The translations under genes were made by a program, and so were the position numbers. From IMG/VR virus record IMGVR_UViG_3300014059_000004: DNA of 64,000 nt; one strand, 5' to 3'. This DNA comes from a virus. The notes beneath the pieces are model-generated. The model was not told where the DNA came from. It was given only the letters and a program-made list of their open reading frames with translations, and made no database searches. Shown here piece by piece: positions 1 through 64,000 of the stretch; position 1 is the first letter of the stretch, and every line of letters starts with the position of its first letter.

Positions 1-207
1 TCCGGGCGCATTAGAAAGTACATACCTGATTTTAGAGTCACTTTCGTCGATGGTACGATCTATATCGTTGAAATAAAGCCATCAAAGAGGCTTGTTCAGG
101 CTACGGTGAAGAAGAAGATAGCCGCGGCAGAAGAATGGTGTGCCCTGAACAATTGCAAATTCAAAGTTGTCACTGAGCACGAGCTGAAGAAAATGGGCTT
201 GCTGTGA
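1..207 (+). CDS. 3' fragment of a homing-endonuclease-like gene (PD-(D/E)XK nuclease C-terminal domain); the 5' end lies outside the window
   Basis: Frame 1 reads SGRIRKYIPDFRVTFVDGTIYIVEIKPSKRL...KKMGLL with stop TGA at 205-207. The PDF...EIK motif and the C-terminal WCALNNCKFKVV match the C-termini of the ORFs at 14791 and 21839 (YIPDLYVP..IEVKP / YVPDFIAL..FEIKG). Confidence 0.5.
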   Translation, partial: SGRIRKYIPDFRVTFVDGTIYIVEIKPSKRLVQATVKKKIAAAEEWCALNNCKFKVVTEHELKKMGLL

Positions 208-244
208 CTGTTTACGTTCAAATTTGGTGACACCATAATATAGG

Positions 245-823
245 ATGCCAATTAAGCTGCACCGTCGTTACATTTTGGGCCTAGACGTTTCAACATCAAT
301 CATGGGAATTTGTCTCATGGATCGTGACGTAGTACCAGACGCAGCTGGATCTCACATAATCATGCTTGAAGCTATAGATTTCAAGAAGTGTGCTTCTCTT
401 TGGGATCGTGCTTCTCTTGTTAAGAATCAATTTGATCTGCTGCATGCAACGTTTGGCAGAGATGAGATTGAAGTTGCGGTAGAAGAACCGCTCATGAGCT
501 TCAGGTCTGGCGCTTCTTCAGCTGCAACGATTGCAACGCTCCTTCGATTCAACGGAATCGTGTCGTACATCGCAAGAACTGTCTTCAACTCACCACCAGC
601 ATACATCTCTGCGCCTCGAGCAAGAAAAGTTTGCGGCATGAAGATGCAGAAACCGTCTATTGTCAAGAAGCCTCACAAAGAACAAGTCTTTGAGTACATG
701 AGCTTGAATGATCTATCGTTCAAGCAATGGCCAAAGAAGAAGAATAGATCGTACGTAAACTGGGCACGTGATGCAACCGATGCGTACGTCATTGCTAAGG
801 CTCACAGCATCATGAACAGCTGA
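245..823 (+). CDS. RuvC-like Holliday junction resolvase
   Basis: N-terminal ILGLDVSTSIMGICLMD matches the RuvC motif hhGhDxGxxxhGhxh. An acidic EVAVEEP block follows, and the C-terminal DATDAYVIAKAH resembles the RuvC catalytic DAADALAIAxxH. Confidence 0.7.
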   Translation: MPIKLHRRYILGLDVSTSIMGICLMDRDVVPDAAGSHIIMLEAIDFKKCASLWDRASLVKNQFDLLHATFGRDEIEVAVEEPLMSFRSGASSAATIATLLRFNGIVSYIARTVFNSPPAYISAPRARKVCGMKMQKPSIVKKPHKEQVFEYMSLNDLSFKQWPKKKNRSYVNWARDATDAYVIAKAHSIMNS

Positions 824-847
824 TGGCCAATGTAAGAAGATGTATAC

Positions 848-1891
848 GTGCAGACGCTAACTGCAAAGCTTAAGTTCATTGAATCTGTTTTTGGAAGCGG
901 TTTTCTCGCCGCAAATGGAAAAAATTTCGGCGTTAGATGTCCAATATGCGCTCCACGTGACATGAGCAAGAAGAAGCTCGTCATCAGAGTTGATGATGAT
1001 CTTACGCATTGTTGGACGTGTGGTTACGGCGCATGCTCTCTTGCTCCCTTGATTAAGAAGTACGGGTCGCAAGATAGTCTCAATCGCTACAGGGATGAGT
1101 TTATGCCTGAGACGGCTAAAAGTCGATGGCGATCAAACGACTCTGAACCAGAAAAGTTGCCCGATGAACTTAAGCTGCCTGAACAGTTTACTTTGCTGAC
1201 GACTGCGGCAATGAACAATCCAGACGTTCTAGCTGCTTGGAATTATCTCAAGTCTAGAAACGTCACGAGAAAAGATGCATGGTTCTTCAAACTTGGTATC
1301 TCTAACGAATTGCGCTGGAAGCGGCGGATAATAATTCCTTCGTTCGATTCCGAAGGCAAGTTGAATTACTTCGTTGCGAGGAACATCGATCCTTTCGATC
1401 GTCGTCCAAAGTATGATGGCCCAGACGTCTTGAAGTCAAAGATCATATTTAACGAGATAAACGTTGATTGGTCATCTAGGCTCGTCATCGTTGAAGGTGC
1501 GTTTGATCTGATGAAATGTCCTGAGAACACTGTACCGCTGTTGGGTTCAGATCTTAGCGAGAAATCTGAGCTTTTTTCTAAGATACTAGTCAACGATACG
1601 AAAGTTTCTATAGCACTTGATGGAGACATGTGGGACGTTAAAGTTCCAAAGCTGTCGAAGAAGTTGAAAGAATACGATATAGATCACAACATTGTAGACC
1701 TCCGGCAACATGGTGATCCTGGGAAGATGACGAAAGCTGCATTTCGTGAAAGTCTTGATTGTGCAGTTACGCTTGACTGGAACGATAAGTTCTTTAGCAA
1801 GCTGAATAGGGCATCTACAATGTCGTTGCGCATGCGTTCTGATACTTACAGAAGTGAACATGCGCAAAAGATCACAGATCGTAATCACTGA
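848..1891 (+). CDS. DNA primase (T4 gp61-like / DnaG-type zinc-binding + TOPRIM)
   Basis: GTG start. Zinc ribbon CPICx19HCWTCG. TOPRIM-like motifs VIVEGAFDLMK and DGDMWD. Confidence 0.6.
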   Translation: MQTLTAKLKFIESVFGSGFLAANGKNFGVRCPICAPRDMSKKKLVIRVDDDLTHCWTCGYGACSLAPLIKKYGSQDSLNRYRDEFMPETAKSRWRSNDSEPEKLPDELKLPEQFTLLTTAAMNNPDVLAAWNYLKSRNVTRKDAWFFKLGISNELRWKRRIIIPSFDSEGKLNYFVARNIDPFDRRPKYDGPDVLKSKIIFNEINVDWSSRLVIVEGAFDLMKCPENTVPLLGSDLSEKSELFSKILVNDTKVSIALDGDMWDVKVPKLSKKLKEYDIDHNIVDLRQHGDPGKMTKAAFRESLDCAVTLDWNDKFFSKLNRASTMSLRMRSDTYRSEHAQKITDRNH

Positions 1892-2837
1892 AGCACGCCT
1901 CAGAAAGATTATTGAAGAAGAGCTAGTACGAGATTATCTCATCAAAGAAGGTATGTGGGATGATGTGAAAGGCGGAGTTCAGAAGCTTTCTGCGTACGTC
2001 TCAAAGCAATTTAAGCAAGTCGCAGCTCAATGGGCGGCTGCAATATCTGAGAAGATCTCATTGTTTTCAAAGATGCCAGACGGGCTGAAGAAAGTGATGG
2101 GAGTCTTGAAGACTGCAATGTCTGAATCTGGCGAATCATTTAACCTCGATGAAGGTTTGCAGGCCGCCAAGGAGCTTGGTAAGTTCAACAAAGAAGTCGC
2201 TCTGAGCGCAGCACAGGAAGACCTGATGGGTCCTGTTCATGATAAAGCTGCTCGTGCGCAAAAGCAGAAGAACGAGATGAAGCAACAGTTCGCTGCTACG
2301 CTGATATTGTCTGAAGCATTGAATGTTTCTGAACCCCGCGTGCTTAAGGAAGATTTCGGTGTAACTGCTGCAGCTGGTCTTGGACTAGCGGTGCTCGGTG
2401 GTTTGCCGATGATCTTTAAGGGATTGCACAAGCTAGCAGTGATGTTGGGCGCAACTCGAGTTGCTTCAATGCTAGAGAAGGCAGAGAAGGTCACGCACCA
2501 CTTCGAGCAAAAAGTAATCACAAACATCATCCCAGACAAGATGGCGTTCCTTGTTTACAAGGGTTTGTGGAACATGGGCATCAAGCTGACGAAGACGAAA
2601 GAGCCTTACAATGAGATTGAAATTAAGGCTGAAAAAGATGGTGTAGAAGCTATCAAGAAGGCAAAGGGTCTCATATACAAAGTCATCTTGATCTACTTTG
2701 CTTGGAACGGCATACAGGGTGTTCTGCATGCTGGTGCATCGTTGCTTGGTTTTGTTGAAGGTGGAGCAACAGCAATCAAGGGAATTGAGCTTGCAAAAGG
2801 TGCTGCAGAAGTTGCAAAGCTAGCTCGCGCAGTCTAA
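1860..2837 (+). CDS. hypothetical protein with a CTS-like N-terminal leader and a hydrophobic C-terminal half (possible injected or internal head protein)
   Basis: The ORF track starts at 1854 (GTG); the first ATG is at 1860. N-terminal ITEARLRKIIEEEL motif. C-terminal GLGLAVLGGLPMIF...VILIYFAWNGIQGVLHAGASLLGF is membrane-like. Confidence 0.45.
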   Translation: MRKRSQIVITEARLRKIIEEELVRDYLIKEGMWDDVKGGVQKLSAYVSKQFKQVAAQWAAAISEKISLFSKMPDGLKKVMGVLKTAMSESGESFNLDEGLQAAKELGKFNKEVALSAAQEDLMGPVHDKAARAQKQKNEMKQQFAATLILSEALNVSEPRVLKEDFGVTAAAGLGLAVLGGLPMIFKGLHKLAVMLGATRVASMLEKAEKVTHHFEQKVITNIIPDKMAFLVYKGLWNMGIKLTKTKEPYNEIEIKAEKDGVEAIKKAKGLIYKVILIYFAWNGIQGVLHAGASLLGFVEGGATAIKGIELAKGAAEVAKLARAV

Positions 2838-2882
2838 GTCTAAACTATCTGAAAGTGTACAGAATGTAGCTGTAGAAATACT

Positions 2883-3569
2883 ATGGCTAGTAGTGCACAG
2901 TTAGATAGAAATATGATCAGTCTATGCCATATCGCTGATGTTCATTGGAGGTCTCAATCGAGACACGATGAATACAAAGAAGTTTTCCAAGCGCTGATCA
3001 ACGACGTCAAGCTAAAGAGCATTGAGCACGTCTTCGTTGGTGGCGATATCTTTCACACCAAGACAACTGGCATCAGCCCAGAATACATTGAACAACTTGT
3101 GTGGTGGTTGAACTCTATGGCTGAAGTAGCGGAAGTTCATCTTACGCTAGGAAACCATGATGGAAATCTTGTCAACATGTCGAGGCAAGATGCAGTTACG
3201 CCGATCGTTGCTGCCCTTAATAACCCAAGAGTTCATCTGTACAAGAAAAGCGGTTGCTATGAGTTTGCACCCGGATACGTGTTCTGCGTATTCAGCTTGT
3301 TTGATACTGACGGTTGGTCATCTGTTAAACCAATCGAGGGTAAGTTTAACATTGCATGCTACCACGGTCCAGTCTTTGGTGCAAAAACTGAATCTGATTG
3401 GTTGATTGAAGATGGATTGACTGTTGATTTCTTTGAAAATTACCAGCTGTGTTTGCTGGGTGATATTCACAAGACTCAATTTCTTGGTTACAGAGACGCT
3501 GAGTTGATCATCGATAAAGATGACTTGCACAAGTATCCGGGTGCTAAGATCATCGAGGAAATTAAATGA
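2883..3569 (+). CDS. Mre11/SbcD-family nuclease, phosphoesterase core (T4 gp47-like)
   Basis: Calcineurin-like motifs CHIADVHW (D.H), GGDIFH (GD..H), GNHD, CYHGP and LGDIHKT. Position upstream of the Rad50-like gene matches the T4 gp47/gp46 arrangement. Confidence 0.8.
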   Translation: MASSAQLDRNMISLCHIADVHWRSQSRHDEYKEVFQALINDVKLKSIEHVFVGGDIFHTKTTGISPEYIEQLVWWLNSMAEVAEVHLTLGNHDGNLVNMSRQDAVTPIVAALNNPRVHLYKKSGCYEFAPGYVFCVFSLFDTDGWSSVKPIEGKFNIACYHGPVFGAKTESDWLIEDGLTVDFFENYQLCLLGDIHKTQFLGYRDAELIIDKDDLHKYPGAKIIEEIK

Positions 3570-6151
3570 CCAAGCTAAAGATCAAAGTAAAGAACCCATG
3601 GATAGCCTACAGTGGGTCAACGTTGCAGCAGAATTATGCTGAATCGCTCGATCATGGCTACTTGCACTGGAAGATCCCTGCGTTGGGCGAGGGTCCGCAC
3701 TCTGTTGAGTACTGCCAATTGCCAAATCCAAAGCCGTTCGTCACGATTGATTGGACGGGCAACGTGTCTTCAACGATCAACGTAGCAAAAAGTTATCCTC
3801 GAGGATCAAGGTTTCGTATCAAGAGCACTGTTCACATCACGCAGCAAGATGTGCATGTTCTAACGACACAGCTGAAATCTGATTGTTCTGCTACCGAAGT
3901 AACGTTCAAGGCAGATCATGTTATCAGCAAAGATCAACTGACGAACACAGCATTCTCTATTGGTCATGCTGACCTTCGTAATCCAGATGTCATCCTTGGT
4001 TTGATCAAGAGCTTTCATTCTGCTACTAAATGCAAAGACGATACTTGGGAAAAGGTGAGCGAGTATGTCAAGTACTACTTGAACACTGTTTCTGCTAGCG
4101 AAGAAAATTTTCTACGCAACAGCAAATGGCGACTTCGAAACTTGAAATTTGATAATCTGTTCTCTTACGGTGAAGGCAACGAGCTTGACTTTGACAAGAT
4201 GAATGGCATCATTGGGATATTTGGAAGCAACAGGATTGGTAAGTCATCAATCGTTGGCAGCGTCATGTATTCGTTGTTTAATTCAACTGATCGTGGCAGC
4301 GTAAAGAACTTGCACGTTTGCAACATTCGTAAACCGTTTTGCTACAGCAGGGCGATTGTTAATGTCAGCGGTTGCGATTACATCTTTGAAAGACAGACGA
4401 CAAAGTATGAGAACAAGAAGGGCGTATCTCATGCTCCCACCGCCCTTAACGTTTTCAAGATGGAAGGTGGTGAAGCGATCGACCTTGGTGGTGAGCAACG
4501 AAATGATACTGAAAAAGTCATCAGAGGGTTGATCGGCACCGCCGACGATTTCCTGCTAACCAGCCTCTCTGCACAAGGAGAGATCAACCAGTTCATCGAT
4601 CATGGCTCTTCTCGTCGTCGACAAATCTTGTCTCGATTTCTTGATCTTGACATCTTTGATCGAATGTATGATTATGCAGCTCGAGACTTCAACGCTGTTA
4701 AGTCACAGCTCAAAGTATACCCTGACAAAGACTGGAATGCCGTTGCTTCTACGCTTAGAAATAAGATCACTGAGATTGACCTAGAAATAGAACGTATTTC
4801 ACATCAAGCGCAAGAAAAAGCTTTGCTGCTAGCAGAAGTTCGATCTGCACTAGCAAAACATAGCAATTTCACACCAGTCTCAGAGAGTCAAGTTGAGCAG
4901 CACAAGAAGAAAGTTGCTGCACTTGAAGCGCAATTTGCCTCTGCAACATCGATCGTTCAGGCGCTAAAAGCTAGCATAGCATCTTCAGAAGAGAAATCTG
5001 CAAAGATCTCCCTGTTGAAAGAAGAGAACGATCTAGTTGAGCTGAAGAAGAAGCTAGCTATGTTGTCATCTCTTGAATCTGATGTTTCAAATTTGAAGCA
5101 CATTGCTGATCGTGATGCAACGCTTCTGAAGCAGCAGCAACGTTCATTGAAGATACTTGATGAAGTACCTTGCGGTGATAAGTTTCCGAAGTGTAAGTTC
5201 ATCAAAGATGCGCATGATTTGAAGCTAAAGATCGATCCACAGAAAGAAAAACTAGCAAAGTCGATTGAGAAGCTTGAGAAAGCATCTGCTGAACTTAACA
5301 CGATGATGCAAGAAGACCTTGTCTCAAAGGTTGAAAAGTTGCAGCAATTGCATGATCTTCATGCAAAGCTACTTCTTGAATCAGAGAAGCAAAAAGTTGA
5401 TCTTGTGAAGAATGAATCTGCGGTAGCCGTGCTAGAGTCTGATCTTGCTGCAGGCAAGGCTAGATTGGTTGAACTAGAGAGGGCACTGAATAATCGGGAG
5501 AATGAAGAGGTTGTTTCCCTAAGAGCTAAAATAGAAGAATATTCTAAGGCTGCCTCGATGCTCGATAAACGCAAGCTTGATCTTGCCTCAGAAAGAGGAA
5601 GGATAATATCCGATGCTGAGAAGGCGTTGGAAGAGAAGAAGACTAAAGAGCAACTGCTTGATAAGATGAAGGTGTATGAGATGATCACGACCGCATTCTC
5701 TAAGAAGGGAATCCCAAGCGTGATATCAACATCTCAGCTTCCATTGATCAATGCTGAGATCCATAAGATTCTAGCAGGAATCGTAGATTTTACGATTGAA
5801 CTTGAGGTTGATGAAGAATCAGACTCAATGGATGTATACATCAACTACGGAGATTCAAAGAGAGTCATCGAGCTGGCTAGCGGCATGGAGAAGATGATCG
5901 GATCTATTGCAATCAGAGTTGCATTGATAAACATCTCTTCGTTGCCCAAGACTGACATGTTCATCATTGATGAAGGATTTGGTGCGTTGGATGATTCTAC
6001 TGTTGAAGCATGCAATCGTTTGCTCATCTCGTTGAAGCGTCACTTTAAGACCATCTTGGTCATCACTCACGTCGATGGGGTAAAAGATGCCGCTGACACG
6101 ATCCTAGAGATATCCAAAGTTGAAAAAGATTCTCGTGTTGTTTATACTTGA
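3566..6151 (+). CDS. Rad50/SbcC-family ATPase (T4 gp46-like) with an N-terminal extension resembling the Mre11 C-terminal region
   Basis: Walker A GIFGSNRIGKSSI. Long coiled-coil. CxxC hook-like CGDKFPKC. Walker B/D-loop MFIIDEGFGALD. H-loop VITHV. Start overlaps the upstream stop (ATGA). Confidence 0.85.
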   Translation: MTKLKIKVKNPWIAYSGSTLQQNYAESLDHGYLHWKIPALGEGPHSVEYCQLPNPKPFVTIDWTGNVSSTINVAKSYPRGSRFRIKSTVHITQQDVHVLTTQLKSDCSATEVTFKADHVISKDQLTNTAFSIGHADLRNPDVILGLIKSFHSATKCKDDTWEKVSEYVKYYLNTVSASEENFLRNSKWRLRNLKFDNLFSYGEGNELDFDKMNGIIGIFGSNRIGKSSIVGSVMYSLFNSTDRGSVKNLHVCNIRKPFCYSRAIVNVSGCDYIFERQTTKYENKKGVSHAPTALNVFKMEGGEAIDLGGEQRNDTEKVIRGLIGTADDFLLTSLSAQGEINQFIDHGSSRRRQILSRFLDLDIFDRMYDYAARDFNAVKSQLKVYPDKDWNAVASTLRNKITEIDLEIERISHQAQEKALLLAEVRSALAKHSNFTPVSESQVEQHKKKVAALEAQFASATSIVQALKASIASSEEKSAKISLLKEENDLVELKKKLAMLSSLESDVSNLKHIADRDATLLKQQQRSLKILDEVPCGDKFPKCKFIKDAHDLKLKIDPQKEKLAKSIEKLEKASAELNTMMQEDLVSKVEKLQQLHDLHAKLLLESEKQKVDLVKNESAVAVLESDLAAGKARLVELERALNNRENEEVVSLRAKIEEYSKAASMLDKRKLDLASERGRIISDAEKALEEKKTKEQLLDKMKVYEMITTAFSKKGIPSVISTSQLPLINAEIHKILAGIVDFTIELEVDEESDSMDVYINYGDSKRVIELASGMEKMIGSIAIRVALINISSLPKTDMFIIDEGFGALDDSTVEACNRLLISLKRHFKTILVITHVDGVKDAADTILEISKVEKDSRVVYT

Positions 6152-6453
6152 GCATGAAGAAGCCTTTCACAAAAGACAGGTTCATTGAAGCTCACCCTGC
6201 AGGATTTTTCATCATAACACCGCAGGATTACGAGGATCCTGTTCCGTTGAGCTGTCCAGTGTGCAGCAATCTTCTTCGCACTAGAGATGATGAAGAAGCT
6301 TACGTTGAGGTAAGCTGCTGCAATCATTGTGCATTGAAGTGGGCTCATCCACGCCGTGAGGCTTGGGCTGATGGATGGCGTCCAAGCCCATCTGATGTTA
6401 CCGCAGATAATTCCGAACGTTTGCCGATTGTAGTCGAGCTTAAGCTTCAGTAA
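6148..6453 (+). CDS. hypothetical small zinc-binding protein
   Basis: ORF overlaps the gp46-like stop. Cys cluster CPVCSNLL...CCNHC. Confidence 0.4.
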   Translation: MSMKKPFTKDRFIEAHPAGFFIITPQDYEDPVPLSCPVCSNLLRTRDDEEAYVEVSCCNHCALKWAHPRREAWADGWRPSPSDVTADNSERLPIVVELKLQ

Positions 6454-6485
6454 AGTTTCTCCATACTTAGCCTTGGAGAGTACAC

Positions 6486-6869
6486 ATGGCTGAAGAGAAG
6501 AAGATCGACTACAACGCGTTGGGTCAATCGATCGATACAACGTTTGGAAGATCATCGACGCCTAAAACTGCGTCATATTCTGTGAAGTTTTCGCTTGCTG
6601 GAAACACGATCACTGCGTCCTATGCAGCAATCGTTAACTTCGGCACAGAAAAAGAGATGATATTGATGAAGAGAGGTTACTCTGAAGAGAGCACCTCTGT
6701 CATCAATGCTGCATTGAAGTCAGTGAAAGCCAATTACAAGAAGTTGTCTGGTCAAACATTGTCGACTTCTGAAGTTAGCACGTCAGATTCTCTTGAGATA
6801 ATTGGGTTTAACGTTCACAACCCTAAGAGAACGGCGTACTATCGTAGGAAGACGACGTTTGAGATCTGA
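6486..6869 (+). CDS. hypothetical protein (position compatible with a small terminase subunit, unproven)
   Basis: ORF immediately upstream of the large terminase, with AGGAG-like GGAGAG before the ATG. No recognisable motif. Confidence 0.35.
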   Translation: MAEEKKIDYNALGQSIDTTFGRSSTPKTASYSVKFSLAGNTITASYAAIVNFGTEKEMILMKRGYSEESTSVINAALKSVKANYKKLSGQTLSTSEVSTSDSLEIIGFNVHNPKRTAYYRRKTTFEI

Positions 6870-6871
6870 AA

Positions 6872-8494
6872 ATGGCATCAGCTAGCAGCATTAACAACAG
6901 AGAACAGCAGATAAAAGAGATCATGAAGTGTGGCCGCGATCCGGTCTATTTCATGAAGAATTATGCAAAGATCCAGCACGCCACTCGCGGTTTGATCCCG
7001 TTTGAAACTTACCAGTTCCAAGATGATTGCATCAAGGCCTTTGAAGAGCATCGATTCAACATCATCTTGAAGTCTAGACAGTTGGGTTTGTCAACTGTCA
7101 CAGCTGCGTATTGCGTTTGGTTTGCAATCTTCAAGAAGGACAAGAACGTTCTCATCATTGCGACGAAGCTAAGCACGGCAATGAACTTCATCAAGAAAGT
7201 GAAGACAGTTCTTGACGGTCTTCCAAAGTGGCTTGTTCTCACGAAGTTCGCCCCAACGAAGCAGTCAATCCAATTTTCTAACGGTTCGAACATTACTGCA
7301 GTTCCAACATCGCCGGATGCTGGTCGTTCTGAAGCTCTTTCGTTGTTGATCGTTGATGAGGCTGCATTCATCAGAGAATTTGAAGATATCTGGACAGGTC
7401 TATCACCAACGATATCTACTGGTGGATCAGCTATCATCATCTCGACTCCTCATGGTGTTGGTGGTCAGTATTACAAGTTGTGGACAGACGCTGTTGCTTC
7501 AACGAACGAGTTCAATCCGATCAATTTGCCATGGTACGTTCATCCCGAACACGATCAAGCATGGTTTGATAAAGAGACTAGAAACCTATCAAGAAGAAAG
7601 ATTGCGCAAGAGTTCTTGTGTTCGTTCGAATCTTCTGGTGACACGTTTTTGCAACCTGAAGAGCTAGATTACTTGAGGGAGTGCATAGAACAACCAATCA
7701 GAAAAGAAGGACCAGCTGCTGGTGTTTGGATCTGGGGCAACCCAGTGTCTAACAGGAAATACATCATCTCAGCAGACGTTGCTCGAGGCGATGCAACTGA
7801 CTATTCTACGTTCCACGTTATTGACGTTGAAGAGTCTGAAGTTGTTGCAGAGTACATGGGTAAGATACCACCCGATAAATTTGCTGATCTTTTGATGACA
7901 TACGGCCGGCAATACAACGAGGCCGTGTTGATACCAGAGAAGAACACGTTTGGTTACTTTACTTGTGTAAAGCTTCGCGATGCTGGGTACAAGCGATTGT
8001 TCTACAAGAACACAGTCGGTGATCTTTTTAGTTACGTGTCAAAAGATCCAGATGCAGTTCCAGGCTTTGATACGCAAGCCAGTTCAAGGACTCAAATCCT
8101 TGCCAAGCTAGAAGAAACGATCAGAAACAGAGCTATCAAGGTATACTCGCAGAGATTGTTTGATCAGCTGCAAGCGTTCATCTGGAATGGCTCTAAGGCA
8201 ATGGCTTCCAAAGATAGTCATGATGACTTGGTTATCAGCATGGCGATTGGAACTTGGTTTGCTACTGGAGCCACTACTGTCCATGAAGACGGGAAAGAAC
8301 ATGCAGTTGCTATGCTAGCAGCTACTGGTGTTTCGAAGAGAGACATTAGCTCCACGTTCAATCAGATCAGTGCCGTTCAACCAGTGATGAATCCTAACAT
8401 GAGAGGTTTTACGCCGCAAAATGTTCATAAGCCCAGGAATGCATCAGAAGTTCGGCATGCTGACGTTAGTGACTTCAGCTGGCTTATGCGGTAA
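6872..8494 (+). CDS. terminase large subunit (T4 gp17-like)
   Basis: ATPase Walker B LLIVDEAAFI. C-terminal nuclease-domain acidic residues (ISADVARGD..., HDDLVISMA). Located before the portal. Confidence 0.85.
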   Translation: MASASSINNREQQIKEIMKCGRDPVYFMKNYAKIQHATRGLIPFETYQFQDDCIKAFEEHRFNIILKSRQLGLSTVTAAYCVWFAIFKKDKNVLIIATKLSTAMNFIKKVKTVLDGLPKWLVLTKFAPTKQSIQFSNGSNITAVPTSPDAGRSEALSLLIVDEAAFIREFEDIWTGLSPTISTGGSAIIISTPHGVGGQYYKLWTDAVASTNEFNPINLPWYVHPEHDQAWFDKETRNLSRRKIAQEFLCSFESSGDTFLQPEELDYLRECIEQPIRKEGPAAGVWIWGNPVSNRKYIISADVARGDATDYSTFHVIDVEESEVVAEYMGKIPPDKFADLLMTYGRQYNEAVLIPEKNTFGYFTCVKLRDAGYKRLFYKNTVGDLFSYVSKDPDAVPGFDTQASSRTQILAKLEETIRNRAIKVYSQRLFDQLQAFIWNGSKAMASKDSHDDLVISMAIGTWFATGATTVHEDGKEHAVAMLAATGVSKRDISSTFNQISAVQPVMNPNMRGFTPQNVHKPRNASEVRHADVSDFSWLMR

Positions 8495-8524
8495 CGAATT
8501 CAATACTTAAGGTGCAAGCAGGTT

Positions 8525-11500
8525 ATGACGATGCAAAAAAAGATCACAATGCCACAATTGAAGAAGATCATTGGAGAAGAACTTCGTCTTTCTTTGAAAG
8601 AAGCTGTCGATCATGCATCGATCAGAGAAGTGGTTAACGATGCAAGCAAGTTGCTTGCAGCTGTTGAAGCGTTCAAGAAGAGTGCCAACGGTAGCATGAT
8701 GAATGCGTTGACTCCTCAAATTTCCGACATTGAGAAGGTTCTAGAGGATATGGTTTCTACGCCTGGCTCATACGTCGAGAAGCAGAAGACCAAGCCTCAG
8801 AAAGTTTCTTTGAAGCCTGCCAAGAGTGGTAAGACGCTATTATCGCTCTTAAGCTTGTTCAAAGTAGTAGTATTAGAACTGCTCCAACAGAATGAAGGAG
8901 CTAACAACATGGCAAAGAAACAAACGAAGCAAAGTCTTTTTAAGCGTCTCACCAGGCTGTTTAAGTCTGGTCCAGTCATAAAGAAGAAGATCAGGAATGC
9001 TGATACTTCTATCGCAGTTGCAGATAAGACTAAGTCGTCTGGAACGTTGCTGTTTCAAAAGTCGTTGGCACCAACGTACGCAACGATCACAGCAAATGCG
9101 TACAACTTGTCAGAACGCCTGATGAGGTATCAAGACTACCAAGAAATGGAGATGTGCATTTCTGGTGACACAAAAATCGCTGTTCCGAACGGTTACAAAA
9201 CAATAAGAGAACTAGCTGAAGAGTGTGAGAATGATCTAGAAAAAACGTTCATTGTTTATTCGTACGATCACAACAAGGGTCAAATTGTTCCTGCACTTGG
9301 AAAACAAGCTAGACAAACATCTGTTGATCATGCATGGAAAGTAACATTTGACAGCGGGTTGTCTATTACTACTAGCGCTGGTCATAGATTGATGCTTCGT
9401 GATGGTACGTATCGAAAACTTGAAGAACTTCAAGTTGGAGATTCGATGATGCCATTTTATCGAAAAGACTTGTTTTCGAATGAAAATAATGAAAATTCGT
9501 CAAGTGGCGGTTATTCATGGATTTACACCATGGATAGTACGCACAAAAGCTGGACTAGAGAACATGTTCTAATTGCAGAATGGGTGTCTGGTCGACGATT
9601 GACAAAAGATGAATGTGTGCATCACATAAACTTTGTTAGATCAGACAACAGGCCTGAAAATCTGTTGATCATGAATAAGTTCGAACACAGTTCTTACCAT
9701 GCAAAAATCAATAACGAAAAAAAGTGGCACGTTAACAACAAAGAATGGATTGACAAATTTAAGAAAACACATTCTGAATGGATGAAAGTTAACAATCCCG
9801 CCGAAAGAAGAGATGTAACTTTTGGACGAATTCTAGAAACGTGCGAAAAGATCGGATTCAATCAATCTGCGGTATGTTCTGCACTTGATGTAAGTGTAAC
9901 GGTTATTCAAAATCGTTTGAAGAAACACGGTTTTTCTAGTTTCGAATTGTTTGCAAAAACATACTGCAATGATTGGAAAAATAGCGGTTGGAATAATTCT
10001 GGTGAGAATAACCCACGCTTTGATAAAACCTTGACGTTTGCATGCATTTGTAACGCATACACAAATGACATGTCAGCAAAGAAACTAGCTGACATGTTGG
10101 GTACTACAGTTACAAAGATCATGAATCGAATTAGAACTGCCGGCTACAAAAATTATTCTGATTTTTCAGCTCAGTTCACTAACCATAAAATTGAATCAAT
10201 CGAGTACGTTGGTGTCATTCCTCTGTATGATCTTACTGTTGATGGCTACAAAAATTTTGCAACTGATTCGGTTGTTTCACACAATACTCCGGAAATAAGC
10301 TCGGCGCTTGACATCTATGCTGATGAAACTGTCGCGGCAGATGAAAAAGGTCGTGCTCTTCACATCTACTCAGACAATGAAAGAGTAAAAGAGATCCTTG
10401 AAGATCTTTTTTATGGTACGTTGAATCTCGAATTTAACCTTCGTTCTTGGGCAAGAAATCTTGTGAAATACGGTGATTTCTTTCTCTACAACGACGTTTC
10501 AGATGATTACGGTGTTGTTTCAGCGTTTCCAATTCCAGTCAATGAAATTGAGCGTGAAGAGAACTATGACAGAGAAGATCCGTTTGCCGTTCGTTACAGG
10601 TGGGTCACTCTTGGCAATCGAATCCTAGAGAATTGGGAAGTTTCTCACTTCCGTCTCTTGGGTAACGACATGTTCTTGCCATACGGTTCTTCAGTCATTG
10701 AACCTGCGCGCCGGATTTGGCGACAGCTTATTTTGATTGAAGACGCAATGCTTGTGTACAGAGTCGTGAGAGCGCCTGAGCGCCGCGTCTTTTACATTGA
10801 CGTGGGTAACATCCCTGCAAGTGAAGTAGAGCTATACGTCGAGCAGCAAAGAAAGAAGCTTAGGACGAATCAAGTCATCGACTCGAACACTGGGCGAGTT
10901 GACTTGCGCTATAATCCAATGTCTGTTGATGAGGATTATCTCATGCCGGTCCGCGGTGCAGAATCTGGAACGAAGATAGAAACACTTGCAGGCGGACAGA
11001 ACACTGCAGCAGTTGAAGACGTAGCATACATCCAGAAAAAGCTATTTGCGGCGCTGAAAATTCCTCGTGCATACTTGGGTTACGATGAGGCGCTATGCCT
11101 GGATCAGTCAACTTCTATCCCACTTTACGATGGTCGGACATTGACAATAGAAGAAATAGCGACTGAGTTTAACGCTGGAAAACAGAACTGGACATACACG
11201 ATCGATTCATCAGGCAAACATGTTCCTGGAAAAATTATCGATGCATGGAAGACAAAAGACGTTACTGAACTTTATCATGTGACTCTTGATAATGGTCATG
11301 TTGTCAAGTGCACAGCAAATCATCCATTCATGCTTAGAGATGGCACGTATCGTCGAGCAGATGAATTGAAGAAGGATGACAGTCTGATGCCAGTTTATAG
11401 AAAGTTTTCGTCAAAGTCTGATGGTGATTTTCAGAATGGCTATGAAAAAATTCTGAACAATAATACTGGACGTTGGGAATATACACATCGTCTAGCAAAC

Positions 11501-13318
11501 GAAGCTGGACTAGTTACTGATCATGCATCACGTGATCTTGAGAGATCATATGTAATTCATCATATCGATCATGATAAACGAAATAACAATCCAACAAATT
11601 TGATCAAGATGGGCAAGCGTGCTCATATTTTGCATCATTCTAGCGGTGCACGTGCTAATTTGTTGTCAAACACTGCTCGCGTCGCTCTTCGTGAAACAAT
11701 GAAGACGCAAAAGTACATCGATGATCATCTTAAAGGCGTTCAGAACAGCTGGGATAATTCAATCACGAGAAGAAATTCAATTGCTGTATCAAATTCACAA
11801 CAAAAACGTGTGAATATTTCAATCGAATCATTTAATGAATTGGCACTTAAATGTAGTGCAAGATCAGAATTTTATAAGCGTCTTAAGAGCGATTTGAACG
11901 TTAGTCGTACGTGCTTTGTTAACAACTTGTCTAGATCAACAATTGACGTTCGAACGTGGTTGTCATCTCATTTTGGTGTTATTAAGCATCGTGGAAATAG
12001 TAAGAAACTTAACTTCAATTTGCAAGACTTGATTGATGAATGCGTTAAACACAAAATTCGTAGCATAACTGAGTGGAGGCGTTGTAAGGATGTTTCGGTT
12101 AGTGGGCATGTTGTTAAACGAGTTTTGAATAACGCAGGGTACAAAGATTTTGCTAGCTTTGCAAAAACGTTGAATCATCAAATTGTTAACGTCGAACTAG
12201 TAAAACTAGACGAACCGCGAGCCGTCTATGATTTGACGATTGAGGGAAATCATAATTTTGCCATTGAAGCTTCAGAGTCAGAATGTAGCGATGACAGCTT
12301 GTCAAGTATGATTGTTGTTCACAACAGTTCAAAGGCAACGCTAGCCCAAGAAGATATCAGATTTTCCAGGACAATCTCAGTAATCCAGAAAACAATCATC
12401 TCTGAGCTTAATAAGCTAGCGATCATTCACCTATATGCTCATGGTTTTGACGGAGAGGATCTGCAGAATTTTACTCTTCGTCTTTCGAATCCTTCTACTG
12501 TTGCACAGCAGCAGAAGCTTGAGTTGTGGAGAGCAAAGTTTGAGATCGCTGGTTCTGCACCAGAAGGTTTTGTTGACAAGAACTTCATAAGAAAAGAAAT
12601 TTGGGGTCTTAACGAAGAGCAGTGCAAAGCTATCGATGACGCTCGTTTGAAAGATAAGATCGTTGATTCAACGATTGAGGGTGCTGCAGCTGGAGAAGCC
12701 GGAGCTGGCGGAGGTGATGCTGGCGTTGATGATCTATTTGGCGGCGACAACGGCGGAGAAGCAACTGGTGGAGAGGAAGCTGGGGGCGGAGGCGGAGAAG
12801 AAACACCACCTGAAGAAAATGCAGGCGAGGAACCAGAAGAAGAGGTTGAACCAGACGTTGAGCTTCTAACTTCAGCAGATTCTTTTGATGATGAAGTCTT
12901 TGGGTTGAAGGTTGGAAATTCTGTCAGAGACGTGGAAGTACCTGTGAAAGCGCAGAAGCAGCTTGACAGAGTGCTATACAATCGTGGTCGCTTGAGGACT
13001 CACGGAGCATCAAAGACGTTCATGCCAGATCTTGAGAAGATGACGTCAAATGATGAGCACGAATCGTTGAACGATCCTTTCGATTCTAATTGGATGAAAT
13101 CTGTGGTTAGCAATCCATTCGGTGAGAGCAGACAACACGAAAGACCAATAATGACGTCAGATATGATGTCTATTCTTCGAAATTGGTCTGTTACCAAGCG
13201 AGTCAATCGTGCCACCGCCACAGCGCAAAAGGTGATCACAGAATCGAATGATGACCTTGATGTGACTGTTGAATTCGACGAAGTATTTAATGATGACGAA
13301 CCAGGAGAGCAAGAGTAA
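8525..13318 (+). CDS. portal protein (T4 gp20-like) interrupted by two inteins; exteins about 810 aa
   Basis: Extein segments LIEDAMLVYRVVRAPERRVFYIDVGNIPA and ...DEDYLMPVRGAESGTKIETLAGG...AALKIPRAYLGYDE match T4 gp20 ([28 protein letters not shown] / ...[23 protein letters not shown]...). An alternative strong start lies at 8909 (AGGAG N9 ATG, MAKKQTKQSLFKRL, cf. gp20 N-terminus). Confidence 0.85.
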   Translation: MTMQKKITMPQLKKIIGEELRLSLKEAVDHASIREVVNDASKLLAAVEAFKKSANGSMMNALTPQISDIEKVLEDMVSTPGSYVEKQKTKPQKVSLKPAKSGKTLLSLLSLFKVVVLELLQQNEGANNMAKKQTKQSLFKRLTRLFKSGPVIKKKIRNADTSIAVADKTKSSGTLLFQKSLAPTYATITANAYNLSERLMRYQDYQEMEMCISGDTKIAVPNGYKTIRELAEECENDLEKTFIVYSYDHNKGQIVPALGKQARQTSVDHAWKVTFDSGLSITTSAGHRLMLRDGTYRKLEELQVGDSMMPFYRKDLFSNENNENSSSGGYSWIYTMDSTHKSWTREHVLIAEWVSGRRLTKDECVHHINFVRSDNRPENLLIMNKFEHSSYHAKINNEKKWHVNNKEWIDKFKKTHSEWMKVNNPAERRDVTFGRILETCEKIGFNQSAVCSALDVSVTVIQNRLKKHGFSSFELFAKTYCNDWKNSGWNNSGENNPRFDKTLTFACICNAYTNDMSAKKLADMLGTTVTKIMNRIRTAGYKNYSDFSAQFTNHKIESIEYVGVIPLYDLTVDGYKNFATDSVVSHNTPEISSALDIYADETVAADEKGRALHIYSDNERVKEILEDLFYGTLNLEFNLRSWARNLVKYGDFFLYNDVSDDYGVVSAFPIPVNEIEREENYDREDPFAVRYRWVTLGNRILENWEVSHFRLLGNDMFLPYGSSVIEPARRIWRQLILIEDAMLVYRVVRAPERRVFYIDVGNIPASEVELYVEQQRKKLRTNQVIDSNTGRVDLRYNPMSVDEDYLMPVRGAESGTKIETLAGGQNTAAVEDVAYIQKKLFAALKIPRAYLGYDEALCLDQSTSIPLYDGRTLTIEEIATEFNAGKQNWTYTIDSSGKHVPGKIIDAWKTKDVTELYHVTLDNGHVVKCTANHPFMLRDGTYRRADELKKDDSLMPVYRKFSSKSDGDFQNGYEKILNNNTGRWEYTHRLANEAGLVTDHASRDLERSYVIHHIDHDKRNNNPTNLIKMGKRAHILHHSSGARANLLSNTARVALRETMKTQKYIDDHLKGVQNSWDNSITRRNSIAVSNSQQKRVNISIESFNELALKCSARSEFYKRLKSDLNVSRTCFVNNLSRSTIDVRTWLSSHFGVIKHRGNSKKLNFNLQDLIDECVKHKIRSITEWRRCKDVSVSGHVVKRVLNNAGYKDFASFAKTLNHQIVNVELVKLDEPRAVYDLTIEGNHNFAIEASESECSDDSLSSMIVVHNSSKATLAQEDIRFSRTISVIQKTIISELNKLAIIHLYAHGFDGEDLQNFTLRLSNPSTVAQQQKLELWRAKFEIAGSAPEGFVDKNFIRKEIWGLNEEQCKAIDDARLKDKIVDSTIEGAAAGEAGAGGGDAGVDDLFGGDNGGEATGGEEAGGGGGEETPPEENAGEEPEEEVEPDVELLTSADSFDDEVFGLKVGNSVRDVEVPVKAQKQLDRVLYNRGRLRTHGASKTFMPDLEKMTSNDEHESLNDPFDSNWMKSVVSNPFGESRQHERPIMTSDMMSILRNWSVTKRVNRATATAQKVITESNDDLDVTVEFDEVFNDDEPGEQE
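9155..10285 (+). mobile_element. intein 1 (377 aa) with an HNH endonuclease domain, in the portal gene
   Basis: Starts at Cys in block A CISGDTKIAV; block B TSAGHRLM. Ends VYDLTVDGYKNFATDSVVSHN followed by the +1 Thr. Internal HNH motif HHINFVRSDNRPENL...H. In-frame length 1131 nt. Confidence 0.8.
11096..12325 (+). mobile_element. intein 2 (410 aa) with an HNH endonuclease domain, paralogous to intein 1
   Basis: Starts at Cys in CLDQSTSIPL; block B TANHPFML. Ends VYDLTIEGNHNFAI...IVVHN followed by the +1 Ser. HNH motif HHIDHDKRNNNPTNL...H. Shares LRDGTYR(K/R)..EL..(G/D)DS(M/L)MP.YRK with intein 1. Confidence 0.75.
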
Positions 13319-13319
13319 C

Positions 13320-14189
13320 ATGTCCAAGCAGTTGACACATAAGAAGAAGAGAAATTCAGGTTTGCTCTATGAATTTCTGATTCGAACGATCTCGCGCTCT
13401 CTCGTCGAAGGCGATCAAAAGAAGTCAGCGACAGCACTAAAGATTTTGAAGCGCAGCTTCAAGCCTGGCACTGAACTGTACAAGGAGTTCAGGCTCATCA
13501 ATTCGCTCGTTCGTACGACAGTTAGTTCGGAACATGTTGCTGCATCGATCATAAATGAAGCTAAAGTAGCTGCTGGTTCGTACGATTTGAAAGCTCTTGA
13601 CAAAGAGAAGTCCATCCTGATCAAGAACATCAATCATCTTATCAATGATGAAAATTTTTATGATCAACAAGTTAACGAGTACAAAGTTTACGCTACAGTG
13701 CAGACGTTGATCAACGAATGGCGATCATCTGACAAAGACATCGGAAAGCTCGCTGAGTACGAAGATCAGCTAATGAAATGGTTGACAACGGAAAAGAAAG
13801 AGCAAGAAGATAGCGTCATCAACGAGGAATCGCCGGGCACTGCCCGGCTGATGATGAAGGTCATGACCAAGAAGTTGAACGAGAAGTACTCGGGCGTCTT
13901 GAATGCTGACCAGAAGTCTTTGATGAAAGCTTACATCTTCTCAACAGCATCCAGCGATCCAACGGTTATTCAGAAGAAGCTAGCAGAGATCAAGGATTCT
14001 CTTCTTCAGAAGATCGATGCTTACTCAAAGATTGAAAAGAACAAGCTTATAAGCGAAAAGTTGTCGAATACGACGCAGCAATTGCTTACAGAAGATCTAA
14101 GCAACGTTGATGACTCTACGGTCACGCGCTTCATGCTTTACGCTAAGCTAGGATCAGAACTTGACCAAGAAGATGGGGATGAAAGATGA
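13320..14189 (+). CDS. hypothetical prohead core/scaffold-associated protein
   Basis: The ATG at 13320 is 1 nt after the portal stop, with GGAG upstream. Lies between portal and prohead protease, as do T4 gp67/gp68. Confidence 0.45.
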   Translation: MSKQLTHKKKRNSGLLYEFLIRTISRSLVEGDQKKSATALKILKRSFKPGTELYKEFRLINSLVRTTVSSEHVAASIINEAKVAAGSYDLKALDKEKSILIKNINHLINDENFYDQQVNEYKVYATVQTLINEWRSSDKDIGKLAEYEDQLMKWLTTEKKEQEDSVINEESPGTARLMMKVMTKKLNEKYSGVLNADQKSLMKAYIFSTASSDPTVIQKKLAEIKDSLLQKIDAYSKIEKNKLISEKLSNTTQQLLTEDLSNVDDSTVTRFMLYAKLGSELDQEDGDER

Positions 14190-14809
14190 AAGAGCAACGG
14201 TTGCTAAGCACGTACGACGTGCATGATTATGAAGTGATCACCGAAGTCAGCGACAAGCCGACAGGCCCTGTCAAGAAGATCATGATGAAGGGAATCCTTC
14301 AGAAAGCTGATACGCTAAATCAGAACGGTAGAATCTACCCAAAGTACGTTCTCGAGCGTGAAGTAAGAAACTACCAAAAGTTCATCCTCGAGAATAGGGC
14401 TCTAGGAGAACTAGACCACCCAGATTCATCAGTTGTTAACTTGAAGAACGTTTCTCACATCGTTAGAGAAGCTTACATGGAAGATGGTACTGTGTACGGA
14501 ACAGTTGAGATCCTTGACACGCCGTCTGGAAAAGTTTTGCAATCACTAGTTGAGTCAAAGGTGAAGCTTGGAATCTCCTCGCGAGGCGTCGGTTCAACTG
14601 CAAAGAAGGGTGATTATTACGAGGTTCAAGACGACTTTCAGCTTATCTGCTGGGACTATGTATCGGAACCATCAACTCCCGGAGCTTTCATGATTCCTGA
14701 AGGTAAAAAGATAACGCAAGCTGAACTAAATAAGGTCTTTAATAGATCTGATCGAATTGACAGGATCTTGAACGAAATTCTCAAGAAGTTATGCCAACTG
14801 GGTCTATAA
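14186..14809 (+). CDS. prohead core protease (T4 gp21-like)
   Basis: ATGA overlap with the upstream gene. NGRIYP...LGELDHPDSS...GTVEILDTPSGK...KLGISSRGVGS resembles the conserved His/Ser blocks of prohead proteases. Position between portal and scaffold/MCP. Confidence 0.7.
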   Translation: MKEQRLLSTYDVHDYEVITEVSDKPTGPVKKIMMKGILQKADTLNQNGRIYPKYVLEREVRNYQKFILENRALGELDHPDSSVVNLKNVSHIVREAYMEDGTVYGTVEILDTPSGKVLQSLVESKVKLGISSRGVGSTAKKGDYYEVQDDFQLICWDYVSEPSTPGAFMIPEGKKITQAELNKVFNRSDRIDRILNEILKKLCQLGL

Positions 14810-15585
14810 AGTTTATTTCTGCTAATTGTAAGCGATGTGGCACATCATTTAGTTATCGTTACAAAGCTAGCAAACGATCTCAAGTATTTTGCAGTCGGTC
14901 TTGTTCGAACAAAGAAGTGAAGCGAAATCGTTCTGAAAAAGATCTATTGTCTTCTTGGACTAAGACAATTGGTTCAGAAGCTGCAGATGAAAAACTTCAA
15001 CGTTTGAAGTTGTCAAAGAGTGAATCTGCAACAAGAAATAACACTGGCAAGAATCATTCAGACATCACAAAGAGAAAGATTTCTGAATCTTGCCAAGGAA
15101 ACAAAAACGTTTTGAAGGGACGAACATATCTTGAGTATTATGGTCCGGATCGAGCAAAACAATTGTCTGAAGAGCATTCAAGAAAATTGAAAGAAGGTTA
15201 TGCTTCTGGAAGAATCAAGCCTTCTGTTCGAACGAAATCAGCACCAGCATACAAGAATGTCAAGCTAAGAAGCATGCTTGAACTCAGAGTTATTCGTTTT
15301 CTAGAAGAGAGCGAAAATTTGTGCTTTAATGATTCATTGTTTTACGAGCATCCGGATGCTCATGTAACTTGGCATGATTCCACGGGTGCTGGTCACACTT
15401 ACATTCCAGATCTTTACGTACCAAGTGCAGAACTTGTGATTGAGGTTAAGCCTCAACGATTTGTTGACAGTCCGACTGAAGAAATGATGAAGAAGAAAGA
15501 TGCAGTTCTTCGTGAAGGATATAAATTTGAATACTACACAGAAAGAACGATAACATGTCGCTTAACAATCCAAAAGGCGGCCTAG
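14791..15585 (+). CDS. free-standing homing endonuclease (Zn-ribbon + NUMOD3-like repeats + PD-(D/E)XK nuclease)
   Basis: CKRCG...CSRSC zinc ribbon. HSDITKRKISES and EEHSRKLKEGYASG are NUMOD3-like. C-terminal YIPDLYVP..LVIEVKP is PD-(D/E)XK. Confidence 0.6.
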   Translation: MPTGSIKFISANCKRCGTSFSYRYKASKRSQVFCSRSCSNKEVKRNRSEKDLLSSWTKTIGSEAADEKLQRLKLSKSESATRNNTGKNHSDITKRKISESCQGNKNVLKGRTYLEYYGPDRAKQLSEEHSRKLKEGYASGRIKPSVRTKSAPAYKNVKLRSMLELRVIRFLEESENLCFNDSLFYEHPDAHVTWHDSTGAGHTYIPDLYVPSAELVIEVKPQRFVDSPTEEMMKKKDAVLREGYKFEYYTERTITCRLTIQKAA

Positions 15586-15986
15586 GATACGCTGCTGAAT
15601 TTCAATCATCGGCGCTTCCATGGGTAACAAGCAGCCAAGTTCCCGTTGTAACGTCTGGAATTCTACGTTGTGACTTTCCTAAAGTCAGTAGGTTCGTAAC
15701 TGTTTTGAATAATGCTAGTGCTTCAGCCGGTCAAGAAGTTCGAATCGGATTCACTAGGAATGGAATGACAGCTGGTTACTACAGCGTTCTAGCAGGTGGT
15801 CAGCAGACGACGATGGAAGTTAGAGTCACTAGCCTCTACATTGCTGGTGACACCAGCAACAATCTTCGAGTTTCTGTTCTTGCTGGTCTGACTAACATTG
15901 ATAAGTCAATGATGCCTCAACTGTCAGGAACACTTGATTCGGGCGACGTTGGTTGGTCTGGCGTCGGTTTACAAGAGGAAATTTAA
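15555..15986 (+). CDS. hypothetical protein
   Basis: ORF in the head module. TAATG overlap with def. Confidence 0.4.
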   Translation: MSLNNPKGGLGYAAEFQSSALPWVTSSQVPVVTSGILRCDFPKVSRFVTVLNNASASAGQEVRIGFTRNGMTAGYYSVLAGGQQTTMEVRVTSLYIAGDTSNNLRVSVLAGLTNIDKSMMPQLSGTLDSGDVGWSGVGLQEEI

Positions 15987-16480
15987 TGGAACTAGTCAAA
16001 ATACCTGATGATCGTTTGCGGTTCTTGTCCGGACCGGTTGACAAGTTCGATCGTTCGCTTCAAGAGCTATCAACTAGCATGAAATTGGTGATGGCTGTCA
16101 ATGGCGGCGTCGGCCTAGCTGCACCTCAAGTTGGTGTCAACAAGAGGGTCATAGTTGTCAACGTAGCGCCTGGTAGCAGCACACCAGACTTGATCACCAT
16201 GGTGAATCCAGTCATAGTGTACTCTTCAAGCTCGCAAGAAGCCGGCGAAGAGGGTTGCTTGTCTGTTCCGGGTGAACGATGCACCGTGACACGCGCAAAA
16301 TCTGTTGAAGTCGAATACAGAGAACCGAATGGGTTCTTCAAGAAGAAGATCTTCACTGGCTACGTTGCTAGAATTGTGCAGCACGAGATAGACCATTTGG
16401 ACGGTGTCTTGATGATCGATCGCTCAGCAACCCCTCTAGAAGCACACACGAGGGCACAAGAATATATTTCGGCTCACTGA
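15986..16480 (+). CDS. def: peptide deformylase
   Basis: All three PDF motifs are present: GVGLAAPQVG, EGCLSVPG and QHEIDHLDG. Length 164 aa. AGGA RBS 8 nt upstream of the ATG. Confidence 0.9.
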   Translation: MELVKIPDDRLRFLSGPVDKFDRSLQELSTSMKLVMAVNGGVGLAAPQVGVNKRVIVVNVAPGSSTPDLITMVNPVIVYSSSSQEAGEEGCLSVPGERCTVTRAKSVEVEYREPNGFFKKKIFTGYVARIVQHEIDHLDGVLMIDRSATPLEAHTRAQEYISAH

Positions 16481-16495
16481 TAAGGGTTACAGCAA

Positions 16496-16969
16496 ATGAA
16501 TTCACCGAATAAAATCTCGAGGTCACAGCTTAAGCAGCTGGTGAAAGAGTGCCTTGTTGAGATCTTGCAAGAAGGTCTTGGTTCCCCACTAGCACCATCA
16601 ACACCAGCTTACGCTCAGCAAGAAAGGCTTCCTCTTCGAGCAGAAGTGACAAACAGAAAGCCTGCAGCACAGCAGAAAAGAATTTCTCCGCTTGACATGC
16701 CAGCAACGAACCATGGGCTGTCGCAAGATATCAGAGAGGCAATCAAGAGAGAAGTTGCTGGATCACCAAACAAGAGTGTCATGTCAGAAATTTTTGCTGA
16801 CACTGCCAATCGTACACTACCTGGTTTGATGTCTGATGGCGGCGGTGACCAGCATCGTCCGACGTTGCAAGAGCAATTCCACGGAACGCCAGAAGAGATA
16901 TTTGGTGAAGAAGCATCTTCAAAGTGGGCTGAGCTAGCATTTGCATCGCCGGTAAAGAAAATTTCGTAA
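16496..16969 (+). CDS. hypothetical protein with a CTS-like N-terminal leader
   Basis: N-terminal ISRSQLKQLVKECLVEILQE leader motif, shared with four other proteins. Confidence 0.5.
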   Translation: MNSPNKISRSQLKQLVKECLVEILQEGLGSPLAPSTPAYAQQERLPLRAEVTNRKPAAQQKRISPLDMPATNHGLSQDIREAIKREVAGSPNKSVMSEIFADTANRTLPGLMSDGGGDQHRPTLQEQFHGTPEEIFGEEASSKWAELAFASPVKKIS

Positions 16970-17012
16970 TCGTTGTGAGAGATACTATTTAGTCGTAAGC
17001 ACAGGTAAGAAG

Positions 17013-17270
17013 ATGAAGCTAACAACGCAACTACTCAAGTCAATCATTGAAGAAGAAGTTTCTAAGTTCGGTTCTGGAGAAACAACAGAAGACCGAGCTG
17101 ATGACACGGAAGAAGTCGATGCTGACGAATTCGCAGATTCGCTAGAGAAGAAGATTGACTATGCTAAGGCGCTGAAGATCGAAGAAACTCGTCTTCGCCG
17201 TAGGCTAAGCAAGATTGTCGAAGCGAGAGCTCGGGTTAAGCAGCTCATCGCTAAGTCGATCTTAAGATAA
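17013..17270 (+). CDS. hypothetical acidic protein with a CTS-like N-terminal leader
   Basis: N-terminal LTTQLLKSIIEEEV leader motif. Confidence 0.5.
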   Translation: MKLTTQLLKSIIEEEVSKFGSGETTEDRADDTEEVDADEFADSLEKKIDYAKALKIEETRLRRRLSKIVEARARVKQLIAKSILR

Positions 17271-17285
17271 GAAGGAAGCAAGACC

Positions 17286-17861
17286 ATGCCAGGCAAAGGT
17301 AAATACACAACTTACGTGACCCCAAAGTCACCTCGTCGCACGTTTTTTGAGACGATGTTCAAGGGTAACGCTACGATCCAGCCGCAGTTCTACGGGCTTG
17401 ATCAAGATGCCGCTGTGGTCGCTGCTACAGTTGAAGGCAATGGTATCTTGAGAGCTGGAGACACGAAGGGAATCCAAGCTGGTGATCCTGGTCACTTTCC
17501 TGCCGGCGTTGATATGACGTACAACGGCAAGAAGTCGGCTATCTCAGCACCTGATACTCTCGCTGGCAAGGACGGTGCATGGAAGAAGGCAGGTGATCCT
17601 GCTAACTCATACGTGCCAGACATCTCATCACCTGGCCCGGGTAAGACTGAGGGTACTGACAAGGATGTTGATCCAAAGCTAGGAGTGAAAGATCTCGGTG
17701 CTGGTCTCAGCTTGCCAAATCAGCCTTCGCACCTCGAAGGCTACGTGCCTGACGGTCCAAACACCGGCACGCGCAATCCAGTTACTACGTCTAGCAAGAT
17801 GTATGAAGCAAATACTCTCGGTTCAGATGTTGCTTTGGGCAAATCTGGTACAGAAACCTGA
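17286..17861 (+). CDS. hypothetical Gly/Pro-rich head-module protein
   Basis: ORF with GGA-rich RBS (gaaggaagcaagaccATG). No recognisable motif. Confidence 0.4.
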   Translation: MPGKGKYTTYVTPKSPRRTFFETMFKGNATIQPQFYGLDQDAAVVAATVEGNGILRAGDTKGIQAGDPGHFPAGVDMTYNGKKSAISAPDTLAGKDGAWKKAGDPANSYVPDISSPGPGKTEGTDKDVDPKLGVKDLGAGLSLPNQPSHLEGYVPDGPNTGTRNPVTTSSKMYEANTLGSDVALGKSGTET

Positions 17862-17924
17862 GATAAAACAACAATTTGCACGATTAAACGATACTTACAT
17901 CAAGAATACAGGGAAATCCTCCGA

Positions 17925-19811
17925 ATGTCAAAGGAACTTTACGAAGAAGCACTAGCTGATGCAAAGAAGCTAAGAGAGGTCGCAGAAGACGATGCTAAGC
18001 GTTCTGTTCTAGAAGCTGTCACCCCTCGCATCAGAGAGCTGATCGAGCGTCAATTGCTAACTGAGTCTTTTGATGATGAGGAAGAATTTCTACCTGCAGC
18101 AGCAGTTCCTGCTGTTGGTGATGCTGGATCAGTTGCTGCCGCAATGTCCCCTCCGGACGTTGATGGTAAAGTAACGCTCGATCTAGATGCGCTGTCTGTT
18201 GATAGCGGAACGCCAGTTGAGCAGCCGATGTTCGGTGCTCCTGCGCCAGGCGCTGATAACGTTGAGTACGAGCTGAGCTATGAATCAGTTGCTGCTCTAT
18301 CACCAGTTATTAACGCTACTAAGTCCAATCTCGGTAAGGAGCTTGAATCTAGCTTGTACCGTTTGGGAGAGTCTATTGAGCAATTTGCATCAGCTGGAAA
18401 GCTCGTGAGAGAATCCAAGGGTTATGCAAGCAAAATCGCTCAAATGATTTCTCGTGTAGAGAATATGTATGACTACGTGCAGGAATCAGTGTCTGATCCT
18501 GCAATGAAGAGTTCATACGAAATCAAGCTAGAGAATTACTTTAGAGAACTCAACAAGCTCCGGGAGCGAAAGATGTCGAAGAAAAGCCTAAAAGATCTGA
18601 TGAATGAAGGTGATGTTACCCTTAAGCTCACTGGCTTGCCAGATGAGATTGATCTCGACTCAGTTGGAGTCGATCTTGTCACCGGTGAAGACGAAGAAGG
18701 TTCTTCGGATGATCTTGGCGGCGAAGGCGGAGATGATCTAGATCTCGGTGGAGATGAGGGTGGCGAAGGTGGTGAAGGCGGCGATGACGTCGGCCTTGAC
18801 GATCTTGGACTCGGTGGAGATGATGAAGAGGCAAAGATGGAATCACGCAAGCTAAGCGATGACACGATCGTTGAGATTGACACGAACATGCTTCGTAGAG
18901 AGATCTCTCGCTTGAAGCGCATGCATGAAGATGCGGTTCCTTCAGCAGACGGCAACGGTGCTGATGCTGTTCTTGATCAGTTCGGCGACGGCAAGTCAGA
19001 GGGCGACCCATGGCTTGACGGTGAAGTTACGACCGAAGCCGAAGAGTCAGATGACGAAGATAGCCTCGAGGAAGCTGACGGTCCAGACGGCGATCTCACT
19101 ATGGATGAGACCGACGACGTCATGGAGATGGATGGCCTGGCACAGCTTGGCAATCGTCGCTCGAAGGACGAGAATGGCAATGCAGTTGCTGATTCTCACG
19201 AGACTCCGATGGAGTCGCTAAAGCGTAGAGTTTCTTTTGAGAAGCGTCTGCAGGAGCGTGCAAAGGCACGTGGAGCAGCTCTTCGCAAGGAAGCACGTGT
19301 TGCAGCTGCTAAGAAGCAGCATGGAAAGGTTGCATCCCTTAAGAAGGAATACGATGCAGCTGCACGTAGGTTCACCGAGTCAGTGAATCGTCAGAAGAAG
19401 ATTATGAGAACGCTAGCGGAAGCTACTTCTCGCAAGGGTGCAACCGTCAATGGTTCATCGAAACAGCCTGCGGAGCGAATGGCTGAAGCAAATCTCCGTA
19501 AAGAGTTGGCAGCTACGAATCTGTTCAACGCGAAGCTAGTTTACACTAACAAGCTACTTCAAAATGAGTCACTGTCTAAGAAGCAGAAGTCTGAAGTTAT
19601 CAAGCGCCTTGACGAGGCCAACAGCCTCCGTGAAGTTAAGCTTGTGTACGAGAGCCTCTCGAAGGCTCTTGCTGGAACGTCCAGGCCAATCAAGGAGAGC
19701 GCTGATCGCAAGGTCGTCGGTTCTTCATCAAGGGTCACTCGTCCAGCATCGACGACAACGCTCAATGAAGGATCGGATCTTGATAGGTGGGCGAAGCTCG
19801 CTGGACTCTGA
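17925..19811 (+). CDS. prohead scaffolding protein (gp22-like), acidic, with (D/E)GG repeats
   Basis: Coiled-coil/acidic composition. Low-complexity SSDDLGGEGGDDLDLGGDEGGEGGEGGDD. Located immediately upstream of the major capsid protein. Confidence 0.6.
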   Translation: MSKELYEEALADAKKLREVAEDDAKRSVLEAVTPRIRELIERQLLTESFDDEEEFLPAAAVPAVGDAGSVAAAMSPPDVDGKVTLDLDALSVDSGTPVEQPMFGAPAPGADNVEYELSYESVAALSPVINATKSNLGKELESSLYRLGESIEQFASAGKLVRESKGYASKIAQMISRVENMYDYVQESVSDPAMKSSYEIKLENYFRELNKLRERKMSKKSLKDLMNEGDVTLKLTGLPDEIDLDSVGVDLVTGEDEEGSSDDLGGEGGDDLDLGGDEGGEGGEGGDDVGLDDLGLGGDDEEAKMESRKLSDDTIVEIDTNMLRREISRLKRMHEDAVPSADGNGADAVLDQFGDGKSEGDPWLDGEVTTEAEESDDEDSLEEADGPDGDLTMDETDDVMEMDGLAQLGNRRSKDENGNAVADSHETPMESLKRRVSFEKRLQERAKARGAALRKEARVAAAKKQHGKVASLKKEYDAAARRFTESVNRQKKIMRTLAEATSRKGATVNGSSKQPAERMAEANLRKELAATNLFNAKLVYTNKLLQNESLSKKQKSEVIKRLDEANSLREVKLVYESLSKALAGTSRPIKESADRKVVGSSSRVTRPASTTTLNEGSDLDRWAKLAGL

Positions 19812-19841
19812 AGAATCGTAGAACTACAACAAAGAAAGTTT

Positions 19842-21752
19842 ATGGAGAATAAAATGAAGTTTTCACTTGATCAGCTAACACAAGGTATTCGCGAAAAGCA
19901 CGTTGGTGCGGAGCGAGCACGTCTTGTTGAGAAGTGGGCGCGCACCGGTCTTCTGAGGAACCTGGATGGCAATCGTCGCGAGATGATGTCCCAGCTTCTC
20001 GAGAACCAGGCGGCTCAGGTTCTTAAGGAGAACGTTTCTCTTTCCACTGGCGGCGGCGCAGTTACGTCGTCCGGTCAGATCCAGGGCTTCTCGAACATTG
20101 CATTCCCAATCGTTCGTCGAGTCTTCGGTGGCCTTGTTGCGAACGAGCTCGTCTCGATCCAGCCAATGTCGCTGCCATCTGGTCTCATCTTCTACCTCGA
20201 TTACACCTACGGCTCGAACGTCGGCGGCGAGGCAGGCGCAAGCTTGAGCAACACCTCAACGTTTGAGACGTACCAGCGCGGTCAGTCGATCTACAACAAC
20301 CCACCAGGCAAGGGCATTCAGTCCGGTTCTCTTGCGACGGGTGGTATGTACGATCTTGTCAACGTCGGTTACTCGAAGGTTCACTCTTCGTCGCTCGGCG
20401 TCTCCGGATCGAACCTCGATCTCGGTGCATGGACGGGTGCTTCGCAAGCATGGACCGTCGGTGGTGCAGTTCGCAGCGACACGGACCTTTCTGGTTCGAA
20501 CGCCCGCTTCTTGAACTTCGATCCACAGATCGAGAACGCACTGGCACAGGGCGACCTGGACCTCACGTTCTTGCACCTCTCGGTGTCCGCACTGCAGACT
20601 GCAATTCCAAAGGGTGACTTCTTGGCACCAGAGCAGATCGCAATCTTCGGATTCACTGCTGCGAACAACGTTTCTGAGTGGGGTGAGTCATACCAGTCGG
20701 GCAAGGGTCTCTACAACCTCCGCCGCCTTAACAAGCGCGGTGATTGGAACGGCTCAACGTTCACGCTGAACCCGCTGAACGGAACGTACATCCAGATGGT
20801 TCTGAAGCTTACCAACGGTGGATCAGTTCCAACGATGGGTACGGCTGTCCAGAAGGTCTCGATGGCAATCACTGATGCACTCACCGTTGATTCAACGTCA
20901 GGTGCTACGCTGACTGTCCCATCCTTCGAGTCTGACTTTGGTTCATCGCCAACGCCAGCAATCCCAGAGATTGACATCAAGATCGAGGCGATCTCGATCA
21001 CTGCAACGACCCGCAAGCTCCGCGCTCGCTGGTCCCCAGAGCTTGCGCAGGATCTCAATGCGTACCACTCGATGGACGCTGAGGTTGAGCTGACGAGCAT
21101 CCTTTCTGAGAACATTGCCCTTGAGATTGATCGCGAGATCCTCAACGACCTTGTCACTCAGGCAAACGGTGCAAACTACTACTGGAGCCGAGCTCCAGGC
21201 AAGTTTGTTAACAAGGTCACCGGCGACAGGCAGAACCTCGCGAGCTCGCTCTCGATCGGTCCTCAGTTCACTGGTACGGTTCGCGAGTGGTATGAGACTC
21301 TCATCGAGACGATCATCGACGTGGCGAACACGATCCACCGCAAGACGCTTCGCGGATCAGCTAACTTCATGGTCACTGGACCAGATGTTTGCACGATCCT
21401 GGAGAGCTCGGTGCTCTACAAGCCAAAGTACACGCTCGACAGCGAAGGCCAAGTTGGTTCTCCGTTCACGGTCGGTGCAGAGGCGATCGGTACTGTTTCC
21501 AACAGGTTCACTGTCTACAAGGATCCTTACTTCCCAAGGAACAAGGTTCTTGTCGGCTACAAGGGCGGTTCCTACCTTGAGACTGGATACGTATACGCTC
21601 CGTACGTTCCACTCATCGTGACCCCAACGCTGTTCGCACCTGAAGACTTCACGCCACGTAAGGGTGTCATGACCCGTTACGGCAAGAAGATGGTCAGGAC
21701 GGACTTCTATGGCACTGTGACGGTCATGGACATGAATGTGATTTTACGTTAG
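19842..21752 (+). CDS. major capsid protein (T4 gp23-like)
   Basis: FPIVRRVFGGLVANELVSIQPMSLPSGLIFYLDYTYG resembles gp23 AVMGMVRRAIPNLIAFDICGVQPMNSPTGQVFALRAVYG. RWSPELAQDLNAYHSMDAEVELTSILSENIALEIDREI resembles AAYSIELAQDLRAVHGMDADAELSGILATEIMLEINREV. The C-terminal GYKGG...YVYAPYVPL block also matches. An alternative start at 19854 has a GGAG RBS. Confidence 0.9.
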   Translation: MENKMKFSLDQLTQGIREKHVGAERARLVEKWARTGLLRNLDGNRREMMSQLLENQAAQVLKENVSLSTGGGAVTSSGQIQGFSNIAFPIVRRVFGGLVANELVSIQPMSLPSGLIFYLDYTYGSNVGGEAGASLSNTSTFETYQRGQSIYNNPPGKGIQSGSLATGGMYDLVNVGYSKVHSSSLGVSGSNLDLGAWTGASQAWTVGGAVRSDTDLSGSNARFLNFDPQIENALAQGDLDLTFLHLSVSALQTAIPKGDFLAPEQIAIFGFTAANNVSEWGESYQSGKGLYNLRRLNKRGDWNGSTFTLNPLNGTYIQMVLKLTNGGSVPTMGTAVQKVSMAITDALTVDSTSGATLTVPSFESDFGSSPTPAIPEIDIKIEAISITATTRKLRARWSPELAQDLNAYHSMDAEVELTSILSENIALEIDREILNDLVTQANGANYYWSRAPGKFVNKVTGDRQNLASSLSIGPQFTGTVREWYETLIETIIDVANTIHRKTLRGSANFMVTGPDVCTILESSVLYKPKYTLDSEGQVGSPFTVGAEAIGTVSNRFTVYKDPYFPRNKVLVGYKGGSYLETGYVYAPYVPLIVTPTLFAPEDFTPRKGVMTRYGKKMVRTDFYGTVTVMDMNVILR

Positions 21753-21764
21753 ATAAAGTTTGAG

Positions 21765-21796
21765 TGCCCTGCTTCAAAACAGGGCATTCGCTTTTC
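21765..21796 (+). terminator. rho-independent terminator after the major capsid gene
   Basis: Stem TGCCCTG / CAGGGCA with an 8-nt loop, followed by TTCGCTTTTCTC. Confidence 0.6.
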
Positions 21797-21838
21797 TCGA
21801 TTAGTATACATTTATCTCTAACGGATGAAGATCATTTG

Positions 21839-22642
21839 ATGGATAATACATGCAAAGAGTGCAATGAGGTCTTCAACAGTTCTGAACAGGTGAGGCGTCA
21901 CCTGCGCAAGCACGCGATGAATGCACAGGAATATTCGTTGAAGTGGGACTACAATAACGTCATTCCGAAGTGTGCGTGTGGATGTGGTCTGAAGACATCG
22001 TGGCATATAGCGTCAAAAAACTTTACGAAATTTGTTCATGGTCATCATGCGTGGGGGAGAAAGAAGACAGAAGATGAAAAACGGCGCATTGGTGAAAAGA
22101 ACAGCGTCAATATGAAACGTTACATGGTTGAAAATCCTGACGTAGCACGTTCAAGGGTTGAAGCACTTCGTTTTGGGCGAATACCAGATGTTTATAAACG
22201 TGTGTCAGAATCGGTTCGTCGTTTCTGGTCTTCTGGCTCTGATTTGGCAAAACAACGTCGAAAAGAAGCTTCAGATCGAGCTATCGTGCTTCTCGAGCAA
22301 GGAAAGATTGGTCCGCATGCACCGTTCAAAGCGTGCTGGTTTGAGAACCCATTCACTGGCAAAGAAGAACGAATGCATTCATCTTGGGAAACTTCGTTCT
22401 TGAGCAAGTGCATTACTGAAGGTTACCCAGTCACAAAGCAACACGATCTTAGGATTCCTTATGTTGCTAACGATGGAACTGATCATGTATACGTGCCAGA
22501 TTTCATTGCGCTTGAAGAAAAAGTTGTGTTTGAGATCAAGGGTTTGATGAGAGAAAATGACGATCTTAAGCTTCAGGCTTTGAATGCTTGGGCTGAAAGA
22601 AATGGTTATGAAGTTGTCATCATTGTTGATACCTCAACGTAA
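21839..22642 (+). CDS. free-standing homing endonuclease (C2H2 Zn finger + CxCGCG + NUMOD-like + PD-(D/E)XK)
   Basis: CKECNEVFNSSEQVRRHLRKH, KCACGCG and WGRKKTEDEKRRIGEKNS. C-terminal YVPDFIAL..VFEIKG. The first ATG is at 21839; the ORF track begins at an upstream GTG inside the terminator. Confidence 0.6.
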   Translation: MDNTCKECNEVFNSSEQVRRHLRKHAMNAQEYSLKWDYNNVIPKCACGCGLKTSWHIASKNFTKFVHGHHAWGRKKTEDEKRRIGEKNSVNMKRYMVENPDVARSRVEALRFGRIPDVYKRVSESVRRFWSSGSDLAKQRRKEASDRAIVLLEQGKIGPHAPFKACWFENPFTGKEERMHSSWETSFLSKCITEGYPVTKQHDLRIPYVANDGTDHVYVPDFIALEEKVVFEIKGLMRENDDLKLQALNAWAERNGYEVVIIVDTST

Positions 22643-22699
22643 AATTTATGCTCATGGTTGAATTCTTCTGCGATACTTACTTCACAGGAGATTTTACAC

Positions 22700-23176
22700 A
22701 TGCCGTACGTAAATAGAGGATTTGTTGATGATGGTAGCTCGAGCCTAAGCGTTACAGGTGGCGTTACTGCTACGACGTACGTTACGACGGCGCAAACGCT
22801 TGCTGGTTCCGGAACAGTTACGATCCCAGGACCGGGTTTTTACTACGTTCCTGTTTCCGGTGCATCTGGTATGGGTTACTTCACTGGTTCAATGCCAGCG
22901 CCAGGAACTTTCCCAGGTGGTGTCATTGCTATCACTGATGACACGACCGGTGGAGCATTCAACTGGTTGCTCAGCGGTTCAACTGCATCTCCTCGCGCCG
23001 GCAGAGCGTTCTTCTCGAAGATGTCTGGCTCCATGCCAGGCGCGCTTCCAGCAGCGTACGGCGGCGGCACGGTTGCTATGGCATCCAGCGGTTCGATCAT
23101 CATGATGTCTGACGGCTTCCACTGGTGCATCATCGGTGGTTCTGGCTCGATGGCTCTTGCTGGTTCAAACGCCTGA
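22700..23176 (+). CDS. hypothetical Gly/Thr-rich structural-like protein
   Basis: The ATG at 22700 is preceded by AGGAG (cacaggagattttacacATG). Confidence 0.45.
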   Translation: MPYVNRGFVDDGSSSLSVTGGVTATTYVTTAQTLAGSGTVTIPGPGFYYVPVSGASGMGYFTGSMPAPGTFPGGVIAITDDTTGGAFNWLLSGSTASPRAGRAFFSKMSGSMPGALPAAYGGGTVAMASSGSIIMMSDGFHWCIIGGSGSMALAGSNA

Positions 23177-23198
23177 TTTGTAAATTCTGCGACGGTAT

Positions 23199-23232
23199 CA
23201 ACGAGCTTGCCTGTGCAAGCTCGTTGGTCGTT
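23199..23232 (+). terminator. hairpin terminator
   Basis: Perfect 12-bp inverted repeat CAACGAGCTTGC-ctgt-GCAAGCTCGTTG. The downstream U-tract is weak. Confidence 0.45.
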
Positions 23233-23247
23233 GTGGTACTATGAACC

Positions 23248-23730
23248 ATGTGGCTCTTCACCCAAGATGGTTTTTACAGCGTAGTTGCAGACAAAGATGA
23301 CACGAACATCGTGTGGGTTCGAGCCCGCGTTGAGGCTGACCTTGTTCGTCTCCGTGATCGTTACCGAGCAGTGACCGGCCCAATCACCGAGAAGTTCCAG
23401 GGTGACTATGCGTACCGGTTCTCTATGACTCGTGTGGAATTCGCTCGTGTTATGTTCGAGAGCGCGATCGACATCGACTACTTCAACTTCAAGGACACCG
23501 TCCGCGCCAAGATCGGCAACGTCCGTGCAATGCTGTACGAGTCGGTGTGGTGGCGGATGATGAACCTTCAGGGCGGCTTCAAGGCCTCTTTTGGGCCCAC
23601 AGAAGCCTCACAGAATATTCTTGATAAAAAGGACGATGGTACACCTGGCTTAATTGTTCAGTATTTTCTACCATCTTTCATCATCGAATTGTTGGTTTGT
23701 ACAGGTAGAGCAGATTGCATTACCTTCTAA
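23248..23730 (+). CDS. hypothetical protein (GC-rich)
   Basis: ORF with noticeably higher GC than the flanking homing-endonuclease genes. Confidence 0.4.
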   Translation: MWLFTQDGFYSVVADKDDTNIVWVRARVEADLVRLRDRYRAVTGPITEKFQGDYAYRFSMTRVEFARVMFESAIDIDYFNFKDTVRAKIGNVRAMLYESVWWRMMNLQGGFKASFGPTEASQNILDKKDDGTPGLIVQYFLPSFIIELLVCTGRADCITF

Positions 23731-23770
23731 CTCACGAGGCCAGGTTGGTCTCTCAAGGAGAAAGAAGATA

Positions 23771-24043
23771 ATGTCCGACAACGGCTATACCAACAGAAAT
23801 GCAGTGATCCGCGTCCGTGAAGATGCTCGTGGAAACCTTCGCACCGAGACCGCCCGCCGCGATGACGGTGCAACGAAGTTCGCGGTCTCTACCTCCCCTG
23901 AGACGAACAGGACGAGCCTTTACATCGACCTGCCGGGAACGCAGGTTCAGCTGTCTGGTTCGAACGCGAGGACGATCTACCGGTTGCTCAGGAAGCATTT
24001 CAAGGCGACTGGAAAGTCTGTTCGGTTAGAAGAAGAGAAGTGA
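23771..24043 (+). CDS. hypothetical protein (90 aa, GC-rich, Arg-rich)
   Basis: The internal ATG at 23771 has an AAGGAGA RBS. The upstream part of the listed ORF overlaps the previous gene. Confidence 0.45.
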   Translation: MSDNGYTNRNAVIRVREDARGNLRTETARRDDGATKFAVSTSPETNRTSLYIDLPGTQVQLSGSNARTIYRLLRKHFKATGKSVRLEEEK

Positions 24044-24048
24044 GAAAT

Positions 24049-24092
24049 CGTGGGACAGTGACTCTAGCGGGTTGCTGTCCCACGATCTTTTT
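24049..24092 (+). terminator. hairpin terminator
   Basis: 10-bp stem CGTGGGACAG...CTGTCCCACG followed by ATCTTTTT. Confidence 0.5.
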
Positions 24093-24102
24093 AGGAGCAA
24101 CT

Positions 24103-24585
24103 ATGAAGCTAACGAAACCCCAAGCACTACTCTTGGTGCAGACGATCATGCTGTTCAACACAGCACATCTTGGACCATCGAACGATTTCCAGACTAACCT
24201 GGATGAACTTCGTGATGAACTAACAAAGTTCTTGACGGGAGACAACGAAGAAGCTTCCTCAGTAAAGAAGGTGTCAGCTACGTCTTGTCCGACAGTTTCA
24301 TTCGAAACATTGAATGATCTACCACCGCTTTCAGCAACGTCAACAACGTATGGATTCGGTCGTCTTAAAATCATGTTCGACGACGACATGTTGAATGTGT
24401 ACACCAAGGACGGAGATGACGTCATTGATGAGCTGCTCGTGACCCATGTCGTCCGCTCAGGAAAGAGCATCAAGTTTATCACTGATCTTTCTACGGTTGA
24501 ATTCAACGTTTCAAAGTTTCCAAAAAAGTGGATTGAGTGCTTCCCGGTCGGTGTTGAAGTCTTCATCCCGGGAGAAGATTACTGA
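24103..24585 (+). CDS. hypothetical protein
   Basis: The ATG at 24103 has an AGGAG RBS (ttaggagcaactATG). The listed ORF start at 24040 lies inside the terminator hairpin. Confidence 0.5.
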   Translation: MKLTKPQALLLVQTIMLFNTAHLGPSNDFQTNLDELRDELTKFLTGDNEEASSVKKVSATSCPTVSFETLNDLPPLSATSTTYGFGRLKIMFDDDMLNVYTKDGDDVIDELLVTHVVRSGKSIKFITDLSTVEFNVSKFPKKWIECFPVGVEVFIPGEDY

Positions 24586-25082
24586 TGAAGCTTCACCTTG
24601 AACCCAAAGAAGTTCTAGAGTTGCATGAGATCTTGTGCGAGGTTATGCCTCGTCTTAAAGATCCCAGAGACATGATGCACGTCAACGGGCAACTTCGCCA
24701 GTACATCCTTGCATGCATGACACGCGGTGATCGTGAAGAAAAGGATGATAACATGCAGAAGTGGCTCGATCGGCAGCAAGAGCTGCTACGAACGAAGGTT
24801 GCTATCGATCAAGTGCCTCCGGGCGTCACACCAGCTGACCTGACGTCAAAGTCTCATGCAGATATCTTGTCACCACCAGCAACTCCAGTCAGTGTTTCTG
24901 CTACGTTGGCTCCACTGACAAGTGAGCAGCAGCTGATCATTCGTAACAGCTCTAATCTTGCGCAGGAAAAGCAGATCTTGCACGTGGATCCTTGCGAGCT
25001 AGATGGGGATACATACGGTCAGTATCCGAGTACAAAGAACAAGGGAGGACACAGGAAGTACAATCATCACAAGAAGAAGTGA
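24585..25082 (+). CDS. hypothetical protein with a basic C-terminus
   Basis: ORF with ATGA overlap. No recognisable motif. Confidence 0.45.
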   Translation: MKLHLEPKEVLELHEILCEVMPRLKDPRDMMHVNGQLRQYILACMTRGDREEKDDNMQKWLDRQQELLRTKVAIDQVPPGVTPADLTSKSHADILSPPATPVSVSATLAPLTSEQQLIIRNSSNLAQEKQILHVDPCELDGDTYGQYPSTKNKGGHRKYNHHKKK

Positions 25083-25089
25083 TGCATTT

Positions 25090-25457
25090 GGGCGCGAAAT
25101 AGTTTCGACAGGGTCTTGAAATTGACAACTGCAGGTGCCAGTGCACGAGGATCTGGCTTACAATCCATGTGACGTATAGATGCCAACGACAACGGCACGG
25201 CTCCTCTCGCCCTCGCGGCATGAGGAACGGGTCTTTAGCGCCTAGGAAAAGAAGGCTAAAGAATGTCAGGGAACCAGACACTAACTGGAACACCGTCAAA
25301 GCTCTGGACGTAAAACGTAGAGCCGACTTGGTAACCAGGAACGTTAAACTTCGCGTTACTAGTCCCGCTTTGAGGACGATTCAACAGATAAGCAAAACCT
25401 GTGTATGAAGTTTCAACGTAGTGATCTTGGACCCGGGGGCAGTACCCGGCGCGTCCA
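25090..25457 (+). ncRNA. ssrA: tmRNA (transfer-messenger RNA, SsrA), about 368 nt, tag ANDNGTAPLALAA
   Basis: 5' GGGCGCGAAAUAGUUUCGACAGGG matches the E. coli tmRNA 5' GGGGCUGAUUCUGGAUUCGACGGG. The acceptor stem GGGCGCG/CGCGUCC includes the G3-U70 wobble (Ala identity). T-arm CCGGG-GGCAGUA-CCCGG is followed directly by the 3' acceptor strand and discriminator A. Internal resume codon GCC at 25182 opens a 13-codon ORF ending in ALAA-UGA at 25221-25223. A T-rich tract lies downstream. Confidence 0.8.
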
Positions 25458-25508
25458 CAAATTTTATCTACTGCGCTTATTGTATAGAGTTAGAACAGGA
25501 GATAACAC

Positions 25509-25691
25509 ATGTCAGCAGCAACAGAAAAATTGCTTGAGCACATTTCCCTCGTTAGGGAAGCAATTACGATGGCAGAAGACGCGGGAAAAGATGCAACCGA
25601 GCTGAAGAAGGAACTTCAGTACTTGAACGAAAAGTTGGCATCTTGCTCGTCAGCTCTCAACGAGAACAAGTCTATCCTTAAAGGATTATGA
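25509..25691 (+). CDS. hypothetical small coiled-coil protein
   Basis: ORF with RBS aacaggagataacacATG. Confidence 0.45.
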   Translation: MSAATEKLLEHISLVREAITMAEDAGKDATELKKELQYLNEKLASCSSALNENKSILKGL

Positions 25692-25909
25692 TGCAGTACG
25701 TTAATCTATTTGAGCCGTTGCTTGCTCACAGAAAAGGACCGGCTCCTGTGTTCATCAACGTTGGTGTTCAGGCCGTTGACATGTATACTGAGTCTGGAAC
25801 TGTTGCTGCACCAGTAACGTCTGAGACTTACGTTAAGCTATCTTCATTGCCACCTGAACTGCGTGAACGCGTGAAGACAGCTGTTCAAGCTATTTTCTCG
25901 GGGATGTGA
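25688..25909 (+). CDS. hypothetical small protein
   Basis: ORF with ATGA overlap with the previous gene. Confidence 0.4.
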   Translation: MMQYVNLFEPLLAHRKGPAPVFINVGVQAVDMYTESGTVAAPVTSETYVKLSSLPPELRERVKTAVQAIFSGM

Positions 25910-26544
25910 TTAACAGAAATATCAACTGTTTCTGAAAGTCTAAGTTTCTTTAGTTCCCTAGCTTTCTTGCGCCGTGTAAGTTCTTTAGATCTCCAGATCG
26001 GATCTTGCCATAGTTTTTTCACAGCTTCTCTAGATTCAGGGTTTGACCATCGTCTGATTTGAGCATCTTTTGATTTTTGCTTAGCTTCTGGCGTGGCATT
26101 GCGCTCAGCAAGTTTTTGTCGACGCGTGTCAGACATTGGTGGATTAGACCAGTATTTCTTTTGTGCTTGGCGCATTTTTTCTTTGTGTTCTGGCGTTTTT
26201 GGAACGTTTTTCATTTTTTTGCTCATTTCTTCAGGAGCACTAGTTTTTCCACCATCACCTCCTGGCGTCATATTGTACCCGTGGTTTGGGTCGTTACTAG
26301 TAAAAATGGATATCCATTTCGATTCGCAAATGTTTGCATCAGCAGTTGTTTCTGTTGATTCTAGTATTTCATGAACCCAAGAGTCTAGAGGATATTTGCG
26401 TATAGCATGACTAATGTGAAATGATTTCCCCTTAAGGGCAGCATTAACATGTGCCTTCCAACGCTTTTCAAGCGTACTTTTTGTCTTTCCTATGTAACAC
26501 TTGCCACTGATTGTGTTAGTATGCTTGTATATGATGATTGTCAT
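25885..26544 (-). CDS. GIY-YIG homing endonuclease
   Basis: IIYKHTNTISGKCYIGKT...RWKAH...E...N. Basic C-terminal NUMOD-like repeats TPEHKEKMRQAQ / TPEAKQKSKDAQ. Opposite strand to all neighbours. Confidence 0.75.
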   Translation of the reverse strand: MTIIIYKHTNTISGKCYIGKTKSTLEKRWKAHVNAALKGKSFHISHAIRKYPLDSWVHEILESTETTADANICESKWISIFTSNDPNHGYNMTPGGDGGKTSAPEEMSKKMKNVPKTPEHKEKMRQAQKKYWSNPPMSDTRRQKLAERNATPEAKQKSKDAQIRRWSNPESREAVKKLWQDPIWRSKELTRRKKARELKKLRLSETVDISVNHIPEKIA

Positions 26545-26653
26545 GACTTATACATATCCGTCAAAGAAAGTTAAGGGTATCTAAATTTCGTATCACGGTT
26601 ACGTTCCTCACGTTAAAGAGTTTCTCAGTTCGCTCCAGCACACTCCTTCTGTC

Positions 26654-27196
26654 TTGGAGATTGGCGTTGACAGAGGTGTTACGTTCATCTCTCTTGCTGC
26701 TCACCTCTCGAGAGCAAAGAAAGAGTACAACCTGATCGGTGTTGACGTTCTAGTTCAAGAGTCAACTGCATTGACCGTCTCGTTCTTGGACAGGAATCCA
26801 GACGAGCAACGCATCTACTTGCTTCAAGGCAACAGTCTCGTTGTTCTACCGTCCCTAGTAAGCCAGGGATTCAAGTTTGACGTTGTGTTGATCGACGGCG
26901 ACCACAACTACTACACTGTCTCGAAAGAACTTGAATCTTTGAACGATCTAACGTACGATCATTCAGTCGTCTTGATAGACGATTATAACGGTAGGTGGTC
27001 AGAGAGAGATCTCTGGTACGCAGAACGTGAAGATTACTCGAAAGTTGATGTCACAACAAAACCAGTTGAAACTGAGAAGCACGGCGTGAAGCCCGCTGTT
27101 GATGAGTTTCTTCAGAAAAATCCGCAATGGCGCATGTCCAAGCCGTTGAACGGTGAACCAGTGGTTCTAAGCAAGGTTATCTTAGCAGACAGTTGA
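26654..27196 (+). CDS. class I SAM-dependent methyltransferase (Methyltransf_24/TylF-like), apparently N-terminally truncated with a TTG start
   Basis: LEIGVDRGVTFISLA is the start of the Rossmann fold. VVLIDGDHNYYTV is the characteristic DxDH motif. No ATG in frame upstream. Confidence 0.5.
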   Translation: MEIGVDRGVTFISLAAHLSRAKKEYNLIGVDVLVQESTALTVSFLDRNPDEQRIYLLQGNSLVVLPSLVSQGFKFDVVLIDGDHNYYTVSKELESLNDLTYDHSVVLIDDYNGRWSERDLWYAEREDYSKVDVTTKPVETEKHGVKPAVDEFLQKNPQWRMSKPLNGEPVVLSKVILADS

Positions 27197-27208
27197 TAGT
27201 TATGTAGG

Positions 27209-28987
27209 ATGAGAGTCCTACGTTCTAACCTGTCTGGAGATGACGTAAAGTCCTGGCAGACGTTCTTGAGAGGATTGAATCCATCGTCCTCTCTCATCGT
27301 CACAGGTACGTTTGATCCTCCTACGTACTCAGCGACAGTAGCGTTCCAGAGAGCGACCGGGCTTCAGGCTGATGGTGTCGTTGGGACTAGAACGCTCGGC
27401 AAGGCAATGAGCCTAGGGTTCAACTGCCTAGAAGACGTATCAACTGATAAGTCAAGTTCGTGCTGGCCGCCGCAGCCGCTAGAACCTTCTCTTTCACCAA
27501 GCGAAAGAGAGAAGATGTTTGGCAGCTTTGCGTACGTTCCTGTGCCAGTTGCTGGAAATCCTGAAGCTATCAAGATAACTGACGGATGGTCGATGAAGAA
27601 CATCGTTGGCGTGCAAACTCCAACGTTGAACCATCTCAACGTCAATGCTGTCCAGTTCAACAAGCTAGCAGCTGATCAATTTCTGAACCTGCTCCAGGCT
27701 TGGGATGATGCTGGAATGTCAAGGCTGATACTCTCGTGGGGCGGCACTTGGTCGCCACGATTCATTCGTGGCAGCAGAACCGTTCTTTCAAACCACGCAT
27801 GGGGAACAGCATTTGACATCAACGTTCAATGTAACATGCTTGGGGCTGAACCAGCGCTCGTTGGGTCAGTTGGTTCTGTCCGTGAACTAGTTGATATCGC
27901 ATCTGCTAATGGTTTTTACTGGGGTGGTTGGTTCGGCTACAAGAAAGGTGGCCGAGCGGACGGGATGCACTTCGAAATTTGCAAATTGCTGTTAACGTTG
28001 GAGACACAGATGGCTGGTAGAATTAAATCGAAAAACAAAGAATGGTATCATGAATCGAATTACTCTAGAGAACCTAGCAGCGCTCGAGTGGGCATGATGA
28101 CCAACGGAGAAGAGGCTGACGGGGATGAAGAGTTGCAGGAGACTATCACGTTGTCAGTGAACGAACTTCGACAGATCATTAAGGAAGAAGTTTCAAGCAG
28201 CTTTGTGTCTGGCTTGAAAGCTGCAACAGTTGATCAGATATCTTCAAAGTGGCCAAAGTTCGTGGAGTACTTGAAGGGAAAGTTTGGCGAGATGCTTGGC
28301 AAGGCAAAGTTCGCAGTGAAGGGCTCTGGTATGCTCAGCAAAGGCACCCCGTTTGTGTTGCTCCCAGATTCTAGCAGGACTGTCATATTTTGGGATAACG
28401 TCGGACCGAAATACAATACATCTGATACCGTTGCTCAAGCTATCGGTAAATTGAGTGCATTATCAGATGAAGCAGTCCTAGCCTCTTGCGAGGTGTTATA
28501 TTTCTACACGACGTTGAGGCTTATTTTAAGAATGACTGCGAACAGAGTCATTGATGAACATAGTGAACTAAGTGGTGTTGGGTCATTGACCCATGACCAG
28601 CTTGATGCTTATGTTAACACTAGCCCGTACGTCATTGTATCAGGCGCAGTTGGGTCTGTTCCACCCGGCGCTAGGAAGCTTGTTGCTGGTCCGGGTGTCA
28701 CGATAACAGATGGTGGTGCCGGTGGTGACCTGATAGTGTCTGTCACTTCTGTGACGACCGGTTCAACCGTGCAGTGGATGGAGAGACCGTCGGGACTGGC
28801 TGATGGCTCGAACATGACATTTAACCTAACACGTGCACCAGTACCCGGGACTGCTTTGATGTTCTACGTTAACGGATTGTTGCAAGAGCAAGGCTCAGAT
28901 TCAGACTACACGCTCTCTGGTTCCGTGATATCGATGTTGTATCCGTACAGATCCGGCAGTAACATCAGAGCTACTTATCCTTACTGA
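27209..28987 (+). CDS. peptidoglycan hydrolase: PG_binding_1 domain + M15 zinc peptidase, fused to a C-terminal tail-fibre-like domain
   Basis: N-terminal DVKSWQTFL...TVAFQRATGLQADGVVGTRTLGKA (PG-binding). M15 signature SNHAWGTAFD plus DGMHFE. C-terminal GVTITDGGAGGDLIVSV is shared with the ORF at 31502. Confidence 0.7.
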   Translation: MRVLRSNLSGDDVKSWQTFLRGLNPSSSLIVTGTFDPPTYSATVAFQRATGLQADGVVGTRTLGKAMSLGFNCLEDVSTDKSSSCWPPQPLEPSLSPSEREKMFGSFAYVPVPVAGNPEAIKITDGWSMKNIVGVQTPTLNHLNVNAVQFNKLAADQFLNLLQAWDDAGMSRLILSWGGTWSPRFIRGSRTVLSNHAWGTAFDINVQCNMLGAEPALVGSVGSVRELVDIASANGFYWGGWFGYKKGGRADGMHFEICKLLLTLETQMAGRIKSKNKEWYHESNYSREPSSARVGMMTNGEEADGDEELQETITLSVNELRQIIKEEVSSSFVSGLKAATVDQISSKWPKFVEYLKGKFGEMLGKAKFAVKGSGMLSKGTPFVLLPDSSRTVIFWDNVGPKYNTSDTVAQAIGKLSALSDEAVLASCEVLYFYTTLRLILRMTANRVIDEHSELSGVGSLTHDQLDAYVNTSPYVIVSGAVGSVPPGARKLVAGPGVTITDGGAGGDLIVSVTSVTTGSTVQWMERPSGLADGSNMTFNLTRAPVPGTALMFYVNGLLQEQGSDSDYTLSGSVISMLYPYRSGSNIRATYPY

Positions 28988-28989
28988 TT

Positions 28990-30624
28990 GTGCAGTTAAC
29001 GATGTCTAGAACCTTCATAGATCAACCTACTCAAGTCTTCAAGTCGGATCTTTACGACGATTCGTTGACTACGGGTATCGGTCTGCAATCAGGTTCTACG
29101 ACGTTGCAGACTGATTTGAATGCAATTAGAACTCAGATCAGAAGATTGATCTGGGGTGATGTATCAGGTAGCTGGTACGATACACTACCACAAGCGTCTG
29201 GTTCATACGGAGTGTTCTCTGCCCGGGGCGTAGGAAGCCTTGGTAATGATCTAAACAACGTAGAGCAGCATCGTTTCTTGTACAGACGACAAGTTTTGTC
29301 ACTGTTGAACGTTGCTACGGGATCAAATGTTGTGCAGCTCTCCACGTCGCTTGGAACAGCACCAGCTAACTACGCCGTTGTCGACAACGATCTTATTGCT
29401 ACTGGAACGATAGTTGCAACTGTTCCGACGTACGGTACATGGAGTTCGAACCAAGTGTCAGGTTCAACGGTGATCACACCAAAGAATCTGGTTGTCATCC
29501 GCGATGCATGGACCCATTCAACGTTGACTAACAGCTTGGGTCAGGAGATCTACGGTCTGCTGCAAGTCGAGACTGGATCTACGTCTGGCGTGGCTTTTAA
29601 CGATGTCAACAGAAGAACGCAGATATCGTTTGTCTACGAGACGATGACGCTAGGAACGTCTTCACTAACGTCCGTTGCAGCTTCTGATATTGGCGGCCGG
29701 GCAGTGCAATACACGTACGTCACAAGGATGGGTTTGAAAGATCTTCCTGAGGACGCTTATCTTTCAAACGAAATATTCATTGACACGCCGATGCCACAAG
29801 TTGGTGGTTCAACTGTCTCATTGAGCGACATAACGCTTCAAAGAGCTATCACAAATCAAGGATCGTCAGTTGTTACTGATAGCAGCGGGACTAGCATACA
29901 GCTAGCAGCTGGAGCATCTTGGATCTTTTTGAGCGGAACAACAAAGCTTTGGGAGCTAGCTTCCACGCCGTCAGGCCAGAACACTCTGGCTATGAACTTG
30001 TATTCATACGGCTTGTCATCATCTCTACCAGCAACATTCCAGAAAGGAATATCAGTTGCTACTGGTTCAACGCAGATCAACGTTGGTGTCACTGCAGGTT
30101 GGATCGAGTCACTGGGCTCTTTGACGTTGCGATCATTTCTTGGTTCTGCTCTAGTTCTGTCTGGCGGGAGTCAGATTCAATTTGGTGATAGTTTTGGTGG
30201 ATCATCCACTTACGCGACAGGGTTGATACCGTTTGCTACATCAACGCTTGAATGGAGCAACTTCAAGAGTAACTTTGGTCAGATCTCTTTGCTGGGCGCG
30301 CTGAACACTTTGTCTGCTGGTGTTGTGGCGTCTGGTGCTCTGCGTAGATACCGTGCTCAGTCTGGTGTGATCGCTGATGTTGCTGCAAACACTAACATAA
30401 CGTTTCCAACGAATCTTGAAAATTCATTGCTAGACTATTCTGCAAGGACTTTTACATCAGACGTAAACGTGTACTTGAATGGAATTCTTCTCATGCCAGG
30501 AGCAAGTGCCTCTGATTACGTTGACGTATATCCGGGAACAACTAGAACGTCTGGTGACTTGAAGTTCTCAATGAATATTCGCAGTGGTTCAGTCATAACG
30601 ATGGAGATCTTTGGCAATTCCTGA
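28990..30624 (+). CDS. putative tail-fibre/baseplate structural protein
   Basis: Large Ser/Thr/Gly-rich ORF in the structural block. The start may be the ATG at 29002. Confidence 0.4.
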   Translation: MQLTMSRTFIDQPTQVFKSDLYDDSLTTGIGLQSGSTTLQTDLNAIRTQIRRLIWGDVSGSWYDTLPQASGSYGVFSARGVGSLGNDLNNVEQHRFLYRRQVLSLLNVATGSNVVQLSTSLGTAPANYAVVDNDLIATGTIVATVPTYGTWSSNQVSGSTVITPKNLVVIRDAWTHSTLTNSLGQEIYGLLQVETGSTSGVAFNDVNRRTQISFVYETMTLGTSSLTSVAASDIGGRAVQYTYVTRMGLKDLPEDAYLSNEIFIDTPMPQVGGSTVSLSDITLQRAITNQGSSVVTDSSGTSIQLAAGASWIFLSGTTKLWELASTPSGQNTLAMNLYSYGLSSSLPATFQKGISVATGSTQINVGVTAGWIESLGSLTLRSFLGSALVLSGGSQIQFGDSFGGSSTYATGLIPFATSTLEWSNFKSNFGQISLLGALNTLSAGVVASGALRRYRAQSGVIADVAANTNITFPTNLENSLLDYSARTFTSDVNVYLNGILLMPGASASDYVDVYPGTTRTSGDLKFSMNIRSGSVITMEIFGNS

Positions 30625-30638
30625 ATTACATTGATGCA

Positions 30639-31001
30639 ATGAGCGATTATCTAAAGGGAATTCATGCTGCAGGAACGTACGTTGAGAAGTCAAAGCTAGC
30701 GTACGAAGAAGAAGCTAAGAACATGGCTTCGATGAAGGCTGCATTTATGATGGCCCTAGAACGACTGTCGGTTCTAAAAGAGCAGTACGTCGTTGCTATG
30801 ACGAACGGATCGATGAAAGTAAAAGAAGCAGATGCTAGCGTAAAAGCCGTTGCGGCTTGCATTGCACTAATCGATCAACTTCATGTAGAGGCTGAGAGCA
30901 GAAGAGTTCTTTCGATAGGTGCCACAGAAGCATTGAACAAGGTCGTGAAAGAAGTACACGCCTTGTGGCAAGAGAGTTCAAAGCTAGAATCTTCAAGCTG
31001 A
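30639..31001 (+). CDS. hypothetical coiled-coil protein
   Basis: ORF with no recognisable motif. Confidence 0.35.
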   Translation: MSDYLKGIHAAGTYVEKSKLAYEEEAKNMASMKAAFMMALERLSVLKEQYVVAMTNGSMKVKEADASVKAVAACIALIDQLHVEAESRRVLSIGATEALNKVVKEVHALWQESSKLESSS

Positions 31002-31019
31002 TAGTTATCTTCTAAGACG

Positions 31020-31520
31020 ATGACCATCTTTGGAGGAGGACGCACACCCGATGATTTTCCGGGTGAAAGAGTAGAAGAAGCAATCAAGCTTCTTCCGATA
31101 TCTGCGTCATTGCCAACAGTTAATGGTGAAATATTCTACGTTTCTGGTTCTGTGTCCGGAAGCGGATTCTTCTTCCGCGAAGAAGGCGTTGTTAAGAGGC
31201 TTGGTATCGACGAGCCGACTCATGAATTTCTTAACTCACTCGCTCATGATTCAGTAACCGGATCTTACGACGTAGCTACTTACAACACGGTCGGTCTTAC
31301 AAGCATGACTGTGTGGACTGATTCGGGACAGACAACGAAGCTTCAAGACTACATAATTACCTACAATGCGCAGCGATTGATCACTGCTCTTACGTCATCA
31401 ACTTACTACTCTAACGGATCGATCAAGTCTCAATTGCTAGAAGTACCAAGCTACGATTCCAGAAGAAGGATCACTGCTATCACTAGGACAAGGGTTGTCT
31501 TATGTCTGGCATGCACGTAA
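31020..31520 (+). CDS. hypothetical structural protein
   Basis: ORF with no recognisable motif. Confidence 0.35.
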   Translation: MTIFGGGRTPDDFPGERVEEAIKLLPISASLPTVNGEIFYVSGSVSGSGFFFREEGVVKRLGIDEPTHEFLNSLAHDSVTGSYDVATYNTVGLTSMTVWTDSGQTTKLQDYIITYNAQRLITALTSSTYYSNGSIKSQLLEVPSYDSRRRITAITRTRVVLCLACT

Positions 31521-32188
31521 TCCAGCTAGTCATTGATGATAGTTCGAACAAGACTATCACTGGCATTTGGGAGTTCGATCGCACGCTCGGTGGTACTCTC
31601 ATCATCCCGTCAGGTTCCTCGTTTCCTTCATCACCTCAACCAGGTGAGATTTTTTGGAACACGGCTAATGACGTACTGTACAGACGTAACAACGCAAATT
31701 CGTACTGGACGCCTGTTTCATCATCAGTGCAAGGGTCAGATCCGTCAGCATCTTATGTTTTGATAACGCTAACTGGTTCGCTTCCAAATTCTAGGAAGCT
31801 GACTGGATCTGTGGGAATCACTGTCACTGATGGCGGTGCTGGCGGAAATCTTGTCATCAGCCAGAATGAAACGTACAATTCTGCGTCCCATGCTGCGATC
31901 AGGCAACTTATCCATCTTGCTGAAGGCGGTCCATTTGAGGGCTTCAGTGGAGCAATTTGCGACACGGGTCCAATTCCATTTCCAACTGCTTCAATTTGGT
32001 ATACAGATGGAACTAAGACGAAAAAAGTCGTTGAAGAGCTTGGAACGTACAATGCAAACATGGTGTTCTCTCAGGTGCAGTGGAAAGTATACGCCCCTGA
32101 CGGCACTACAGTTTTGGCAACCGCGACAGACACCATTACTTATACGAGCAACGTTTTTGAATCTAGCAGAACAAGAGTGATATCATGA
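31502..32188 (+). CDS. putative fibre-associated structural protein sharing the TDGGAGG motif with the hydrolase gene
   Basis: SRKLTGSVGITVTDGGAGGNLVIS versus ARKLVAGPGVTITDGGAGGDLIVS in the 27209 protein. Confidence 0.45.
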   Translation: MSGMHVIQLVIDDSSNKTITGIWEFDRTLGGTLIIPSGSSFPSSPQPGEIFWNTANDVLYRRNNANSYWTPVSSSVQGSDPSASYVLITLTGSLPNSRKLTGSVGITVTDGGAGGNLVISQNETYNSASHAAIRQLIHLAEGGPFEGFSGAICDTGPIPFPTASIWYTDGTKTKKVVEELGTYNANMVFSQVQWKVYAPDGTTVLATATDTITYTSNVFESSRTRVIS

Positions 32189-33003
32189 GCCTAAACAGTC
32201 CAGTTTCTATCCTATACGATGTAAATGGCAATCCAATCGGAACGTCAACTAACCCACTGTCTGTTCAGGTCTCTGGATCTGTAACGATTGGTGGAACAGT
32301 TCAATCTGGTTCTACTGCTATTGGGTACCCAAGTCTTGTCGGCGGCGCCGATTCGAATGGAATCCTCAGAGGATTTCTAACTGACACATCAGGCAAGTTG
32401 TTTGTATCTGGCTCAGTAGCTGTTGCTAACACAGTAACTGTTTCTGGTTCTGTAGCGATCACAAATACAGTGACTGCTGCTGTCACAGGCCAAGTTCAAT
32501 CTGGTTCAACAGCTTCAGGCAACCCTGTTCTTGTGGGTGGTGTAGATGCTAGCAACGTCGTTAGAGCAAAATTGATGGATACGTCTGGTCGAACGATCGT
32601 CGTTGGAACGACGTTGTCTGGCTCGACAGCAGCAAATGCAGCGCCAGTCATCATCGCCGGAACTGATTCAACTGGGTTTGTTCGAACGCTGCGCACGTCT
32701 ACGGCAGGTGTTGTTCAAACTACTGCAGCAACGTCTTCCACGACGTCAGTGTCGTCAGTTGCGGCCTCCGCATCTAACGTTACTGTTCTAGCTGCTAATG
32801 CATCTAGAATTGGTGCAACAGTCTTTAATGATTCTACGGTTACATTGTACTTGAAGCTTGGTGCAACAGCGTCAACGACTAGCTACACTGTGCAGCTATC
32901 TGCAAGATCTTACTATGAAGTTCCATTCGGTTACGTTGGAATCATCGATGGTATCTGGGACTCTGCGACCGGAAATGCAAGAGTCACTGAACTGACGTTA
33001 TAA
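32185..33003 (+). CDS. tail-fibre protein with about 40-aa tandem repeats
   Basis: Three copies of VQSGSTA.G.P.LVGG.D..N..R..L.DTSG(K/R). ATGA overlap with the upstream gene. Confidence 0.5.
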   Translation: MSLNSPVSILYDVNGNPIGTSTNPLSVQVSGSVTIGGTVQSGSTAIGYPSLVGGADSNGILRGFLTDTSGKLFVSGSVAVANTVTVSGSVAITNTVTAAVTGQVQSGSTASGNPVLVGGVDASNVVRAKLMDTSGRTIVVGTTLSGSTAANAAPVIIAGTDSTGFVRTLRTSTAGVVQTTAATSSTTSVSSVAASASNVTVLAANASRIGATVFNDSTVTLYLKLGATASTTSYTVQLSARSYYEVPFGYVGIIDGIWDSATGNARVTELTL

Positions 33004-33024
33004 CCTCAGGTTGAGCGTGAATTA

Positions 33025-34881
33025 ATGCCACTAACGATTAACACAGATATAGCGACAGTTGCGACTGGTTCAACAGCACCAGGTTCAGCCACTCTGATAG
33101 GTGGTTTTAACGGTGTGTTGTTGCAACCGGTTTCAGTCAAGGCGGCATCAACTGCAGCAGTTGCAACAGACCCTGCTCTAGTTGTTGCTGTGTCACCGAA
33201 CAACTCGCTGATCATGTCTGGAACGGTTCAGCAGCTTGGTGGCGATCTATTTACAGCAGGCGCACTCGGCGCACTCTCGGCATCTGTCACTGTTCCAATG
33301 GCTGGATTCCAATCCGTTGGATTCCACATGGATAACGGAACGTTTCGAGGTACTATTGCGCCAGAAATTTCTATAGACAATGGTGTTAATTGGGTTTCTA
33401 CATTTTGGGAGACCCCAAACACTAGAGCAAAAACTTCAACGCTCGCAATTGCAGCAAATTACGCGCCAGTCGAGAGAAACATCATCGTCTCAGGTGGAGT
33501 TTCTCATGCCCGAGTTAGAGTGACTGCATACACTTCAGGTACAGCAAATGCTCTTATAAGAGCAACTCAGCTTGGAAGAGACGCAATATCAAGCGAAAGC
33601 GCCACTGGTTCAGCGATTCCAACGACTGCATTGATGGTCGGCGGAACCGACGCTACGAACTTGAGAGCACTTCTAGTTGATACGTCCGGACGACAAGTGG
33701 TAGTTGGCGCGGGTGCATCAACAGGCGCTCTAACTGGCAACCCGGTTGCTGTCGCTGGTTCTATTGTTGATGGCGCTTCGTATTCAACGCATAGAGGTTC
33801 TCTTGTTGGAACGAAGGGATCTGATGGTGCTTATCACCATCTCATAAGTGATCCTCTCGGCAACTTGAAAGTGCTGCCATCTCCGACAGCATACTCAATT
33901 CACTCTAACTCAACTGTCACAAGCAGCAGCAATTCTGGTGCTATTTCAGCAATGGCGCTTCGTTGTGCATCACTGTACGTTGCTGTTACTGGAGGTGTGA
34001 CAAATGGCGGTGGAACGTTCACGTACACAATTGAAGAGCTCGCGCCCAATGTTTCATCCATCATCAGATCACAATCTTACTCATTTAATGCTGCTGGTGC
34101 TTATGCTGTTCATCTCGGCGGCATCAACAGTTATTACATCAGAGTTTCTTGGACGCTAACTGGCACTACACCATCGTACGCTGGTGTCTATTCTTCTATC
34201 TACGTCACCGATTCTGGTGGTAACATGAACGAAGGAACGCCAGGCGGAACTGCTCCCCCGCAGACAGCTGCAGTTGGTGGTAAAGATACGTCTGGAAACT
34301 TGCAGACACTGGCTGTTTCAACCGCAGGGCAATTGAGAACGACTGATGGTGGAACACCAACGTATGCAGCGTCATCGTACTTTGACTTGACGGGTGTAAC
34401 AAGCGGTGGAGCTTCTGCATTTACTGTGTGGCATGCGTCTGCAAATGCTACGCCTATCTTCATAAGACGAATTAAGCTAACAATCGCTGGAGCTAACATA
34501 GCTGCTGGTAAAGCACTGCTGTGGACGCTTGGTTTTATATCCGCTGAAAATGGAACACCAGGTGGTACACTGTTGGTCGGTCAGCCGTATGATCGTGCTG
34601 ATTCGGCTAGCACTTTGACCGGCGCTAACGGAGCAATCAGGCTTCAACCAGCAAATCCAACAACTGTTGGTGATCTTTTTTGGCAAGCGATGTCTGGCGG
34701 TTCTGATACTACGCTCATCTTTGATTGTCAAGCATACGGCAAACCAATAGAACTCAGAGCGTCCACCGCTGAAGGTATCGAGTGCAGGTACGGATTCACT
34801 GGGACCGTTACCGCTGGTCCTTTTGTTGGCGTGACGATTGAATACACTGAAGGTACTTCTGTAACGTTAGGTTACACCTAA
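33025..34881 (+). CDS. tail-fibre protein carrying the same repeat family
   Basis: Repeats LMVGGTDATNLRALLVDTSGRQVVVG and AAVGGKDTSGNLQTLAVSTAGQLRTT. 618 aa, Gly/Thr/Ser-rich. Confidence 0.5.
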   Translation: MPLTINTDIATVATGSTAPGSATLIGGFNGVLLQPVSVKAASTAAVATDPALVVAVSPNNSLIMSGTVQQLGGDLFTAGALGALSASVTVPMAGFQSVGFHMDNGTFRGTIAPEISIDNGVNWVSTFWETPNTRAKTSTLAIAANYAPVERNIIVSGGVSHARVRVTAYTSGTANALIRATQLGRDAISSESATGSAIPTTALMVGGTDATNLRALLVDTSGRQVVVGAGASTGALTGNPVAVAGSIVDGASYSTHRGSLVGTKGSDGAYHHLISDPLGNLKVLPSPTAYSIHSNSTVTSSSNSGAISAMALRCASLYVAVTGGVTNGGGTFTYTIEELAPNVSSIIRSQSYSFNAAGAYAVHLGGINSYYIRVSWTLTGTTPSYAGVYSSIYVTDSGGNMNEGTPGGTAPPQTAAVGGKDTSGNLQTLAVSTAGQLRTTDGGTPTYAASSYFDLTGVTSGGASAFTVWHASANATPIFIRRIKLTIAGANIAAGKALLWTLGFISAENGTPGGTLLVGQPYDRADSASTLTGANGAIRLQPANPTTVGDLFWQAMSGGSDTTLIFDCQAYGKPIELRASTAEGIECRYGFTGTVTAGPFVGVTIEYTEGTSVTLGYT

Positions 34882-34904
34882 ACCAGCTGTTGTAAGTTTA
34901 GCAG

Positions 34905-35360
34905 ATGGCACCTCGAAAAAACAAGAAAGTAGCGCAAGAAATTCCGAGCGTTGTGAAGATCGATCCACCTCTTGGTAGATTCATCAAATCAGAAGATCTT
35001 CATGAAGTTGATTCTACGAACGTAATGTTGTCAGTCGATATGAAACGAATCAAAAACAACGATCTTGGAAACGTTATCTTGCAAGACGGACAAAAGATCT
35101 TCCCATACCAGATCATGACAAGGCTGATGGTTGGTTGGGAAACTGTTGAGATGATTTCATCGGTTTCTTTCAACGTTTCAGCAAAGACAGGAAACATGCC
35201 AGAGTTGGTCGTTCGCTTCCTCGAAGACGCAACGCCACAAGATCTTGAAGTCATCATGAAAGATGAAGTTACTGTTGCAAATCTGAAGAAGAACGTTGAT
35301 ATGCTTAAAGCGTATCCATTCATCACCGTTGAATCACCTCTGAAGAACTTATGGCTCTAG
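34905..35360 (+). CDS. hypothetical protein
   Basis: ORF with no recognisable motif. Confidence 0.4.
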   Translation: MAPRKNKKVAQEIPSVVKIDPPLGRFIKSEDLHEVDSTNVMLSVDMKRIKNNDLGNVILQDGQKIFPYQIMTRLMVGWETVEMISSVSFNVSAKTGNMPELVVRFLEDATPQDLEVIMKDEVTVANLKKNVDMLKAYPFITVESPLKNLWL

Positions 35361-35923
35361 ACCAGCTTAGAAACTGCAATTTCGGTCGCTCTAGGATGAA
35401 CGCTACGGGTTCGTCAGGCGTGGGCTACACGTTGCTTGACGTTTCTGGTTCGACAGTTGTTGCTAGGACGACGACTGGCGTGTACCAAACGGCACCTGGG
35501 ATCTATGCTGCGTACGTGTCTTTTCCAAACAACTTCAGAGGACAGATCCTGTGGGATACTGGGTCAGCGTTTGTCACTGCATCATACGCAACTGAGCAAT
35601 ACAACGTAGAAGAAAATAATCCAAGGATCGACGACATCGACAGAAGAACACTTCAGATGTCAGGAACGCTGGGACAACTGTACGACATCCAGTACGGACG
35701 TTGGAGGATCGTGTCCAACCAAATGATATTCTACAAGGAAGATAATGCTACTGAAGTTGCTAGGTTCAACTTGTTCGATGACGTTGGTGCTCCGTCGATG
35801 GATGCAGTGTTCGATCGACAGAAAGTCTTATGGGTCTTAACAGGATCATCACCCGTGGCATGGGTACTTCTCGCGGAGCGGCATCCCGCGCAGGAATGGT
35901 CACGAGTGGATTTGGTGGTCTAG
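35351..35923 (+). CDS. hypothetical structural protein
   Basis: ORF with no recognisable motif. Confidence 0.4.
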   Translation: MALDQLRNCNFGRSRMNATGSSGVGYTLLDVSGSTVVARTTTGVYQTAPGIYAAYVSFPNNFRGQILWDTGSAFVTASYATEQYNVEENNPRIDDIDRRTLQMSGTLGQLYDIQYGRWRIVSNQMIFYKEDNATEVARFNLFDDVGAPSMDAVFDRQKVLWVLTGSSPVAWVLLAERHPAQEWSRVDLVV

Positions 35924-36909
35924 TTGCAGCAGCGCTAGAGCAAGCCCGTCGGGTGATACGTTACGGTCGTTCAGGAGCTAAGCGTCTAGCTGAAGAGCTA
36001 GATGAGATCATCATCCATGCTAGGTTGATTAGAGTCAACCAAGAAAAACCTGATGCTAACGTTCAAGGTTCTATAAAGATAGCTTTCAGCACCGCATCTC
36101 ACTATGCTGTGGTTCTAGCCGAGAGAGTGTCAACTAGGGCAAGAAAAGCTTGGGAAGACGTCAAGATAAGCGTTCAGCGATTGAAGTTAGCGATATTTAG
36201 CAGCATGGATTCGAATTCGCTCACTGAAACGGTTTCGTTGGATCTTGAAGAATCGAACGAACTGTCATTTAAGATCAAGATCGAAGGATCATCTCCGTCG
36301 CCTGCTAAAGTTCGATTGGTGTGCGAGAGCGAAGATGTGTCTTACATGTTCAACGGTTATGGTACCGGTGAAGATGGCGTTGTCCAGTTTGTTCTACCCC
36401 AGATGTCTTCAAAGCTAGCTGAGGGAACTTACAACGCTCGAGTGGAAGTTCTGATCGAGAATCGCTATTTCGCGCCAGTGCAGTTTCAGATCGCCTTCAA
36501 GAAAGCATTGAAGGTCATGGCTGAATCGATTCAGGTGAAGAAGAAGCCTTCAACGCAAGAATTCAAGGTGACAGCAACGCCGATTGTCGTGCAGAAAAAA
36601 GAGATATCTGCTGAGAAGCTGACTTTTGAGCAACATCCAGCGCCAAGAACGCCAAGTGTCTCAGAAGACATTTCTTCGGCGAGAGCTAATTCAGCTTCTA
36701 CGCTTCGTGAGCGTTATGCTTCGAAGACATCGCCAGATGCTCTAGCTAGCATCAAGCGCCTCGCCCAGCGCTTCTCAAAGTTAACGCCAAGGATTTTCTT
36801 TGCACGCTCTGCAGCGAAACTCGTCTTCGCTCTTAGATGCACCAACGATAAAGTCCTTGCACCGCGTGCATTGTTCGCCTCGTGGTGCTTCAATTCGGCG
36901 CGCAATTGA
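35830..36909 (+). CDS. hypothetical structural protein; start and 3' end uncertain
   Basis: ORF. The C-terminal 60 aa are low-complexity and overlap an opposite-strand Zn-ribbon ORF. The true start may be at 35860 or 35896. Confidence 0.35.
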   Translation: MGLNRIITRGMGTSRGAASRAGMVTSGFGGLVAAALEQARRVIRYGRSGAKRLAEELDEIIIHARLIRVNQEKPDANVQGSIKIAFSTASHYAVVLAERVSTRARKAWEDVKISVQRLKLAIFSSMDSNSLTETVSLDLEESNELSFKIKIEGSSPSPAKVRLVCESEDVSYMFNGYGTGEDGVVQFVLPQMSSKLAEGTYNARVEVLIENRYFAPVQFQIAFKKALKVMAESIQVKKKPSTQEFKVTATPIVVQKKEISAEKLTFEQHPAPRTPSVSEDISSARANSASTLRERYASKTSPDALASIKRLAQRFSKLTPRIFFARSAAKLVFALRCTNDKVLAPRALFASWCFNSARN

Positions 36910-37170
36910 TGCAACGTGCTGCACCATGACTGCTTGCTCACCAAGCCACTTCTTTGCTAGCTTGAACTTTTTGCAAGTGAGTTCGCTAATCTTAAATGAC
37001 CCTGGGTGGGTCAAATAATTGGGGACGTAACAGAGATACATCGGCGATGAATCGTATTCATCGTATGAGACGTTGATGATCTGGACTTTGATCTGCCTGA
37101 TCGTCTTGTCCCTGTACCCAAAGTTGTCTTCGATGTTCAGAACCAGCTCGTCGCCAACATTGCTAGCCAT
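36781..37170 (-). CDS. hypothetical Zn-ribbon protein on the minus strand
   Basis: C-terminal CTRCKDF...CRACKENPW. Divergent from 37273. Confidence 0.4.
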   Translation of the reverse strand: MASNVGDELVLNIEDNFGYRDKTIRQIKVQIINVSYDEYDSSPMYLCYVPNYLTHPGSFKISELTCKKFKLAKKWLGEQAVMVQHVASIARRIEAPRGEQCTRCKDFIVGASKSEDEFRCRACKENPWR

Positions 37171-37272
37171 AATTTAACTGTACCTCTCTTCAGATAAACG
37201 TTGCATACATGAGTTCAACCGGGTTACGTTCAATACATATTCGTAGTGCTAGATCGAAAAGGAAAGTAAAGA

Positions 37273-38451
37273 ATGTCAACGTTTGTGCAAACAATCAGGC
37301 CAACGCCTTTTGGATTTTTCGATTCTGATGCTAGCTTTCAGACAGAAGCAGACGGCATGGTAACTTTCGTGAAGAGAAAGCTCGGCGATGATGTCTTGTC
37401 TGTCGAGCTGTCGAAGAAAGAGATATGGGCATGCTTTGAAGAAGCATGCTGCGAGTACGCAAGGAAAGTTCACGAGATGAAGATCCAGTCAGAGCTAGCA
37501 AACGTGCTAGGCATGCCGACTGGAAGCTTGAATGACATGACGAACCGTTACTTGCACCAGACTCTTGAGTATCTCATGAGGCAGGCTTCGCCGTATGCTT
37601 CTTACGCTGGCGTTGGAGGTTCGTACGATGCAACGCTGGGTTACTTTGATCTCGAGGCTGGACGTCAGGATTACAACATCTACACTGAACTAAAGGATGC
37701 AGTCTCTGGTAGCGTCATATACACAAACATGACGACGAAGAGTCCAATTCGCATCATTGAAGTTTTTCACATGGAGCCGCTAGCTGCTCAACACTTCTTG
37801 CTTAACGCCAGCAACATCACCAACTTTCTAGCAACGAACTTCAACTACGAGTCTTACGTCAACAGCACCGTGTTCTACGTGCTGCCGATCTTTGAAGACG
37901 TTCTTAGGAGAGGGATGCTTGAAGCAGCGTTCAGAGTGAGAAGGTCAAACTACAGCTATGAGATCATCGGTAGCAAACTTAGAATATTTCCGATTCCTTC
38001 TACGACTCTTCAGCTGGGTAAGTTGTTCGTTAAAGTTCAAGCTGGTGCATCAGATCCGTTGAATGCAACTGCGCTGCAAGGATTGGATCAGACTATCTAC
38101 GGCGTTTCTGGACCACAGAACGTGCCGCTAGGAAACATCCCATTTGCAACGATCACTCAACCAGGACGTCAATGGATCAGGCAGTACACTCTTGCGCTGT
38201 GCAGAGAGTTGCTTGGAATCACCAGATCGAAATTTCAGTCTATTCCGATTCCTAACGCAGACTTGCAGTTGAACGGTGAATCTCTAGTTTCGACAGCAAG
38301 AGAAGACAAAGAGAAGCTTCTAACGCAGCTGAAGGAATTCCTTGATAATCTGACGAATGCTAAGCTCGTCGAGCAGCAAGCAACTCTAGCAGAAAACTTG
38401 CAGAAGCAATTGCGCTTCGTTCCTATGCCGCATGCAATCGTGATTGGATGA
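37273..38451 (+). CDS. putative baseplate/tail structural protein
   Basis: ORF with RBS aaaaggaaagtaaagaATG. Confidence 0.4.
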   Translation: MSTFVQTIRPTPFGFFDSDASFQTEADGMVTFVKRKLGDDVLSVELSKKEIWACFEEACCEYARKVHEMKIQSELANVLGMPTGSLNDMTNRYLHQTLEYLMRQASPYASYAGVGGSYDATLGYFDLEAGRQDYNIYTELKDAVSGSVIYTNMTTKSPIRIIEVFHMEPLAAQHFLLNASNITNFLATNFNYESYVNSTVFYVLPIFEDVLRRGMLEAAFRVRRSNYSYEIIGSKLRIFPIPSTTLQLGKLFVKVQAGASDPLNATALQGLDQTIYGVSGPQNVPLGNIPFATITQPGRQWIRQYTLALCRELLGITRSKFQSIPIPNADLQLNGESLVSTAREDKEKLLTQLKEFLDNLTNAKLVEQQATLAENLQKQLRFVPMPHAIVIG

Positions 38452-38457
38452 TGAAAT

Positions 38458-39132
38458 ATGTCACGATTGTTTATAACTCCAAGAGAACTCAACTTCATCT
38501 CAGATATTACTAAGGAACTCATTAAGGACCTAGTAGGCCAGAAGATCTACTATTACCCGATCTCAGAAGCAAAGACTTTGACAGTGGGAATCTACAACGA
38601 AGCGATCAAGAAAGTTTTTGATAATCCGATAATCATCGATGCTCTCGTTGATGCCCAGTACCAGATCGATACTAAGATCGGAAAGTACGGCGTCGACCAG
38701 CAGTACAAGCTTGAACTGTTCGTTCAATACAGAGACATCGTTGAGAAAGGAATAAACATCCAGATCGGAGATTTCTTTTCTTTCAACGATGTGTTCTACG
38801 AGATAACTGAAGAGCAAGTCATGAGAAACATCTACGGCTTGCCAGAGCACAAAGATGGCGTGAAGATCGTCGGCTTGAAGGCAAGAGAAGAGCAATTCAA
38901 AGCGCTTCTCATGGGTCCAACTGACTTTGCTCGTCCAGAAGATGATGCCGTTCAGAAGACGTTTGAGCAGCAGAGAGGTCAGTCGTTGGATTCTCGTGGA
39001 GAACCTACGGGTGATGTAAGAGATTTGGTGAAAGCTGGAGTTCTTGATCCTCCGCTCACGGGGGCTCGTGAGGTTTCCTCGCGTGGTGACCCAGACGGCG
39101 TCGGATCATCATTCTACGATGAGGATCCATGA
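38458..39132 (+). CDS. putative baseplate structural protein
   Basis: ORF with no recognisable motif. Confidence 0.4.
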   Translation: MSRLFITPRELNFISDITKELIKDLVGQKIYYYPISEAKTLTVGIYNEAIKKVFDNPIIIDALVDAQYQIDTKIGKYGVDQQYKLELFVQYRDIVEKGINIQIGDFFSFNDVFYEITEEQVMRNIYGLPEHKDGVKIVGLKAREEQFKALLMGPTDFARPEDDAVQKTFEQQRGQSLDSRGEPTGDVRDLVKAGVLDPPLTGAREVSSRGDPDGVGSSFYDEDP

Positions 39133-40520
39133 CCAACAGATTTAACGCTAGAGGAGCAGTCAATCACGGTGTAGCACCGCTTCCATCTGGGTACCCAGAA
39201 GGCCCGACTACGTCCATCACCATCCCACCAGTGGGGATTGAAGATGTTGACGTGTCTTTGTTTCAGTTGTTCAACAAAGAATTGCCACTGCTTGTGACAG
39301 AAGGCGAGGGTACTGGTACGAAAAGAGTTCCGATCATCTTTGCTGGCGGCGAGAAGTGGGCACTCATCAAGAAGAACAAGTCAATAAGAGACAAGAACGG
39401 TTCTTTGATCCTACCGATCATAGTGATCGGACGCACTAACATAACGCAATCACCAGTCACTGACATCACCGGTCGGGGAATCAACCAGATGACTGGTGAG
39501 ATCATAGTGAGAAGAAAACTAGATAATTCAGACCGTAGCTACCAAGGTTTGATTAATCGAGTTTTTCTGCGTCACTCGAGTGGGCTTGGTGTGCCAGTTG
39601 CGATGGCCGACAGCGGTCAGCTAGCCACAGAGCGCCGCGTCGGCGAGCTAGGGGATGAAGTTGGTATCGTTGCTGATGGCGGCTTGATGGTACCAGATCG
39701 CACAAACAACATCTACGAGACGCTTGTTGTTCCATCACCGCAGTTTTACACAGCAACGTACGAAGTTGAGATCTGGGCGCAGTACCGTCGGCAGATGAAT
39801 CAGCTGCTTGAGACGTTGATCTCTTCTTTCTTGCCGCAGACACGTGGTTGGAAACTTTCAACACCAGCCGGTTATTGGTTCGTTGCAACGCTAGCAGATG
39901 AAAATTTCACGCCAGACATGAACTTTGATGACATGAGCACCGCGGAAAGGATGATCAAGACGAAGTTTGAGATCAACGTTCCTGCGTACATCTTGGCATC
40001 GTCAGCACCAGGCGTGCCGCTAGCTGTGAAGCGCTACGTTTCAGTCCCAGAAGTTAACTTTAGCGTCGGTCTACCGCTGCCAGAAGCGTCTGTTAGAGAT
40101 GGCGTTGATGATCCATTCTTGGGAGCTGACGATCCGACGTTGCCGTTGTCTGCCGTTAGAAATGGTAGACGTGATCAAAGAGAAACTGGGCGAGGTCGCC
40201 TGTTCATTGCTAGCGAGCAGATTGATCCAAATGATCCAGCTCTTCAAGCATTCTCAAGGGGAAGAAACCCACCTCAGTACAAGAGATACTTGGCTCGTAA
40301 TTCTCGCGGTGAACTTGTTGAAAGGTTCGTTCGAATCACAACTGTTAATTCTAACACTGGTGAAACAGTCTACTCGACGGGCGTAGACATGGGCGACTTG
40401 TCAATAGAAGTGATCGATGGATTAGCACCAATCTCACGCGGTTTTCGTCAAGAACCTTTGATACTTATCGTAGCGATTCCAACCACAGAAGAGAAGATCG
40501 ATGCCAGAGCAAACATTTAA
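39129..40520 (+). CDS. putative tail/baseplate protein immediately upstream of the sheath gene
   Basis: ORF with ATGA overlap upstream and overlap with the sheath gene start. Confidence 0.4.
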   Translation: MTNRFNARGAVNHGVAPLPSGYPEGPTTSITIPPVGIEDVDVSLFQLFNKELPLLVTEGEGTGTKRVPIIFAGGEKWALIKKNKSIRDKNGSLILPIIVIGRTNITQSPVTDITGRGINQMTGEIIVRRKLDNSDRSYQGLINRVFLRHSSGLGVPVAMADSGQLATERRVGELGDEVGIVADGGLMVPDRTNNIYETLVVPSPQFYTATYEVEIWAQYRRQMNQLLETLISSFLPQTRGWKLSTPAGYWFVATLADENFTPDMNFDDMSTAERMIKTKFEINVPAYILASSAPGVPLAVKRYVSVPEVNFSVGLPLPEASVRDGVDDPFLGADDPTLPLSAVRNGRRDQRETGRGRLFIASEQIDPNDPALQAFSRGRNPPQYKRYLARNSRGELVERFVRITTVNSNTGETVYSTGVDMGDLSIEVIDGLAPISRGFRQEPLILIVAIPTTEEKIDARANI

Positions 40521-43515
40521 GTCACCAAATTTTTACGAGCGCGAAATTGATCTTTCAGCTCCGCAGATTGCAGGTCCCGTCGGCGTACCGGCTGGTGTCA
40601 TCGGAACTAGCAACAAGGGACCAGCGTTTGTGCCGGTCACTGTTGGAAATTTTGATGAATTCGTAGCTAGATTTGGTAATCTAGATCCAAAGAGATTTGG
40701 ACCGTATGCTGTCAAAGAATTCTTGCAGCACAAGACTGCTCTAACGTACTTGAGAGTCCTTGGTGCGGGAGCGAACGCATCTTCTTCTGACATTCTTACG
40801 ACTCAAACGACCGGTCGAGTTCTGTCGGCAGGCATGTACTTGAATGGAACGGCAGCGGCTCACGATAACCTTGGTCGTCACAACGGTGCGGTGCAGTTTC
40901 TCGCTGCTCGGCACACGTTGCAGACGAACGAAGCTTACGGAATCCCACTCTTCACGGACAACGATTCTTACACTGGTTCTACTGTTAACTTGATCAGAGG
41001 CATGATCATGACGCCAACCTCTTCGAGGGTCATGGTCCTTGGTGGTGGAACTGCAGCGCCCCTTGGAACGTTCAACGGCTCGAACTCTGATTCGGCGACG
41101 CTGTCTGGCGGTAAGTTCAAGCTGATCATCTCTTCTACGTTGGGAAACACGTTCTGGAATTCAGACAACAACCCTGGTGTGAAGATCTTCACTGCAAGCT
41201 TGAACCCAACTGACGCTGATTACTTTGCGAAGATCCTTAACACAGATCCAGACAAGTTCGTCTCTGAGCAGCACTACTTGTACGCTGATTTCCCAGTTGA
41301 TGATGAGCTAGCAACAGCGACAGTCGTCGGCGTTCTCTCTGGGTCGAATGTCACTTCAGCTAACTCTGGTGACACCACGCTTGCAATGAGAAAAGCCTTC
41401 GGCGCTTTCGACACCAGGTACAAGGCACCATCAACTTCGTACTTCATCTCGCAACCTTTCGGTGCAACTGAGTACGATCTGTTCAAGTTTGAAGCTCTTG
41501 ATGATGGTGAGTATGCAAACACTCTCTACAAGATTGCAATCACCGATCTTAAGGCATCGCTTGATGATTCAAACCCTTACGGTACGTTCACCGTGCAGGT
41601 GAGAGATTGGACAGACACGGACACGAATCCTAAGGTTCTGGAGTCATTCCCTAACTGCTCTTTGAATCCAACCGCTACGAACTACGTTGCGAAGCTAGTT
41701 GGCGATAGAAAAGTTACGTTCAACTTCGATGCAACAATTGACGCCGAGCGCAGGATTGTCACCTTCGGAAAGTACGATAACAAGTCCAAGTACGTCAGAA
41801 TCGTCATGACAGATGCTGTCGAGAGAGCGCTAGTTCCTCAGAAGACGCTTCCGTTCGGATTTCATGGACATCAGCTTCCGAAGACAAACGATCTTCTGAC
41901 TGATACGTCTCCTTCGACAGCAACGTCAAGGTTGGCGGCATCGTTGGGCGTATCTGTTGCATCGTCTCTGTCTGGTTCCTTGCTTCCGCCCGTGCCTTTC
42001 AGAGTGAAAGTTACGAAGGGCGACGCACCTTCTGGCGCAGCTTGGCAAGGTCTACCAGGTTCAACAGAGCTTGTTTTGTCGCAGCTTTACTGGGGCGTTA
42101 AGTTCGAAAGAAACACGAATGCTCTGAACCCAAATCTTGTCAGCGAGAAGAACGCGCTGCTTGCATCTTACACGAAGTTCCTTGGCATCGACAAGCTCGA
42201 TGTTCTTGTAAGCGGATCGGGTGCAGATACGTTCAACAACAACAAGTTCACGCTTGCCAAGGTTGCTTTCTCCAACGCCGCGATCACGCACCTCACTGCA
42301 TCAGTTACTGAGCACATGAAGGAAGCTGCGTACATCAGAAACGGTAAGCTTGATACGTCGAACTACACGATCAACGATTCAGCTATCGGAACGAGAGTTA
42401 CGCTAGCTACGATCCTTGCAAAGGACACGGCAGCGAACTTTAACAAGTTCTCTACGTTCACCAAGTTCGTCACCTTCATGGGTGGCGGCTGGGACGGTGT
42501 CAACATCCTTGATAGGGATGCACGCAGGCTCAACGATAAGGCATCATCGTTCGATGCGGGTGGCGGAGCAGAAGTTGGTTACACCGCACCAGGCCTTGGA
42601 TTCAATCCAAGCGGTACTGATCAGCTTAACTCGACTGTTGCGTCTTACAAGACTGCAGTTGATATCATGACTGATCCAATGACTGTCAACACTAACATCC
42701 TCACGATCCCTGGTATCAGAGAGACGTTTGTGTCTGATTACGCTATGAAGAAGGTGCGTGACTACGGTCTAGCATACTACGTCATGGACATTCCTTCGTA
42801 CGATGATGCATCAGCTCGCCTGTACGATGATTCAACAGCGCGCCCATCTGTTGACAAGACGGCGGAGCAAGTTGACACAAGAGCGATTGATAACAACTAC
42901 GCTGGAACGTACTACCCAGACGTATACATTGATGATGCTACGAACAAGCGTAGGGTCAAGGTGCCGGCGTCTGTTGCAGCGATGGGTGCTTTGGCATTCA
43001 ACGACAGGGTTGCATATCCTTGGTTCGCACCAGCAGGTTTCAACAGAGCGTCTCTTGACTTTGTCAGCAATGTTGCTGTCAGATTGAACGTCTCTGACAG
43101 AGATAGGCTTGATGCTTCTAGGATCAACCCGATCGCAACTTTCCCAAGGTTGGGCTTTGTGATCTACGGTCAGAAGACGCTGCAGATCAACAAGTCTGCT
43201 CTTGACAGAGTCAACGTCAGGCGTCTCCTCCTAGAAGTCAAGAGAATCATCATTGACATCGCGCAGCGTGGCGTGTTTGAGAACAACACGCCAGAAGTTA
43301 GAAACAAGTTCGTTGCAGATGCAACGTTGCAGCTCGGACTCATCCAGGCGCAAGCTGGTGTTGAGCAGTTCCAAGTTGTGATGAACGAAACGAACAACAC
43401 GCAGGAAGACGTCGATCTTAACCGCCTCAACGGAAAGATCATGATTGTTCCAACACGCACAATCGAGTATATCGCGATCGATTTTGTGATCACGAACAGC
43501 GGAGTAGTTTTTTAA
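40501..43515 (+). CDS. tail sheath protein, copy 1 (gp18-like, 1004 aa)
   Basis: N-terminal SPNFYEREIDLSAP...PAGVIGTSNKGPAFVPVTVG resembles the gp18 N-terminal pattern. The conserved C-terminal block ALDRVNVRRLL...PTRTIEYIAIDFVITN is paralogous to the 44443 gene. Confidence 0.8.
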   Translation: MPEQTFKSPNFYEREIDLSAPQIAGPVGVPAGVIGTSNKGPAFVPVTVGNFDEFVARFGNLDPKRFGPYAVKEFLQHKTALTYLRVLGAGANASSSDILTTQTTGRVLSAGMYLNGTAAAHDNLGRHNGAVQFLAARHTLQTNEAYGIPLFTDNDSYTGSTVNLIRGMIMTPTSSRVMVLGGGTAAPLGTFNGSNSDSATLSGGKFKLIISSTLGNTFWNSDNNPGVKIFTASLNPTDADYFAKILNTDPDKFVSEQHYLYADFPVDDELATATVVGVLSGSNVTSANSGDTTLAMRKAFGAFDTRYKAPSTSYFISQPFGATEYDLFKFEALDDGEYANTLYKIAITDLKASLDDSNPYGTFTVQVRDWTDTDTNPKVLESFPNCSLNPTATNYVAKLVGDRKVTFNFDATIDAERRIVTFGKYDNKSKYVRIVMTDAVERALVPQKTLPFGFHGHQLPKTNDLLTDTSPSTATSRLAASLGVSVASSLSGSLLPPVPFRVKVTKGDAPSGAAWQGLPGSTELVLSQLYWGVKFERNTNALNPNLVSEKNALLASYTKFLGIDKLDVLVSGSGADTFNNNKFTLAKVAFSNAAITHLTASVTEHMKEAAYIRNGKLDTSNYTINDSAIGTRVTLATILAKDTAANFNKFSTFTKFVTFMGGGWDGVNILDRDARRLNDKASSFDAGGGAEVGYTAPGLGFNPSGTDQLNSTVASYKTAVDIMTDPMTVNTNILTIPGIRETFVSDYAMKKVRDYGLAYYVMDIPSYDDASARLYDDSTARPSVDKTAEQVDTRAIDNNYAGTYYPDVYIDDATNKRRVKVPASVAAMGALAFNDRVAYPWFAPAGFNRASLDFVSNVAVRLNVSDRDRLDASRINPIATFPRLGFVIYGQKTLQINKSALDRVNVRRLLLEVKRIIIDIAQRGVFENNTPEVRNKFVADATLQLGLIQAQAGVEQFQVVMNETNNTQEDVDLNRLNGKIMIVPTRTIEYIAIDFVITNSGVVF

Positions 43516-43552
43516 TTCCGCAATTAAGTTTAGTTGATGTATACGTATTAAC

Positions 43553-44338
43553 ATGAAAATGTGGTACGTATACGAAGACTGGACGACGGAAGATAATCCC
43601 AGATGTTATTACGTTGGTAAGGGTGATGATGATCGTATTATGAAAGTTAAACGAAATCAACATCATACCAACGTAGTTTCTTTGTACGGATTTGATCGTC
43701 GTATTGTGCTTACAACGTCTTCAGAAATAGAAGCTCTAGAGCTGGAACGAAAGTTGATTGTTGAACGTCAGACTTATTCTAAAGCGATTGACTACAATGG
43801 TATTGGTTGTAATCTTACTCTTGGTGGACAAGGAAATTCAGGTCGAATAGTGACTGAAGAAACCTGCAGAAAAATTTCTGATGCTAAACGCGGGAAAAAA
43901 TCAACCAAAATTTGGTCAGATGCAGAACGTACTGCGACTTCTATTAGAATGAGCAATCTTCATAAAGGTAAACGCATTAGTGAAGAACACAAAAGTATTC
44001 TTAAAGCGAGAATGTCAGATCCAGAAATTAAGCAAGATATGATTGACAAAGTCAGTGCGTCACTCAAGAAAAAGTATGAATTTGATTTGAGTTTTCGACA
44101 GCGAATTGTTGAAACACGCGCTCGCGGTGAAAATAATCCTAACACTCCATTTACTGAAGACGATGTTAGAAAAATGAGAGATGAATGGAGACAAGTTGAC
44201 AAAGTTACAAAGGGTAATAGATGGTCAGGAATTTCTCCTTCATCGAAATTTTGTAATTGCTGGGCTGAGCGTTTTGGAGTTACTACTCAAGCAATAATTG
44301 CTATTGTTACAGAGAAAACATGGAAACATCTGCTATGA
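43553..44338 (+). CDS. GIY-YIG homing endonuclease with NUMOD3-like repeats
   Basis: MWYVYED...CYYVGKG...R...E. GRIVTEETCRKISDAKRG and KGKRISEEHKSILKARMSD are NUMOD3-like. AT-rich relative to the flanks. Confidence 0.7.
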   Translation: MKMWYVYEDWTTEDNPRCYYVGKGDDDRIMKVKRNQHHTNVVSLYGFDRRIVLTTSSEIEALELERKLIVERQTYSKAIDYNGIGCNLTLGGQGNSGRIVTEETCRKISDAKRGKKSTKIWSDAERTATSIRMSNLHKGKRISEEHKSILKARMSDPEIKQDMIDKVSASLKKKYEFDLSFRQRIVETRARGENNPNTPFTEDDVRKMRDEWRQVDKVTKGNRWSGISPSSKFCNCWAERFGVTTQAIIAIVTEKTWKHLL

Positions 44339-44389
44339 CAATTAGAGTCAATTTTCGGCTGATGGTGAAATTACGAGTTCAACAACAAT

Positions 44390-44414
44390 CTTTCCGCACG
44401 TAGTGTGCGGAAAG
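44390..44414 (+). terminator. hairpin (terminator or processing site) directly upstream of sheath copy 2
   Basis: 10-bp stem CTTTCCGCAC-gtagt-GTGCGGAAAG. Confidence 0.4.
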
Positions 44415-44442
44415 ATTGATACTTACACTGCAGAGGCATAGG

Positions 44443-47400
44443 ATGTCACAGATAAAGTTTGGAAGTGCTGGAGTTTCAGCAAAAGAAATTGACCTATCAG
44501 GTCCAGTTGTTCAGCAACCTGTCGGCATCCCAGCCGGCGTCATCGGAACTGCAACAAAGGGTCCGGCATTCGTGCCAGTCACCGTTGGTTCTATCGATGA
44601 CTTCTACCTAAAGTTCGGCAAGACAGACGGAAAAAAGTTCGGTCCGCTTGCTGTTACTGAGTGGCTAAGAAACGCCGGAGCTTTGACGTACGTTCGAGTT
44701 CTTGGTGTAGGTGACGGCAAGCAAAGAGTTGCTGATGGAACGACTGCTGGCTCTGTCACAAACGCAGGTTTCACAGTCGGTAGCTTGCAACCACGATCAT
44801 CTGATGGTGCTCTAGCTGGAAACAATTACGCAAACTCTGGAACGCTTGGTTCACCGCTTGGAAGAACGTATTTCCTCGGCGCCTTCATGTCAGAGTCTGC
44901 TGGTTCAACAGCGTTCTCTGATGCAGGCCTGCAGGGCGCAGGTTCTGTAACACCTGGCATCACAAGCTCAGTTCCAGTCCTCAGAGGTGTGCTTATGGCA
45001 CCTTCTGGCGTCATCCTTCGCCTCTCATCGTCTGCTGAAGGAACGAACTCAGCACCTTCTTCCACGCTTGTTGCTACAGATGCTACTGCAAACGGCAGCA
45101 TGATCGGTGCAGTTGTTTTGACAGATGGATCAGTTTCGAAGCAAGACTTTGTCATGCTTCTCAATGGTCACAAGGGAACAGATCCTCTGTACCCGAATGT
45201 GATCACTGCATCCTTCGATCTTACTTCGCCAAATTACTTTGCAAACGTTCTGAACACTGATCCTTACAAGATGCAGCAAGCAGGTCACTACCTGTACGCA
45301 TCTTGGGACATCCACCCAGCAGTGGCTGCAGTCACTGGTTCTGGCCTAGTGTACCCAGTCAGCGGTGCTGCAGGTTCTCAAGTCGCTAAGTCTGGACAAG
45401 AATCATCAGCATTCTTGACAACTGGCTCACTTGGAAGAAACCTTGGTTCTTCGACTGTGCCAAACTACGAGTCATTCTCTGATAGATTCTCACACGCTAA
45501 GTCACCTTGGGTTATCTCTCAGAAGTTCGGTGGTTCTGCGGCTAACCTGTTCAGATTGCATGCTCTAGACGCCGGCGCTGGAGTTTCTACTCTCTACAAG
45601 GTGTCTATCGAGAACATCACTCCTTCGTCTGACTCGCAGAATCGTTACGGTACCTTCGATCTTGTCTTGAGAGATTGGTCTGATAGAGACGGTAACTTGA
45701 TTCCTCTCGAGCAGTTCAGAGGTTTGTCGCTCGATCCAAGCTCTGATCGTTACATTGCTAAGATCATCGGTGACGCTCACGTGTTCTACGACTTTGATCG
45801 TTCAGAACCGGCACAGAAGTTGGTTGTCGATGGAAACTACACAGCTAACTCTAACCTCGTAAGAGTTGAAGTTGATCCTGGTGTTGAGAACCAGACCGTC
45901 GATCCAACCGCTCTTCCGATGGGTTTCAGGGGCATTGAGCACCTGGTCACGTCCGGATCTGCTCCGATGACGTCAATTGCAGGAACGCAGCTGAGCGCGG
46001 CAACTTACCTGAAGAGAGTGGTCACTCCACCTCTTCCAATGAGAACAAACATCACCGCTGGCAGCGGTAACAAGGTTCAAGTGAACCCGCTTCTTTACTG
46101 GGGCGCTCAGTTTGAGCATGTCACCAGCTTGTCAACGCCAAATGCATCGACGTACAAGAACGATTCGATGAAGGCTTTTGCCAAGTACTTCCCTAACTTC
46201 TCCACTGTGAACCAGAACTTCTCAGTTGGTGATAACACGGGAGACGTCGACACAGACACGTGGGGCATCATCGACGCAGATAGGTTCTGCAACAACATGT
46301 TCACGCTGGAAAATATCCAAGTTGTGACTGGTTCGACCACGTACGCTGATTCTGCTCAGTGGGCATCTGCTCAGTACGTCAGGAACGGAAACATCACTGC
46401 TTCTGATTCTGCGAAGACTCGTAGATTCTCTGTCAATGACTTGATTCAGGCAAACAGAAGGTACGCAAAGTTCTCCTTCTTGATGCAAGGTGGTTTCGAT
46501 GGCGTCAATCTGTTTGACAGAGACTCTGTTGAGATCAACAACGCCGCAGTCACCGCAGACATGAACTCCACGACAAGAAATCGTGATCAAGGTGCAAACG
46601 TAAGATCTTACGCAAAAGCACTCGAGATCATGAAGAACGTCGTTAGCGTCGATGTTCAGCTGCTGGCAATACCAGGCATCAGGCATGCAATCGTAACAGA
46701 TGCTGCTGCTGATGCAGTCAGAGAGAGATTCGACGCTCTTTACATCATGGACATCGAGCAGTTCGACAACACGGGCGTTGAAGTTACATCTGACAGCCAG
46801 ATGCCTTCTGTCACGTCGACGGCTTCATCGTTCAGCTCTAGGGCAGTTGACAACAGCTTTGCAGCTGCATACTTCCCAGACGTTGTGATGCCAGATCCTA
46901 ACACGAAGACTAACCTCGTGGTTCCTCCTTCTGTTGCAGTCCTGGGCGCTCTAGCGTTGAATGACGCTGTGGGTCACCCATGGTTCGCACCAGCAGGCTT
47001 CACCAGAGGCGCTCTGTCGACGACGCTGGAAGCAAGAGTTCAGCTGTCCAAGACGAACATGGATGCTCTGTACGATGTCAACATCAACCCAATCGTTGCA
47101 TTCCCAGGAAATGCATCTGGTGGAACTAGCCCGAAGGGTGGAGTTGTCGTGTGGGGTCAGAAGACGCTTCAGGCTGCTGCATCTGCTCTTGACAGAGTCA
47201 ACGTAAGACGACTCCTGATCGAGATCAGAAGGCAAGTCAGAGACATCTCTAGGACGATCATCTTCGAGCCAAACAGAGCAGCAACGCTCGCAAGGTTCTC
47301 TTCAGCCGTCACGCCACGTCTGCAGAGAATCCAGGCACTGTCTGGTCTTGAGAGGTTCAGGGTCATCATTGATTCTTCAACCACGACGCAAGCAGACATC

Positions 47401-47514
47401 GAGAACAACACGATTCGCGGTAAGATCTTCGTGCAGCCAACCCGTACGATAGAGTATGTCAGTCTTGATTTTGTTGTAACAAACAACATTCAAGCAGCAT
47501 TAACTTCCAACTGA
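44443..47514 (+). CDS. tail sheath protein, copy 2 (gp18-like)
   Basis: The ATG at 44443 has a GAGG RBS; the ORF track starts at the TTG at 44416, inside the hairpin. N-terminus EIDLSGPVVQQPVGIPAGVIGTATKGPAFVPVTVG and C-terminus ALDRVNVRRLLIEIRR...PTRTIEYVSLDFVVTN are paralogous to copy 1. Confidence 0.8.
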   Translation: MSQIKFGSAGVSAKEIDLSGPVVQQPVGIPAGVIGTATKGPAFVPVTVGSIDDFYLKFGKTDGKKFGPLAVTEWLRNAGALTYVRVLGVGDGKQRVADGTTAGSVTNAGFTVGSLQPRSSDGALAGNNYANSGTLGSPLGRTYFLGAFMSESAGSTAFSDAGLQGAGSVTPGITSSVPVLRGVLMAPSGVILRLSSSAEGTNSAPSSTLVATDATANGSMIGAVVLTDGSVSKQDFVMLLNGHKGTDPLYPNVITASFDLTSPNYFANVLNTDPYKMQQAGHYLYASWDIHPAVAAVTGSGLVYPVSGAAGSQVAKSGQESSAFLTTGSLGRNLGSSTVPNYESFSDRFSHAKSPWVISQKFGGSAANLFRLHALDAGAGVSTLYKVSIENITPSSDSQNRYGTFDLVLRDWSDRDGNLIPLEQFRGLSLDPSSDRYIAKIIGDAHVFYDFDRSEPAQKLVVDGNYTANSNLVRVEVDPGVENQTVDPTALPMGFRGIEHLVTSGSAPMTSIAGTQLSAATYLKRVVTPPLPMRTNITAGSGNKVQVNPLLYWGAQFEHVTSLSTPNASTYKNDSMKAFAKYFPNFSTVNQNFSVGDNTGDVDTDTWGIIDADRFCNNMFTLENIQVVTGSTTYADSAQWASAQYVRNGNITASDSAKTRRFSVNDLIQANRRYAKFSFLMQGGFDGVNLFDRDSVEINNAAVTADMNSTTRNRDQGANVRSYAKALEIMKNVVSVDVQLLAIPGIRHAIVTDAAADAVRERFDALYIMDIEQFDNTGVEVTSDSQMPSVTSTASSFSSRAVDNSFAAAYFPDVVMPDPNTKTNLVVPPSVAVLGALALNDAVGHPWFAPAGFTRGALSTTLEARVQLSKTNMDALYDVNINPIVAFPGNASGGTSPKGGVVVWGQKTLQAAASALDRVNVRRLLIEIRRQVRDISRTIIFEPNRAATLARFSSAVTPRLQRIQALSGLERFRVIIDSSTTTQADIENNTIRGKIFVQPTRTIEYVSLDFVVTNNIQAALTSN

Positions 47515-47527
47515 ATCAGTTAACTTC

Positions 47528-47563
47528 AAACGCTCGGATTGTTCATCCGAGCGTTTGTTTGTT
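47528..47563 (+). terminator. rho-independent terminator after sheath copy 2
   Basis: 12-bp stem AAACGCTCGGAT-tgttc-ATCCGAGCGTTT followed by GTTTGTTT. Confidence 0.65.
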
Positions 47564-47593
47564 ACAATAGTACCAACTGAATTGAGTAACTTA

Positions 47594-48415
47594 ATGCATG
47601 TTATCTACAGACACACAAACAAACTAAATTTGAAAATTTATGTCGGGCAAACAGTAACGTTGAATGAAAATACAGCTGAAGAGTCTATGTACAAAAGATG
47701 GGCATCACATTGCAAAGATGCAAAATTGAATTCAAAACTAAGATTTCACGTAGCAATTAGAGATTTTGGAGAAGAAAATTTTCTTCATGAAGTTATAGAA
47801 ATATGTGAAAATCAAGAGCAAGCAAATCAACTAGAAATATTTTGGATCGAAAAACTTAAATCGTATGTTGCTTACGGTGGTTATAACATGATCCTCGGAG
47901 GTGGCGTTGGATCTGGCAGTAGAAATCCAATGGCTATTTTGACAGAAGAAATTGTAGCTAAGATAAAAGCAGCATGGAATGAAGAAAAACCATACGAAAC
48001 GTTGTTGTTGGGTGAATTTTATCAAAAATATGCTAAGCTTTATGGTGTTAAACCAGACACTATAACCCACATCATTAAAGGCAGATTGTGGATGGGTGTT
48101 GGGCCCATTGTTGAATGTTCATCAAATGATCATACCGGCAAAAGTCCAATAACCGGCTCCAAGTTGAAGAAGAAATGGAAAGAAGATGAAGACTTTCGTC
48201 AGAGAGAAATCAAAAAACGACAAGGTGAGAATAATTCAAGTGCAAAATTGTCAGAAGAAACTATTCGACAAATAAGACTAGACTTCCAGCAAGTTGATGT
48301 AACTAAATTTGGTGCAAAATCAATTTTCTACAGACATATGGCTGAAAAATATTCTGTGACGCCAGAGTTGATATGCGGAATTGTCAGAAGAACGTGTTGG
48401 AAGCACGTCACTTAA
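47594..48415 (+). CDS. GIY-YIG homing endonuclease
   Basis: MHVIYRHTNKLNLKIYVGQT...KRW..H...E motifs. AT-rich. The ORF track begins at an upstream alternative start at 47555. Confidence 0.7.
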   Translation: MHVIYRHTNKLNLKIYVGQTVTLNENTAEESMYKRWASHCKDAKLNSKLRFHVAIRDFGEENFLHEVIEICENQEQANQLEIFWIEKLKSYVAYGGYNMILGGGVGSGSRNPMAILTEEIVAKIKAAWNEEKPYETLLLGEFYQKYAKLYGVKPDTITHIIKGRLWMGVGPIVECSSNDHTGKSPITGSKLKKKWKEDEDFRQREIKKRQGENNSSAKLSEETIRQIRLDFQQVDVTKFGAKSIFYRHMAEKYSVTPELICGIVRRTCWKHVT

Positions 48416-48428
48416 TACTTAACTTTAG

Positions 48429-48770
48429 ATGAAAATTACTGAATCGCAGCTAAGAAAGTTGATCAAGGAAGTTCTGAAGGAAGAGGCTGAACTGTCCGAA
48501 GCATCCATGGAGCAAGCCAAAGTCCAGGGTCCGCTTAGAGACTTGTACACTTCCCTTCAGACTGCCAAGAAGCAGCTTGGCCGTGAGGGTGCAAAGAGAG
48601 CCGTGTCAGAGCTGATGCAGAACACTTCTGAGTCTGAGAAGGCTCAGCAGCTGCTGAAGGCGATCACGCAGATCGAATCAAACATCGATTCAGTGATGAA
48701 CTGGCTCAATAGCACTTCAGCTTCAAGCATGACCAAAGACCCTTGGGCAGGCGTGGGCAAGAGAAGCTGA
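48429..48770 (+). CDS. hypothetical small protein with a CTS-like N-terminal leader
   Basis: N-terminal ITESQLRKLIKEVLKEE leader motif. Confidence 0.5.
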   Translation: MKITESQLRKLIKEVLKEEAELSEASMEQAKVQGPLRDLYTSLQTAKKQLGREGAKRAVSELMQNTSESEKAQQLLKAITQIESNIDSVMNWLNSTSASSMTKDPWAGVGKRS

Positions 48771-48796
48771 CCAGTTAATTCATAAATTAGGGTATG

Positions 48797-48826
48797 GAAA
48801 ACCTCGGATCTTTTTTCCGAGGTTTT
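48797..48826. terminator. bidirectional terminator between convergent genes
   Basis: Stem AAAACCTCGG-atctttttt-CCGAGGTTTT, with T/A runs on both sides. Confidence 0.65.
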
Positions 48827-48832
48827 CTCGTT

Positions 48833-50620
48833 TCAATCTGTGGGCCGTAGAGACGGTAAGAGCGCCATCTCGTAGAGCATGTTGCCGCACCCATATATCT
48901 TGACAACGCCAGCTTCTTCTGCAACTTGAGCTTCAGTCAGACCCATGGGTTTGTTGGCTTTGAACTTGAAGCGATTGAAGCGGTTGTCAAAGTCAGTCCA
49001 CCAGAATCGTGGAGGCGTAGAAGAATTAAACTTCCAACCAGCGCGTTCCCATGACTTGCCATTTGTTCCTAGTCGAGTGTCGATGTAAGATATCATCTTG
49101 CGTGCTCCCATCAGCTTTGACTGTGCAGCACAGTGCTTTGTCAGACGACCCAGCCATCCTCTGACGTTAACGTTTGACTTGCAGCACGCTCTAGCAATTT
49201 CAATTGCATCTTTGTGCGCAGAATGAAACGGTTTTCTTACTGACATGCAAGCAAGCAGCTCATCATTTTCAAACAACCCGTACGCAGCATTGCTAGCAAC
49301 GTCTCCATCGATGTGATTCACGTTGAAGAATGCTTTACGTTCTTGCGTGCTCACGCTTCGCACAGTGCACTTTCTTGCATCGTACTTTTTAGAATGAAGC
49401 TTAAGCTTATGATCGATCATGCTGCAGACGATGTCACGCTTGTTTTTCCATTCATCTTCGAAGATGTGAAGAAGGTTAACTTGATTCTCTTGAGCCTTGA
49501 TTGACTTGTTGTTGTGATAGATAGAAGACTTGTTTATGACGCTGTGCCAGTACAACCCATTGTACTCGATCCCAAAGCGATGTTCCGGAACGTAGATATC
49601 AATTTCCAGACCTTGCAGAACGTCTCTCCTACAAGAATCAACAGCAACATTCTTGCTCTTTACGTACTGATATATTTCAGATTGCGCAACTGAACCAGTC
49701 GAATCGCAAGACCAGCATCTTCCAGATTGAAGGCGCCGCAACGAGCTGTTCCATTCTTTTGAGCACCGCGTGCACTTCACGCTTATGTTAGGAACGTTGT
49801 CATTGATGTAGCAAGATGCATCAGGCATGTTCAACGCAAGCGTTCCATGAGATTCAACTCGCTCTTTTATCTCTTCGTACATCAATCTCTTTGATGCATC
49901 AAGCTTCTCTCTCAAGTTTTTATTTGAGTGTGTTATAGCAACTTTTGCTGCCATCGCAGCGATCTTTTCGCTGCTTGCTTTGTTGAGACCTTTTGCCCAA
50001 GGAACCAACTGTCCTTCTTGAAACATCCTAGAAAGATTATCGCTAGTTGCTTTAAGCCTATCGTCTGTTTCTTTAGTGAGACCCTTCGACCAGATCTTTA
50101 TCTTACCTTCTTCAAATGCTGCTTTTCTTCCGGCGCTTGTTGATGCTGCTCTTGATGCGACCCTTGGGTCTGTTTCTTTAGTGAGACCTTTCGCCCAACC
50201 TGTCTTGCCTCTAAGCTTGTTCTTTCTGCTTTCTGAGATTTGAGCAGCTTTTTCTGGGGAGTATACTGCGTATATGTTCGAACTGTGTCCCTTCAACGTT
50301 CCGTTATAACCGCTGTGCCAAGATATCCAAGTTGTTTCTGCTCCGCAACCGCACTTACACTTGATCGGTCCGTTGTTGACCTTATCCCAAGCATCTTTTG
50401 TCGTCATAGAGTGCAATGACTTCATGTGTTCATCGAACGCAGTTAGCTTCTTTGTGGTGAATTCGCAGAACGGACAGTTAGCCGCAGCTGGATTCTTTCT
50501 AATAGCGTACATGCAAGCTCTGCATGGTTTGTTCTTCTTGGCTGCGCCTCGGGCTGCAGCATCATTTGCATGTTCTATGATTTGTGAACATGACGGACAT
50601 GTTCGTTCATTAGGTTTCAT
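48833..50620 (-). CDS. free-standing homing endonuclease (C2H2 + CxCGCG + W.KGLTKET repeats + Vsr/DUF559-like PD-(D/E)XK core)
   Basis: CPFCEFTTKKLTAFDEHMKSLH, CKCGCG and three W(A/S)KGL(T/N)KE repeats. IEYNGLYWHS...LLHIFEDEW. C-terminal PRFWWTDFDNRFNRF...VKIYGCGN is shared with the 51286 gene. Confidence 0.7.
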   Translation of the reverse strand: MKPNERTCPSCSQIIEHANDAAARGAAKKNKPCRACMYAIRKNPAAANCPFCEFTTKKLTAFDEHMKSLHSMTTKDAWDKVNNGPIKCKCGCGAETTWISWHSGYNGTLKGHSSNIYAVYSPEKAAQISESRKNKLRGKTGWAKGLTKETDPRVASRAASTSAGRKAAFEEGKIKIWSKGLTKETDDRLKATSDNLSRMFQEGQLVPWAKGLNKASSEKIAAMAAKVAITHSNKNLREKLDASKRLMYEEIKERVESHGTLALNMPDASCYINDNVPNISVKCTRCSKEWNSSLRRLQSGRCWSCDSTGSVAQSEIYQYVKSKNVAVDSCRRDVLQGLEIDIYVPEHRFGIEYNGLYWHSVINKSSIYHNNKSIKAQENQVNLLHIFEDEWKNKRDIVCSMIDHKLKLHSKKYDARKCTVRSVSTQERKAFFNVNHIDGDVASNAAYGLFENDELLACMSVRKPFHSAHKDAIEIARACCKSNVNVRGWLGRLTKHCAAQSKLMGARKMISYIDTRLGTNGKSWERAGWKFNSSTPPRFWWTDFDNRFNRFKFKANKPMGLTEAQVAEEAGVVKIYGCGNMLYEMALLPSLRPTD

Positions 50621-50727
50621 CTATTCTATAGTATCCATTGCTCAACAGAAAGTAATTTTTAGTTTGTTCTAAAGTTATCCATGCTGATATTTGTTTAACA
50701 CCAACAGTGGTTTAGAAGGAAAGTACC

Positions 50728-51219
50728 ATGCCAGCAGAGACACTAGACGTTTCGTCAATGATTCCGAACAAATTCGAGCCAAAGCGTAAAAATCGTTTCG
50801 TCTTGATGATCGAAGGTATCGATGCATACCTGATTAAAACAGCAGCTCGTCCGACGGTGACGACGGAAGAAGTTGAGATTCCATTCATCAACTCTCACCG
50901 TTACCTCGCCGGCAAGACGAAGTTTAACACGATCGCTGTGACTCTCTATGATCCGATCGCACCATCCGGCGCGCAGCAGGTCATGGAGTGGATCAGAACG
51001 TGCTACGAGAGCGTGTCCGGCCGTGCTGGTTACGCTGACTTCTACAAGAGAGATATCCAGCTTAAGATGTTGGATCCTGTCGGTACAGTAGTCGAACTAT
51101 GGGATGTCAAAGGTGCATTCTGCACTGAAGTCAACTTCGGTGAATTGACATATGAAGACGGTGGACCAGGAGAAATTTCTCTAACGATCAGAGCTGATAA
51201 CTTCGTTCTACAGTTCTGA
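50728..51219 (+). CDS. tail tube protein (gp19-like, 163 aa)
   Basis: Same length as T4 gp19. KRKNRFVLMIEG resembles gp19 RPNLFQVEI. C-terminal WDVKGAFCTEVNFGELTYEDGG...ISLTIRADNF resembles KGLWPTNVGELQLDWDSNNEIQTFEVTLALDYWE. Lies downstream of the sheath. Confidence 0.7.
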   Translation: MPAETLDVSSMIPNKFEPKRKNRFVLMIEGIDAYLIKTAARPTVTTEEVEIPFINSHRYLAGKTKFNTIAVTLYDPIAPSGAQQVMEWIRTCYESVSGRAGYADFYKRDIQLKMLDPVGTVVELWDVKGAFCTEVNFGELTYEDGGPGEISLTIRADNFVLQF

Positions 51220-51285
51220 AGCACAGATTGCAACATCAGTTGCAACTGGAATATACAACTTTGTAGGCTGTGGTATAGTTATGCC

Positions 51286-52947
51286 ATGGCCTACGATCGT
51301 ATCAAGTGTCCGAACTGTTCTCTTGATTTTGGGCAAGAGCTTCGTTTCCTAGATCATCTAACAGATGTGCATGGGATCACTGACCATGAACAACATTACG
51401 TTGATGTTATTTTGAGTGGGATCAAACCGACATGTGGTTGTGGTTGCAACGAACACGTTAACTGGTCTAGTTGGAAGAAGGGTTACACGTCAAAGTTCAA
51501 ACGTGGACACAATGCCGTTGTCGATTCCGTGTATCTAAATCCAGAGAAGCAAGTGGAATTTGCAAGGAAAAGACATGATGGTTATGCTAGTGGCCAGTAC
51601 AGCACTTGGAACAAAGGCCTGACGAAAGAAACGTCTGAGAAAGTTGCGATAACTTCTCAGAAGATATCAACTTCCTTGAAAGAAGGATATAAGTCAGGAA
51701 CGATCATTGATTGGCACAAAAAAGATCCTGCAGCGGCCGTCGCCGCAGCCACGAAAATCTCAAGCACAAAAAAGAAGAAATTTCAAACTGGTGAACTGAA
51801 CGTCTGGAACAAAGGTATGACTAAAGAATCAGATGAAAGAGTTGCATCAGTTTCAAACACAATAAAGCATCAAATTGAAGCGGGTCATGTTATTCCTTCA
51901 AAAAGATTGTCATCTGATGAATTTTTGTCATTGATTTCGAAACAAAAGACTTTTTCTTTGGTGTCTGATCCTTCAACATATAAAAACAAATATGTAAAAT
52001 TTGACTTTAAGTGCAATACCTGCGGAAAAATATCAAAAAAGAACTTGATGATGATAAAGAGCGTTCCTGTTTGCTTTAACTGTCATCCTAAGGAATCCAA
52101 AGCACAGATCGAAATATACGATTACGTTCGATCCTTGGCGCCTGATGCAGTGCTTTCTGATAGAACTGTAATCTCACCAAAAGAGATTGATGTGTTTGTT
52201 CCTTCGAAGAAGTTCGGAATTGAGTATGATGGTCTTTATTGGCACAGTGAAATTATCGATAGCGACAAGAAAAGAAGCCAAAAGAAGCATGATGCTGCAT
52301 TGAATGTTGGAGTAAAGCTTCTTCACATATTTGAAGATGAATGGCGAGACAAGCAAGAACTTGTGAAATCAATGATAGCTTACAGGCTTGGAACATCTTC
52401 AAAAGTAATTGGTGCACGTAAGTGTGAAGTGAAAGCACTTACAGTTCAACAAAGAAAGCAATTCATGAATGCTAATCACCTTGAAAATGATTGCAATTCT
52501 TCTGCTTCATGGGGATTGTTTTACAATGGTGAGCTTGTTTCCGCGCTATCACTTCGTCGTCCTTTTCATGCACGTTATAGAGATGCATACGAAGTTGGCA
52601 GGTTCTGCAACCTGATGAACACAACCGTTCCAGGAGCTCTTTCTAAGTTGCTTAAGGTTGCTATAACTTGGGCGAAAAATAAAGGTGCTGCTCGCCTGCT
52701 GTCTTACGTTGATCTTCGCATAGGGGATGGTTCTGGATACGAAAAAGCTGGCTTTAAGCTCATCTCCAGTTCAAGTCCAAGATTTTGGTGGACAGACTAC
52801 AAGAATCGCTTGAATCGTTTTGCTGTAAAAGCTGATGCATCTTCGGGTTTGACACAAATAGATGCAGCGAAGAACGCTGGCGTTGTAGCGATTTGGGGAT
52901 GTGGTAATCAAATACTAGAGCTGAACATTGAGGAGAAGAGTGAATGA
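51286..52947 (+). CDS. free-standing homing endonuclease, paralog of the 48833 gene
   Basis: CPNCSLDFGQELRFLDHLTDVHG, CGCGCN, WNKGLTKETSEKV and WNKGMTKESDERV. IEYDGLYWHSE...LLHIFEDEW. PRFWWTDYKNRLNRF...VAIWGCGN. Confidence 0.7.
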   Translation: MAYDRIKCPNCSLDFGQELRFLDHLTDVHGITDHEQHYVDVILSGIKPTCGCGCNEHVNWSSWKKGYTSKFKRGHNAVVDSVYLNPEKQVEFARKRHDGYASGQYSTWNKGLTKETSEKVAITSQKISTSLKEGYKSGTIIDWHKKDPAAAVAAATKISSTKKKKFQTGELNVWNKGMTKESDERVASVSNTIKHQIEAGHVIPSKRLSSDEFLSLISKQKTFSLVSDPSTYKNKYVKFDFKCNTCGKISKKNLMMIKSVPVCFNCHPKESKAQIEIYDYVRSLAPDAVLSDRTVISPKEIDVFVPSKKFGIEYDGLYWHSEIIDSDKKRSQKKHDAALNVGVKLLHIFEDEWRDKQELVKSMIAYRLGTSSKVIGARKCEVKALTVQQRKQFMNANHLENDCNSSASWGLFYNGELVSALSLRRPFHARYRDAYEVGRFCNLMNTTVPGALSKLLKVAITWAKNKGAARLLSYVDLRIGDGSGYEKAGFKLISSSSPRFWWTDYKNRLNRFAVKADASSGLTQIDAAKNAGVVAIWGCGNQILELNIEEKSE

Positions 52948-53237
52948 GTGATGTTGTGTTGCCGGGTTGGGCTAAGAGTTATAACAATCCTCAAGCGCTC
53001 GTCGAGCGCATCATGAGGTACTTTCACCGTAAGTCAAGGCCAGTGTACCTCGGCGAGATCTCGATAGAGACGGGTCTGTCGTTGAAGAAGACAGAAGAGT
53101 TGCTGCAGTGCTTCGTTGAAGCCCAGCTCATCAAACTAGCAACGAAGGAGACGCTGAAAAAGTTGGGATCAGATGAATCGTCAGTGGTCTTTGTGCTGTC
53201 TGGAAGCTCAGATTTGAAGTTCGCGTACCTAGAATAG
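52944..53237 (+). CDS. hypothetical protein
   Basis: ORF with ATGA overlap upstream. Confidence 0.4.
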   Translation: MSDVVLPGWAKSYNNPQALVERIMRYFHRKSRPVYLGEISIETGLSLKKTEELLQCFVEAQLIKLATKETLKKLGSDESSVVFVLSGSSDLKFAYLE

Positions 53238-53307
53238 GTTGAACGTGTGTCACGTCTTTATTTACGCTGCAAGTATTGCAAAGTAGAATAAGACGAAGGA
53301 ATAACAC

Positions 53308-54171
53308 ATGTCAGAAGATCGCGAAGTAAAGAACGAAATTTTTAGAGGCGCCGCTGTAGATCCACGAATTCCTACGACGACTGCTGCCGAAAAGGTGAAG
53401 GCTGATTTCGGTCTAGACATTCCAGTTGAAACAGTGCCACTGCCCAGCGCTGGCCTGACGTATCCAACGTCATCGCCATTGCACGGCAAAGAGACTGTTG
53501 ATATCAAGTCGATGACGGCTAGGGAAGAGGATATTCTCACCAGCAAAGCTCTCTTGAAGAAGGGAACTGTGATCACCGAACTGATCAAGTCGTGCCTTGT
53601 TGACAAGTCTGTCGATCCGCGTGACATGCTGTCTGGCGATCGCAATGCACTGATGGTCGCGATCAGAATCACTGGTTACGGTGCTGAGTACGATGCAGAG
53701 CTAGAGTGCCCAGAATGCGGCACGAAGGCTTCCCGCCAGTTTGATCTTTCTCGCCTTCCGATCAAGAGGTTGACGATCGAACCAGTCGTTCAAGGAACGA
53801 ACTTGTTTGCATGTCTCCTACCAGTCAGCAGAAAGATGGTTCACTTCAAGTTCATCACTGGTAAGGATGAAGAAGACATGTCAGCAACAGCTGAGAAGCA
53901 GAAGAAGCTTGGTCTTGCGTCTGATGCAACTGTCACCAGCAACTTGCTGTACTCTATCGTCTCGATCGACGGCATCGATGATCGCTCTAAGATCGCAGGA
54001 TTTGTTAGGTCAATGCCGGCACGAGACTCCTTGACGCTTCGTAATTACATCAAGGATCATGAGCCAGGCATTGAGATGAGGCAAGAAACTTCTTGCCCTT
54101 CATGCGATCATGAAGAGGAGGTACAGATGCCGCTAGGCGTCAACTTTCTTTGGCCTTCGGCCGGAAGATAA
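53308..54171 (+). CDS. hypothetical Zn-ribbon protein (tail module)
   Basis: CPECG...CPSCDHEEE. RBS gaaggaataacacATG. Confidence 0.4.
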   Translation: MSEDREVKNEIFRGAAVDPRIPTTTAAEKVKADFGLDIPVETVPLPSAGLTYPTSSPLHGKETVDIKSMTAREEDILTSKALLKKGTVITELIKSCLVDKSVDPRDMLSGDRNALMVAIRITGYGAEYDAELECPECGTKASRQFDLSRLPIKRLTIEPVVQGTNLFACLLPVSRKMVHFKFITGKDEEDMSATAEKQKKLGLASDATVTSNLLYSIVSIDGIDDRSKIAGFVRSMPARDSLTLRNYIKDHEPGIEMRQETSCPSCDHEEEVQMPLGVNFLWPSAGR

Positions 54172-54431
54172 AGAACAGCTCATCCTTGAGCCTGCATTCT
54201 TGTGTCTTTACTACGGCGGCTGCACGTGGACAGAAACGTACAACATGCCAGTCGCCTACAAGAGATGGCTGATCGAGAGGATCGTCAAAGAGATCAATAA
54301 GGGTGGCGACGACGAGCCACCACCCACAAAAGCTTTGCACCAGAACACGCCAGAAGTAAGGGCGATGCAAGGGCGCCAACGCGCGCAGGTGCCTTCGAGG
54401 CTCAGACGTTTCACTTGATGATACTTACATC

Positions 54432-55157
54432 ATGCCGAACGAGAAGTGGACGTCAGCAGGTGGTGTTGTTCTAGATTCGCTTGAAGAACCGTATCGAGTG
54501 TACGTTTGCAAGCCGTCTAACAACTACGGTCCATGGACTTTTCCAAAAGGAAGAGTTGATGCTGGAGAAGGACTAGAAGAAACTGCGCTTCGCGAAGTTC
54601 AAGAAGAAGCAGGCGTTCCAGCAAAGATGCTTCCGAACGGTTCGCTTGGAACTGGCGTTGGGTCGTACAGCATCACGCACTACTTCATGATGGTCAGAAC
54701 TGGTCAAGTTGGCGCTCATGACTATGAGACGGAAGAAGTGAGATGCTGCACCCTTGAAGAAGCGAAAGAGTTGTTCGAATCAGATGGGAACAGCAGAGAT
54801 GTTGGTATCCTTAGTCGAGCAGCTGCATACATAGAGAAGAACGTTAAAGGAAAAGAGAAGATGTCTGAGTCAAAAGTTATCAACGAATTGAAGACAAATT
54901 TGCTCGGTAAGATCTTCTTTGCCACTGTTGGAGCGTGGTTGGTGGGTAAAGCTGTCAATGTCAAACTCCGCGGTACTAACGAGCAAGTTCAAACTGTAGC
55001 TAACGCGCTGCTAGCATCAAAGAAGTTCCAGGACGAGCTGAAGCACCCAGGCGCAACAGTTGAATCTGTCATGAACAAGCTTAGCGTGAAGCACATGACT
55101 GCTCAAGAGTTCGAAAAGCAGTTCAACATTCCGTTCCCGTTGTTACTTGTAGGTTGA
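54432..55157 (+). CDS. Nudix hydrolase
   Basis: Nudix box GRVDAGEGLEETALREVQEEAGV (Gx5Ex7REUxEExGU). Confidence 0.8.
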   Translation: MPNEKWTSAGGVVLDSLEEPYRVYVCKPSNNYGPWTFPKGRVDAGEGLEETALREVQEEAGVPAKMLPNGSLGTGVGSYSITHYFMMVRTGQVGAHDYETEEVRCCTLEEAKELFESDGNSRDVGILSRAAAYIEKNVKGKEKMSESKVINELKTNLLGKIFFATVGAWLVGKAVNVKLRGTNEQVQTVANALLASKKFQDELKHPGATVESVMNKLSVKHMTAQEFEKQFNIPFPLLLVG

Positions 55158-55164
55158 GGTCTAA

Positions 55165-58100
55165 GTGGCGGGCCCAGTAGATAAAGATCAGGTTGATATT
55201 GCGACAAAGCTAGCTGCTTTGATGGATCGCATGGCGGTGTCATCTGCAAAGATTGACGCGGCTTACGCTACGCAAGTAGAGTCCATGAAGCAGTTGGCTA
55301 CTACGATGGGCCAAGTTGATGTTAAGAACGTCATCGGCGAGATAGGAAAGATCAACAAAGATCTGAAGCAGATGGCTGAAAGCCTGTCTAAGGCTAAGAA
55401 CATCAATCAGCAAACGTTTGAAGAGATGGCGAAGAAGGCTGGTGATGCTGGAACTTCGGTGACATCGCTCAGCGGTCGAATCAAAGAATCGACGAAGCTC
55501 ATAGAAGGAATGAACAAGACACCGCTTGATAAGCTTCACGAGGCGTTGTCAGAACCTGGTGGCGCTGCTGGCATCCTGAACAAGCAGCTTGGCAAGCTTG
55601 GCATAACGGTGTCAAAGAAGTTTCCTGATGGCATGATGATTGCATCAGCGGCAGCGTCGGGCTTCGCGCAAGGCATTGAAAATGTCATCGCTGTCGGTAA
55701 AGCTTCTCTTGGAATGCTTGAAGGCTTGACATCTGCGCTGTTCAACATTGGCGGTGCGATCCTTGCAATCCCGTTCAAGATGTTCAAGGGATTGATCGAT
55801 ATCGCAAATAATGCCGGCGCTGGATCAACTGAGCTAGCGCAAGCTATCGAAAACCTCAGAAAAGAATTTGGAGCGTTGGGAACAGGATCACCAAAGGTGA
55901 TCATGGACATGTCTGTCCAGCTGAAGGGATTCTCAGACACTGGCCTGTCTGCGTACAGGATCTTTGGTAACCTCGCGCATCGTCTAGAAGAATTCTTGAA
56001 GTTGGCTCAGGAGATGGGACCAAACTTCCAGAACTTTGCTGATGAATTCAAGGAGAACGGTGGTGCTCTGCTCGCATGGCAGAAGGGTCTTGGTCTATCT
56101 GGTGAGATGATGAGGACCATGAGCGAGAGAGCAAAGTCTCTCGGAACCAACATGGCGAAGCAGCTGTACGAGGTTCAGAAGCAAGCTCAGGGTCTTGGCA
56201 AGGCGTTTCAGATCGATTCAAAGTTGATATCTCGAGACATGGCGAAAGCCTTCGCGGACGTGAAGCATTTTGCTGGTGCAACTGTCAAAGAGATCGCTAC
56301 GGCGTCTGTGTACGCTAGGAAGTTGGGTCTAGAGCTCGACAAGATCACCGGCACGCTAGATGCGTTTGATACTTTTGACTCAGCTGCTGAGAACGCAGCA
56401 AAGTTGTCGCAATCGTTCGGTTTGAACGTTGATGCTTTCAAGCTGATGGAAGCTCAAGATCCAGCAACGCAGATTGACATGCTGCGCAAGCAATTTGCTG
56501 CCGCCGGTCAGGATGCATCTTCTTTCAATCGTCAGCAGATGAAGCTTCTTGCTTCAACGACCGGTCTTGATGAAGCAACTGCACGTCAAGTTTTCTCTTT
56601 GAAGAACCAAGGTGCTTCTCTTGATGACATCAAGAAGAAGAGTGAGGGTGCTGAGAAGAAGCAGATGAGCCAGGCAGAGGCCATGAAGGCTCTTGCTGAC
56701 TCAATTGAGAGACTAGTTCAGGCAGGCGGTCAGGGTTCTGGTGGTTACTTTGAACGTTTCTTCAGAGGGTTCTTGGGAGGCATCCAGGCTTCGAAGGAGT
56801 TCAGAGACACTATTATGAATATCCGACGAGGTTTGCAACTTGTCGAGATGGCAGGTGTGAAAGCTGGTAAATTGTTCGCCCAGCTTACGCCGATCCAAGA
56901 ATTCTTGGGTGGTCTTGCTGAATTCTTCAAGCCAGGAAAATTTTCTAAGCTGTTTAATGCTTTTGGTGAAGAGATCGTTGCATTCTTTGAAGATGCAACG
57001 CACGGTGAACATTCATTTCCAAAATTGATGGAGAACATTCAGAAGCATTTCTTTGATTTCTTCAATGATCAGACACCTGCTGGACAGAAAACCATCAAGG
57101 GATTTCGAAAGATCTTTAAGATCATCATCAATGTGATTGCGGATGGCATAAGATGGGCTTCAACAAAAATTGCTGAAGTTTTGAAAAGCATCACAAAATT
57201 GATTCTTGATCCAAAATCTGCAAAAGACGCAGTCAAGGAAGCAGGTGGAGACGGTGCTGCTGCTGCGTTCGAGATGATTCAACCTCTGATTGATTCTCTT
57301 AGAGATTCGTGGAATATTCTAAAACCAGCAATTTTTGACTTGGTTAAGGTAGTTGGTGAAAAACTGTTTGAGTACTTCACGTCTGACGACTTTATCAATC
57401 TTGTGAAGCCGGCCTTGCCATACGTGTTTGGAATCTTGTTTGGTCCTGCCATAGTCAGATCATTGTTGGGAATTATGACTTCTAGCGTTGGTTCATTGAT
57501 AGCTAACGCAATTAAAGGAGCATTCTTGGGACCTGCAGCTGGTACTGCAGAAAGAGCTGGAACTCGAGGGTTTGGAGGTCTATTTAGGAAAATTTTTGGC
57601 GGACTTGGCAAATTCTTGGGACCTGCAGCAATCGCAGTTGCTATCGGTGATCTTGCTGTCAATGTTAACGATGCAATGAAGAAGTTTGAAGACAAGCTTG
57701 CACCAACGTTCGGTAGAACTGAAGCAAAGATGGGTGCAGCTGCGGCTGGTATTATTAATGCTTTTACGTTCGGATTGCTGCCAGACTCAATTCAAGAAAT
57801 TGTTGCTGAACAATTTGCGTCAATGTCAGAGATGATATTTGGTGCAATTCAAGATGTTTTTGGTGCTTCTTTCACTGGAAGGTTGAAGGCATATATTGGT
57901 TCTGCGCTTGATGTCTTTGGCAGCTTCGGTAACTTGATTTCTGAGATCTTCAAAGGAAAAGAGGGCGATATATCCGGCGCGCTTCAAGATCTTGGTGGCA
58001 AATTGTTGAGTTTCGTTGGTAATTGGTTCTTGTGGATGGTTGAGCAGATTCCAACATTGTATGTGATGGCTTTTCAATTCGGAACAAAGCTGCTTTCTAT

Positions 58101-59799
58101 GTTCTGGGGTGTTCTAGCTGATTTGTTTAAGAAAGGCGAAGATATTCCAATCGTAGGACCGGTTTTCTCGCTCATCTCAAAATACTTCCAGACACTAAGC
58201 GACATGATGGACAAGATATCTGATTTGCTTGGTGGCATATCAGATTACTTCAAGGCGAACGGTGTTGTCGGGACGATTGAGAAGGTTCTAGAGTTCTTTG
58301 CTCCTCTAGGACCGGTCTTGATGACTGTCGGCAAGGCGCTGATGTATGTTGTTGGATTCTTGACAGCACCGCTGTGGGTCCCAATATTGGGAATCATTAA
58401 GTTGTTGAACAAGGGAATTTCATTTTTTGGTCCGACAGTTAAGAAAATGTTGACAGCTGTTTGGACGCAGTTTAGCGCAACGTTTGATACTATAATGTGG
58501 CTCATTGAAGGAACATTCAATTTCATAGTAGGCGTTTGGGAAGCAATTTCACCTTGGTTCTCAAAGAATGTGTTCGAACCCCTCAGCAGAGTTTTTATAA
58601 AAATTGAAGAGAATATCACTGATTCTTTTAGTGCAACTTGGTCGCTCGTTAAAGAAGTGTGGAACATTGCTTCTAGCTGGTTCAACTCTTACGTCATCGA
58701 ACCAATCAAGTCAGTCTTTGGACCAGTCTCTGGTACGATCGGCGATATCTTCCGAAAGGCATGGGATCTGATCGTTGATGTGTTTAACATGACGCAGATC
58801 GGTCAACTGTTCGGCGCTGTCGTCGATGGCATCACGTTGGCTCTTAACAAGCTTCTTGACATCGGCGTCTTCAAGGATCTGATCGCAATCGCCAAGAAAG
58901 CGTTCAAGATCAGCTCACCATCGAAGGTATTTGAAGACATAGGTGACGATATCGTCGCCGGCTTTGACAAGGGAATCGACGGTCTTCCTACGTCAGTTTC
59001 AAACAAGATGTCTGAAGCCGCTGCGATCGCAGAGAAGAAATCCAAGACAGTTGCAGAGATCGTTGCCATGAACGTCAAGCAAGCAAAGGCTGCACAACCT
59101 GCGCAGCAAGCAACGAAAGTCGCTATACCAGACACTAGCAAGGTGTCTGCTGGCGTCGCTGATGCTAGCAAGCAAGTTCAAGATGCAACTGCAAAGGTTG
59201 AGCAGATAAAAGCTTCTATCAATTCATTGACGTCAACAGTTGAAGTGGATATCATTGGAAAGATGAATTCTGCCGTGCACACTCTTGCTGCCGCGCAGGG
59301 AAGATTCATGGAATCCGTTGGTTCTCAACTTGTTGACATTGGCTTGACAACGTCTGATGCTTCAGCTAAGATTGCTGCGTCATCAAGTGAGATCATGAAT
59401 GGTGGCATCAAGCAAGCGCTTCTTGCTATCAGCGGCTTGGTTGAGAAAGCTAATTCGTTGAACGATGCAATGGGCTCGCTTCCAGACCTAAAGCTGAACG
59501 CCAAGTTGAAGACGCTTGCGTCTGGGTTGGGAATCGGCGGAAAGTTCAACTACCAAGTGAAGAGCAAGGACGTCATCATCAATGTCAACCTGCAAGTTGA
59601 GATGAACGCTGCTGACCTTGAGAAGTCTCTTGTTCTCAGAGAGAAGTCTGTCATCCGCAATCGTTTGAACTTTGCAACCGGCCCAGGAACTGCTGGTAAA
59701 GAATCGACTGACGTCCTGCCAAACAGCCCATCTGGTGTCTACGCTTTCCCTGCTACGGCTAAATTAGTGAAGCCACGATGGCACGAGAATATTCTTTGA
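55165..59799 (+). CDS. tail tape measure protein (1544 aa)
   Basis: GTG start with GAGGT RBS. Very long alpha-helical/Gly-Ala-rich protein with internal hydrophobic segments. Position in the tail module, before the distal tail/baseplate proteins. Confidence 0.7.
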   Translation: MAGPVDKDQVDIATKLAALMDRMAVSSAKIDAAYATQVESMKQLATTMGQVDVKNVIGEIGKINKDLKQMAESLSKAKNINQQTFEEMAKKAGDAGTSVTSLSGRIKESTKLIEGMNKTPLDKLHEALSEPGGAAGILNKQLGKLGITVSKKFPDGMMIASAAASGFAQGIENVIAVGKASLGMLEGLTSALFNIGGAILAIPFKMFKGLIDIANNAGAGSTELAQAIENLRKEFGALGTGSPKVIMDMSVQLKGFSDTGLSAYRIFGNLAHRLEEFLKLAQEMGPNFQNFADEFKENGGALLAWQKGLGLSGEMMRTMSERAKSLGTNMAKQLYEVQKQAQGLGKAFQIDSKLISRDMAKAFADVKHFAGATVKEIATASVYARKLGLELDKITGTLDAFDTFDSAAENAAKLSQSFGLNVDAFKLMEAQDPATQIDMLRKQFAAAGQDASSFNRQQMKLLASTTGLDEATARQVFSLKNQGASLDDIKKKSEGAEKKQMSQAEAMKALADSIERLVQAGGQGSGGYFERFFRGFLGGIQASKEFRDTIMNIRRGLQLVEMAGVKAGKLFAQLTPIQEFLGGLAEFFKPGKFSKLFNAFGEEIVAFFEDATHGEHSFPKLMENIQKHFFDFFNDQTPAGQKTIKGFRKIFKIIINVIADGIRWASTKIAEVLKSITKLILDPKSAKDAVKEAGGDGAAAAFEMIQPLIDSLRDSWNILKPAIFDLVKVVGEKLFEYFTSDDFINLVKPALPYVFGILFGPAIVRSLLGIMTSSVGSLIANAIKGAFLGPAAGTAERAGTRGFGGLFRKIFGGLGKFLGPAAIAVAIGDLAVNVNDAMKKFEDKLAPTFGRTEAKMGAAAAGIINAFTFGLLPDSIQEIVAEQFASMSEMIFGAIQDVFGASFTGRLKAYIGSALDVFGSFGNLISEIFKGKEGDISGALQDLGGKLLSFVGNWFLWMVEQIPTLYVMAFQFGTKLLSMFWGVLADLFKKGEDIPIVGPVFSLISKYFQTLSDMMDKISDLLGGISDYFKANGVVGTIEKVLEFFAPLGPVLMTVGKALMYVVGFLTAPLWVPILGIIKLLNKGISFFGPTVKKMLTAVWTQFSATFDTIMWLIEGTFNFIVGVWEAISPWFSKNVFEPLSRVFIKIEENITDSFSATWSLVKEVWNIASSWFNSYVIEPIKSVFGPVSGTIGDIFRKAWDLIVDVFNMTQIGQLFGAVVDGITLALNKLLDIGVFKDLIAIAKKAFKISSPSKVFEDIGDDIVAGFDKGIDGLPTSVSNKMSEAAAIAEKKSKTVAEIVAMNVKQAKAAQPAQQATKVAIPDTSKVSAGVADASKQVQDATAKVEQIKASINSLTSTVEVDIIGKMNSAVHTLAAAQGRFMESVGSQLVDIGLTTSDASAKIAASSSEIMNGGIKQALLAISGLVEKANSLNDAMGSLPDLKLNAKLKTLASGLGIGGKFNYQVKSKDVIINVNLQVEMNAADLEKSLVLREKSVIRNRLNFATGPGTAGKESTDVLPNSPSGVYAFPATAKLVKPRWHENIL

Positions 59800-59805
59800 A
59801 AAAAG

Positions 59806-60084
59806 ATGGTAGAAAAATCCACCATGCGCACAAAAAAAGAAATTAGAGACGAGCTGGTGAACGATCCTATCTGGCAGTCTGCGCTGAACAGCGTTGATGA
59901 AGAAGAGAAGAAAAAGATCGTCGGTGCAGTTGAACCGTTGCTGATAGATCTGATCTCGTCGATGGATGAATTCATGGATGCTTTGAAGGCAGATCCTGAA
60001 GCAATCGCTGAACTGTCTAGGGGTCTAACTGGTGAGAAGCAAGTAGTTAACTCAGAGCCAGTTGCATCGGGCTCTACGGGATAA
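59806..60084 (+). CDS. hypothetical small acidic protein
   Basis: ORF with no recognisable motif. Confidence 0.35.
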   Translation: MVEKSTMRTKKEIRDELVNDPIWQSALNSVDEEEKKKIVGAVEPLLIDLISSMDEFMDALKADPEAIAELSRGLTGEKQVVNSEPVASGSTG

Positions 60085-63000
60085 GATGGGAACTAAAACA
60101 GGTACACCAGGGTTTGACATCGACGGAAAGTCGTATACGTACGACGTTGGTGATCCTAACGCACCACCAGATCCAAACTACCCGTTGCAGACTGACAACG
60201 GTGATATGACCGTTGAGCAGAATGATCCTCCAAGAAAAGACCTTAGCAAGGTAACAAAGAAGACCCTAGCTGATTACCTTGGTAAGAAGACAGCTGTTAA
60301 CTACTACCCAGTCGATGCAACTGCAAATCCTGGCAGCATCACTGTTGAAGGTGGAACGCCTGTCATTCCTGCAGACGAGCAGACAACCGGTAATGCGAAG
60401 CACTTTCCGCTTCCGAAAGTTGAGTCTGGCAAAGCAACTTACCGCGGCACGACAGATATCACACCAGACCTAAAGGGTTGGATGAACAGTCCAGCTCACG
60501 GTGATGTCAGACCTTACTCACCACCAGATGCTAGCACTGCTAAGCTTCGCAAAGGTAAAGAAGCAACGAAAGGTGGCACTGTCACTGGTAACGAACTTCT
60601 TCCGCAAGTGAAGAAGGGTGACCTCGGAACGTTGAAGAATTACACTTCAGCCGTGCTGAAGAACAATCGATTCACTGACGCTAACACGTATGCACCAGTC
60701 GATCTGACAAACCCGCCAGAAGATTACAACCCTACGTTTCACTCTCCAAAGTACGGCGAGATATCAGCTGGAAGGTTGGCACAGGTCGGTGTTTCTCTGT
60801 CTATCAGAGCATCAAGAGAGCTGAATTCAGCTGCTGGTGGCTCGAACCCGAGCTCTGGCGGTCAAGAAGCGAAAGCAATTCTTCCAAGCTTCAACCAGAT
60901 GGGTGCATCAAAAGTTGATGTTGTCTTGCTTCAAGCACGTGATGTTCTTGATGGGTTGACTAACTCTGAGATCCCGGGTGGAAATTACATCTCTATCGGT
61001 GGTGACTCGTGGGGATCGTTGAACAACGCTCTTGACACGTACTCTGGTCTTACATCTTTGGGAATGATTGCGTTGTCAACGGCTCTCACTGCTGGTGTCA
61101 CGCTTCTGTTCAAAGGCCTTGGTTTCATCCTCTCGCTTGTGAAAGGTTCACCAGAACCGAGGAAGAACCCTGACGGTCGATACATTCTAGGACGCTCAAT
61201 TGTAACGAAGCAAGCTGATCCAAACGCATTCCCACCTGGTCTACCTCCAGATATCGGTGCCATGCTTGGGTTGCGCTCAACTATCAAGCCGTTTAGCTCT
61301 GCATTGAATGCTGGCATCTACGCATTCTTTGGAATTTCAGATGAAGGTGGAATCCTTGGTGTTGTTACGTCTGGATTGAAGAGCGCTGCATCTGCGCCAG
61401 GGTACAACTCAGTCGTTGCTCGTGCTATCATCAGATCGATCACGGTAATCATTGACTCAATCAAGAAAGTTTTCAAGAGCTCAAACTTGATCTCTGGCGT
61501 GAAGAACCTGCTGTCAATGATCGAGACGCTGAGGGCTTCGAAGCTGATCTCTGCACTCAACATATTCGCAACGTTGGGTGATGCAGTTTTGACGGAAAAT
61601 CCAGACGACGTCGTCGACGGTCGCAAAGAAGAGCCGATCAGAAAGTCAAGGGTTGACAAGATCGGTGATAACGTCCCAGGTGCAGCAGCTCTAAAGTCAA
61701 GGTTGGGAAATGGCACGAAGCTCAAGCTTGCGTGGGCATCTAACAGAGCACCGTCTCTTTACTTGCTACCAAACGCAATTGCCGGATTGCAACCAGTCGC
61801 TCAATCACTGGGCGCGTTCCAAAGCGGTCTTGGATTGCAAGAAGCTGACACAAGATCATTTTACAGGCTTCTTAGCGATGATGATGCAAAGACAAACGGC
61901 AATCGAATTCCGATCGGTGATTCTGGTGATGCACCAGATGCTGTCACTCTTAAGAAGATTGAAGCTGTTCTTGATGGCTCTGAGTACATTCCATTCTACT
62001 TTCACGATGTTCGAACGAACGAAGTCATTGCTTTCCATGCATTTCTAGCTTCGCTTACTGATGATTTCACAGCAAATTACGATAGCTCTGAGGGTTTTGG
62101 CAGAGTTGAGCCTGTGAAGATCTACAAAGGAACGAACAGAAAGATTGGCTTGAGCTTCTACATTGTTTCAACGTCACCATCTGATTTCAACGACATGTGG
62201 GTCAAGATTAACAAGTTGGTCACGCTCGTCTATCCACAGTACACTGAAGGCAGAAGGTTGACTGATGAAAAAGCAAAGTACAGCTTCATACAACCGTTCA
62301 GCCAGATGATGGGTGCTTCACCCTTGATTCGAATCAAGCTTGGTGATCTATTTGCATCAAACTACAGCAGATTTGCGCTAGCAAGATTGTTCGGTGCAAC
62401 TTTGAAGGGTGCACAGTTTGGTAATAAAGAGCTAAAGCTCGATGGCAGTAAGATTCTTGATCTAAAAAGCAAAGTAGAAGAAGCAATAAAAACCGCAGAC
62501 AAGGGTAATACTTGGATCGTTACTGGAAATACATCTGATCAAAAGCAAGAATCAGCTGGTCTTTCAGTTGGCGTCGGGGGATCTGGCGGTAATAGTTTTG
62601 CACCTGAATGGAAAATTGACAATAACGCTGCGTACATACCTGTGAAAATTGATAAAGTTGAAGATGCTGGAATCACCACGGTTGTTTGGGTAAAACCAGA
62701 CGTACCAGACGCAGCATTTTTGAGCGACCAAGGAGTGATCGATCCGTCTGTGCAAAGCCAGATAATAAATCAGATCAGGTCAAAGCATGATAACAGTGAT
62801 GATCCAAAAAATAGAATCATTGGATCTTCTTACGGATTTGTAATCGATCAACTTAAACCATCTAAAGCAACTTCAAAAAAGATCTTTAACGATGCGTTTG
62901 CGGATGAGAATGAAGCAGTGAAAGATTTGACAGCGTTCCTTGACATCGAGAAGAATGCAATCGTCAAATCATTCAGGTCCGCTGGCGGCAAGGGTCTTGC

Positions 63001-63217
63001 AGGATTCATTGAATCAATGAATTTTGATTGGTACGATAAGACAATGTGGGGAACTGATCCTGGTTCTCGCGCTCCTTTGATGTGCAAGGTCACGATTGCT
63101 TTTAGCCCAATCCACGATATCACACCAGGTCTGGATTCTCAGGGCTTTAACAGAGCGCCCGTTTACCCGATCGGATTCCATGCACATGGCAATGATCTTG
63201 ATAAGAAGCAAGGATGA
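60062..63217 (+). CDS. large tail/baseplate-hub-like structural protein (1051 aa)
   Basis: Large ORF following the tape measure, with a hydrophobic central segment. No enzymatic motif recognised. Confidence 0.4.
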   Translation: MHRALRDKMGTKTGTPGFDIDGKSYTYDVGDPNAPPDPNYPLQTDNGDMTVEQNDPPRKDLSKVTKKTLADYLGKKTAVNYYPVDATANPGSITVEGGTPVIPADEQTTGNAKHFPLPKVESGKATYRGTTDITPDLKGWMNSPAHGDVRPYSPPDASTAKLRKGKEATKGGTVTGNELLPQVKKGDLGTLKNYTSAVLKNNRFTDANTYAPVDLTNPPEDYNPTFHSPKYGEISAGRLAQVGVSLSIRASRELNSAAGGSNPSSGGQEAKAILPSFNQMGASKVDVVLLQARDVLDGLTNSEIPGGNYISIGGDSWGSLNNALDTYSGLTSLGMIALSTALTAGVTLLFKGLGFILSLVKGSPEPRKNPDGRYILGRSIVTKQADPNAFPPGLPPDIGAMLGLRSTIKPFSSALNAGIYAFFGISDEGGILGVVTSGLKSAASAPGYNSVVARAIIRSITVIIDSIKKVFKSSNLISGVKNLLSMIETLRASKLISALNIFATLGDAVLTENPDDVVDGRKEEPIRKSRVDKIGDNVPGAAALKSRLGNGTKLKLAWASNRAPSLYLLPNAIAGLQPVAQSLGAFQSGLGLQEADTRSFYRLLSDDDAKTNGNRIPIGDSGDAPDAVTLKKIEAVLDGSEYIPFYFHDVRTNEVIAFHAFLASLTDDFTANYDSSEGFGRVEPVKIYKGTNRKIGLSFYIVSTSPSDFNDMWVKINKLVTLVYPQYTEGRRLTDEKAKYSFIQPFSQMMGASPLIRIKLGDLFASNYSRFALARLFGATLKGAQFGNKELKLDGSKILDLKSKVEEAIKTADKGNTWIVTGNTSDQKQESAGLSVGVGGSGGNSFAPEWKIDNNAAYIPVKIDKVEDAGITTVVWVKPDVPDAAFLSDQGVIDPSVQSQIINQIRSKHDNSDDPKNRIIGSSYGFVIDQLKPSKATSKKIFNDAFADENEAVKDLTAFLDIEKNAIVKSFRSAGGKGLAGFIESMNFDWYDKTMWGTDPGSRAPLMCKVTIAFSPIHDITPGLDSQGFNRAPVYPIGFHAHGNDLDKKQG

Positions 63218-63223
63218 TGTTCT

Positions 63224-63517
63224 ATGGCTTTTAGCAGGTATTCTAGATCAGCAGTGATAGATTACGGTCGTCAATATGGCACTTCGTTTGCCATCAACAC
63301 GATAAGAGATGGTATTAAGTCAGGTGCCATCAACACGAAACAACTTCTTGTGAGAGGCAAAGAAAGGCTAGATACTCTGGCCGGCAGCATCTACGGTGAT
63401 GGCAGGTACTGGTGGGTTCTAGCAGCTGCTTCTAACATCGGTTGGGGCATGCAAATTCCACCCGGAACTGTCATCAACATACCTGATCTTGCAGATATTT
63501 CGGCTCTCGTTGGATGA
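63224..63517 (+). CDS. LysM-like small tail protein
   Basis: DTLAGSIYGDGRYWWVLAAASNI...QIPPGTVINIP fits the LysM pattern (dtL..ia.y.....l...N.l....l..G..L.IP). Confidence 0.45.
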   Translation: MAFSRYSRSAVIDYGRQYGTSFAINTIRDGIKSGAINTKQLLVRGKERLDTLAGSIYGDGRYWWVLAAASNIGWGMQIPPGTVINIPDLADISALVG

Positions 63518-63533
63518 TAAAACATGGCTGACT

Positions 63534-64000
63534 TTACGAAGCTAGAGAACATATTTCGCATGGTTCAACCAGCAGACTTGTTGGTGACGCAGAGGATAGG
63601 AATAGGTGACGCATCAGCTCAAAATTCTCTCACTAGAGTATTGCAACGACTGTTGCTAGAATCTGGAAACGGCGGTTCGTTTTCTGCGTCTCAGATGCTA
63701 GAAAAACTAAAGTCGTACAGAAGCGGAAAAGGAGATTCTGGTGGTGAGCTGAAGGGTGATAAGAAAGATTTCGATCTGCTGCTGAACTTTTACTCTACTG
63801 CTGGCAACATACCCGAAGTGAAGTACCCGTACATGTACAGGGACAACAAGGGCAAAACTGCCACTGCACCCGTAACGTTTGATCAGCTTGCTAACATTGA
63901 TGAAAAGATAAGAGGAAACCGCGATATGAGCGTAATCCTCTCAAACACGCCCTTTGTGTCACCAGCTGTAAAGGATGCGCAAAAAGCCGAGCTGTTCTTG
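63534..64000 (+). CDS. hypothetical baseplate-region protein, 3'-truncated by the window end
   Basis: ATG at 63534. Open frame to position 64000 with no stop (155 codons). Confidence 0.4.

Follow-up and report, generated by a model that had tools for sequence, protein, structure and literature searches.

Two overlapping genes for one nuclease-ATPase

The window analysed here is a 64,000-nucleotide stretch of viral DNA. Two adjacent ORFs on the same strand, ORF1 and ORF2, are collinear halves of one conserved protein according to alignment A1 and to a family HMM, which picks out no ORF of the window but these (E 1e-112 and, for ORF2, 9e-129). The first encodes the catalytic core of an SbcD/Mre11 nuclease and the second the rest of Mre11 followed by full-length Rad50/SbcC (Table 1). 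Read directly from the sequence, the frame of ORF2 is -1 relative to ORF1, and a TAA at 3563-3565 shuts it directly 5' of the ORF2 ATG. An earlier note on this DNA had described a 228-aa Mre11-like ORF that ends after motif V and a following ORF in another frame with an ATGA overlap; both the coordinates and the location of LGDIHKT (residues 192-198 of ORF1, which ends 32 residues past GDIH) agree with that description, and the overlap measures 4 nt. ORF1 may in fact be translated from its second ATG (2913), given that relatives open with MIRIAHIADVH and measure 215-219 aa.

Table 1. Coordinates of the two genes and their features (positions in the window).
Feature	Position	Strand	Basis or remark
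ORF1, N-piece gene, SbcD/Mre11 catalytic core	2883..3569	+	228 aa; 218 aa if the start is ATG 2913
Phosphoesterase motifs I-V	2928..3470	+	ORF1
HIADVH	2928-2945	+	phosphoesterase motif
GGDIFH	3039-3056	+	phosphoesterase motif
GNHD	3150-3161	+	phosphoesterase motif
YHGP	3360-3371	+	phosphoesterase motif
GDIH	3459-3470	+	phosphoesterase motif V
Acidic C-terminal tail of N piece (DAELIIDKDDLHKYPGAKIIEEIK)	3495..3566	+	A1 insert, tail consensus, charge
Shine-Dalgarno-like GAGGA in end of N-piece gene, 11 nt 5' of C-piece ATG	3555..3559	+	sequence
ATGA start/stop overlap	3566..3569	+	ORF2 ATG 3566-3568 over ORF1 TGA 3567-3569
ORF2, C-piece gene, rest of Mre11 and full-length Rad50/SbcC	3566..6151	+	861 aa
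Basic N-terminal head of C piece (MTKLKIKVKNPW)	3566..3601	+	charge, model
Mre11 C-terminal part: last core strands (IAYSGSTLQQNYAE...), capping domain, helical Rad50-binding region	3602..4123	+	PDB profile, Foldseek
Rad50/SbcC ATPase with coiled coil	4124..6148	+	motif coordinates, PHROG 77
Walker A GSNRIGKSS	4223-4249	+	Rad50 part; ORF2 aa 220-228
Hook-like CGDKFPKC	within 5165-5200	+	Rad50 part
Signature SGMEKM	5879-5896	+	Rad50 part
Walker B	5954-5992	+	Rad50 part
H-loop	6059-6076	+	Rad50 part

ORF1 scores 38.3 bits against Pfam Metallophos (cut-off 21.5) and matches PHROG 100 (SbcD-like), as well as PHROG 35725, a fused family to whose profile the two ORFs align collinearly. The five phosphoesterase motifs and their metal ligands (DVH, GDxxH, GNHD, H161, GDIH) all lie on ORF1 and are invariant or nearly so in alignment A2 (81 sequences), in which G90, N91, H92, D93, H161, G193, D194, I195 and H196 are strictly invariant, including the Asp that stands for the first His of motif V.

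ORF2 begins with MTKLKIKVKNPWIAYSGSTLQQNYAESLDHGYLHWKI. By PDB profile, this head aligns to 'LTIYPGSLIRIDFGEE' of T. maritima Mre11 (residues ~238-266), and its likeness to the part of Mre11 that follows motif V is far above chance. The earlier note had taken the first ~180 residues of ORF2 for the Mre11 remainder and not for Rad50; profile, family HMM and fold agree and extend the stretch to ~186 residues. Its placement of motif VI there was correct as to the Mre11 region, but the label is loose because the YxGS...QQNYAE block has no metal ligand. Similarly, the Walker A motif is present, some residues downstream of the position (~215) first given for it.

The HMM alignment proposed in the same note pairs ORF1 with SbcD-like PHROG 100 and ORF2 with SbcC-like PHROG 77 (E 1.9e-56, aa 161-860). 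The Rad50 set of Walker A, Q-loop, signature, Walker B and H-loop is complete (GSNRIGKSS, LSAQGE, SGMEKM, DMFIIDEGFGALD and VITHVD), with ~430 residues separating the two lobes, and the Pfam models SMC_N, SbcC_Walker_B and AAA_23 all stay under their gathering scores on the Rad50 part (SMC_N 22.2 bits, cut-off 40). A CxxC zinc hook is expected where the coiled coil of a Rad50/SbcC has its apex; the hook-like candidate in the window is CGDKFPKC (C-x6-C, aa 536-543), while Microcystis phage Mel-JY01 has CKHC and the split locus L002 has CEYC.

In the window's clade, the split point lies in an expanded loop that leads from motif V to the next core beta-strand. All metal-binding motifs are thereby placed on an N piece of ~220 aa, and the other core strands form one chain with the capping domain, the Rad50-binding helices and Rad50. 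In the window, the nuclease domain is interrupted by the stop at 3567-3569 and does not lie on one polypeptide, nor do the Mre11 and Rad50 domains, which are distributed over the two ORFs.

An AlphaFold model of ORF1 joined to residues 1-186 of ORF2 reached a pLDDT of 86.9 and a pTM of 0.77. The tail of the N piece is modelled as a strand (199-211), a helix (212-217) and a second strand (222-227), the head of the C piece as a strand directly past the break (231-243), and the break itself as the turn joining the last two strands; the model input was an artificial concatenation, so the tail and head strands were forced to be neighbours. The helices of the Rad50-binding region occupy model residues 368-413. 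Foldseek matched the joined model best to SbcD (E. coli 6s6v/4lu9, and 4lty) and Mre11 (3qg5), with an E-value of 1e-13 over 380-440 columns, and these proteins were covered from end to end. The complete nuclease, capping and Rad50-binding fold is obtained only when ORF1 is joined to ORF2 1-186, and the two pieces together are predicted to make up one complete SbcD/Mre11 fold.

Recurrence of the split and translation of the C piece

Among the options raised in the earlier note, a natural split into a short catalytic chain and an Mre11C-Rad50 chain is best supported. The identical pair of 228 and 861 aa with its 4-nt overlap recurs on 23 contigs, which come from six or more independent samples. 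Furthermore, N pieces of 214-233 aa with conserved tails and intact catalytic residues form at least 120 homologous clusters, counted at 90% identity. These data exclude a sequencing error, which together with a frameshift mutation had been the second option. A 1-nt sequencing or assembly indel, or a recent inactivating frameshift that left a pseudogene, would fit a one-base frame change at the homopolymer-like AAA, the commonest error type; however, with the exact gene pair recurring between samples, at least 120 diverged clusters ending at the same place and every catalytic and ATPase motif kept on both pieces, we regard its probability as negligible.

The comparison with related phages suggested in that note showed that the same short N piece recurs with different types of junction. 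Fifteen split loci were read at the DNA level. Among relatives, the pieces overlap by 4 or 8 nt or are separated by spacers of 0, 1, 6, 24 or 81 nt, and the downstream frame is -1 in some, +1 in others and unchanged in yet others. ATGA, GTGA or TTGA stands at the equivalent position in relatives, and an NTGA overlap forms the junction at 9 of the 15 loci. GAGG is found at -11 in all eight NTGA junctions that lack an intervening endonuclease gene (described below), one of them in a genome of 33% G+C, and at the equivalent codon in none of five endonuclease-containing loci. The low-G+C members with spacers (L088, L090 and L100) have no recognisable Shine-Dalgarno site.

The third option was recoding: a programmed -1 shift at AAA-TGA (3564-3569), or read-through independent of reinitiation, would produce the full-length fusion. 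The two frames do abut without a gap, the product would be collinear with the relatives, and re-pairing of a P-site Lys-tRNA from AAA to UAA is conceivable. Against this, the earlier note had cited the TAA before the ATG and the absence of a slippery heptamer, and both points are seen in the sequence: the TAA closes the ORF2 frame, and the window junction has no X XXY YYZ heptamer. Nor did the relatives show a conserved slippery site or a conserved sequence 5' of the stop, and their varied frame offsets, together with spacers of 1-81 nt of which some contain stops, are at odds with a programmed event. Every junction has a start codon, the endonuclease-free NTGA junctions have the GAGG, and a whole gene lies between the pieces in six loci. 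Judging from these sequences, programmed frameshifting at the junction is very unlikely, and recoding of either kind is hardly a credible account. A split intein was likewise rejected: no Pfam intein match was found on ORF1 or ORF2 with a library that does find one in the portal gene, tails of 24 + 10 aa fall short of what an intein would need, and the same residues are kept in the fused relative L031.

We propose instead that the C piece is made by termination-reinitiation at the ATGA, aided by the GAGG in the last N-piece codons, which would yield the two pieces in amounts of ~1:1.

Fused relatives, the endonuclease gene and the origin of the break

About 190 relatives encode a fused Mre11-Rad50 as a single ORF of 1040-1110 aa (~1050), and Mel-JY01 has a fused gene as well (1066 aa); single ORFs make up ~70 of the 80 loci from viruses and 67 of the 80 from metagenomes. 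Because so many relatives encode one fused protein, the ancestral form is evidently the full Mre11-Rad50 fusion, and the arrangement in the window is best read as a fission inside the nuclease domain, not as a partial fusion.

The tail region appears in alignment A1 as an insert of ~45 columns common to the window and to L002. The acidic tail is missing from most fused relatives, and fused forms with loops of 20-32 residues lack both the ~24-aa tail and the ~10-aa head. Across 120 clusters of N pieces the tail consensus RDVELVIDExDLxKYPGAEVIEE is kept. The mean net charge is -5.6 for tails and, in 19 split loci, +5.2 for heads, compared with 0 and -1 at the equivalent segments of L031, which is fused and bears the insert; this comparison suggests that the tails are adapted to the split state.

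In six loci (L002, L173, L182, L183, L184/185 and L186), a gene for a ~305-aa zinc-finger/PD-(D/E)XK endonuclease lies exactly between the pieces. The six ORFs are homologous to one another; all but that of L002, which adjoins the C piece, overlap the C-piece start with their 3' ends. Alignment A5 shows no variation at P253-D254 and E268-x-K270; with Pfam TnsA-like_N (cut-off 26.5 bits), L002 reaches 27.2 bits and L173 24.6, and a Ros/MucR zinc finger gives 31.7 bits. With a PD...(D/E)xK motif and a separate DNA-binding module, the product is a predicted homing endonuclease. All six full-length members of the endonuclease group that were looked up occupy this one site. The endonuclease-containing loci are scattered among endonuclease-free relatives with 85% N-piece identity; in an unbiased sample of split loci they account for ~1 in 15. 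This patchy distribution and the occupation of one site in 6 of 6 loci lend indirect support to a putative site-specific cleavage and homing into alleles that lack the gene.

The window has no endonuclease gene between its halves, which overlap by ATGA, and the presence of this gene in the break of six relatives marks the window as an endonuclease-free allele of a 'fractured gene'. We consider it probable, with good confidence, that the locus is a natural, putatively expressed two-gene phage Mre11-Rad50 (SbcD-SbcC) fusion of this kind. In the proposed course of events, the break would have been made, or at least spread, by the homing-type endonuclease gene, whose later deletion in the window's lineage would have left the N-piece stop overlapping the C-piece start. 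The two chains could then reassemble by strand complementation into one nuclease domain tethered to Rad50: the acidic tail would pair with the basic head next to it, and these two beta-strands would lengthen a native hairpin. The rebuilt enzyme would act like ordinary SbcCD or gp46-gp47 in processing DNA ends for recombination-dependent replication; its assembly, 1:1 stoichiometry and nuclease function are predictions.

The order of events could also have been the reverse. A fused ancestor resembling L031, with an expanded loop, may have acquired a stop and restart by point mutation or small indel, the endonuclease having landed later and harmlessly in a few lineages; the window would then never have carried the gene. 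L031 (1094 aa) has the same ~33-aa loop insert without a break, and the insert may thus predate both the break and the endonuclease gene. Loop length is graded among the fused relatives (20, 22, 25, 30, 32, 40 and 55 residues), with L079 as an intermediate at 40. The rarity of the endonuclease gene also fits this order, as does its location, since a position between genes is typical of free-standing phage homing endonuclease genes according to a review (PMC2988022). However, L002, whose SbcDC shares just ~29-38% identity with the window clade and whose closest relatives are fused with a short loop, shares with that clade the endonuclease family, homologous tails and the break point. The fidelity of the endonuclease group to this single site also tells against that order, and the endonuclease/C-piece overlap has its counterpart in the NTGA and ATGGGTAA overlaps of alleles without the endonuclease: L065, without the endonuclease gene, retains the ATGGGTAA overlap found at the endonuclease/C-piece junction of L184. 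On balance, we think fission before the endonuclease possible but rather doubtful.

Where the endonuclease is taken to have come first, a more specific version can be put forward tentatively, as a suggestion that we would not favour on present data. Instead of being leftovers from the host gene, tail and head may be cargo of a mobile endonuclease cassette, installed by co-conversion together with the break and the stop/restart signals. The targets of homing would be fused Mre11-Rad50 genes without the insert, in phages that differ widely, and a single event would bring the break, the stop/restart and an electrostatic beta-zipper ready for reassembly of the fragments; after decay of the endonuclease gene, the kit would remain as a permanent, translationally coupled split enzyme. 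The combination seen in L002 and the window (~30% identity, fused short-loop nearest kin, shared tails, break and endonuclease) supports this version, and so does the finding that the split state is not monophyletic in neighbour-joining trees. In these trees, the Rad50 part of the window clusters with the fused, insert-less loci L010, L092 and L136 (bootstrap 89), a grouping that requires re-fusion or recombination and weighs against the main reading. If the cassette version is true, the selfish element carries its own repair kit.

Relation to known systems and significance

One endonuclease-containing SbcD-like locus and Mre11/Rad50 fusions are already known. The former was reported by Dassa, London, Stoddard and Pietrokovski in 2009 (NAR 37:2560; PMC2677866) as a fractured 'SbcD-like' gene whose halves are separated by a Vsr-like putative homing endonuclease; next to the break, the upstream ORF has 25 extra aa and the downstream ORF 9, both missing from intact homologues. 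It resembles the endonuclease-containing relatives described here in its adjacent SbcD-like halves, in the lack of a split intein and in the overlap of the endonuclease 3' end with the downstream half; by its published description, the sizes of its tail and head also match those in the window. The window differs from it in that no endonuclease gene intervenes and the halves overlap by ATGA. The 2009 case is a single short metagenomic locus, and PMC2677866 does not report the downstream half running into Rad50, an endonuclease-free form dominating a large clade or the complementary charges of the tails.

Fusions of the Mimivirus R555 type were found by Yoshida, Claverie and Ogata (2011; PMC3175470) to be abundant in aquatic viral metagenomes, and R555 has an Asp in the place of the first motif V His (GDxH). 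By description, the relatives of the window are fusions of this type, with the same Mre11-then-Rad50 order, GDxH, abundance in aquatic viromes and an adjoining phage primase. Compared with them, the window protein is re-cut ~190 residues upstream of the old Mre11/Rad50 boundary, inside the nuclease domain.

A parallel from another enzyme is NrdA of Aeromonas phage Aeh1, split by mobE without RNA or protein splicing, in which the C- and N-terminal tails at the break serve as interaction domains without which activity is lost (Crona et al. 2011, NAR 39:1381; PMC3045599). In both cases, an essential enzyme of DNA metabolism is split and a free-standing endonuclease gene lies in the break, here in the relatives. 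The enzyme and the endonuclease family are different, Aeh1 keeps its endonuclease, and the role of the tails in the window is a predicted one.

The canonical systems (SbcD/SbcC, T4 gp47/gp46, Mre11/Rad50) share with the window adjacent genes for a nuclease and an SMC-like ATPase, matching fold and motifs and a presumed heterotetramer. In those systems, Mre11 is complete and binds Rad50 non-covalently via a helix-loop-helix region, whereas in the window the Rad50-binding region and Rad50 form a single chain, and it is within the nuclease core that the two pieces would meet non-covalently. The interface would thus be shifted away from the contact between helix-loop-helix and coiled coil, and the split enzyme offers a natural system for testing which coupling of catalytic sandwich, capping domain and ATPase is needed.

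For annotation, the two ORFs should be treated as one enzyme. Gene callers name them 'metallophosphoesterase' and 'AAA domain protein' or 'SbcC', and pipelines may flag a frameshifted pseudogene; the pattern extends to hundreds of phage genomes from the environment, many of them on contigs >200 kb. With endonuclease-occupied, endonuclease-free and possibly re-fused alleles, the clade provides a data set on the fate of an essential gene after a homing endonuclease break and on whether tails travel with the element. The short complementary pair of tail and head is, in addition, a candidate natural split-protein tag for protein engineering.

As a separate observation, the portal gene of the window carries an intein, recognised with Pfam.

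Two reading frames for a split Mre11-Rad50 protein

From sequence comparison we conclude that a phage gene for an Mre11-Rad50 fusion has been split naturally here, in a conserved and probably translationally coupled form, at a predicted homing-endonuclease site. The upstream product (ORF1, the N piece) scores above threshold for Pfam Metallophos and carries all five phosphoesterase motifs (HIADVH, GGDIFH, GNHD, YHGP and GDIH), its stop lying 32 residues past GDIH, which is motif V. The downstream frame (ORF2, the C piece) opens in an ATGA junction, with its ATG sharing bases with the TGA of ORF1, and is shut directly upstream of this ATG by a TAA. Both the restart after motif V and the TAA had been described in an earlier note on this DNA and were confirmed, the former on ORF coordinates and motif positions. 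ORF2 begins with MTKLKIKVKNPWIAYSGSTLQQNYAE, has its Walker A motif at residues 220-228 and matches PHROG 77 (Rad50/SbcC) from about residue 161 (E 1.9e-56). Because ORF1 aligns to positions 5-228 and ORF2 to positions 439-542 of the 1376-column profile PHROG 35725, the two are collinear with one long protein family.

Coordinates of the features in the window and in related SbcDC loci
Sequence	Feature	Coordinates	Strand	Product
Window	PD-(D/E)XK protein, C-terminal end	1..204	+	
Window	ORF between primase gene and N piece	1854..2837	+	327 aa
Window	ORF1, N piece	2883..3569	+	228 aa
Window	TAA in the ORF2 frame	3563-3565		
Window	ORF2, C piece	3566..6151	+	861 aa
Window	Rad50 coiled-coil apex	5165..5200	+	
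Window	Two small ORFs between C piece and terminase gene	6148..6869	+	101 and 127 aa
Window	Portal ORF	8525..13318	+	1597 aa
Window	Major head protein gene	19842..21752		
Window	Zinc-finger/PD-(D/E)XK ORF	21764..22642	+	292 aa
L088	81-nt spacer between pieces	3853..3937		
L173	Spacer, N-piece stop to endonuclease start		-	
L182	Same spacer	3968-4000		
L184	Same spacer	3976-4000		
L186	Same spacer	1820-1850		
L182	TnsA-like_N ORF	47..1027		
L186	TnsA-like_N ORF	387..1166		

The start of ORF1 is ambiguous between ATGs at 2883 and 2913, with an obvious Shine-Dalgarno site seen at neither; relatives (215-219 aa, MI(R/K)IAHIADVH) correspond to the second. The apex of the Rad50 coiled coil (ORF2 residues 534-545) reads VPCGDKFPKCKF (C-x6-C) and thus differs from the canonical CxxC zinc hook, which is kept in Microcystis phage Mel-JY01 (CKHC) and in the huge-phage locus L002 (CEYC).

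The N-terminal part of ORF2, which the earlier note had likened to Mre11, is the remainder of that protein by three lines of evidence, namely a profile, the fold of a joined model and Foldseek. The family profile aligned the block following motif V with T. maritima Mre11 ('GHIHSFREIQKQPLTIYPGSLIRIDFGEEADEKG'), and the same profile also matched structures of SbcD, Mre11 and Rad50. ORF1 and ORF2(1-186) were covalently joined and modeled with AlphaFold using an 81-row alignment (pLDDT 86.9, pTM 0.77) instead of the single-sequence mode, which had given a pLDDT of 34.7 for the concatenated protein. The top Foldseek matches of the joined model were E. coli SbcD (6s6v, 4lu9, 4lty), T. maritima Mre11 (3qg5) and S. 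aureus SbcD, with E ~1e-13 over 380-440 columns that take in the nuclease and capping domains as well as the C-terminal helices. By itself, ORF1 thus lacks core strands of the sandwich, and these are provided by ORF2. A second, intact Mre11, part of the finding that the note had set against its own reading, was not detected by the family HMM within the 64-kb window, which is part of the genome.

Split and fused relatives

Independent sequencing runs and one JGI metagenome together supplied 23 contigs with the identical ORF1 protein, and the pair of 228 and 861 aa with its 4-nt overlap was identical at all six places compared among them. A search with ORF1 recovered at least 120 clusters (90% identity level) of 201-233 aa that were 62-73% identical to it (one 99%), and in all matches listed the N piece stops 33-46 residues past GDIH. 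Sequencing error is ruled out by the recurrence of the junction on 23 contigs and by these clusters with short N pieces. When 15 distinct split loci were read as DNA, nine had an NTGA overlap (ATGA, GTGA or TTGA) and one an 8-nt overlap, ATGGGTAA, while the remaining spacers measured 0, 1, 6, 24 or 81 nt. The frame of the C piece relative to the N piece was -1, +1 or the same, a start codon was present at every junction, and no slippery sequence was conserved across the 15. Programmed frameshifting is made very unlikely by this variety of frames and spacers, the lack of a conserved slippery site and the constant start codon. The natural split preferred in the earlier note was thus borne out by the contigs, the clusters and the varied junctions. 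The 81-nt spacer belongs to an endonuclease-free locus, L088, and could be the remnant of a deleted insert.

No GenBank phage matched the locus by blastn, and relatives were recovered at the protein level only. Single ORFs were found in Microcystis phage Mel-JY01 (1066 aa), in the huge phage LR756501 (1202 aa) and, at 1040-1110 aa, in ~70 of 80 IMG/VR loci and 67 of 80 metagenome loci; the metagenome scan yielded mainly fused freshwater relatives instead of the split clade. Between GDIH and QQN, these single-ORF forms have just 20-32 residues. The comparison with homologues proposed in the note thus found most relatives fused, and the arrangement in the window therefore represents a secondary fission of a fused gene, with the break ~190 residues ahead of the former Mre11/Rad50 boundary. 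The fused relatives match the Mre11/Rad50 family that Yoshida, Claverie and Ogata reported (2011, PMC3175470): both have Asp in place of His in motif V, are abundant in aquatic viromes and adjoin a primase gene.

Compared with the short-loop fused forms, the split genes have ~24 extra residues ending the N piece (the tail) and ~10 opening the C piece (the head). The tail consensus is RDVELVIDExDLxKYPGAEVIEE, in which L, Y, P and A are at least 90% conserved, and the head consensus is MSKKIKIRVKKPW. The mean net charge was -5.6 for tails (n=120) and +5.2 for heads (n=19). A degenerate DNA pattern for DLxKYPGAE[VI] matched eight loci, all of them split. In the AlphaFold model the tail forms a strand (199-211), a helix (212-217) and a second strand (222-227), the break falls in the turn after the latter, and the head forms a strand (231-243) continuing into the conserved PWIAY core strand. 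In this model, a covalent concatenation, tail and head could pair as an inter-chain beta-zipper with charge complementarity, which we liken to the tails essential in the fragmented NrdA of Aeh1 (Crona et al. 2011, PMC3045599). The fused locus L031 has the same insert in one piece, with charges of 0 and -1 and without the charge pattern. A split intein is ruled out, as intein motifs are absent, the tails are too short and L031 keeps the same residues.

In all eight endonuclease-free NTGA junctions examined, GAGG(T/A) stands 11 nt ahead of the restart codon, within a Glu-Val or Glu-Glu codon pair of the tail. GAGG is kept there in a genome of 33% G+C whose N piece otherwise favors GAA 11 to 3. 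At the same position, five loci with an endonuclease gene after the N piece have GAA or lack GAGG (uncorrected Fisher ~0.001 for endonuclease-free versus endonuclease-containing loci, indicative only because the loci are phylogenetically related). This pattern supports termination-reinitiation coupling with a predicted internal Shine-Dalgarno site.

The putative endonuclease gene and the order of events

In the huge phage LR756508 (L002), a 305-aa ORF occupies the same break; a group I intron was ruled out there, with no Rfam match and with flanks conserved as protein. A homologous 306-aa ORF lies between the pieces of L173. The N pieces of L173 and the endonuclease-free L040 share 85% identity, and the C piece of L173 opens at a GTGA that also holds the stop codon of the endonuclease gene. 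A protein search with the L173 ORF found five further full-length homologues. All four examined (L182, L183, L184/185 and L186) lie exactly between a Metallophos piece of 216-226 aa and a C piece of 857-872 aa, overlapping the C-piece start by 8 nt at their 3' end, in the gene order of the window: primase, hypothetical, N piece, C piece, two small genes, terminase.

These ORFs have both a zinc finger of the Ros/MucR type and a PD-(D/E)XK domain in which P-D and E-x-K are invariant, and their match to Pfam TnsA-like_N is near threshold. A PDB profile search with the family matched the Ros zinc finger alone, and neither Vsr nor TnsA. F-CphI was rejected as a relative because it uses the Endo VII motif. 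L182 and L186 have further TnsA-like_N ORFs close to SbcDC, one of which carries NUMOD3; this nuclease family has apparently expanded in these phages. The spacer of 25-33 nt that runs from the stop codon of the N piece to the start of the endonuclease gene contains TTGGGnGAnATACCT in L173 and L186, differs by one base in L182 and lacks it in L184, so that it is conserved in three of four; by analogy with the hairpins reported for other fracturing endonucleases, it may act as a promoter or control translation.

The endonuclease-containing loci are scattered, each nearest to endonuclease-free relatives (N pieces up to 85% identical), and their N pieces show 58-69% identity among themselves. Such scatter is the pattern expected of a site-specific homing endonuclease gene, repeatedly gained or lost. 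In neighbor-joining trees the split state was not monophyletic, so re-fusion or recombination would have occurred somewhere; in these crude trees the Rad50 part of the window groups with fused L010, L092 and L136 (bootstrap 89).

The endonuclease gene may itself have made, or spread, the break. If the fission came first instead, the break would precede the gene, as might be read from the loop growth inside a fused gene in L031 and L079 and from the rarity of the endonuclease gene among split loci. However, L002, which is ~29-38% identical to the window clade and whose nearest relatives (L084-L087) are fused with short loops, nonetheless has the same tails, break point and endonuclease family as that clade, and the endonuclease-free NTGA and ATGGGTAA junctions resemble the residue of an endonuclease gene deleted to its last codons.

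The general phenomenon and one endonuclease-containing example are already published: Dassa et al. (2009, PMC2677866) reported one 'SbcD-like' gene, found in Lake Gatun and interrupted by a putative homing endonuclease resembling Vsr. That gene lacked an intein and had a tail of 25 residues and a head of 9, and the endonuclease gene overlapped its downstream half. Compared with that kind of locus, the window is the endonuclease-free form. New here are this widely conserved form, the recognition of the fractured gene as a Mre11-Rad50 fusion, the charge-complementary tails set on a structural model, the predicted embedded Shine-Dalgarno site and the presence/absence series of the endonuclease gene across relatives.

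Elsewhere in the window

The ORF directly 3' of the major head protein gene has a C2H2/Ros zinc finger and a PD-(D/E)XK domain, the architecture of the endonuclease that occupies the SbcDC break in relatives. The family HMM recognizes it (E 3e-13; 25% identity to the L173 ORF), so this phage has an empty SbcDC site and, at another place, a free-standing paralogue of the putative endonuclease. The product at the left edge of the window is the C-terminal end of a ~133-aa protein that matches Pfam TnsA-like_N on identical contigs; it is similar to the endonuclease nuclease domain (E 6e-10) and to T4 gp4-type head-completion proteins, and its gene lies upstream of the primase gene, in kept synteny.

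The ORF after the terminase gene matches Pfam Portal_T4 (E 1.7e-63) and encodes a portal protein like that of T4. An intein splicing domain spans its residues ~866-1247 (E 6e-35), and an HNH_3 endonuclease region lies apart from it at ~300-420; the portal gene therefore has at least one intein, possibly two insertions. The ORF preceding the N piece and the two small ORFs following the C piece had no Pfam or PHROG match, and their positions are kept in all syntenic relatives. ARAGORN found no tRNA genes in window 1..64000. G+C is 46% and almost all long ORFs lie on the plus strand. The N piece has relatives on 200-370 kb contigs, pointing to a phage of large or jumbo size.

Follow-up and report, generated by a model that had tools for sequence, protein, structure and literature searches.

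Portal inteins are already on record in mycobacteriophages and actinobacteriophages (cluster C1; Kelley et al. 2016, PMC5050341; bioRxiv 10.1101/2025.01.02.630785). They are polyphyletic, form several independent insertion groups, and their spread is put down to homing among co-infecting phages; in these surveys nearly all inteins have a LAGLIDADG endonuclease, and the portals concerned are not of the T4 gp20 type (PF07230). The 2025 preprint calls non-canonical endonuclease architectures rare (bioRxiv 10.1101/2025.01.02.630785). [quoted passage not shown] 1997 and are reported mainly from phages. Several inteins in one essential phage gene are known from Campylobacter phage IBB_35, in which PhoH and RNR contain two inteins each (PMC3322345).

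The window, by which we mean the whole 64,000-nucleotide stretch analysed here (IMG/VR record IMGVR_UViG_3300014059_000004), contains the T4 gp20-type portal gene of an uncultivated T4-like phage with two in-frame insertions, referred to below as intein 1 (at site a) and intein 2 (at site e). We believe with high confidence that this portal carries two independently acquired class 1 inteins from one large HNH-endonuclease family. The locus shares its host gene with the actinobacteriophage cases and differs from them in having an in-frame HNH_3 domain in both inteins and two inteins in one gp20-type portal. The Hint splicing domain is interrupted by HNH in place of LAGLIDADG, as in the inteins of Dalgaard et al. 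1997. The resemblance to IBB_35 lies in several non-allelic inteins per essential phage gene, while the host gene and the intein family are different. Compared with the rare non-canonical architectures of the preprint, the HNH family observed here forms a large, portal-concentrated group, with 503 cluster representatives at E <= 1e-30.

The uncultured huge phage LR756508.1 (484 kb) also has several inteins in its gp20-type portal; one of them, of the HNH type, has essentially the position of intein 2 in the tunnel loop (27% identity to it). Unlike in the window, the inteins number three, this one and two mini-inteins at other sites, and none is at site a; the two portals share 38-49% identity over the aligned extein segments. 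The features of the window locus are as follows.

8525-8908, plus strand: small upstream open reading frame fused in frame to the portal; its homolog in contig L004, a relative, is a separate 114-aa gene.
8895-8911, plus strand: likely ribosome-binding site AAGGAG (8895-8900) and portal start ATG (8909-8911), read from the sequence.
8909-9154, plus strand: portal N-extein, 82 aa, ending ...YQDYQEMEM.
9155-10285, plus strand: intein 1, site a, 377 aa, class 1 (Pfam and NCBIfam matches, AlphaFold2 model).
9617-9700, plus strand: HNH nuclease motif of intein 1, VHHINFVRSDNRPENLLIMNKFEHSSYH (HNH_3, 30.0 bits).
10286-11095, plus strand: middle extein, 270 aa, the wing/stem/clip core up to ...AYLGYDEAL (Portal_T4; T4 gp20 structures 3JA7/6UZC).
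10435-11095, plus strand: tract of raised, nearly all synonymous divergence from contig L007, read as a co-conversion/recombination footprint.
11096-12325, plus strand: intein 2, site e, 410 aa, class 1 (Pfam and NCBIfam matches).
11555-11638, plus strand: HNH nuclease motif of intein 2, IHHIDHDKRNNNPTNLIKMGKRAHILHH (HNH_3, 25.1 bits).
12326-13318, plus strand: C-extein, 330 aa and TAA stop, beginning SSKATLAQEDIRF.

The open reading frame at 8525-13318 (plus strand) is indeed 1597 aa long, as the first-pass annotation had it, but the portal itself is shorter: the first 128 codons are the upstream gene, which in L004 sits between terL and the portal, and are outside the portal proper. The two are in frame because a 2-nt gap relative to L004 deletes the stop codon of the upstream gene. 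A sequencing error as the source of this fusion was rejected, since the identical fusion is found in L007. Close portal homologs all start MA(K/N)K... at ATG 8909 (MAKKQ in the window). We take this ATG to be the true start, which gives a predicted precursor of 1469 aa (167 kDa) and a predicted spliced portal of 682 aa (77 kDa).

The gp20-like nature of the host gene, recognised from the start, is well supported: Portal_T4 (PF07230) matches the whole reading frame at 1.7e-63 (Pfam), and a profile search with the portal found 3JA7, 6UZC and 9LU6 at ~1e-34. The head-module synteny also holds, with TerL, the S77 protease and Gp23 flanking the portal gene; the gene order is terL, portal, scaffold-like gene, gp21-type protease and gp23-type capsid protein. 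The spliced extein thus has the Portal_T4 and structure matches and the head gene order in common with T4 gp20 (PDB 3JA7, 6UZC; Sun et al. 2015, PMC4493910), although the T4 portal is without inteins, only about residues 222-471 align significantly, and the window portal has a long C-terminal tail. In its C-extein, the match to the bent helix alpha8 and the crown of T4 gp20 is followed by this tail, which is acidic and Gly/Glu-rich. When the portal region was compared by blastn with 50,697 phage genomes, a single 93-nt match was all that emerged, hence there is no close cultured relative among them.

With both inteins removed, the portal becomes contiguous, as had been anticipated: the spliced sequence aligns gap-free with thousands of intein-free homologs (80-87% identity). 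At both junctions the alignment is gap-free against intein-free portals of 79-86% identity and equally against those of two named phages, Microcystis phage Mel-JY01 and Flavobacterium phage immuto. Sites a and e are both empty in 119 of the 120 top portal homologs (P0001 and 118 others). The existence of exact empty sites led us to reject the interpretation of the inserts as a native portal domain or as bacterial intein-like (BIL) domains.

That the reading frame contains two real in-frame inteins, each with an HNH endonuclease, was the central claim of the first-pass annotation and is upheld by the profiles; the limits it gave, 9155 and 12325, are exactly the first codon of intein 1 and the last codon of intein 2. 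Intein_splicing (PF14890, cutoff 35.8 bits) scores 51.1 bits (1.7e-13) for intein 1 and 81.3 bits (8.3e-23) for intein 2 in Pfam. In NCBIfam, intein_Nterm (TIGR01445 / TIGR01443 set, cutoff 24.5) gives 37.3 and 43.4, and intein_Cterm (cutoff 15.6) gives 21.0 and 20.4, respectively. The HNH_3 (PF13392) score of intein 1 (30.0 bits) lies above the cutoff of 24.8 bits; that of intein 2 (25.1 bits) barely exceeds this cutoff, and the family-invariant His and Asn are present. Across 19 family members, the HNH residues H156, H157, N165, N169, L170 and H178 are invariant. The architecture common to both inteins is Hint-N, HNH, a helical DNA-binding-like region and Hint-C, and both are AT-rich (GC 0.37 for intein 1 and 0.38 for intein 2, against 0.45 for the exteins).

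The class 1 catalytic set is complete in both inteins: Cys1, the block-B His, the block-F Asp, the His-Asn pair and a +1 Thr or Ser. Intein 1 has the junctions ...QEMEM|CISGDTKI...SVVSHN|TPEI..., with Cys1, block B SAGH (9374-9397), block F LYDLTV (10223-10261), terminal SHN and +1 Thr. Intein 2 has ...YDEAL|CLDQSTSI...MIVVHN|SSKATL..., with Cys1, block B TANH (11312-11335), block F VYDLTI (12224-12262), terminal VHN and +1 Ser. The ends VVSHN|T and IVVHN|S were read correctly at the outset; the block B motif TxxH, which had been ascribed to both, is true of intein 2 and not of intein 1, where Ser stands in place of the usual Thr. Class 3 inteins lack a nucleophile at position 1 and have Cys at block F position 4; this class was rejected for the window inteins, both of which have Cys1 and Asp at F:4. 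The pattern of Pro1 with Cys-F:4 was confined to related portals, where it occurs at sites c0 and d.

The AlphaFold2 model of intein 1 (pLDDT 85.2) has the Ssp DnaB and Npu DnaB inteins as its top Foldseek matches in the PDB (probability 1.0), which confirms the Hint fold at the level of a predicted structure. Within this whole-intein model, residues 153-190 contain two strands (153-157 and 170-174) and then a helix (175-190), a putative beta-beta-alpha metal finger. By sequence, a PDB search with intein 1 gave nothing at E <= 0.01, and intein 2 matched DnaE and DnaB intein chains at E about 1e-4.

[quoted passage not shown] Given this position in the DNA channel, intein 2 would have to splice out before the portal can work, and an unspliced portal should be non-functional. 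We infer the following course of events. The portal gene would be translated into the 1469-aa precursor, from which each intein would excise itself along the standard pathway: after an acyl shift at Cys1, transesterification would involve the +1 residue (Thr for intein 1, Ser for intein 2), and the terminal Asn would cyclise with the assistance of the penultimate His. The products would be the 682-aa portal and free inteins of 43 kDa (intein 1) and 47 kDa (intein 2). Each free intein would then act as an HNH homing endonuclease, presumably site-specific, and cut its own site in the intein-less portals of co-infecting relatives; repair from the intein-bearing copy would insert the intein together with some flanking donor sequence.

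One could object that splicing and cleavage are activities predicted from the sequence, and that the portal genes of the related contigs L005 and L006 contain in-frame stop codons, so that one or both inserts might be decayed relics that neither splice nor cut, the gene being a pseudogene or the endonuclease dead. We consider this improbable: the frame is open throughout, the splicing and HNH residues are all intact, the portal differences from L007 are synonymous with one exception, and this is the only portal gene in the complete T4-like head module of the window, where an unspliced product should not function.

The relationship between the two inteins was first explained by duplication, one of them having given rise to the other at a new position within the portal gene. 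They are certainly homologous (BLASTP E = 4e-19, 26% identity overall, 32% over the N-domain), and the stretch quoted as evidence of extended similarity is identical at 18 of 28 positions; however, this stretch falls in the consensus of the whole HNH-intein family, NHRLMLRDGTYxxIxxLxxGDSMMPFYRK, and indicates no special link between the two. Intein 1 has allelic inteins at site a in about 40 other contigs (45-63% identity, N-domain up to 69%), and the site-e inteins of other portals show 39-44% identity to intein 2 (N-domain up to 61%). The two window inteins are not each other's closest relatives and fall into separate site-specific clades. The intein tree groups by insertion site, as expected for site-specific homing, and inteins from outside portals (P0141; P0136, in a deaminase-domain host) fall between the two window-intein clades; it is a neighbour-joining tree with weak deep nodes (65% for clade a, 12% for d+c0).

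Duplication within the portal gene of this phage lineage, in either direction, would account for two homologous inteins of the same architecture in one gene. The mutual identity is nevertheless far below that to the nearest site-mates elsewhere, and inteins of non-portal genes interpose between the clades. Moreover, the ~99%-identical L007 keeps intein 1 at 100% amino acid identity without intein 2, so any copy made recently from intein 1 would have to match it almost perfectly. We regard such a duplication as hardly credible and conclude from the comparisons that each window intein most probably came separately from other phages, not by copying within the gene.

A distant common origin is a different matter. 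The site-a and site-e lineages may be ancient paralogs that arose inside portal genes, derived from occasional ectopic moves among at least six sites of gp20-type portals, a proposal that is compatible with our best explanation for this genome. One family fills sites a0, a, b, c0, d and e and a further site in P0152, portals make up 115 of the 149 best matches to intein 2, and the inteins of sites c0 and d form one tree group. On the other hand, the family is also present in DNA polymerase A, ribonucleotide reductase, GyrA, a deaminase-domain host and other proteins, some non-portal members interleave with the portal clades, and the deep nodes are weak. We find this origin conceivable but rather unlikely.

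The sibling contig L007 (IMGVR_UViG_3300033121_002020) has 98-99% DNA identity to the window. Its copy of intein 1 has 5 nucleotide differences, all 5 synonymous, and its site e is exactly empty: LGYDEAL|SSKATLAQ, in nucleotides ...GGTTATGATGAAGCATTGTCTTCAAAG... The window and L007 thus differ in the presence of intein 2 on a nearly identical background. In the tract at 10435-11095, 26 of the 661 nt differ (3.9%), compared with 0.88% in the background (Poisson P = 7e-10). At the site-e junction 7 of 18 nt differ, over five consecutive codons and synonymously (P = 1e-10), and the 413 nt 3' of the first C-extein codon contain no differences. Both the lack of intein 2 in L007 and the centring of the tract on the junction point to mobility of the HNH intein, and the tract looks like a recombination or homing footprint. 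The sampled alleles bearing intein 2 have the junction DELL, and the window has DEAL; the donor of the flanking tract therefore lies outside the present sampling. As to intein 2 itself, no possible donor exceeded 43-44% identity in IMG/VR, the JGI metagenome contigs or the 5.8-billion protein set. A separate observation on L007 is an additional insert, probably an intein, in its prohead protease.

Intein 1 is common to both lineages. As for intein 2, we presume that its gain in the window lineage, or its loss from the sister lineage, is a very recent event brought about by recombination of this kind. The direction deserves some discussion. If the pair was already present in the common ancestor and intein 2 then disappeared from the L007 lineage by recombination with an intein-free allele, the precise empty site and the flanking tract would be equally expected, and intein-free alleles far outnumber occupied ones among the top close relatives. 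A gain/loss vote with 11 outgroup portals of at most 75% DNA identity came to 117 vs 99, which favours neither direction. The L007 junction codons GAA GCA TTG recur in the more distant empty allele of L021, a weak hint that L007 represents the older state. We think loss in L007 less likely than not, though well conceivable.

It may also be suspected that intein 2 was joined from reads of another phage strain during assembly: the source is a metagenome, the sibling contig is without the insert, and the searches turned up no other copy of the exact intein 2 sequence. Yet intein 2 preserves the reading frame to the codon and lies at a site occupied by homologous inteins in more than 10 other contigs, its flanks run into 99%-identical backbone on both sides, and L042 independently has the a+e architecture. 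We give almost no weight to an artefact.

The first-pass annotation considered portal inteins rare and two in one gene unusual. This view could not be retained: besides the published portal inteins, 107 of the 115 gp20-type portals among the best matches to intein 2 carry 2-6 inteins of the family. At least seven insertion sites are in use in gp20-type portals (a0, a, b, c0, d, e and one in P0152). Non-portal hosts include DNA polymerase A (six inteins in P0215), ribonucleotide reductase (P0143), GyrA (P0146) and the deaminase-domain protein. Family members carry an extra helical, HTH-like region. In metagenome data, gp20-type portals with several inteins of this family are numerous, and the arrangement in the window is not a rare one. 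Our literature search found no published description of such intein-dense, multi-site gp20-type portals. We tentatively suggest, at somewhat less than even expectation, that the gp20-type portals of this uncultivated phage group could exceed every other known host gene family in intein density, with one HNH family, including a class-3-like Pro1/block-F-Cys sub-lineage, still homing in natural populations; the window would be one snapshot of this process.

For annotation, the real portal is the 682-aa spliced product and not a 1597-aa protein. The window and L007 are a natural pair, one intein apart in each direction (the site-e portal intein in the window, the probable prohead protease intein in L007), and with the visible conversion tract in the portal they supply a defined sequence on which an HNH intein endonuclease can be tried. 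The locus also lends itself to the question of how a portal copes with 47 kDa inserted in the tunnel loop before splicing takes place, and the wider family, with up to six inteins per portal, could yield new orthogonal inteins. Structural phage genes can be heavily colonised, as this family demonstrates. If the intein-dense interpretation is true, then one intein of the window is common to its sibling, and the other has just been gained or lost, leaving its tract at the tunnel loop.

The portal gene of the window lies within a single long ORF of 1597 aa (8525..13318, + strand), a length that the first-pass annotation assigned to the portal itself. The ORF length is right, but position 8525 was rejected as the portal start because codons 1-128 are homologous to a separate gene. 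In the close relative L004 this gene encodes 114 aa and is flanked by terL and the portal gene; in the window, a 2-nt gap by comparison with L004 eliminates the stop codon and joins the gene in frame to the portal. The upstream fusion is shared by the sibling contig L007 and is therefore a feature of the lineage and not a read error. All portal homologs begin with MA(K/N)K..., i.e., at ATG 8909 in the window, with AAGGAG 8 nt upstream; translation may restart at this codon, or a portal with an N-terminal extension may be produced. The precursor from this ATG is 1469 aa (167 kDa); the spliced portal would be 682 aa (77 kDa), and the predicted free inteins 43 kDa (intein 1) and 47 kDa (intein 2).

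8525-8908, + strand: upstream small gene fused to the portal, by homology to the 114-aa gene of L004
9155-10285, + strand: intein 1 (site a), 377 aa, QEMEM|CISGDTKI...SVVSHN|TPEI
11096-12325, + strand: intein 2 (site e), 410 aa, YDEAL|CLDQSTSI...MIVVHN|SSKATL

The observation of two in-frame inteins at these positions holds, well beyond chance: the motif positions agree exactly, and the architecture and catalytic residues of inteins are present in both inserts. The suggested Pfam search gives Portal_T4 on the ORF at 1.7e-63, Intein_splicing at 1.7e-13 (intein 1) and 8.3e-23 (intein 2), and HNH_3 at 30.0 and 25.1 bits, respectively (cutoff 24.8), which supports an HNH endonuclease domain in each; both inserts also exceed the cutoffs of the NCBIfam models intein_Nterm and intein_Cterm. 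The block B signature TxxH applies to intein 2 (TANH) but not to intein 1 (SAGH). The GC content is 0.37 and 0.38 in the inteins, 0.45 in the exteins and 0.46 in the window. Intein 2 matches the solved DnaE and DnaB inteins in sequence; a PDB sequence search matched intein 1 to no solved intein. The best Foldseek PDB matches of the AlphaFold2 model of intein 1 (19-sequence alignment, mean pLDDT 85.2) are all inteins (probability 1.0), and in this model residues 1-106 and 345-377 make up a Hint beta-core, the HNH motif (153-190) has a beta-beta-alpha element, and residues 196-340 are helical, with a weak HTH_50 match.

Removal of both inteins restores a contiguous gp20-like portal, as had been proposed. 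A search with the spliced sequence yields 7899 homologs. Among the best 120 (79-87% identity; 513-807 aa), a single protein (the database protein P0067) has an intein domain, located at another site, i.e., occupied alleles make up about 1% of these closest homologs. No gap appears at either junction in the alignment of the spliced portal with eight homologs and the portals of Microcystis phage Mel-JY01 and Flavobacterium phage immuto. [quoted passage not shown] The alignment of site a is not significant; in the Portal_T4 profile, this site corresponds to roughly position 12 and immediately precedes the conserved DIYAD motif. The strongest evidence for insertion is the empty site e of L007 (IMGVR_UViG_3300033121_002020; 98.2-98.9% DNA identity to window 3155-16443), which carries intein 1 at 100% amino acid identity and lacks intein 2 exactly: its ...LGYDEAL SSKATLAQ... 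is identical to the predicted spliced product.

The background divergence between the window and L007 is 0.88% (64/7280). At the site-e junction 7 of 18 nt differ, all synonymously (binomial P = 1e-10): TAC GAT GAG GCG CTA|AGT in the window vs. TAT GAT GAA GCA TTG|TCT in L007. The 661 nt upstream of site e (10435-11095) contain 26 differences (3.9%; Poisson P = 7e-10), all but one synonymous, and the 413 nt downstream of the first C-extein codon contain none. Gene conversion during the homing of an intein, or during its removal, is expected to leave such an asymmetric tract centred on the junction. A recent gain or loss of intein 2 is probable; the available outgroups are too distant to settle the direction, and no donor was found among viral contigs, metagenome contigs or the protein database, where the nearest relatives are 39-44% identical.

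Other differences from L007 were noted. The Gly/Glu-rich acidic low-complexity tail of the portal (window ~12745-12800) has a 3-nt indel and a substitution cluster, the only non-synonymous hot spot in the gene. In the prohead protease of L007 (9799-11496), an in-frame insert of 358 aa (ELDHPDS|CVPTGTEI...VCWTGN|SVVNLKNV) maps to window ~14427 within the protease gene (14186-14809) and is absent from the window; since its Pfam matches are below threshold (Intein_splicing, E = 3e-3; LAGLIDADG_3, E = 1e-3), it is only a probable intein. Thus, each of these ~99% identical sequences has one insert absent from the other. Both share a 264-aa ORF (window 14791-15585, +) slightly overlapping the end of the protease gene, which looks like a free-standing homing-endonuclease-type gene considering its low GC content (0.36-0.38), NUMOD3 motif and DUF7487. 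In the major capsid protein ORF (window 19842-21752, +; 636 aa), the best-scoring Gp23 stretch covers residues 364-625 only, and the N-terminal ~360 aa lie outside it.

The similarity of the two inteins had been explained by duplication of one into a second site of the same gene. They are indeed homologous (E = 4e-19), yet 26% identical, and the quoted similar stretch is the consensus of the intein family. The nearest relatives of intein 1 (45-63% identical; about 40 IMG/VR contigs and a dozen database proteins) are all at site a, ...EME[YFM]|...SHN|T[PA]EI..., and those of intein 2 at site e of other portals. In a neighbour-joining tree (100 bootstraps, first ~185 residues, 74 distinct inteins) the inteins group by insertion site; over these residues inteins 1 and 2 are 69% and 61% identical to their nearest site-mates vs. 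32% to each other, and non-portal inteins (P0141; P0136, whose host protein has deaminase domains) fall between the a and e clades. Considering also L007, with an identical intein 1 and no intein 2, a recent intragenic duplication is ruled out; in the distant past, however, the family may have spread from one portal site to another.

We propose that two independent class-1 HNH inteins would splice out of the portal precursor and that both would cleave DNA and spread by homing. With twelve unspliced 47-kDa inserts in the tunnel loop, a working channel is difficult to envisage, and we therefore infer that splicing of intein 2 precedes portal assembly.

The first-pass annotation, right on the identity of the inserts, was wrong on their origin and also on their rarity. 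Portal inteins have been reported in six mycobacteriophage portals of cluster C1 (PMC5050341) and those of actinobacteriophages fall into five polyphyletic groups (bioRxiv 10.1101/2025.01.02.630785). In-frame HNH inteins, known since 1997, are regarded as non-canonical. Published genes are not known to contain more than four inteins. We found no paper on multi-intein gp20-type portals in the searchable literature.

Several observations concern the inteins of related portals. In the huge phage LR756508.1 (L001, 484-kb uncultured phage; loci 901-2682 and 2764-6924), the portal has three inteins, namely one HNH intein, located at the tunnel-loop site, and two mini-inteins, which interrupt LPYGK|S and WKQL|T. 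By eye, LAGLIDADG-like motifs can be recognised in an intein of the gene upstream of this portal. The tunnel-loop insertion occurs in two registers one codon apart, DE.L|C...HN|SSK and DE.L(S/G)|C...N|SK (contigs L006, L037, L046-48, L050-51 and L053 compared with the window, L042, L049, L052 and protein P0140). At sites c0 and d, HNH inteins beginning with Pro (PVHKDT..., PVRRGT...) instead of Cys/Ser occur in L006 (frame 1), L023, L030, L033, L037, L049, L053, P0147 and P0152; in every one Cys replaces the block-F Asp (VYCME/VYCMTV), and the penultimate His is missing from most. The co-occurrence of these changes suggests that splicing is class-3-like. In some site-d inteins the last residue is Gln, not Asn. 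Two unrelated metagenome contigs have in-frame stops in place of conserved residues (Arg and Tyr) in portal genes with inteins, L005 at 7789 (TGA) and L006 at 1816 (TAA), which could be sequencing errors, pseudogenes or recoding.

The a and e pair of the window recurs in contig L042; the portals of L046-48, L033 and L049 have three inteins each, and those of L037 (IMGVR_UViG_3300035701_000417) and L039 (3300031707_000100) five each (sites a, b, c0, d, e; ORF 2484 aa). An exhaustive HMMER search with intein 2 gave 503 cluster representatives at E <= 1e-30. Gp20-type portals make up 115 of the 149 best new representatives, and 107 of them have two to six family inteins. The numbers per portal are one (8 proteins), two (47), three (47), four (10), five (2) and six (1), counts that are not frequencies, as the ranking favours multi-copy proteins. 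The complete portal P0152 (2818 aa) has six, as does a family-A DNA polymerase (P0215). Thus, the gp20-type portal family is heavily colonised by inteins in the sequence databases.

Follow-up and report, generated by a model that had tools for sequence, protein, structure and literature searches.

Two adjacent head genes of an uncultured, giant T4-like phage are joined in a single open reading frame, most probably through the loss of the stop codon that used to separate them. The frame lies in a viral stretch of 64,000 nucleotides, here referred to as the window, where it runs uninterrupted from the ATG at 8525 to the stop of the portal gene (8525..13318, plus strand; 1597 aa). Its first 105 residues are orthologous to a conserved protein of about 103 aa that normally has a gene of its own. 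In the window and in one sister strain the stop codon of this small gene is gone, and the 69 nt left of the intergenic spacer form an open stretch that continues in frame into the portal gene. With a probability of roughly 0.8, a lineage-specific and recent stop loss fused the two genes, and the phage tolerates the fusion without its being a design feature. Fusions that result from a lost stop are commonplace accidents of evolution. The 1597-aa ORF should be described as small gene plus spacer plus portal with two inteins, and 8909 as the ancestral portal start. A sequence-only reading had treated the 128 codons between ATG 8525 and ATG 8909 ((8909−8525)/3 = 128) as an N-terminal extension of the portal; as a protein feature this extension dissolves into the neighbouring gene and a translated spacer.

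Table 1. Features of the fused locus and its surroundings in the window.
Feature	Position	Strand	Basis or remark
Conserved small head-region protein, normally its own gene between TerL and portal	8525..8839	+	105 aa from ATG 8525, 103 aa from ATG 8531
Leader, residues 1-26: K-I-T-x-x-x-L-K-K-I-I-x-E-E-L, then L24-K-E26/A, candidate prohead-protease cleavage site	8525..8602	+	Conservation, 70 sequences
11-bp RNA hairpin over the lost-stop position	8822..8850	+	MFE fold of 8815-8915: −30.8 kcal/mol, z = −3.5
TTA (Leu106), presumed stop-loss codon (TAA or TGA to TTA)	8840..8842	+	Stop of closest-type homologues (...KSGKVV-stop) aligns here (protein and DNA alignments)
Former intergenic spacer, now 23 sense codons LSLLSLFKVVVLELLQQNEGANN joining small gene to portal	8840..8908	+	Non-coding spacer of relatives
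Conserved element 5' of portal start, GCTCC-N11-GGAGC; 3' arm holds SD-like AAGGAG (8895-8900)	8881..8901	+	
T4 gp20-type portal from native start	8909..13318	+	1469 aa precursor, 682 aa spliced
Intein 1, Cys1 ... His-Asn/Thr+1, with HNH endonuclease, 377 aa	9155..10285	+	PF14890, PF13392
Intein 2, Cys1 ... His-Asn/Ser+1, 410 aa, missing in sister strain	11096..12325	+	
T4 gp21-type prohead protease (S77), enzyme expected to cut the leader	14186..14809	+	PF03420 E = 8.3e-25, phrog_207 E = 8.7e-49

The small gene and its missing stop codon

The small gene is always found between the genes for the large terminase and the portal (TerL – small gene – portal). Its 69 homologues (E down to 3.4e-37) measure 97-212 aa, mostly 99-110 aa, and none of them is fused to a portal. 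Searched exhaustively with an HMM, 1.84 billion representatives yielded 215 cluster representatives of the family; among the best 150 of these, ranging from 68 to 418 aa, there is neither a portal-sized protein nor a portal fusion. The commonest family length, 103 aa, corresponds to the segment from M3 to residue 105 in the window. Of 70 family members, 62 begin where the window has its third codon, which makes ATG 8531 no less probable a start than ATG 8525. The C-terminus of the family accepts additions, namely unrelated extensions of 55 to >120 aa in several lineages, in which no Pfam domains were detected. The 128 aa matched no Pfam or PHROG family. An AF2 model of the small module consists of four helices (mean pLDDT 73); searched with Foldseek against BFVD and PDB, it yielded no match at E ≤ 0.001 and hence no fold-based function.

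The clade comprises uncultured T4-like phages, several of them on contigs of 300-370 kb. When the small protein was compared by tblastn with 50,697 phage records, and 6800-9400 by megablast, neither search gave a match, so that no cultured relative is apparent; the best TerL matches, from Flavobacterium phage immuto and Microcystis phage Mel-JY01, are only 40% identical.

The leader that had been noticed in the open frame from ATG 8525 is borne out: its string ITMPQLKKIIGEEL occupies residues 7-20. Among 70 sequences, E19 and E26 are each present in all 70, and position 24 is L, V, M or I in 69. The resulting (L/V/M/I)-x-E site matches the cleavage consensus of T4 gp21-type proteases. The leader motif also occurs at or near the N-termini of the ORFs at 1860, 16496, 17013 and 48429, and every hit of a regular-expression search for it fell within a long ORF of the plus strand, the minus strand giving none.

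What sets the window apart is the end of the small gene. In 39 of 40 related loci that carry both genes, the small gene ends in a stop codon 43-1281 nt before the conserved portal ATG, in most of them with a non-coding spacer of 43-128 nt. Finding a stop between positions 8525 and 8909 in relatives had been named beforehand as evidence against a leader-portal fusion of the proposed kind; such a stop is present in all of them but the sister strain (L005/L047), which is the one other stop-less locus and shares the same junction. The sister strain is 98.9% identical (64 SNPs in 5.5 kb; those checked in TerL lie at third codon positions), and its spacer is identical apart from one SNP at 8901. Its ORF is open from start to stop and encodes 1186 aa, intein 2 being missing. 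In the predicted fusion protein, the residues across the junctions read ...KSGKTLLSLLSLFK... and ...NEGANNMAK....

A substitution of TAA or TGA by TTA at 8840-8842 is the presumed path to this state. The closest stop-bearing relative has a gap of 77 nt to the portal gene. Even the nearest such relative shares only about 72% identity in the small protein and has indels in its spacer, too great a distance for reconstructing the precise mutation. Metagenome contigs scanned for exact matches to the portal-start region yielded none, and a peptide-pattern scan retrieved three distant loci only, none close enough to date the stop loss.

Could such a junction arise by accident? From the base composition, the chance that 26 codons stay open is P = 0.225. 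In the relatives, 5 of 66 spacer frames are open; 7 of 25 lineages have in-frame spacing, where 1/3 would be expected by chance, and most of these seven have extra stops. Taken together, these figures make an open in-frame junction uncommon, at a few per cent, yet reachable by accident, and the chance level of in-frame spacing argues against read-through as a conserved design. In a promoter and terminator scan of 8300-9200, no such signal was found between the small gene and the portal gene. The hairpins of relatives fold directly 3' of their stop codons.

The portal gene, its start and its inteins

The portal is a clear member of the T4 gp20 family (PF07230, 216 bits against a gathering cut-off of 22.9, E = 1.1e-63; also phrog_213). 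Similarity to solved T4 gp20 structures (3JA7, E = 1.3e-24; 6UZC, E about 1e-24) is confined to residues 227-376 of the spliced portal. A likeness of the MAKKQ... N-terminus to that of T4 gp20, as claimed from the letters alone, is therefore not demonstrable. The proposal of ATG 8909 as native portal start fares better, since relatives carry an ATG at the aligned position, opening a MAKK-like N-terminus, and share the upstream element, which in their version reads GCCCC..GAATGGAGGGGC. The AGGAG that had been placed 9 nt before this ATG is indeed there, as part of AAGGAG, followed by 8 nt (8901-8908); the difference is one of counting convention. As a start signal, the "canonical AGGAG" alone is weak evidence, because only 12 of 41 gene starts in this genome have an SD core of at least 4 nt (background 9.5%).

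The pre-portal element may form a helix in the RNA. When a 5-bp helix was specified by hand, it was paired in 82.5% of cells, 4 pairs showed double changes, and 0 of 500 shuffles reached the observed values, which amounts to modest covariation support; RNAalifold returned a weak consensus. The strain SNP at 8901 (C/T) changes a G-C pair of this helix into G-U and keeps the pairing.

Both insertions in the portal gene are inteins (splicing-domain profile PF14890, E = 6.8e-35). For intein 2, the sister contig L047 provides the empty site LGYDEAL/SSKATL, visible as a blastn gap at 11089-12327. An intein-less allele for intein 1 was not found.

Predicted products and rival readings

If a stop loss fused the genes, a single change of TAA or TGA to TTA, in a spacer that was in frame by chance, would have sufficed, and the relatives L031 and L033 appear to be one mutation short of the fused state. 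Ribosomes starting at 8525 or 8531 would then make a polyprotein of leader, module, linker and portal, with 810 aa after excision of both inteins, while those starting at the retained portal initiation region (8909) would make the normal 682-aa portal. Fused and plain portal subunits would assemble as mixed dodecamers. The S77 prohead protease would probably cut off the 26-residue leader at L-K-E26/A and may trim the linker too, at V-L-E/L. Since the open frame, the leader and the native portal start are all real, two products sharing the portal body are a reasonable prediction. The earlier idea of two isoforms, a leader-portal fusion and a plain portal, is in this respect plausible but unproven; a conserved two-isoform design, in contrast, finds no backing in the in-frame spacing at chance level (7 of 25). 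The companion suggestion, a polypeptide tagged with a capsid-targeting sequence (CTS) and delivered to the portal vertex, may hold, and it fits the free-standing ancestor of the small protein more closely than the fused form.

It is doubtful, albeit far from negligible as a prospect, that the fusion is both expressed and functional, so that some portal subunits carry the leader-bearing helical module at their N-terminus, co-assemble with plain portal from the internal start and have the module trimmed by the prohead protease. If so, it would provide "Rosetta-stone" evidence for the widespread ~103-aa protein acting at the portal vertex. In any case, the fusion ties a widespread, portal-adjacent family (215 clusters) with a protease-type leader to the portal, a testable hint at its site of action.

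A stronger version of a functional fusion is an adaptive two-isoform design, in which some portal subunits would be furnished, through the fusion, with a core or targeting module that nucleates or organizes the prohead core at the portal vertex. Two strains that have diverged by 1.1% keep the fusion, although it would be costly if the small protein were needed free and in many copies, which could hint at a benefit. The portal's own start and its upstream element are kept as well, the small gene always adjoins the portal gene, and proteins that occur fused are often interaction partners (the "Rosetta-stone" argument); the module bears variable C-terminal cargo in other lineages, and phiKZ-like giant phages have a long N-terminal portal propeptide that is removed by a gp21-like protease (PMC5694885). 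Yet among about 25 lineages and the best 150 of 215 family representatives, the fusion occurs in a single shallow lineage, and relatives are in frame at no more than chance level, mostly with extra stops. The linker is merely translated spacer with a hairpin inside, and the tethered location would be the wrong side for a core protein. Such a design is therefore quite unlikely.

Alternatively, the small gene might be dead or silent in this lineage, with only the portal from 8909 being made and the upstream frame persisting as an untranslated relic. Only a weak AAGGTG precedes ATG 8525, and gene callers apparently chose the internal start in the sister contig, judging from the missing database entry for its fused protein. 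On the other hand, the window retains all invariant residues of the family (E19, E26, D29, H30, K42, F50 and others), the gene has neither frameshifts nor internal stops, it is universally conserved in the clade, and most genes of this genome do without an SD anyway. A silent relic is accordingly improbable.

Programmed recoding could free the small protein by a −1 shift onto the out-of-frame TAA at 8830-8832 (GG TAA G), by bypass or by hairpin-induced drop-off, so that no fusion would arise in practice. The stable hairpin of Table 1 does overlap the site, but it begins upstream of the would-be shift site instead of 5-8 nt downstream, no X XXY YYZ slippery heptamer is present, and there is neither a stop nor the matching pair of take-off and landing codons known from T4 gene 60. 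Moreover, relatives have an ordinary stop, so that no such mechanism is conserved. Recoding as a whole is very improbable; frameshift and bypass were rejected, as slippery site, stop and conservation are all lacking. Finally, a sequencing or assembly artefact, with a true stop or frameshift near 8830-8842 lost in assembly, might be imagined because a 1-nt indel at the same TAA would give ...KPAKSG-stop, also a family-typical end, but assembly error is rejected and its probability very low, as the site contains no homopolymer and the independent sister-strain contig IMGVR_UViG_3300033121_002020 has the identical junction despite differing by 64 SNPs in 5.5 kb and a whole intein.

Comparison with known portal fusions, leaders and dual starts

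Engineered GFP-gp20 and Hoc-gp20 fusions of the T4 portal were reportedly made by Baumann, Mullaney and Black in 2006. According to two published accounts (PMC3012670, PMC9026906), T4 tolerates these N-terminal fusions in mixed portals in which 1-6 of 12 subunits are replaced; residues 1-73 of T4 gp20 lack an ordered structure (PMC4493910). The window resembles these constructs in placing an extra folded polypeptide on the N-terminus of a gp20-family portal. Their viability depended on co-assembly with unfused portal, which the internal start of the window would, by analogy, supply. Unlike them, the fusion in the window is natural and joins the portal to an adjacent head protein of the same phage, one that carries a protease-type leader; its assembly into portals is predicted.

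In the phiKZ-like phages SPN3US (gp81), phiKZ and 201phi2-1, an N-terminal region of 161-254 aa is removed from the portal precursor by a T4 gp21-related protease after Glu, and this propeptide has been proposed as an anchor for core or ejection proteins (PMC5694885). It is conserved group-wide and sits on a portal without sequence similarity to T4 gp20. The extension in the window, in contrast, is found in two strains only, corresponds to a separate gene in relatives and precedes a genuine PF07230 portal; in T4, gp20 undergoes no processing. A single stop loss in an in-frame spacer is one simple route to an N-terminal, protease-removable portal propeptide as in phiKZ-like phages, and if the fusion proved functional, the window would capture the birth of a propeptide of the kind that is fixed in these giant phages.

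The leader itself recalls the CTS or propeptides of T4 IPI-III, Alt, gp67 and gp68, being a short, N-terminal amphipathic segment that ends in hydrophobic-x-Glu. As with the T4 internal proteins, it is common to several otherwise unrelated small proteins of a phage that encodes an S77 protease. It differs in length (about 19-26 aa versus 10-19) and in consensus (K-I-T-x-x-x-L-R-x-I-I-x-E-E-L), and its targeting and cleavage are predicted.

In lambda C/Nu3, T7 4A/4B and lambda S107/S105, in-frame dual starts give two products with a common C-terminal body, and these arrangements are conserved and functional. The window likewise combines an upstream and an internal start in one frame, with products that are predicted here. 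Unlike these cases, its arrangement goes back to two genes that were once separate, and it lacks conservation, occurring only in the window and the sister strain. The fused protein of the latter is missing from the protein database, and further fusions may be concealed wherever gene-calling software places the portal start at the internal ATG.

Composition of the fused portal frame

The plus-strand frame that opens at ATG 8525 runs uninterrupted to the stop at 13316-13318 (1597 aa) and carries the leader sequence ITMPQLKKIIGEEL at residues 7-20. The open frame with leader and internal ATG 8909 described in the sequence-only reading is thus borne out; 128 codons precede this ATG, and AAGGAG lies at 8895-8900 with 8 nt between. 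From 8909 onwards, the body is a T4 gp20-type portal (PF07230, E = 1.1e-63; phrog_213 match) that resembles the solved T4 gp20 structure (3JA7, E = 1.3e-24) and measures 682 aa after splicing. No close cultured relative was found, the top TerL match being just 40% identical (Flavobacterium phage immuto, Microcystis phage Mel-JY01).

A search with the N-terminal 128 aa alone retrieved 69 proteins (E down to 3e-37), nearly all of 97-110 aa and none attached to a portal. A profile run exhaustively against 1.84 billion cluster representatives gave 215 members of this small-protein family, with no portal-sized member among the best 150 of these representatives (68-418 aa). In the alignment, the homologues stop 2-3 residues past VSLKPVKSGK (e.g. 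KSGKVV, then stop), where the window reads on; codon by codon, their stop corresponds to window codon 106, TTA 8840-8842. ATG 8531 (M3 of the window) is the start position in 62 of 70 family members, and the 103 aa from M3 to residue 105 represent the commonest family length. Given the homologue stop and the family start, the apparent 128-aa extension consists of a neighbouring gene of 103-105 aa and of 23 codons (8840-8908) that used to be intergenic spacer.

Downstream of the leader, the AF2 model of this module is helical (pLDDT 73), and no fold or family match was found for this part. About one lineage in five has a module with C-terminal extensions of 55 to >120 aa (family members P0031/36/37, P0035, P0061 and P0065; loci L013, L026, L028/L030 with at least 224 aa, L035 and L041-L046), in which no Pfam domain was matched. 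Several of them are mutually unlike in alignment. Because unrelated extensions occur in several lineages, the module C-terminus tolerates additions, and the ~100-aa module looks as if it were a carrier for variable cargo. In five further members (P0071, P0076, P0080, P0156, P0158), the module follows 70-220 extra N-terminal residues or matches in two stretches, suggesting that leaders were duplicated or that fusions of another architecture exist.

Features around the portal fusion and leader-bearing ORFs of the window
Feature	Position	Strand	Basis or location
Large terminase (TerL)	6872-8494		PF03237
Intein, HNH-type	9155-10285		in portal gene
Intein, HNH-type	11096-12325		in portal gene
T4 gp21-type prohead protease	14186-14809		PF03420
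gp23-type major capsid protein	19842-21752		PF07068
ORF, leader near N-terminus	1860-2837	+	regex
ORF, leader near N-terminus	16496-16969	+	regex
ORF, leader near N-terminus	17013-17267	+	regex
ORF, leader near N-terminus	48429-48770	+	regex

Stop loss or design at the junction

The junction was scripted for 42 retrieved viral-contig loci, 40 of which hold both genes. In 39 of these 40, the small gene stops 43-1281 nt ahead of the portal start which, wherever the alignment reaches, is the ATG opening a MAKK-like N-terminus. The closest contig (309 kb, JGI Ga0373635_0000007) encodes TerL, the 103-aa gene and, after a 77-nt gap, a portal with two inteins. In one shallow lineage, the small gene has lost its stop and now continues through the spacer into the portal; a recent, tolerated stop-loss fusion is the best explanation, with a probability of about 0.8. 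A precedent for such tolerance is provided by T4, in which 1-6 subunits out of 12 can be N-terminal GFP-gp20 or Hoc-gp20 fusions (PMC3012670, PMC9026906) and in which residues 1-73 of gp20 are disordered (PMC4493910). Stop-loss fusion with a retained internal start and the T4-family portal are known kinds; new is this instance, in which a gp20-type portal naturally carries at its N-terminus a leader protein that is widespread, portal-adjacent and unstudied.

A conserved read-through strategy would predict relatives that are in frame with a single stop. The small gene is in frame with the portal in 7 of 25 non-redundant lineages (chance level, 1/3), and most of these seven have further stops within the spacer. 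Two loci, L031 and L033, are in frame with the terminal TGA as sole stop and are therefore one substitution short of the same fusion. Open spacer frames occur in 5/66 cases among relatives, and from base composition, 26 open codons have P = 0.225. A junction both open and in frame is therefore improbable, yet expected now and then among dozens of lineages. No slippery heptamer was found, nor any conserved recoding signal or stop accompanied by matched take-off and landing codons. The ORF now contains a hairpin of 11 bp at 8822-8850 (z = -3.5 for the fold of 8815-8915), and relatives likewise fold hairpins directly 3' of their stops. A natural parallel is the portal propeptide of phiKZ-like phages (161-254 aa), which is removed by a gp21-like protease, while T4 gp20 is unprocessed (PMC5694885). 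The fused ORF does not qualify as a conserved dual-start gene, nor as a programmed read-through site, nor as a conserved propeptide of the phiKZ type. Of the proposed leader-portal extension with two isoforms, the open frame and leader stand, whereas a portal feature by design is not supported.

A sequencing or assembly error is ruled out by a distinct sister strain (contig IMGVR_UViG_3300033121_002020, L005/L047) with the same stop-less junction in a fused ORF open throughout its 1186 aa. At 98.9% identity, this strain differs from the window by 64 SNPs in 5.5 kb. Those checked in TerL fall on third codon positions, and the sole SNP between 8498 and 9046 is 8901 C/T. It lacks the second portal intein, a mobile intein whose presence varies between strains, and its empty site reads LGYDEAL/SSKATL, exactly the predicted spliced junction. 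SNP density is uneven, with ~2% in TerL (6985-8228) and ~0.4% in 8228-9883 (TerL end, small gene, intein 1), an unevenness that a sweep or recent recombination could explain.

Initiation at the portal's own start

Relatives keep GCCCC-N-GAATGGAGGGGC directly 5' of the portal ATG, within 30 nt before it (loci L001-L040), and the window version (8881-8901) reads GCTCC-N11-GGAGC. Covariation supports its 5-bp helix: 82.5% of cells are paired, four pairs show double changes, 0/500 shuffles match the observed values and every slid register is worse. The strain SNP at 8901 preserves the helix pair (G-C to G-U). This helix, which can sequester SD-like purines, could serve to control portal translation. 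An SD 4-mer core precedes 12 of 41 sampled gene starts in the window (background 9.5%). Because most window genes lack an SD, AAGGAG alone is weak initiation evidence; the real argument for presumed continued initiation at 8909 is the conserved ATG with its upstream element. Many sampled starts are A-rich rather than SD-led, e.g. that of the capsid gene at 19842. Such weak SD usage suggests, for instance, a Bacteroidota or cyanobacterial host; phages of these two groups are also the nearest cultured relatives by TerL.

Translation from 8525 or 8531 would yield a leader-module-linker-portal protein of 810 aa after splicing, and from 8909 the plain portal; two isoforms are plausible.

Leader and putative protease site

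Across 70 sequences, the leader consensus is K-I-[TSN]-x-x-x-L-[RK]-x-I-[IV]-x-E-E-[LIV], followed seven residues later by [LVMI]-x-E; 69/70 have a hydrophobic residue at position 24 and 70/70 have E26, after which comes A, Q or S. The more specific consensus of T4 gp21-type proteases is L/I-x-E. These enzymes recognize hydrophobic-x-Glu and cut C-terminal to the glutamate (PMC5694885), a specificity that the putative site at E26 matches, and the window encodes such a protease. It may cut the leader off at E26 and might also cut the linker at V-L-E/L.

All plus-strand regex matches fall within long ORFs, and the minus strand of the window gave none. [LI]-x-E/[AG] occurs as a second site in several of the leader-bearing ORFs. 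The leader, as K-I-T-x-x-x-L-R-x-I-I-x-E-E-L, recurs on several ORFs that are unrelated apart from it, and two of these lie between the protease and the scaffold/capsid genes. It resembles the 10-19-aa leaders of the T4 capsid-targeting/propeptide system (PMC9026906, PMC3012670) and looks like such a system for the T4-type protease, cleavage and targeting in the window being inferred. Once, the motif is internal, at ~aa 320 of ORF 27209-28987, a peptidoglycan hydrolase (PG_binding_1 + Peptidase_M15_4). The head-morphogenesis cluster also harbors a peptide deformylase gene (15953-16480; PF01327, E = 1e-43), flanked by the prohead protease on one side and the small leader-bearing ORFs on the other.

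Follow-up and report, generated by a model that had tools for sequence, protein, structure and literature searches.

A recurrent N-terminal leader on unrelated proteins of uncultured T4-like phages, a candidate analogue of the T4 capsid-targeting sequence

Two consecutive open reading frames in the head gene cluster of an uncultured T4-like myophage (nt 16,496 to 17,270) begin with the same short motif and share nothing else. The motif had also been noticed at the start of three further proteins encoded in the window, by which we mean the whole 64-kb stretch of DNA analysed (IMG/VR record IMGVR_UViG_3300014059_000004; 46% G+C). The original prediction was that it is a signal for packaging into the head, cleaved by a protease like gp21 of phage T4. 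Is this leader, seen for example in the form MKITKSQLKQIIKEEL, a real shared element, how far does it extend beyond the window, and what might it do for the proteins that carry it?

The leader and its carriers in the window

The head genes of the window are of T4 type. The large terminase gene (terL) occupies nt 6872-8494 and is followed by the portal gene (nt 8909-13318, plus strand), which contains two inteins (Pfam Portal_T4, Intein_splicing and HNH_3); the portal protein starts with MAKKQTKQSLFKRLTRLF and lacks the leader. The product of nt 14186-14809 (plus strand) is, as had been proposed, a prohead protease of the T4 gp21 (S77) type and the presumed processing enzyme: it matches Pfam PF03420 with E = 8.3e-25 and aligns to the structure of T4 gp21 (PDB entry 5JBL) with E = 4.6e-17, the alignment showing that both the histidine motif GELDHP and the serine motif SSRGVGS are kept. 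Directly upstream of the gene for the T4-type major capsid protein (nt 19842-21752, phrog_138) lies that of a gp22-like scaffolding protein of 628 residues, acidic and coiled-coil-like (nt 17925-19811, plus strand). The scaffold has no match in PHROG or Pfam; the N-termini of its homologues, in related contigs, in Flavobacterium phage immuto (immuto_203) and in Microcystis phage Mel-JY01, resemble T4 gp22. We presume it to be the docking partner of the leader, or the core matrix.

All five N-termini are present at the predicted open reading frames: 1860 (ITEARLRKIIEEEL), 8525 (ITMPQLKKIIGEEL), 16496 (ISRSQLKQLVKECLVEILQE), 17013 (LTTQLLKSIIEEEV) and 48429 (ITESQLRKLIKEVLKEE), with the motif beginning within residues 3-10 in each. 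The five DNA copies use differing synonymous codons for the conserved leucine, isoleucine, lysine, arginine and glutamate residues, so selection has acted on the peptide and the motif is not a DNA repeat. A hidden Markov model (HMM) built from these five N-termini scores its own members at 21-25 bits and, in a six-frame search of the window, finds a sixth, internal copy at nt 28151-28192 within the open reading frame 27209-28987 (LSVNELRQIIKEEV, 10.8 bits); the next-best match scores 6.6 bits. A second model, made without the window, drew only on other IMG/VR contigs, which a DNA pattern had identified. It gives 25.4 bits for 17013, 23.9 for 48429, 22.5 for 16496, 16.7 for 1860, 14.6 for the internal copy in 27209 and 7.2 for 8525. 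Among 21 decoys, made by reversing or shuffling the six-frame proteome of the window, the maximum is 9.8 bits, exceeded by five of the six sites (14.6-25.4 bits); the 8525 site (nt 8543) falls below it. Outside the leader the carriers have no mutual similarity. The presence of a shared leader on otherwise unrelated proteins of the window is thus confirmed, and five carriers proved an undercount.

The first of the two adjacent carriers, w16496 (157 residues, nt 16496-16969, plus strand), has its leader core at nt 16514-16561 (ISRSQLKQLVKECLVE), in a helix that extends to about nt 16582. It has 119 metagenomic homologues and no relatives in Pfam. In the family alignment, Lys13, Lys17, Glu18, Cys19, Leu20, Glu22, Leu24 and Gly27 of the leader region are invariant, and a C-terminal motif, SKWAxLAF, is also conserved. 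The AF2 model predicts a helix for residues 9-29, with a pLDDT of about 95, and a largely disordered remainder (pTM 0.21). The second, w17013 (nt 17013-17270, plus strand), is a small acidic protein of 85 residues in which the leader (nt 17019-17066, LTTQLLKSIIEEEVSK) comes right after the initial Met-Lys.

The carrier w1854 (325 residues, nt 1860-2837, plus strand) has a short basic extension before its leader (nt 1884-1931, ITEARLRKIIEEELVR) and is all-helical. One homologue is 99% identical and 102 others are 37-65% identical, with the leader mostly kept; like the w16496 family, this family is well conserved and unannotated. The C-terminal half had been described as hydrophobic and membrane-like. 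Two conserved hydrophobic segments rich in glycine and alanine are indeed present, but only one of the two passes the Kyte-Doolittle threshold of 1.6. In the AF2 model (pTM 0.70), the predicted leader helix, residues 11-29, is not packed against the all-helical body, and a fold search with this model in the PDB and BFVD returned generic helical bundles only, with nothing below E = 0.01. The gene is located between those of a primase and SbcD (SbcCD), outside the head module. That of w48429 (113 residues, nt 48429-48770, plus strand; leader nt 48435-48482, ITESQLRKLIKEVLKE, right after Met-Lys) is likewise outside it, between tail-sheath and tail-tube genes. The sixth carrier, w27209 (592 residues, nt 27209-28987, plus strand), consists of PG_binding_1 and Peptidase_M15_4 domains, the internal leader (nt 28151-28192) and a C-terminal part of 260 residues. 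A ribosome-binding site was looked for in front of an internal methionine near residue 295, and none was seen. One near-identical contig is its only relative in IMG/VR.

The leader at 8525 had been read as an N-terminal extension of the portal protein, an assignment that does not hold. It belongs to a separate gene, here called X (nt 8525-8908, plus strand; leader nt 8543-8590, ITMPQLKKIIGEELRL), which in the sequence of the window is in frame with the portal gene; the frame is open across the spacer between them, with no in-frame stop. In related loci, 62 stretches homologous to X were found between terL and the portal gene, none of them joined to the portal, and almost all are separate open reading frames of about 100-170 residues (two are of 298). 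Across about 60 related contigs, X is a protein of about 105 residues in which the leader is followed by DHASIREVV...LTPH...STPGSYV and which ends in ...KKVSLKPxK and a stop codon; the portal protein of these relatives begins MAKKxxxSLF(K/R)RLT. One relative (L003) has the X stop codon and then about 75 nt of intergenic DNA before the portal. In the window, the portal has its own GAAGGAG 8 nt upstream of the ATG at nt 8909. Since X is separate in about 60 relatives and the portal has a ribosome-binding site and start codon of its own, the leader is that of X, and the two should be annotated as two genes. Comparison with the N-terminus of the gp22-like scaffold (BLASTP E = 2.1, hhalign probability 12%) led us to reject the idea that X is its paralogue.

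Distribution of the leader and position of its genes

With the protease as query, 347 relatives were identified, on contigs of up to 309 kb, and 80 of these IMG/VR loci (1.1 Mb) were retrieved. In these loci the motif HMM has 174 matches of at least 9 bits, all on the coding strand, of which 164 are no more than 40 residues from the upstream stop codon and 118 are immediately preceded by an initiator Met-Lys. The 16-residue consensus is M-K-[IL]-T-x-x-x-L-[KR]-x-I-[IV]-x-E-[EC]-[LVI]. Leu6, Ile9, [IV]10 and Glu12 are nearly invariant, with Glu12 present in 149 of 152 unique sites. Leader-bearing orthologues of w16496, w17013 and X occur in 71, 56 and 32 of the 80 loci, respectively.

A degenerate DNA pattern of the consensus, which carries about 41 bits and for which we estimate less than one chance match, identified at least 120 IMG/VR stretches, often with two to seven clustered leader-bearing open reading frames each, of a median length of about 100 residues. 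In 596 Gb of cellular genomes, representing 185,579 bacterial and archaeal species, the same pattern was found in 17 stretches. All 17 are on contigs of metagenome-assembled genomes and several have multiple matches, such as contigs of 305 kb and 101 kb; these contigs look like mis-binned phage. The motif is therefore a viral leader and not a generic helical start, being all but absent from cellular genomes and abundant in viral contigs.

Within viruses, the leader is restricted to a large clade of uncultured T4-like phages. The only DNA-level relative of the window among 50,697 phage records is LR756508.1, an uncultured phage of 484 kb. A tblastn search of these records with a 22-residue consensus leader gave one weak match, the query being too short for BLAST. 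Judged by their proteins, Mel-JY01 and immuto come closest among cultured phages; their capsid proteins are 33-45% identical to that of the window, and their portal proteins are 42-44% identical to that of L102, a marine member of the clade. The original prediction of a lineage-specific signal agrees with the motif HMM, which finds nothing of at least 8 bits in the head regions of T4, cyanophage P-SSM2, Ralstonia phage RsoM2USA, the 595-kb phage LR756511 and Mel-JY01. Phage immuto has one copy (immuto_190, MKKSQLRQIIKEAL) and, beside the protease gene, a degenerate one (immuto_198, MKKSQIVKAVQEVLEE); none of the conserved carrier families was found in the close cultured relatives. In the literature searched, we found no virion proteome for Mel-JY01 or immuto, no mention of leader motif strings such as LKQIIKEE and no description of such a leader in this clade, the related work being on T4, P1 and phiKZ-like phages only.

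Leader genes cluster near the protease and other head genes. Among 79 short loci recovered by the leader alone, 26 contain terL, 22 the portal gene and 16 an S77 protease gene homologous to that of the window. In ten loci inspected, the recurrent order is terL, portal, w13269 homologue, leader genes, protease, leader genes, w15555 homologue, scaffold and capsid gene, so that leader genes adjoin the protease gene on both sides. The three most conserved carrier families, X, w16496 and w17013, are encoded between terL and the capsid gene. The reassembled whole genome of LR756508.1 has about 21 open reading frames with an N-terminal leader, all on one strand, and 20 of these are within 143.6-243.4 kb, the roughly 100 kb that contain the head genes (terL at 141.9 kb, portal at 145.8, protease at 156.5, scaffold at 170.1 and capsid gene at 171.9 kb). 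Leader genes occur in the intervals from terL to portal, from the w13269 homologue to the protease and from there to the scaffold.

Proteins behind the leader and a putative cleavage site

In 2.3 Mb of related contigs, 573 leader sites score at least 12 bits and 524 of these (91%) are N-terminal. The sequences that follow the leader form 285 BLAST clusters, 255 of them singletons. Cluster representatives have a median length of 96 residues and in 187 of the 285 the pI is below 6. Forty-five representatives, chosen from the 94 of at least 125 residues, were scanned against Pfam; the matches were one protein each of the pentapeptide-repeat, PAP2 phosphatase, GNAT acetyltransferase, PRiA4_ORF3-like and DUF6745 families, with no others. 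The pentapeptide-repeat family includes DNA mimics. Internal copies, or several copies in the same protein, make up about 9% of the total, examples being w27209 and a 465-residue protein with three copies (L169). The conserved capsid-targeting sequence (CTS) of T-even phages is the only part that their internal proteins share (PMC3012670; PMC9026906), and the diversity of cargo behind a single leader mirrors this situation, which we counted in favour of a CTS-like reading.

The leader also carries a cleavage motif of the gp21 type, [IV]10-x-E12, at a fixed position. Cleavage by T4 gp21 follows L/I-x-E, and I-A-E forms the end of the T4 CTS (PMC9026906), as the sequences of IPII and IPIII show. 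In the capsid protein of the window, the presumed maturation cleavage site is Q-V-L-K-E, residues 59-63 of the product of nt 19842-21752 (nt 20016-20030, plus strand), just before the glycine-rich start of the mature domain. Its glutamate is invariant in 58 of 58 capsid protein sequences from related loci and Q-[VL]-L-K-E is nearly invariant, followed by Ser, Ala or Asn; the corresponding cut in T4 gp23 follows L-T-E. Among leader cores the most frequent is Q-I-I-K-E, which resembles the Q-V-L-K-E of the capsid protein. The presence of (I/L)-x-E tripeptides had been offered as evidence for protease sites. By itself this is a weak argument, I-x-E being common in charged helices, so that cleavage of the leader there is only plausible; what stands is that [IV]-x-E has a fixed, nearly invariant place and is like the site in the capsid protein. 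These two features support processing of the leader by the 14186-14809 protease, although they do not prove it.

Comparison with known packaging signals and interpretation

The leader has much in common with the T4 CTS of IPI, IPII and IPIII (MKTYQEFIAE, cut after the final Glu) and the Alt propeptide. Both are short, N-terminal and start with Met-Lys; both have a threonine at position 3 or 4, hydrophobic targeting residues and an I-x-E end; both are on otherwise unrelated, fast-evolving proteins; and here, too, the phage has a gp21 (S77) protease and a gp22-like scaffold. The sequences differ, as had been claimed: the leader HMM has no match in T4 IPII, IPIII, gp20, gp67, gp68, gp21, gp22, gp23 or gp24, and homology to the T4 CTS is therefore not established, which counts against reading the leader as a CTS. 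At 16-20 residues, the leader is about one helical turn longer. Unlike the T4 CTS, it is also found on conserved head-module genes, some of its copies are internal, and a genome may have up to about 21 carriers, against a handful in T4. Its cargo is mostly acidic, whereas that of T4 is basic; this difference also counts against the CTS reading, as do the positions of the w1854 and w48429 genes outside the head module.

Among T4 head proteins, gp67 and gp68 offer another comparison. They are small, acidic, helical or disordered, and processed by gp21; their genes adjoin that of the protease, in the block from portal to capsid gene (on the T4 map, between portal and protease). The places of w17013 and w16496 are comparable, and w17013 also resembles gp67 in its size and acidic stretch. 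Neither w16496 nor w17013 matches gp67 or gp68 in PHROGs or Pfam, and the two T4 proteins lack the leader.

Other systems provide partial parallels. The phiKZ-like giant phages, which differ from the leader clade in capsid lineage and genome organisation, cut at S/A/G-x-E, and we know of no single shared N-terminal leader described for them. Many head-internal proteins of these phages (phiKZ gp175, SPN3US gp245, and those of 201phi2-1) are processed after glutamate by a diverged gp21-type protease, with redundant propeptide sites (PMC9026906; PMC5694885, PMC10052503). In P1, an N-terminal signal of DarB suffices to bring a heterologous protein into the head of a myophage (PMC9024508). The DarB signal is that of one protein and not a motif on many carriers, and P1 apparently has no separate scaffolding system. 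Encapsulins, shells of the HK97 fold that form cellular nanocompartments, take up diverse cargo by means of short conserved tags at a protein terminus. These cargo-loading peptides are mostly C-terminal and are not cleaved off, and their sequence is unrelated to the leader.

Every computed line of context favours a role in head assembly or packaging, and on balance we think it probable, with moderate confidence, that the leader is a sequence-distinct functional analogue of the T4 CTS. From its sequence, its genomic position and the analogy with T4, we infer the following course of events. During prohead assembly, the leader would act as a portable N-terminal amphipathic helix that docks its carrier onto the scaffolding core. 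Contact with the core would be made through the gp22-like protein (nt 17925-19811) or else by bundling of leader helices, that of the carrier with those of X, w16496 and w17013. Closure of the capsid shell would trap the carrier, after which the protease (nt 14186-14809) would cleave the leader at its invariant [IV]-x-E, freeing mature proteins within the head, some of which may leave with the DNA upon ejection. The conserved carriers X, w16496 and w17013 are probably core components and the variable ones cargo. Packaging, cleavage and injection of the carriers would thus parallel the T4 system, and an anti-defence role for some of them, also part of the original prediction, is speculation.

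In the main rival reading the helix is not a propeptide and is left uncut: it would serve permanently as a module for assembly or oligomerisation, a coiled-coil handle by which these proteins are built into the scaffolding core or another virion sub-assembly. The heptad-like spacing of its hydrophobic residues and the confident prediction of the helix would suit such a module. So would the finding that no part of w16496 is more conserved than its leader, which is unusual for a disposable signal. The internal and repeated copies, about 9% of the total, are also easier to reconcile with a helix for general interaction than with a signal confined to the N-terminus. The invariance of Glu12 and of [IV]-x-E over hundreds of unrelated carriers, and their likeness to the capsid site, argue the other way, and strong conservation is also a property of the T4 CTS, despite its removal (PMC9026906). 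We hold a permanent module to be unlikely. A different destination, for instance the cell membrane, the tail or baseplate, or a replication compartment, seems improbable to us. It could explain why w48429 is encoded between sheath and tube genes, why w1854, with its two hydrophobic glycine-rich segments, is encoded between primase and SbcCD genes, and why w27209 has peptidoglycan-hydrolase domains; but the genes of the three most conserved families lie in the stretch from terL to the capsid gene, and in many genomes the protease gene has leader genes on both sides. The helix is, moreover, highly charged and has an invariant glutamate, unlike a Sec, Tat or membrane-anchor signal.

That the motif is a generic charged or coiled-coil start, or a translation-initiation feature at the nucleotide level, with no targeting function, is an explanation that has been largely refuted, and we assign it very little probability. 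The leader is rich in lysine, glutamate, isoleucine and leucine, as many helices are, and A-rich codons after the ATG could favour initiation. Yet the pattern is nearly absent from the 185,579 bacterial and archaeal species genomes and abundant in viral contigs, its residues are held over at least 16 positions while synonymous codons vary, and decoys do not attain the observed scores. One weak Pfam match, to RelB_like_antitoxin (E = 0.0016, below the cut-off), might have pointed to a generic start; nine other leader proteins lack it, and we regard it as a chance match.

To our knowledge, experimental proof of a capsid-targeting leader exists for very few phages, namely for the T4 internal proteins and P1 DarB. 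If the leader is the equivalent of a CTS, the CTS principle would reach well past the T-even phages by way of a different sequence. A 16-residue pattern would then predict which proteins are packaged in the head, and possibly injected, in a widespread uncultured clade present in many environmental metagenomes; hundreds of unrelated small proteins would become candidate early-acting effectors, and capsids could be loaded with foreign proteins by means of a new tag. A further proposition, tentative and in our estimation somewhat short of an even chance, is that the leader is a clade-wide address label by which about 20 proteins per genome are loaded and delivered with the DNA, including in huge phages (300-480 kb). 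The cargo so delivered would be mostly small, acidic and without known relatives, and would comprise hundreds of families across the clade, the pentapeptide-repeat protein, the GNAT acetyltransferase and the PAP2 phosphatase among them. The motif alone would then flag, in metagenomes, a large and still unexplored group of proteins that are injected as effectors or are candidates for anti-defence, and for engineering it would be a second, sequence-independent packaging tag.

Other genes of the window encode a peptide deformylase, two tail-sheath paralogues, a tail tube protein and many homing endonucleases. The deformylase, whose gene is a neighbour of leader genes, was considered as a functional link to the leader and dropped, since it is present in two of the 79 loci recovered by the leader; against such a link, too, its gene in LR756508.1 is about 60 kb from the protease gene, some 46 kb upstream of terL.

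Cargo of the leader and the w16496 family

The cargo, the sequence that follows the leader, is mostly small and acidic, with a pI below 6 in 187 of the 285 BLAST clusters obtained over all loci; the T4 internal proteins, in contrast, are basic. A pentapeptide-repeat protein is among the few with a recognisable domain, as are a GNAT acetyltransferase and a PAP2 phosphatase.

In the family of the leader-bearing protein w16496 (16496-16969), conservation extends beyond the leader. Alignment A1 of this family contains a central conserved ILADTA.TTL, and a second strongly conserved element, PE..FG....SKWA.LAF, occupies the extreme C-terminus; the middle region of w16496 is variable and disordered. 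This tail might serve to bind the shell or the portal.

Repeated leader copies and matches in cellular genomes

In some other contigs the leader helix occurs two or three times in one open reading frame (L169, with a frame of 465 amino acids, L100, L176, L218, L154 and L180), with internal and C-terminal copies such as ITKEDIQKIIQEEV and ITKEDIQKMVQEEL. The helix can therefore lie elsewhere than at the N-terminus. An internal copy is also present in w27209 (27209-28987), a window protein of 592 amino acids with peptidoglycan-binding and M15 peptidase domains and a C-terminal part of 260 amino acids without assignment; a 98% identical copy of this protein is found on the 104-kb IMG/VR contig IMGVR_UViG_3300033121_002020 (L231), so that IMG/VR holds either the genome of the window or a very close counterpart.

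All 17 matches to the leader pattern in bacterial and archaeal genomes fall in metagenome-assembled genomes (GTDB genome contigs L204-L220). Several are on large contigs with multiple matches, among them NHDW01000006.1 from a Methylococcaceae TMED69 bin (305,838 bp), PBIO01000025.1 from a Halobacteriovorax bin (101 kb) and contigs of Peribacter UBA6535. These contigs are probably mis-binned phage genomes.

The portal gene and the head block

Between gene X (8525-8908), the small leader-bearing gene that precedes the portal gene, and the portal gene itself (8909-13318), the frame is open in the window, with no in-frame stop. A stop and a spacer separate the two genes in about 60 relatives, and the window portal gene retains its own GAAGGAG and ATG at 8909. 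The missing stop could reflect a real read-through fusion of X and portal or an assembly error. The portal gene also contains two inteins (9155-10285 and about 11120-12265), the first extending from Cys211 to Asn587 in the numbering of the long frame and enclosing an HNH endonuclease domain. In intein-free relatives the insertion point is uninterrupted (...YQDFQEMEY-TPEIAAALDIY).

A peptide deformylase gene (15953-16480) lies within the head-morphogenesis block, with the gp21-type protease gene (14186-14809) on one side and leader genes on the other. This position is not conserved: the related phage genome LR756508.1 has its deformylase gene at 95.5 kb, remote from the head genes.

Homing endonuclease genes and tail sheath

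Besides the two inteins, genes resembling homing endonucleases (NUMOD3, GIY-YIG-like and HNH) are unusually dense in the structural region of the window, at 14791-15585, 21764-22642, 43553-44338, 47555-48415, 48833-50620 (minus strand) and 51286-52947. One of them sits between two large tail-sheath paralogues (40501-43515 and 44416-47514; 1004 and 1032 amino acids), both assigned to phrog_23.
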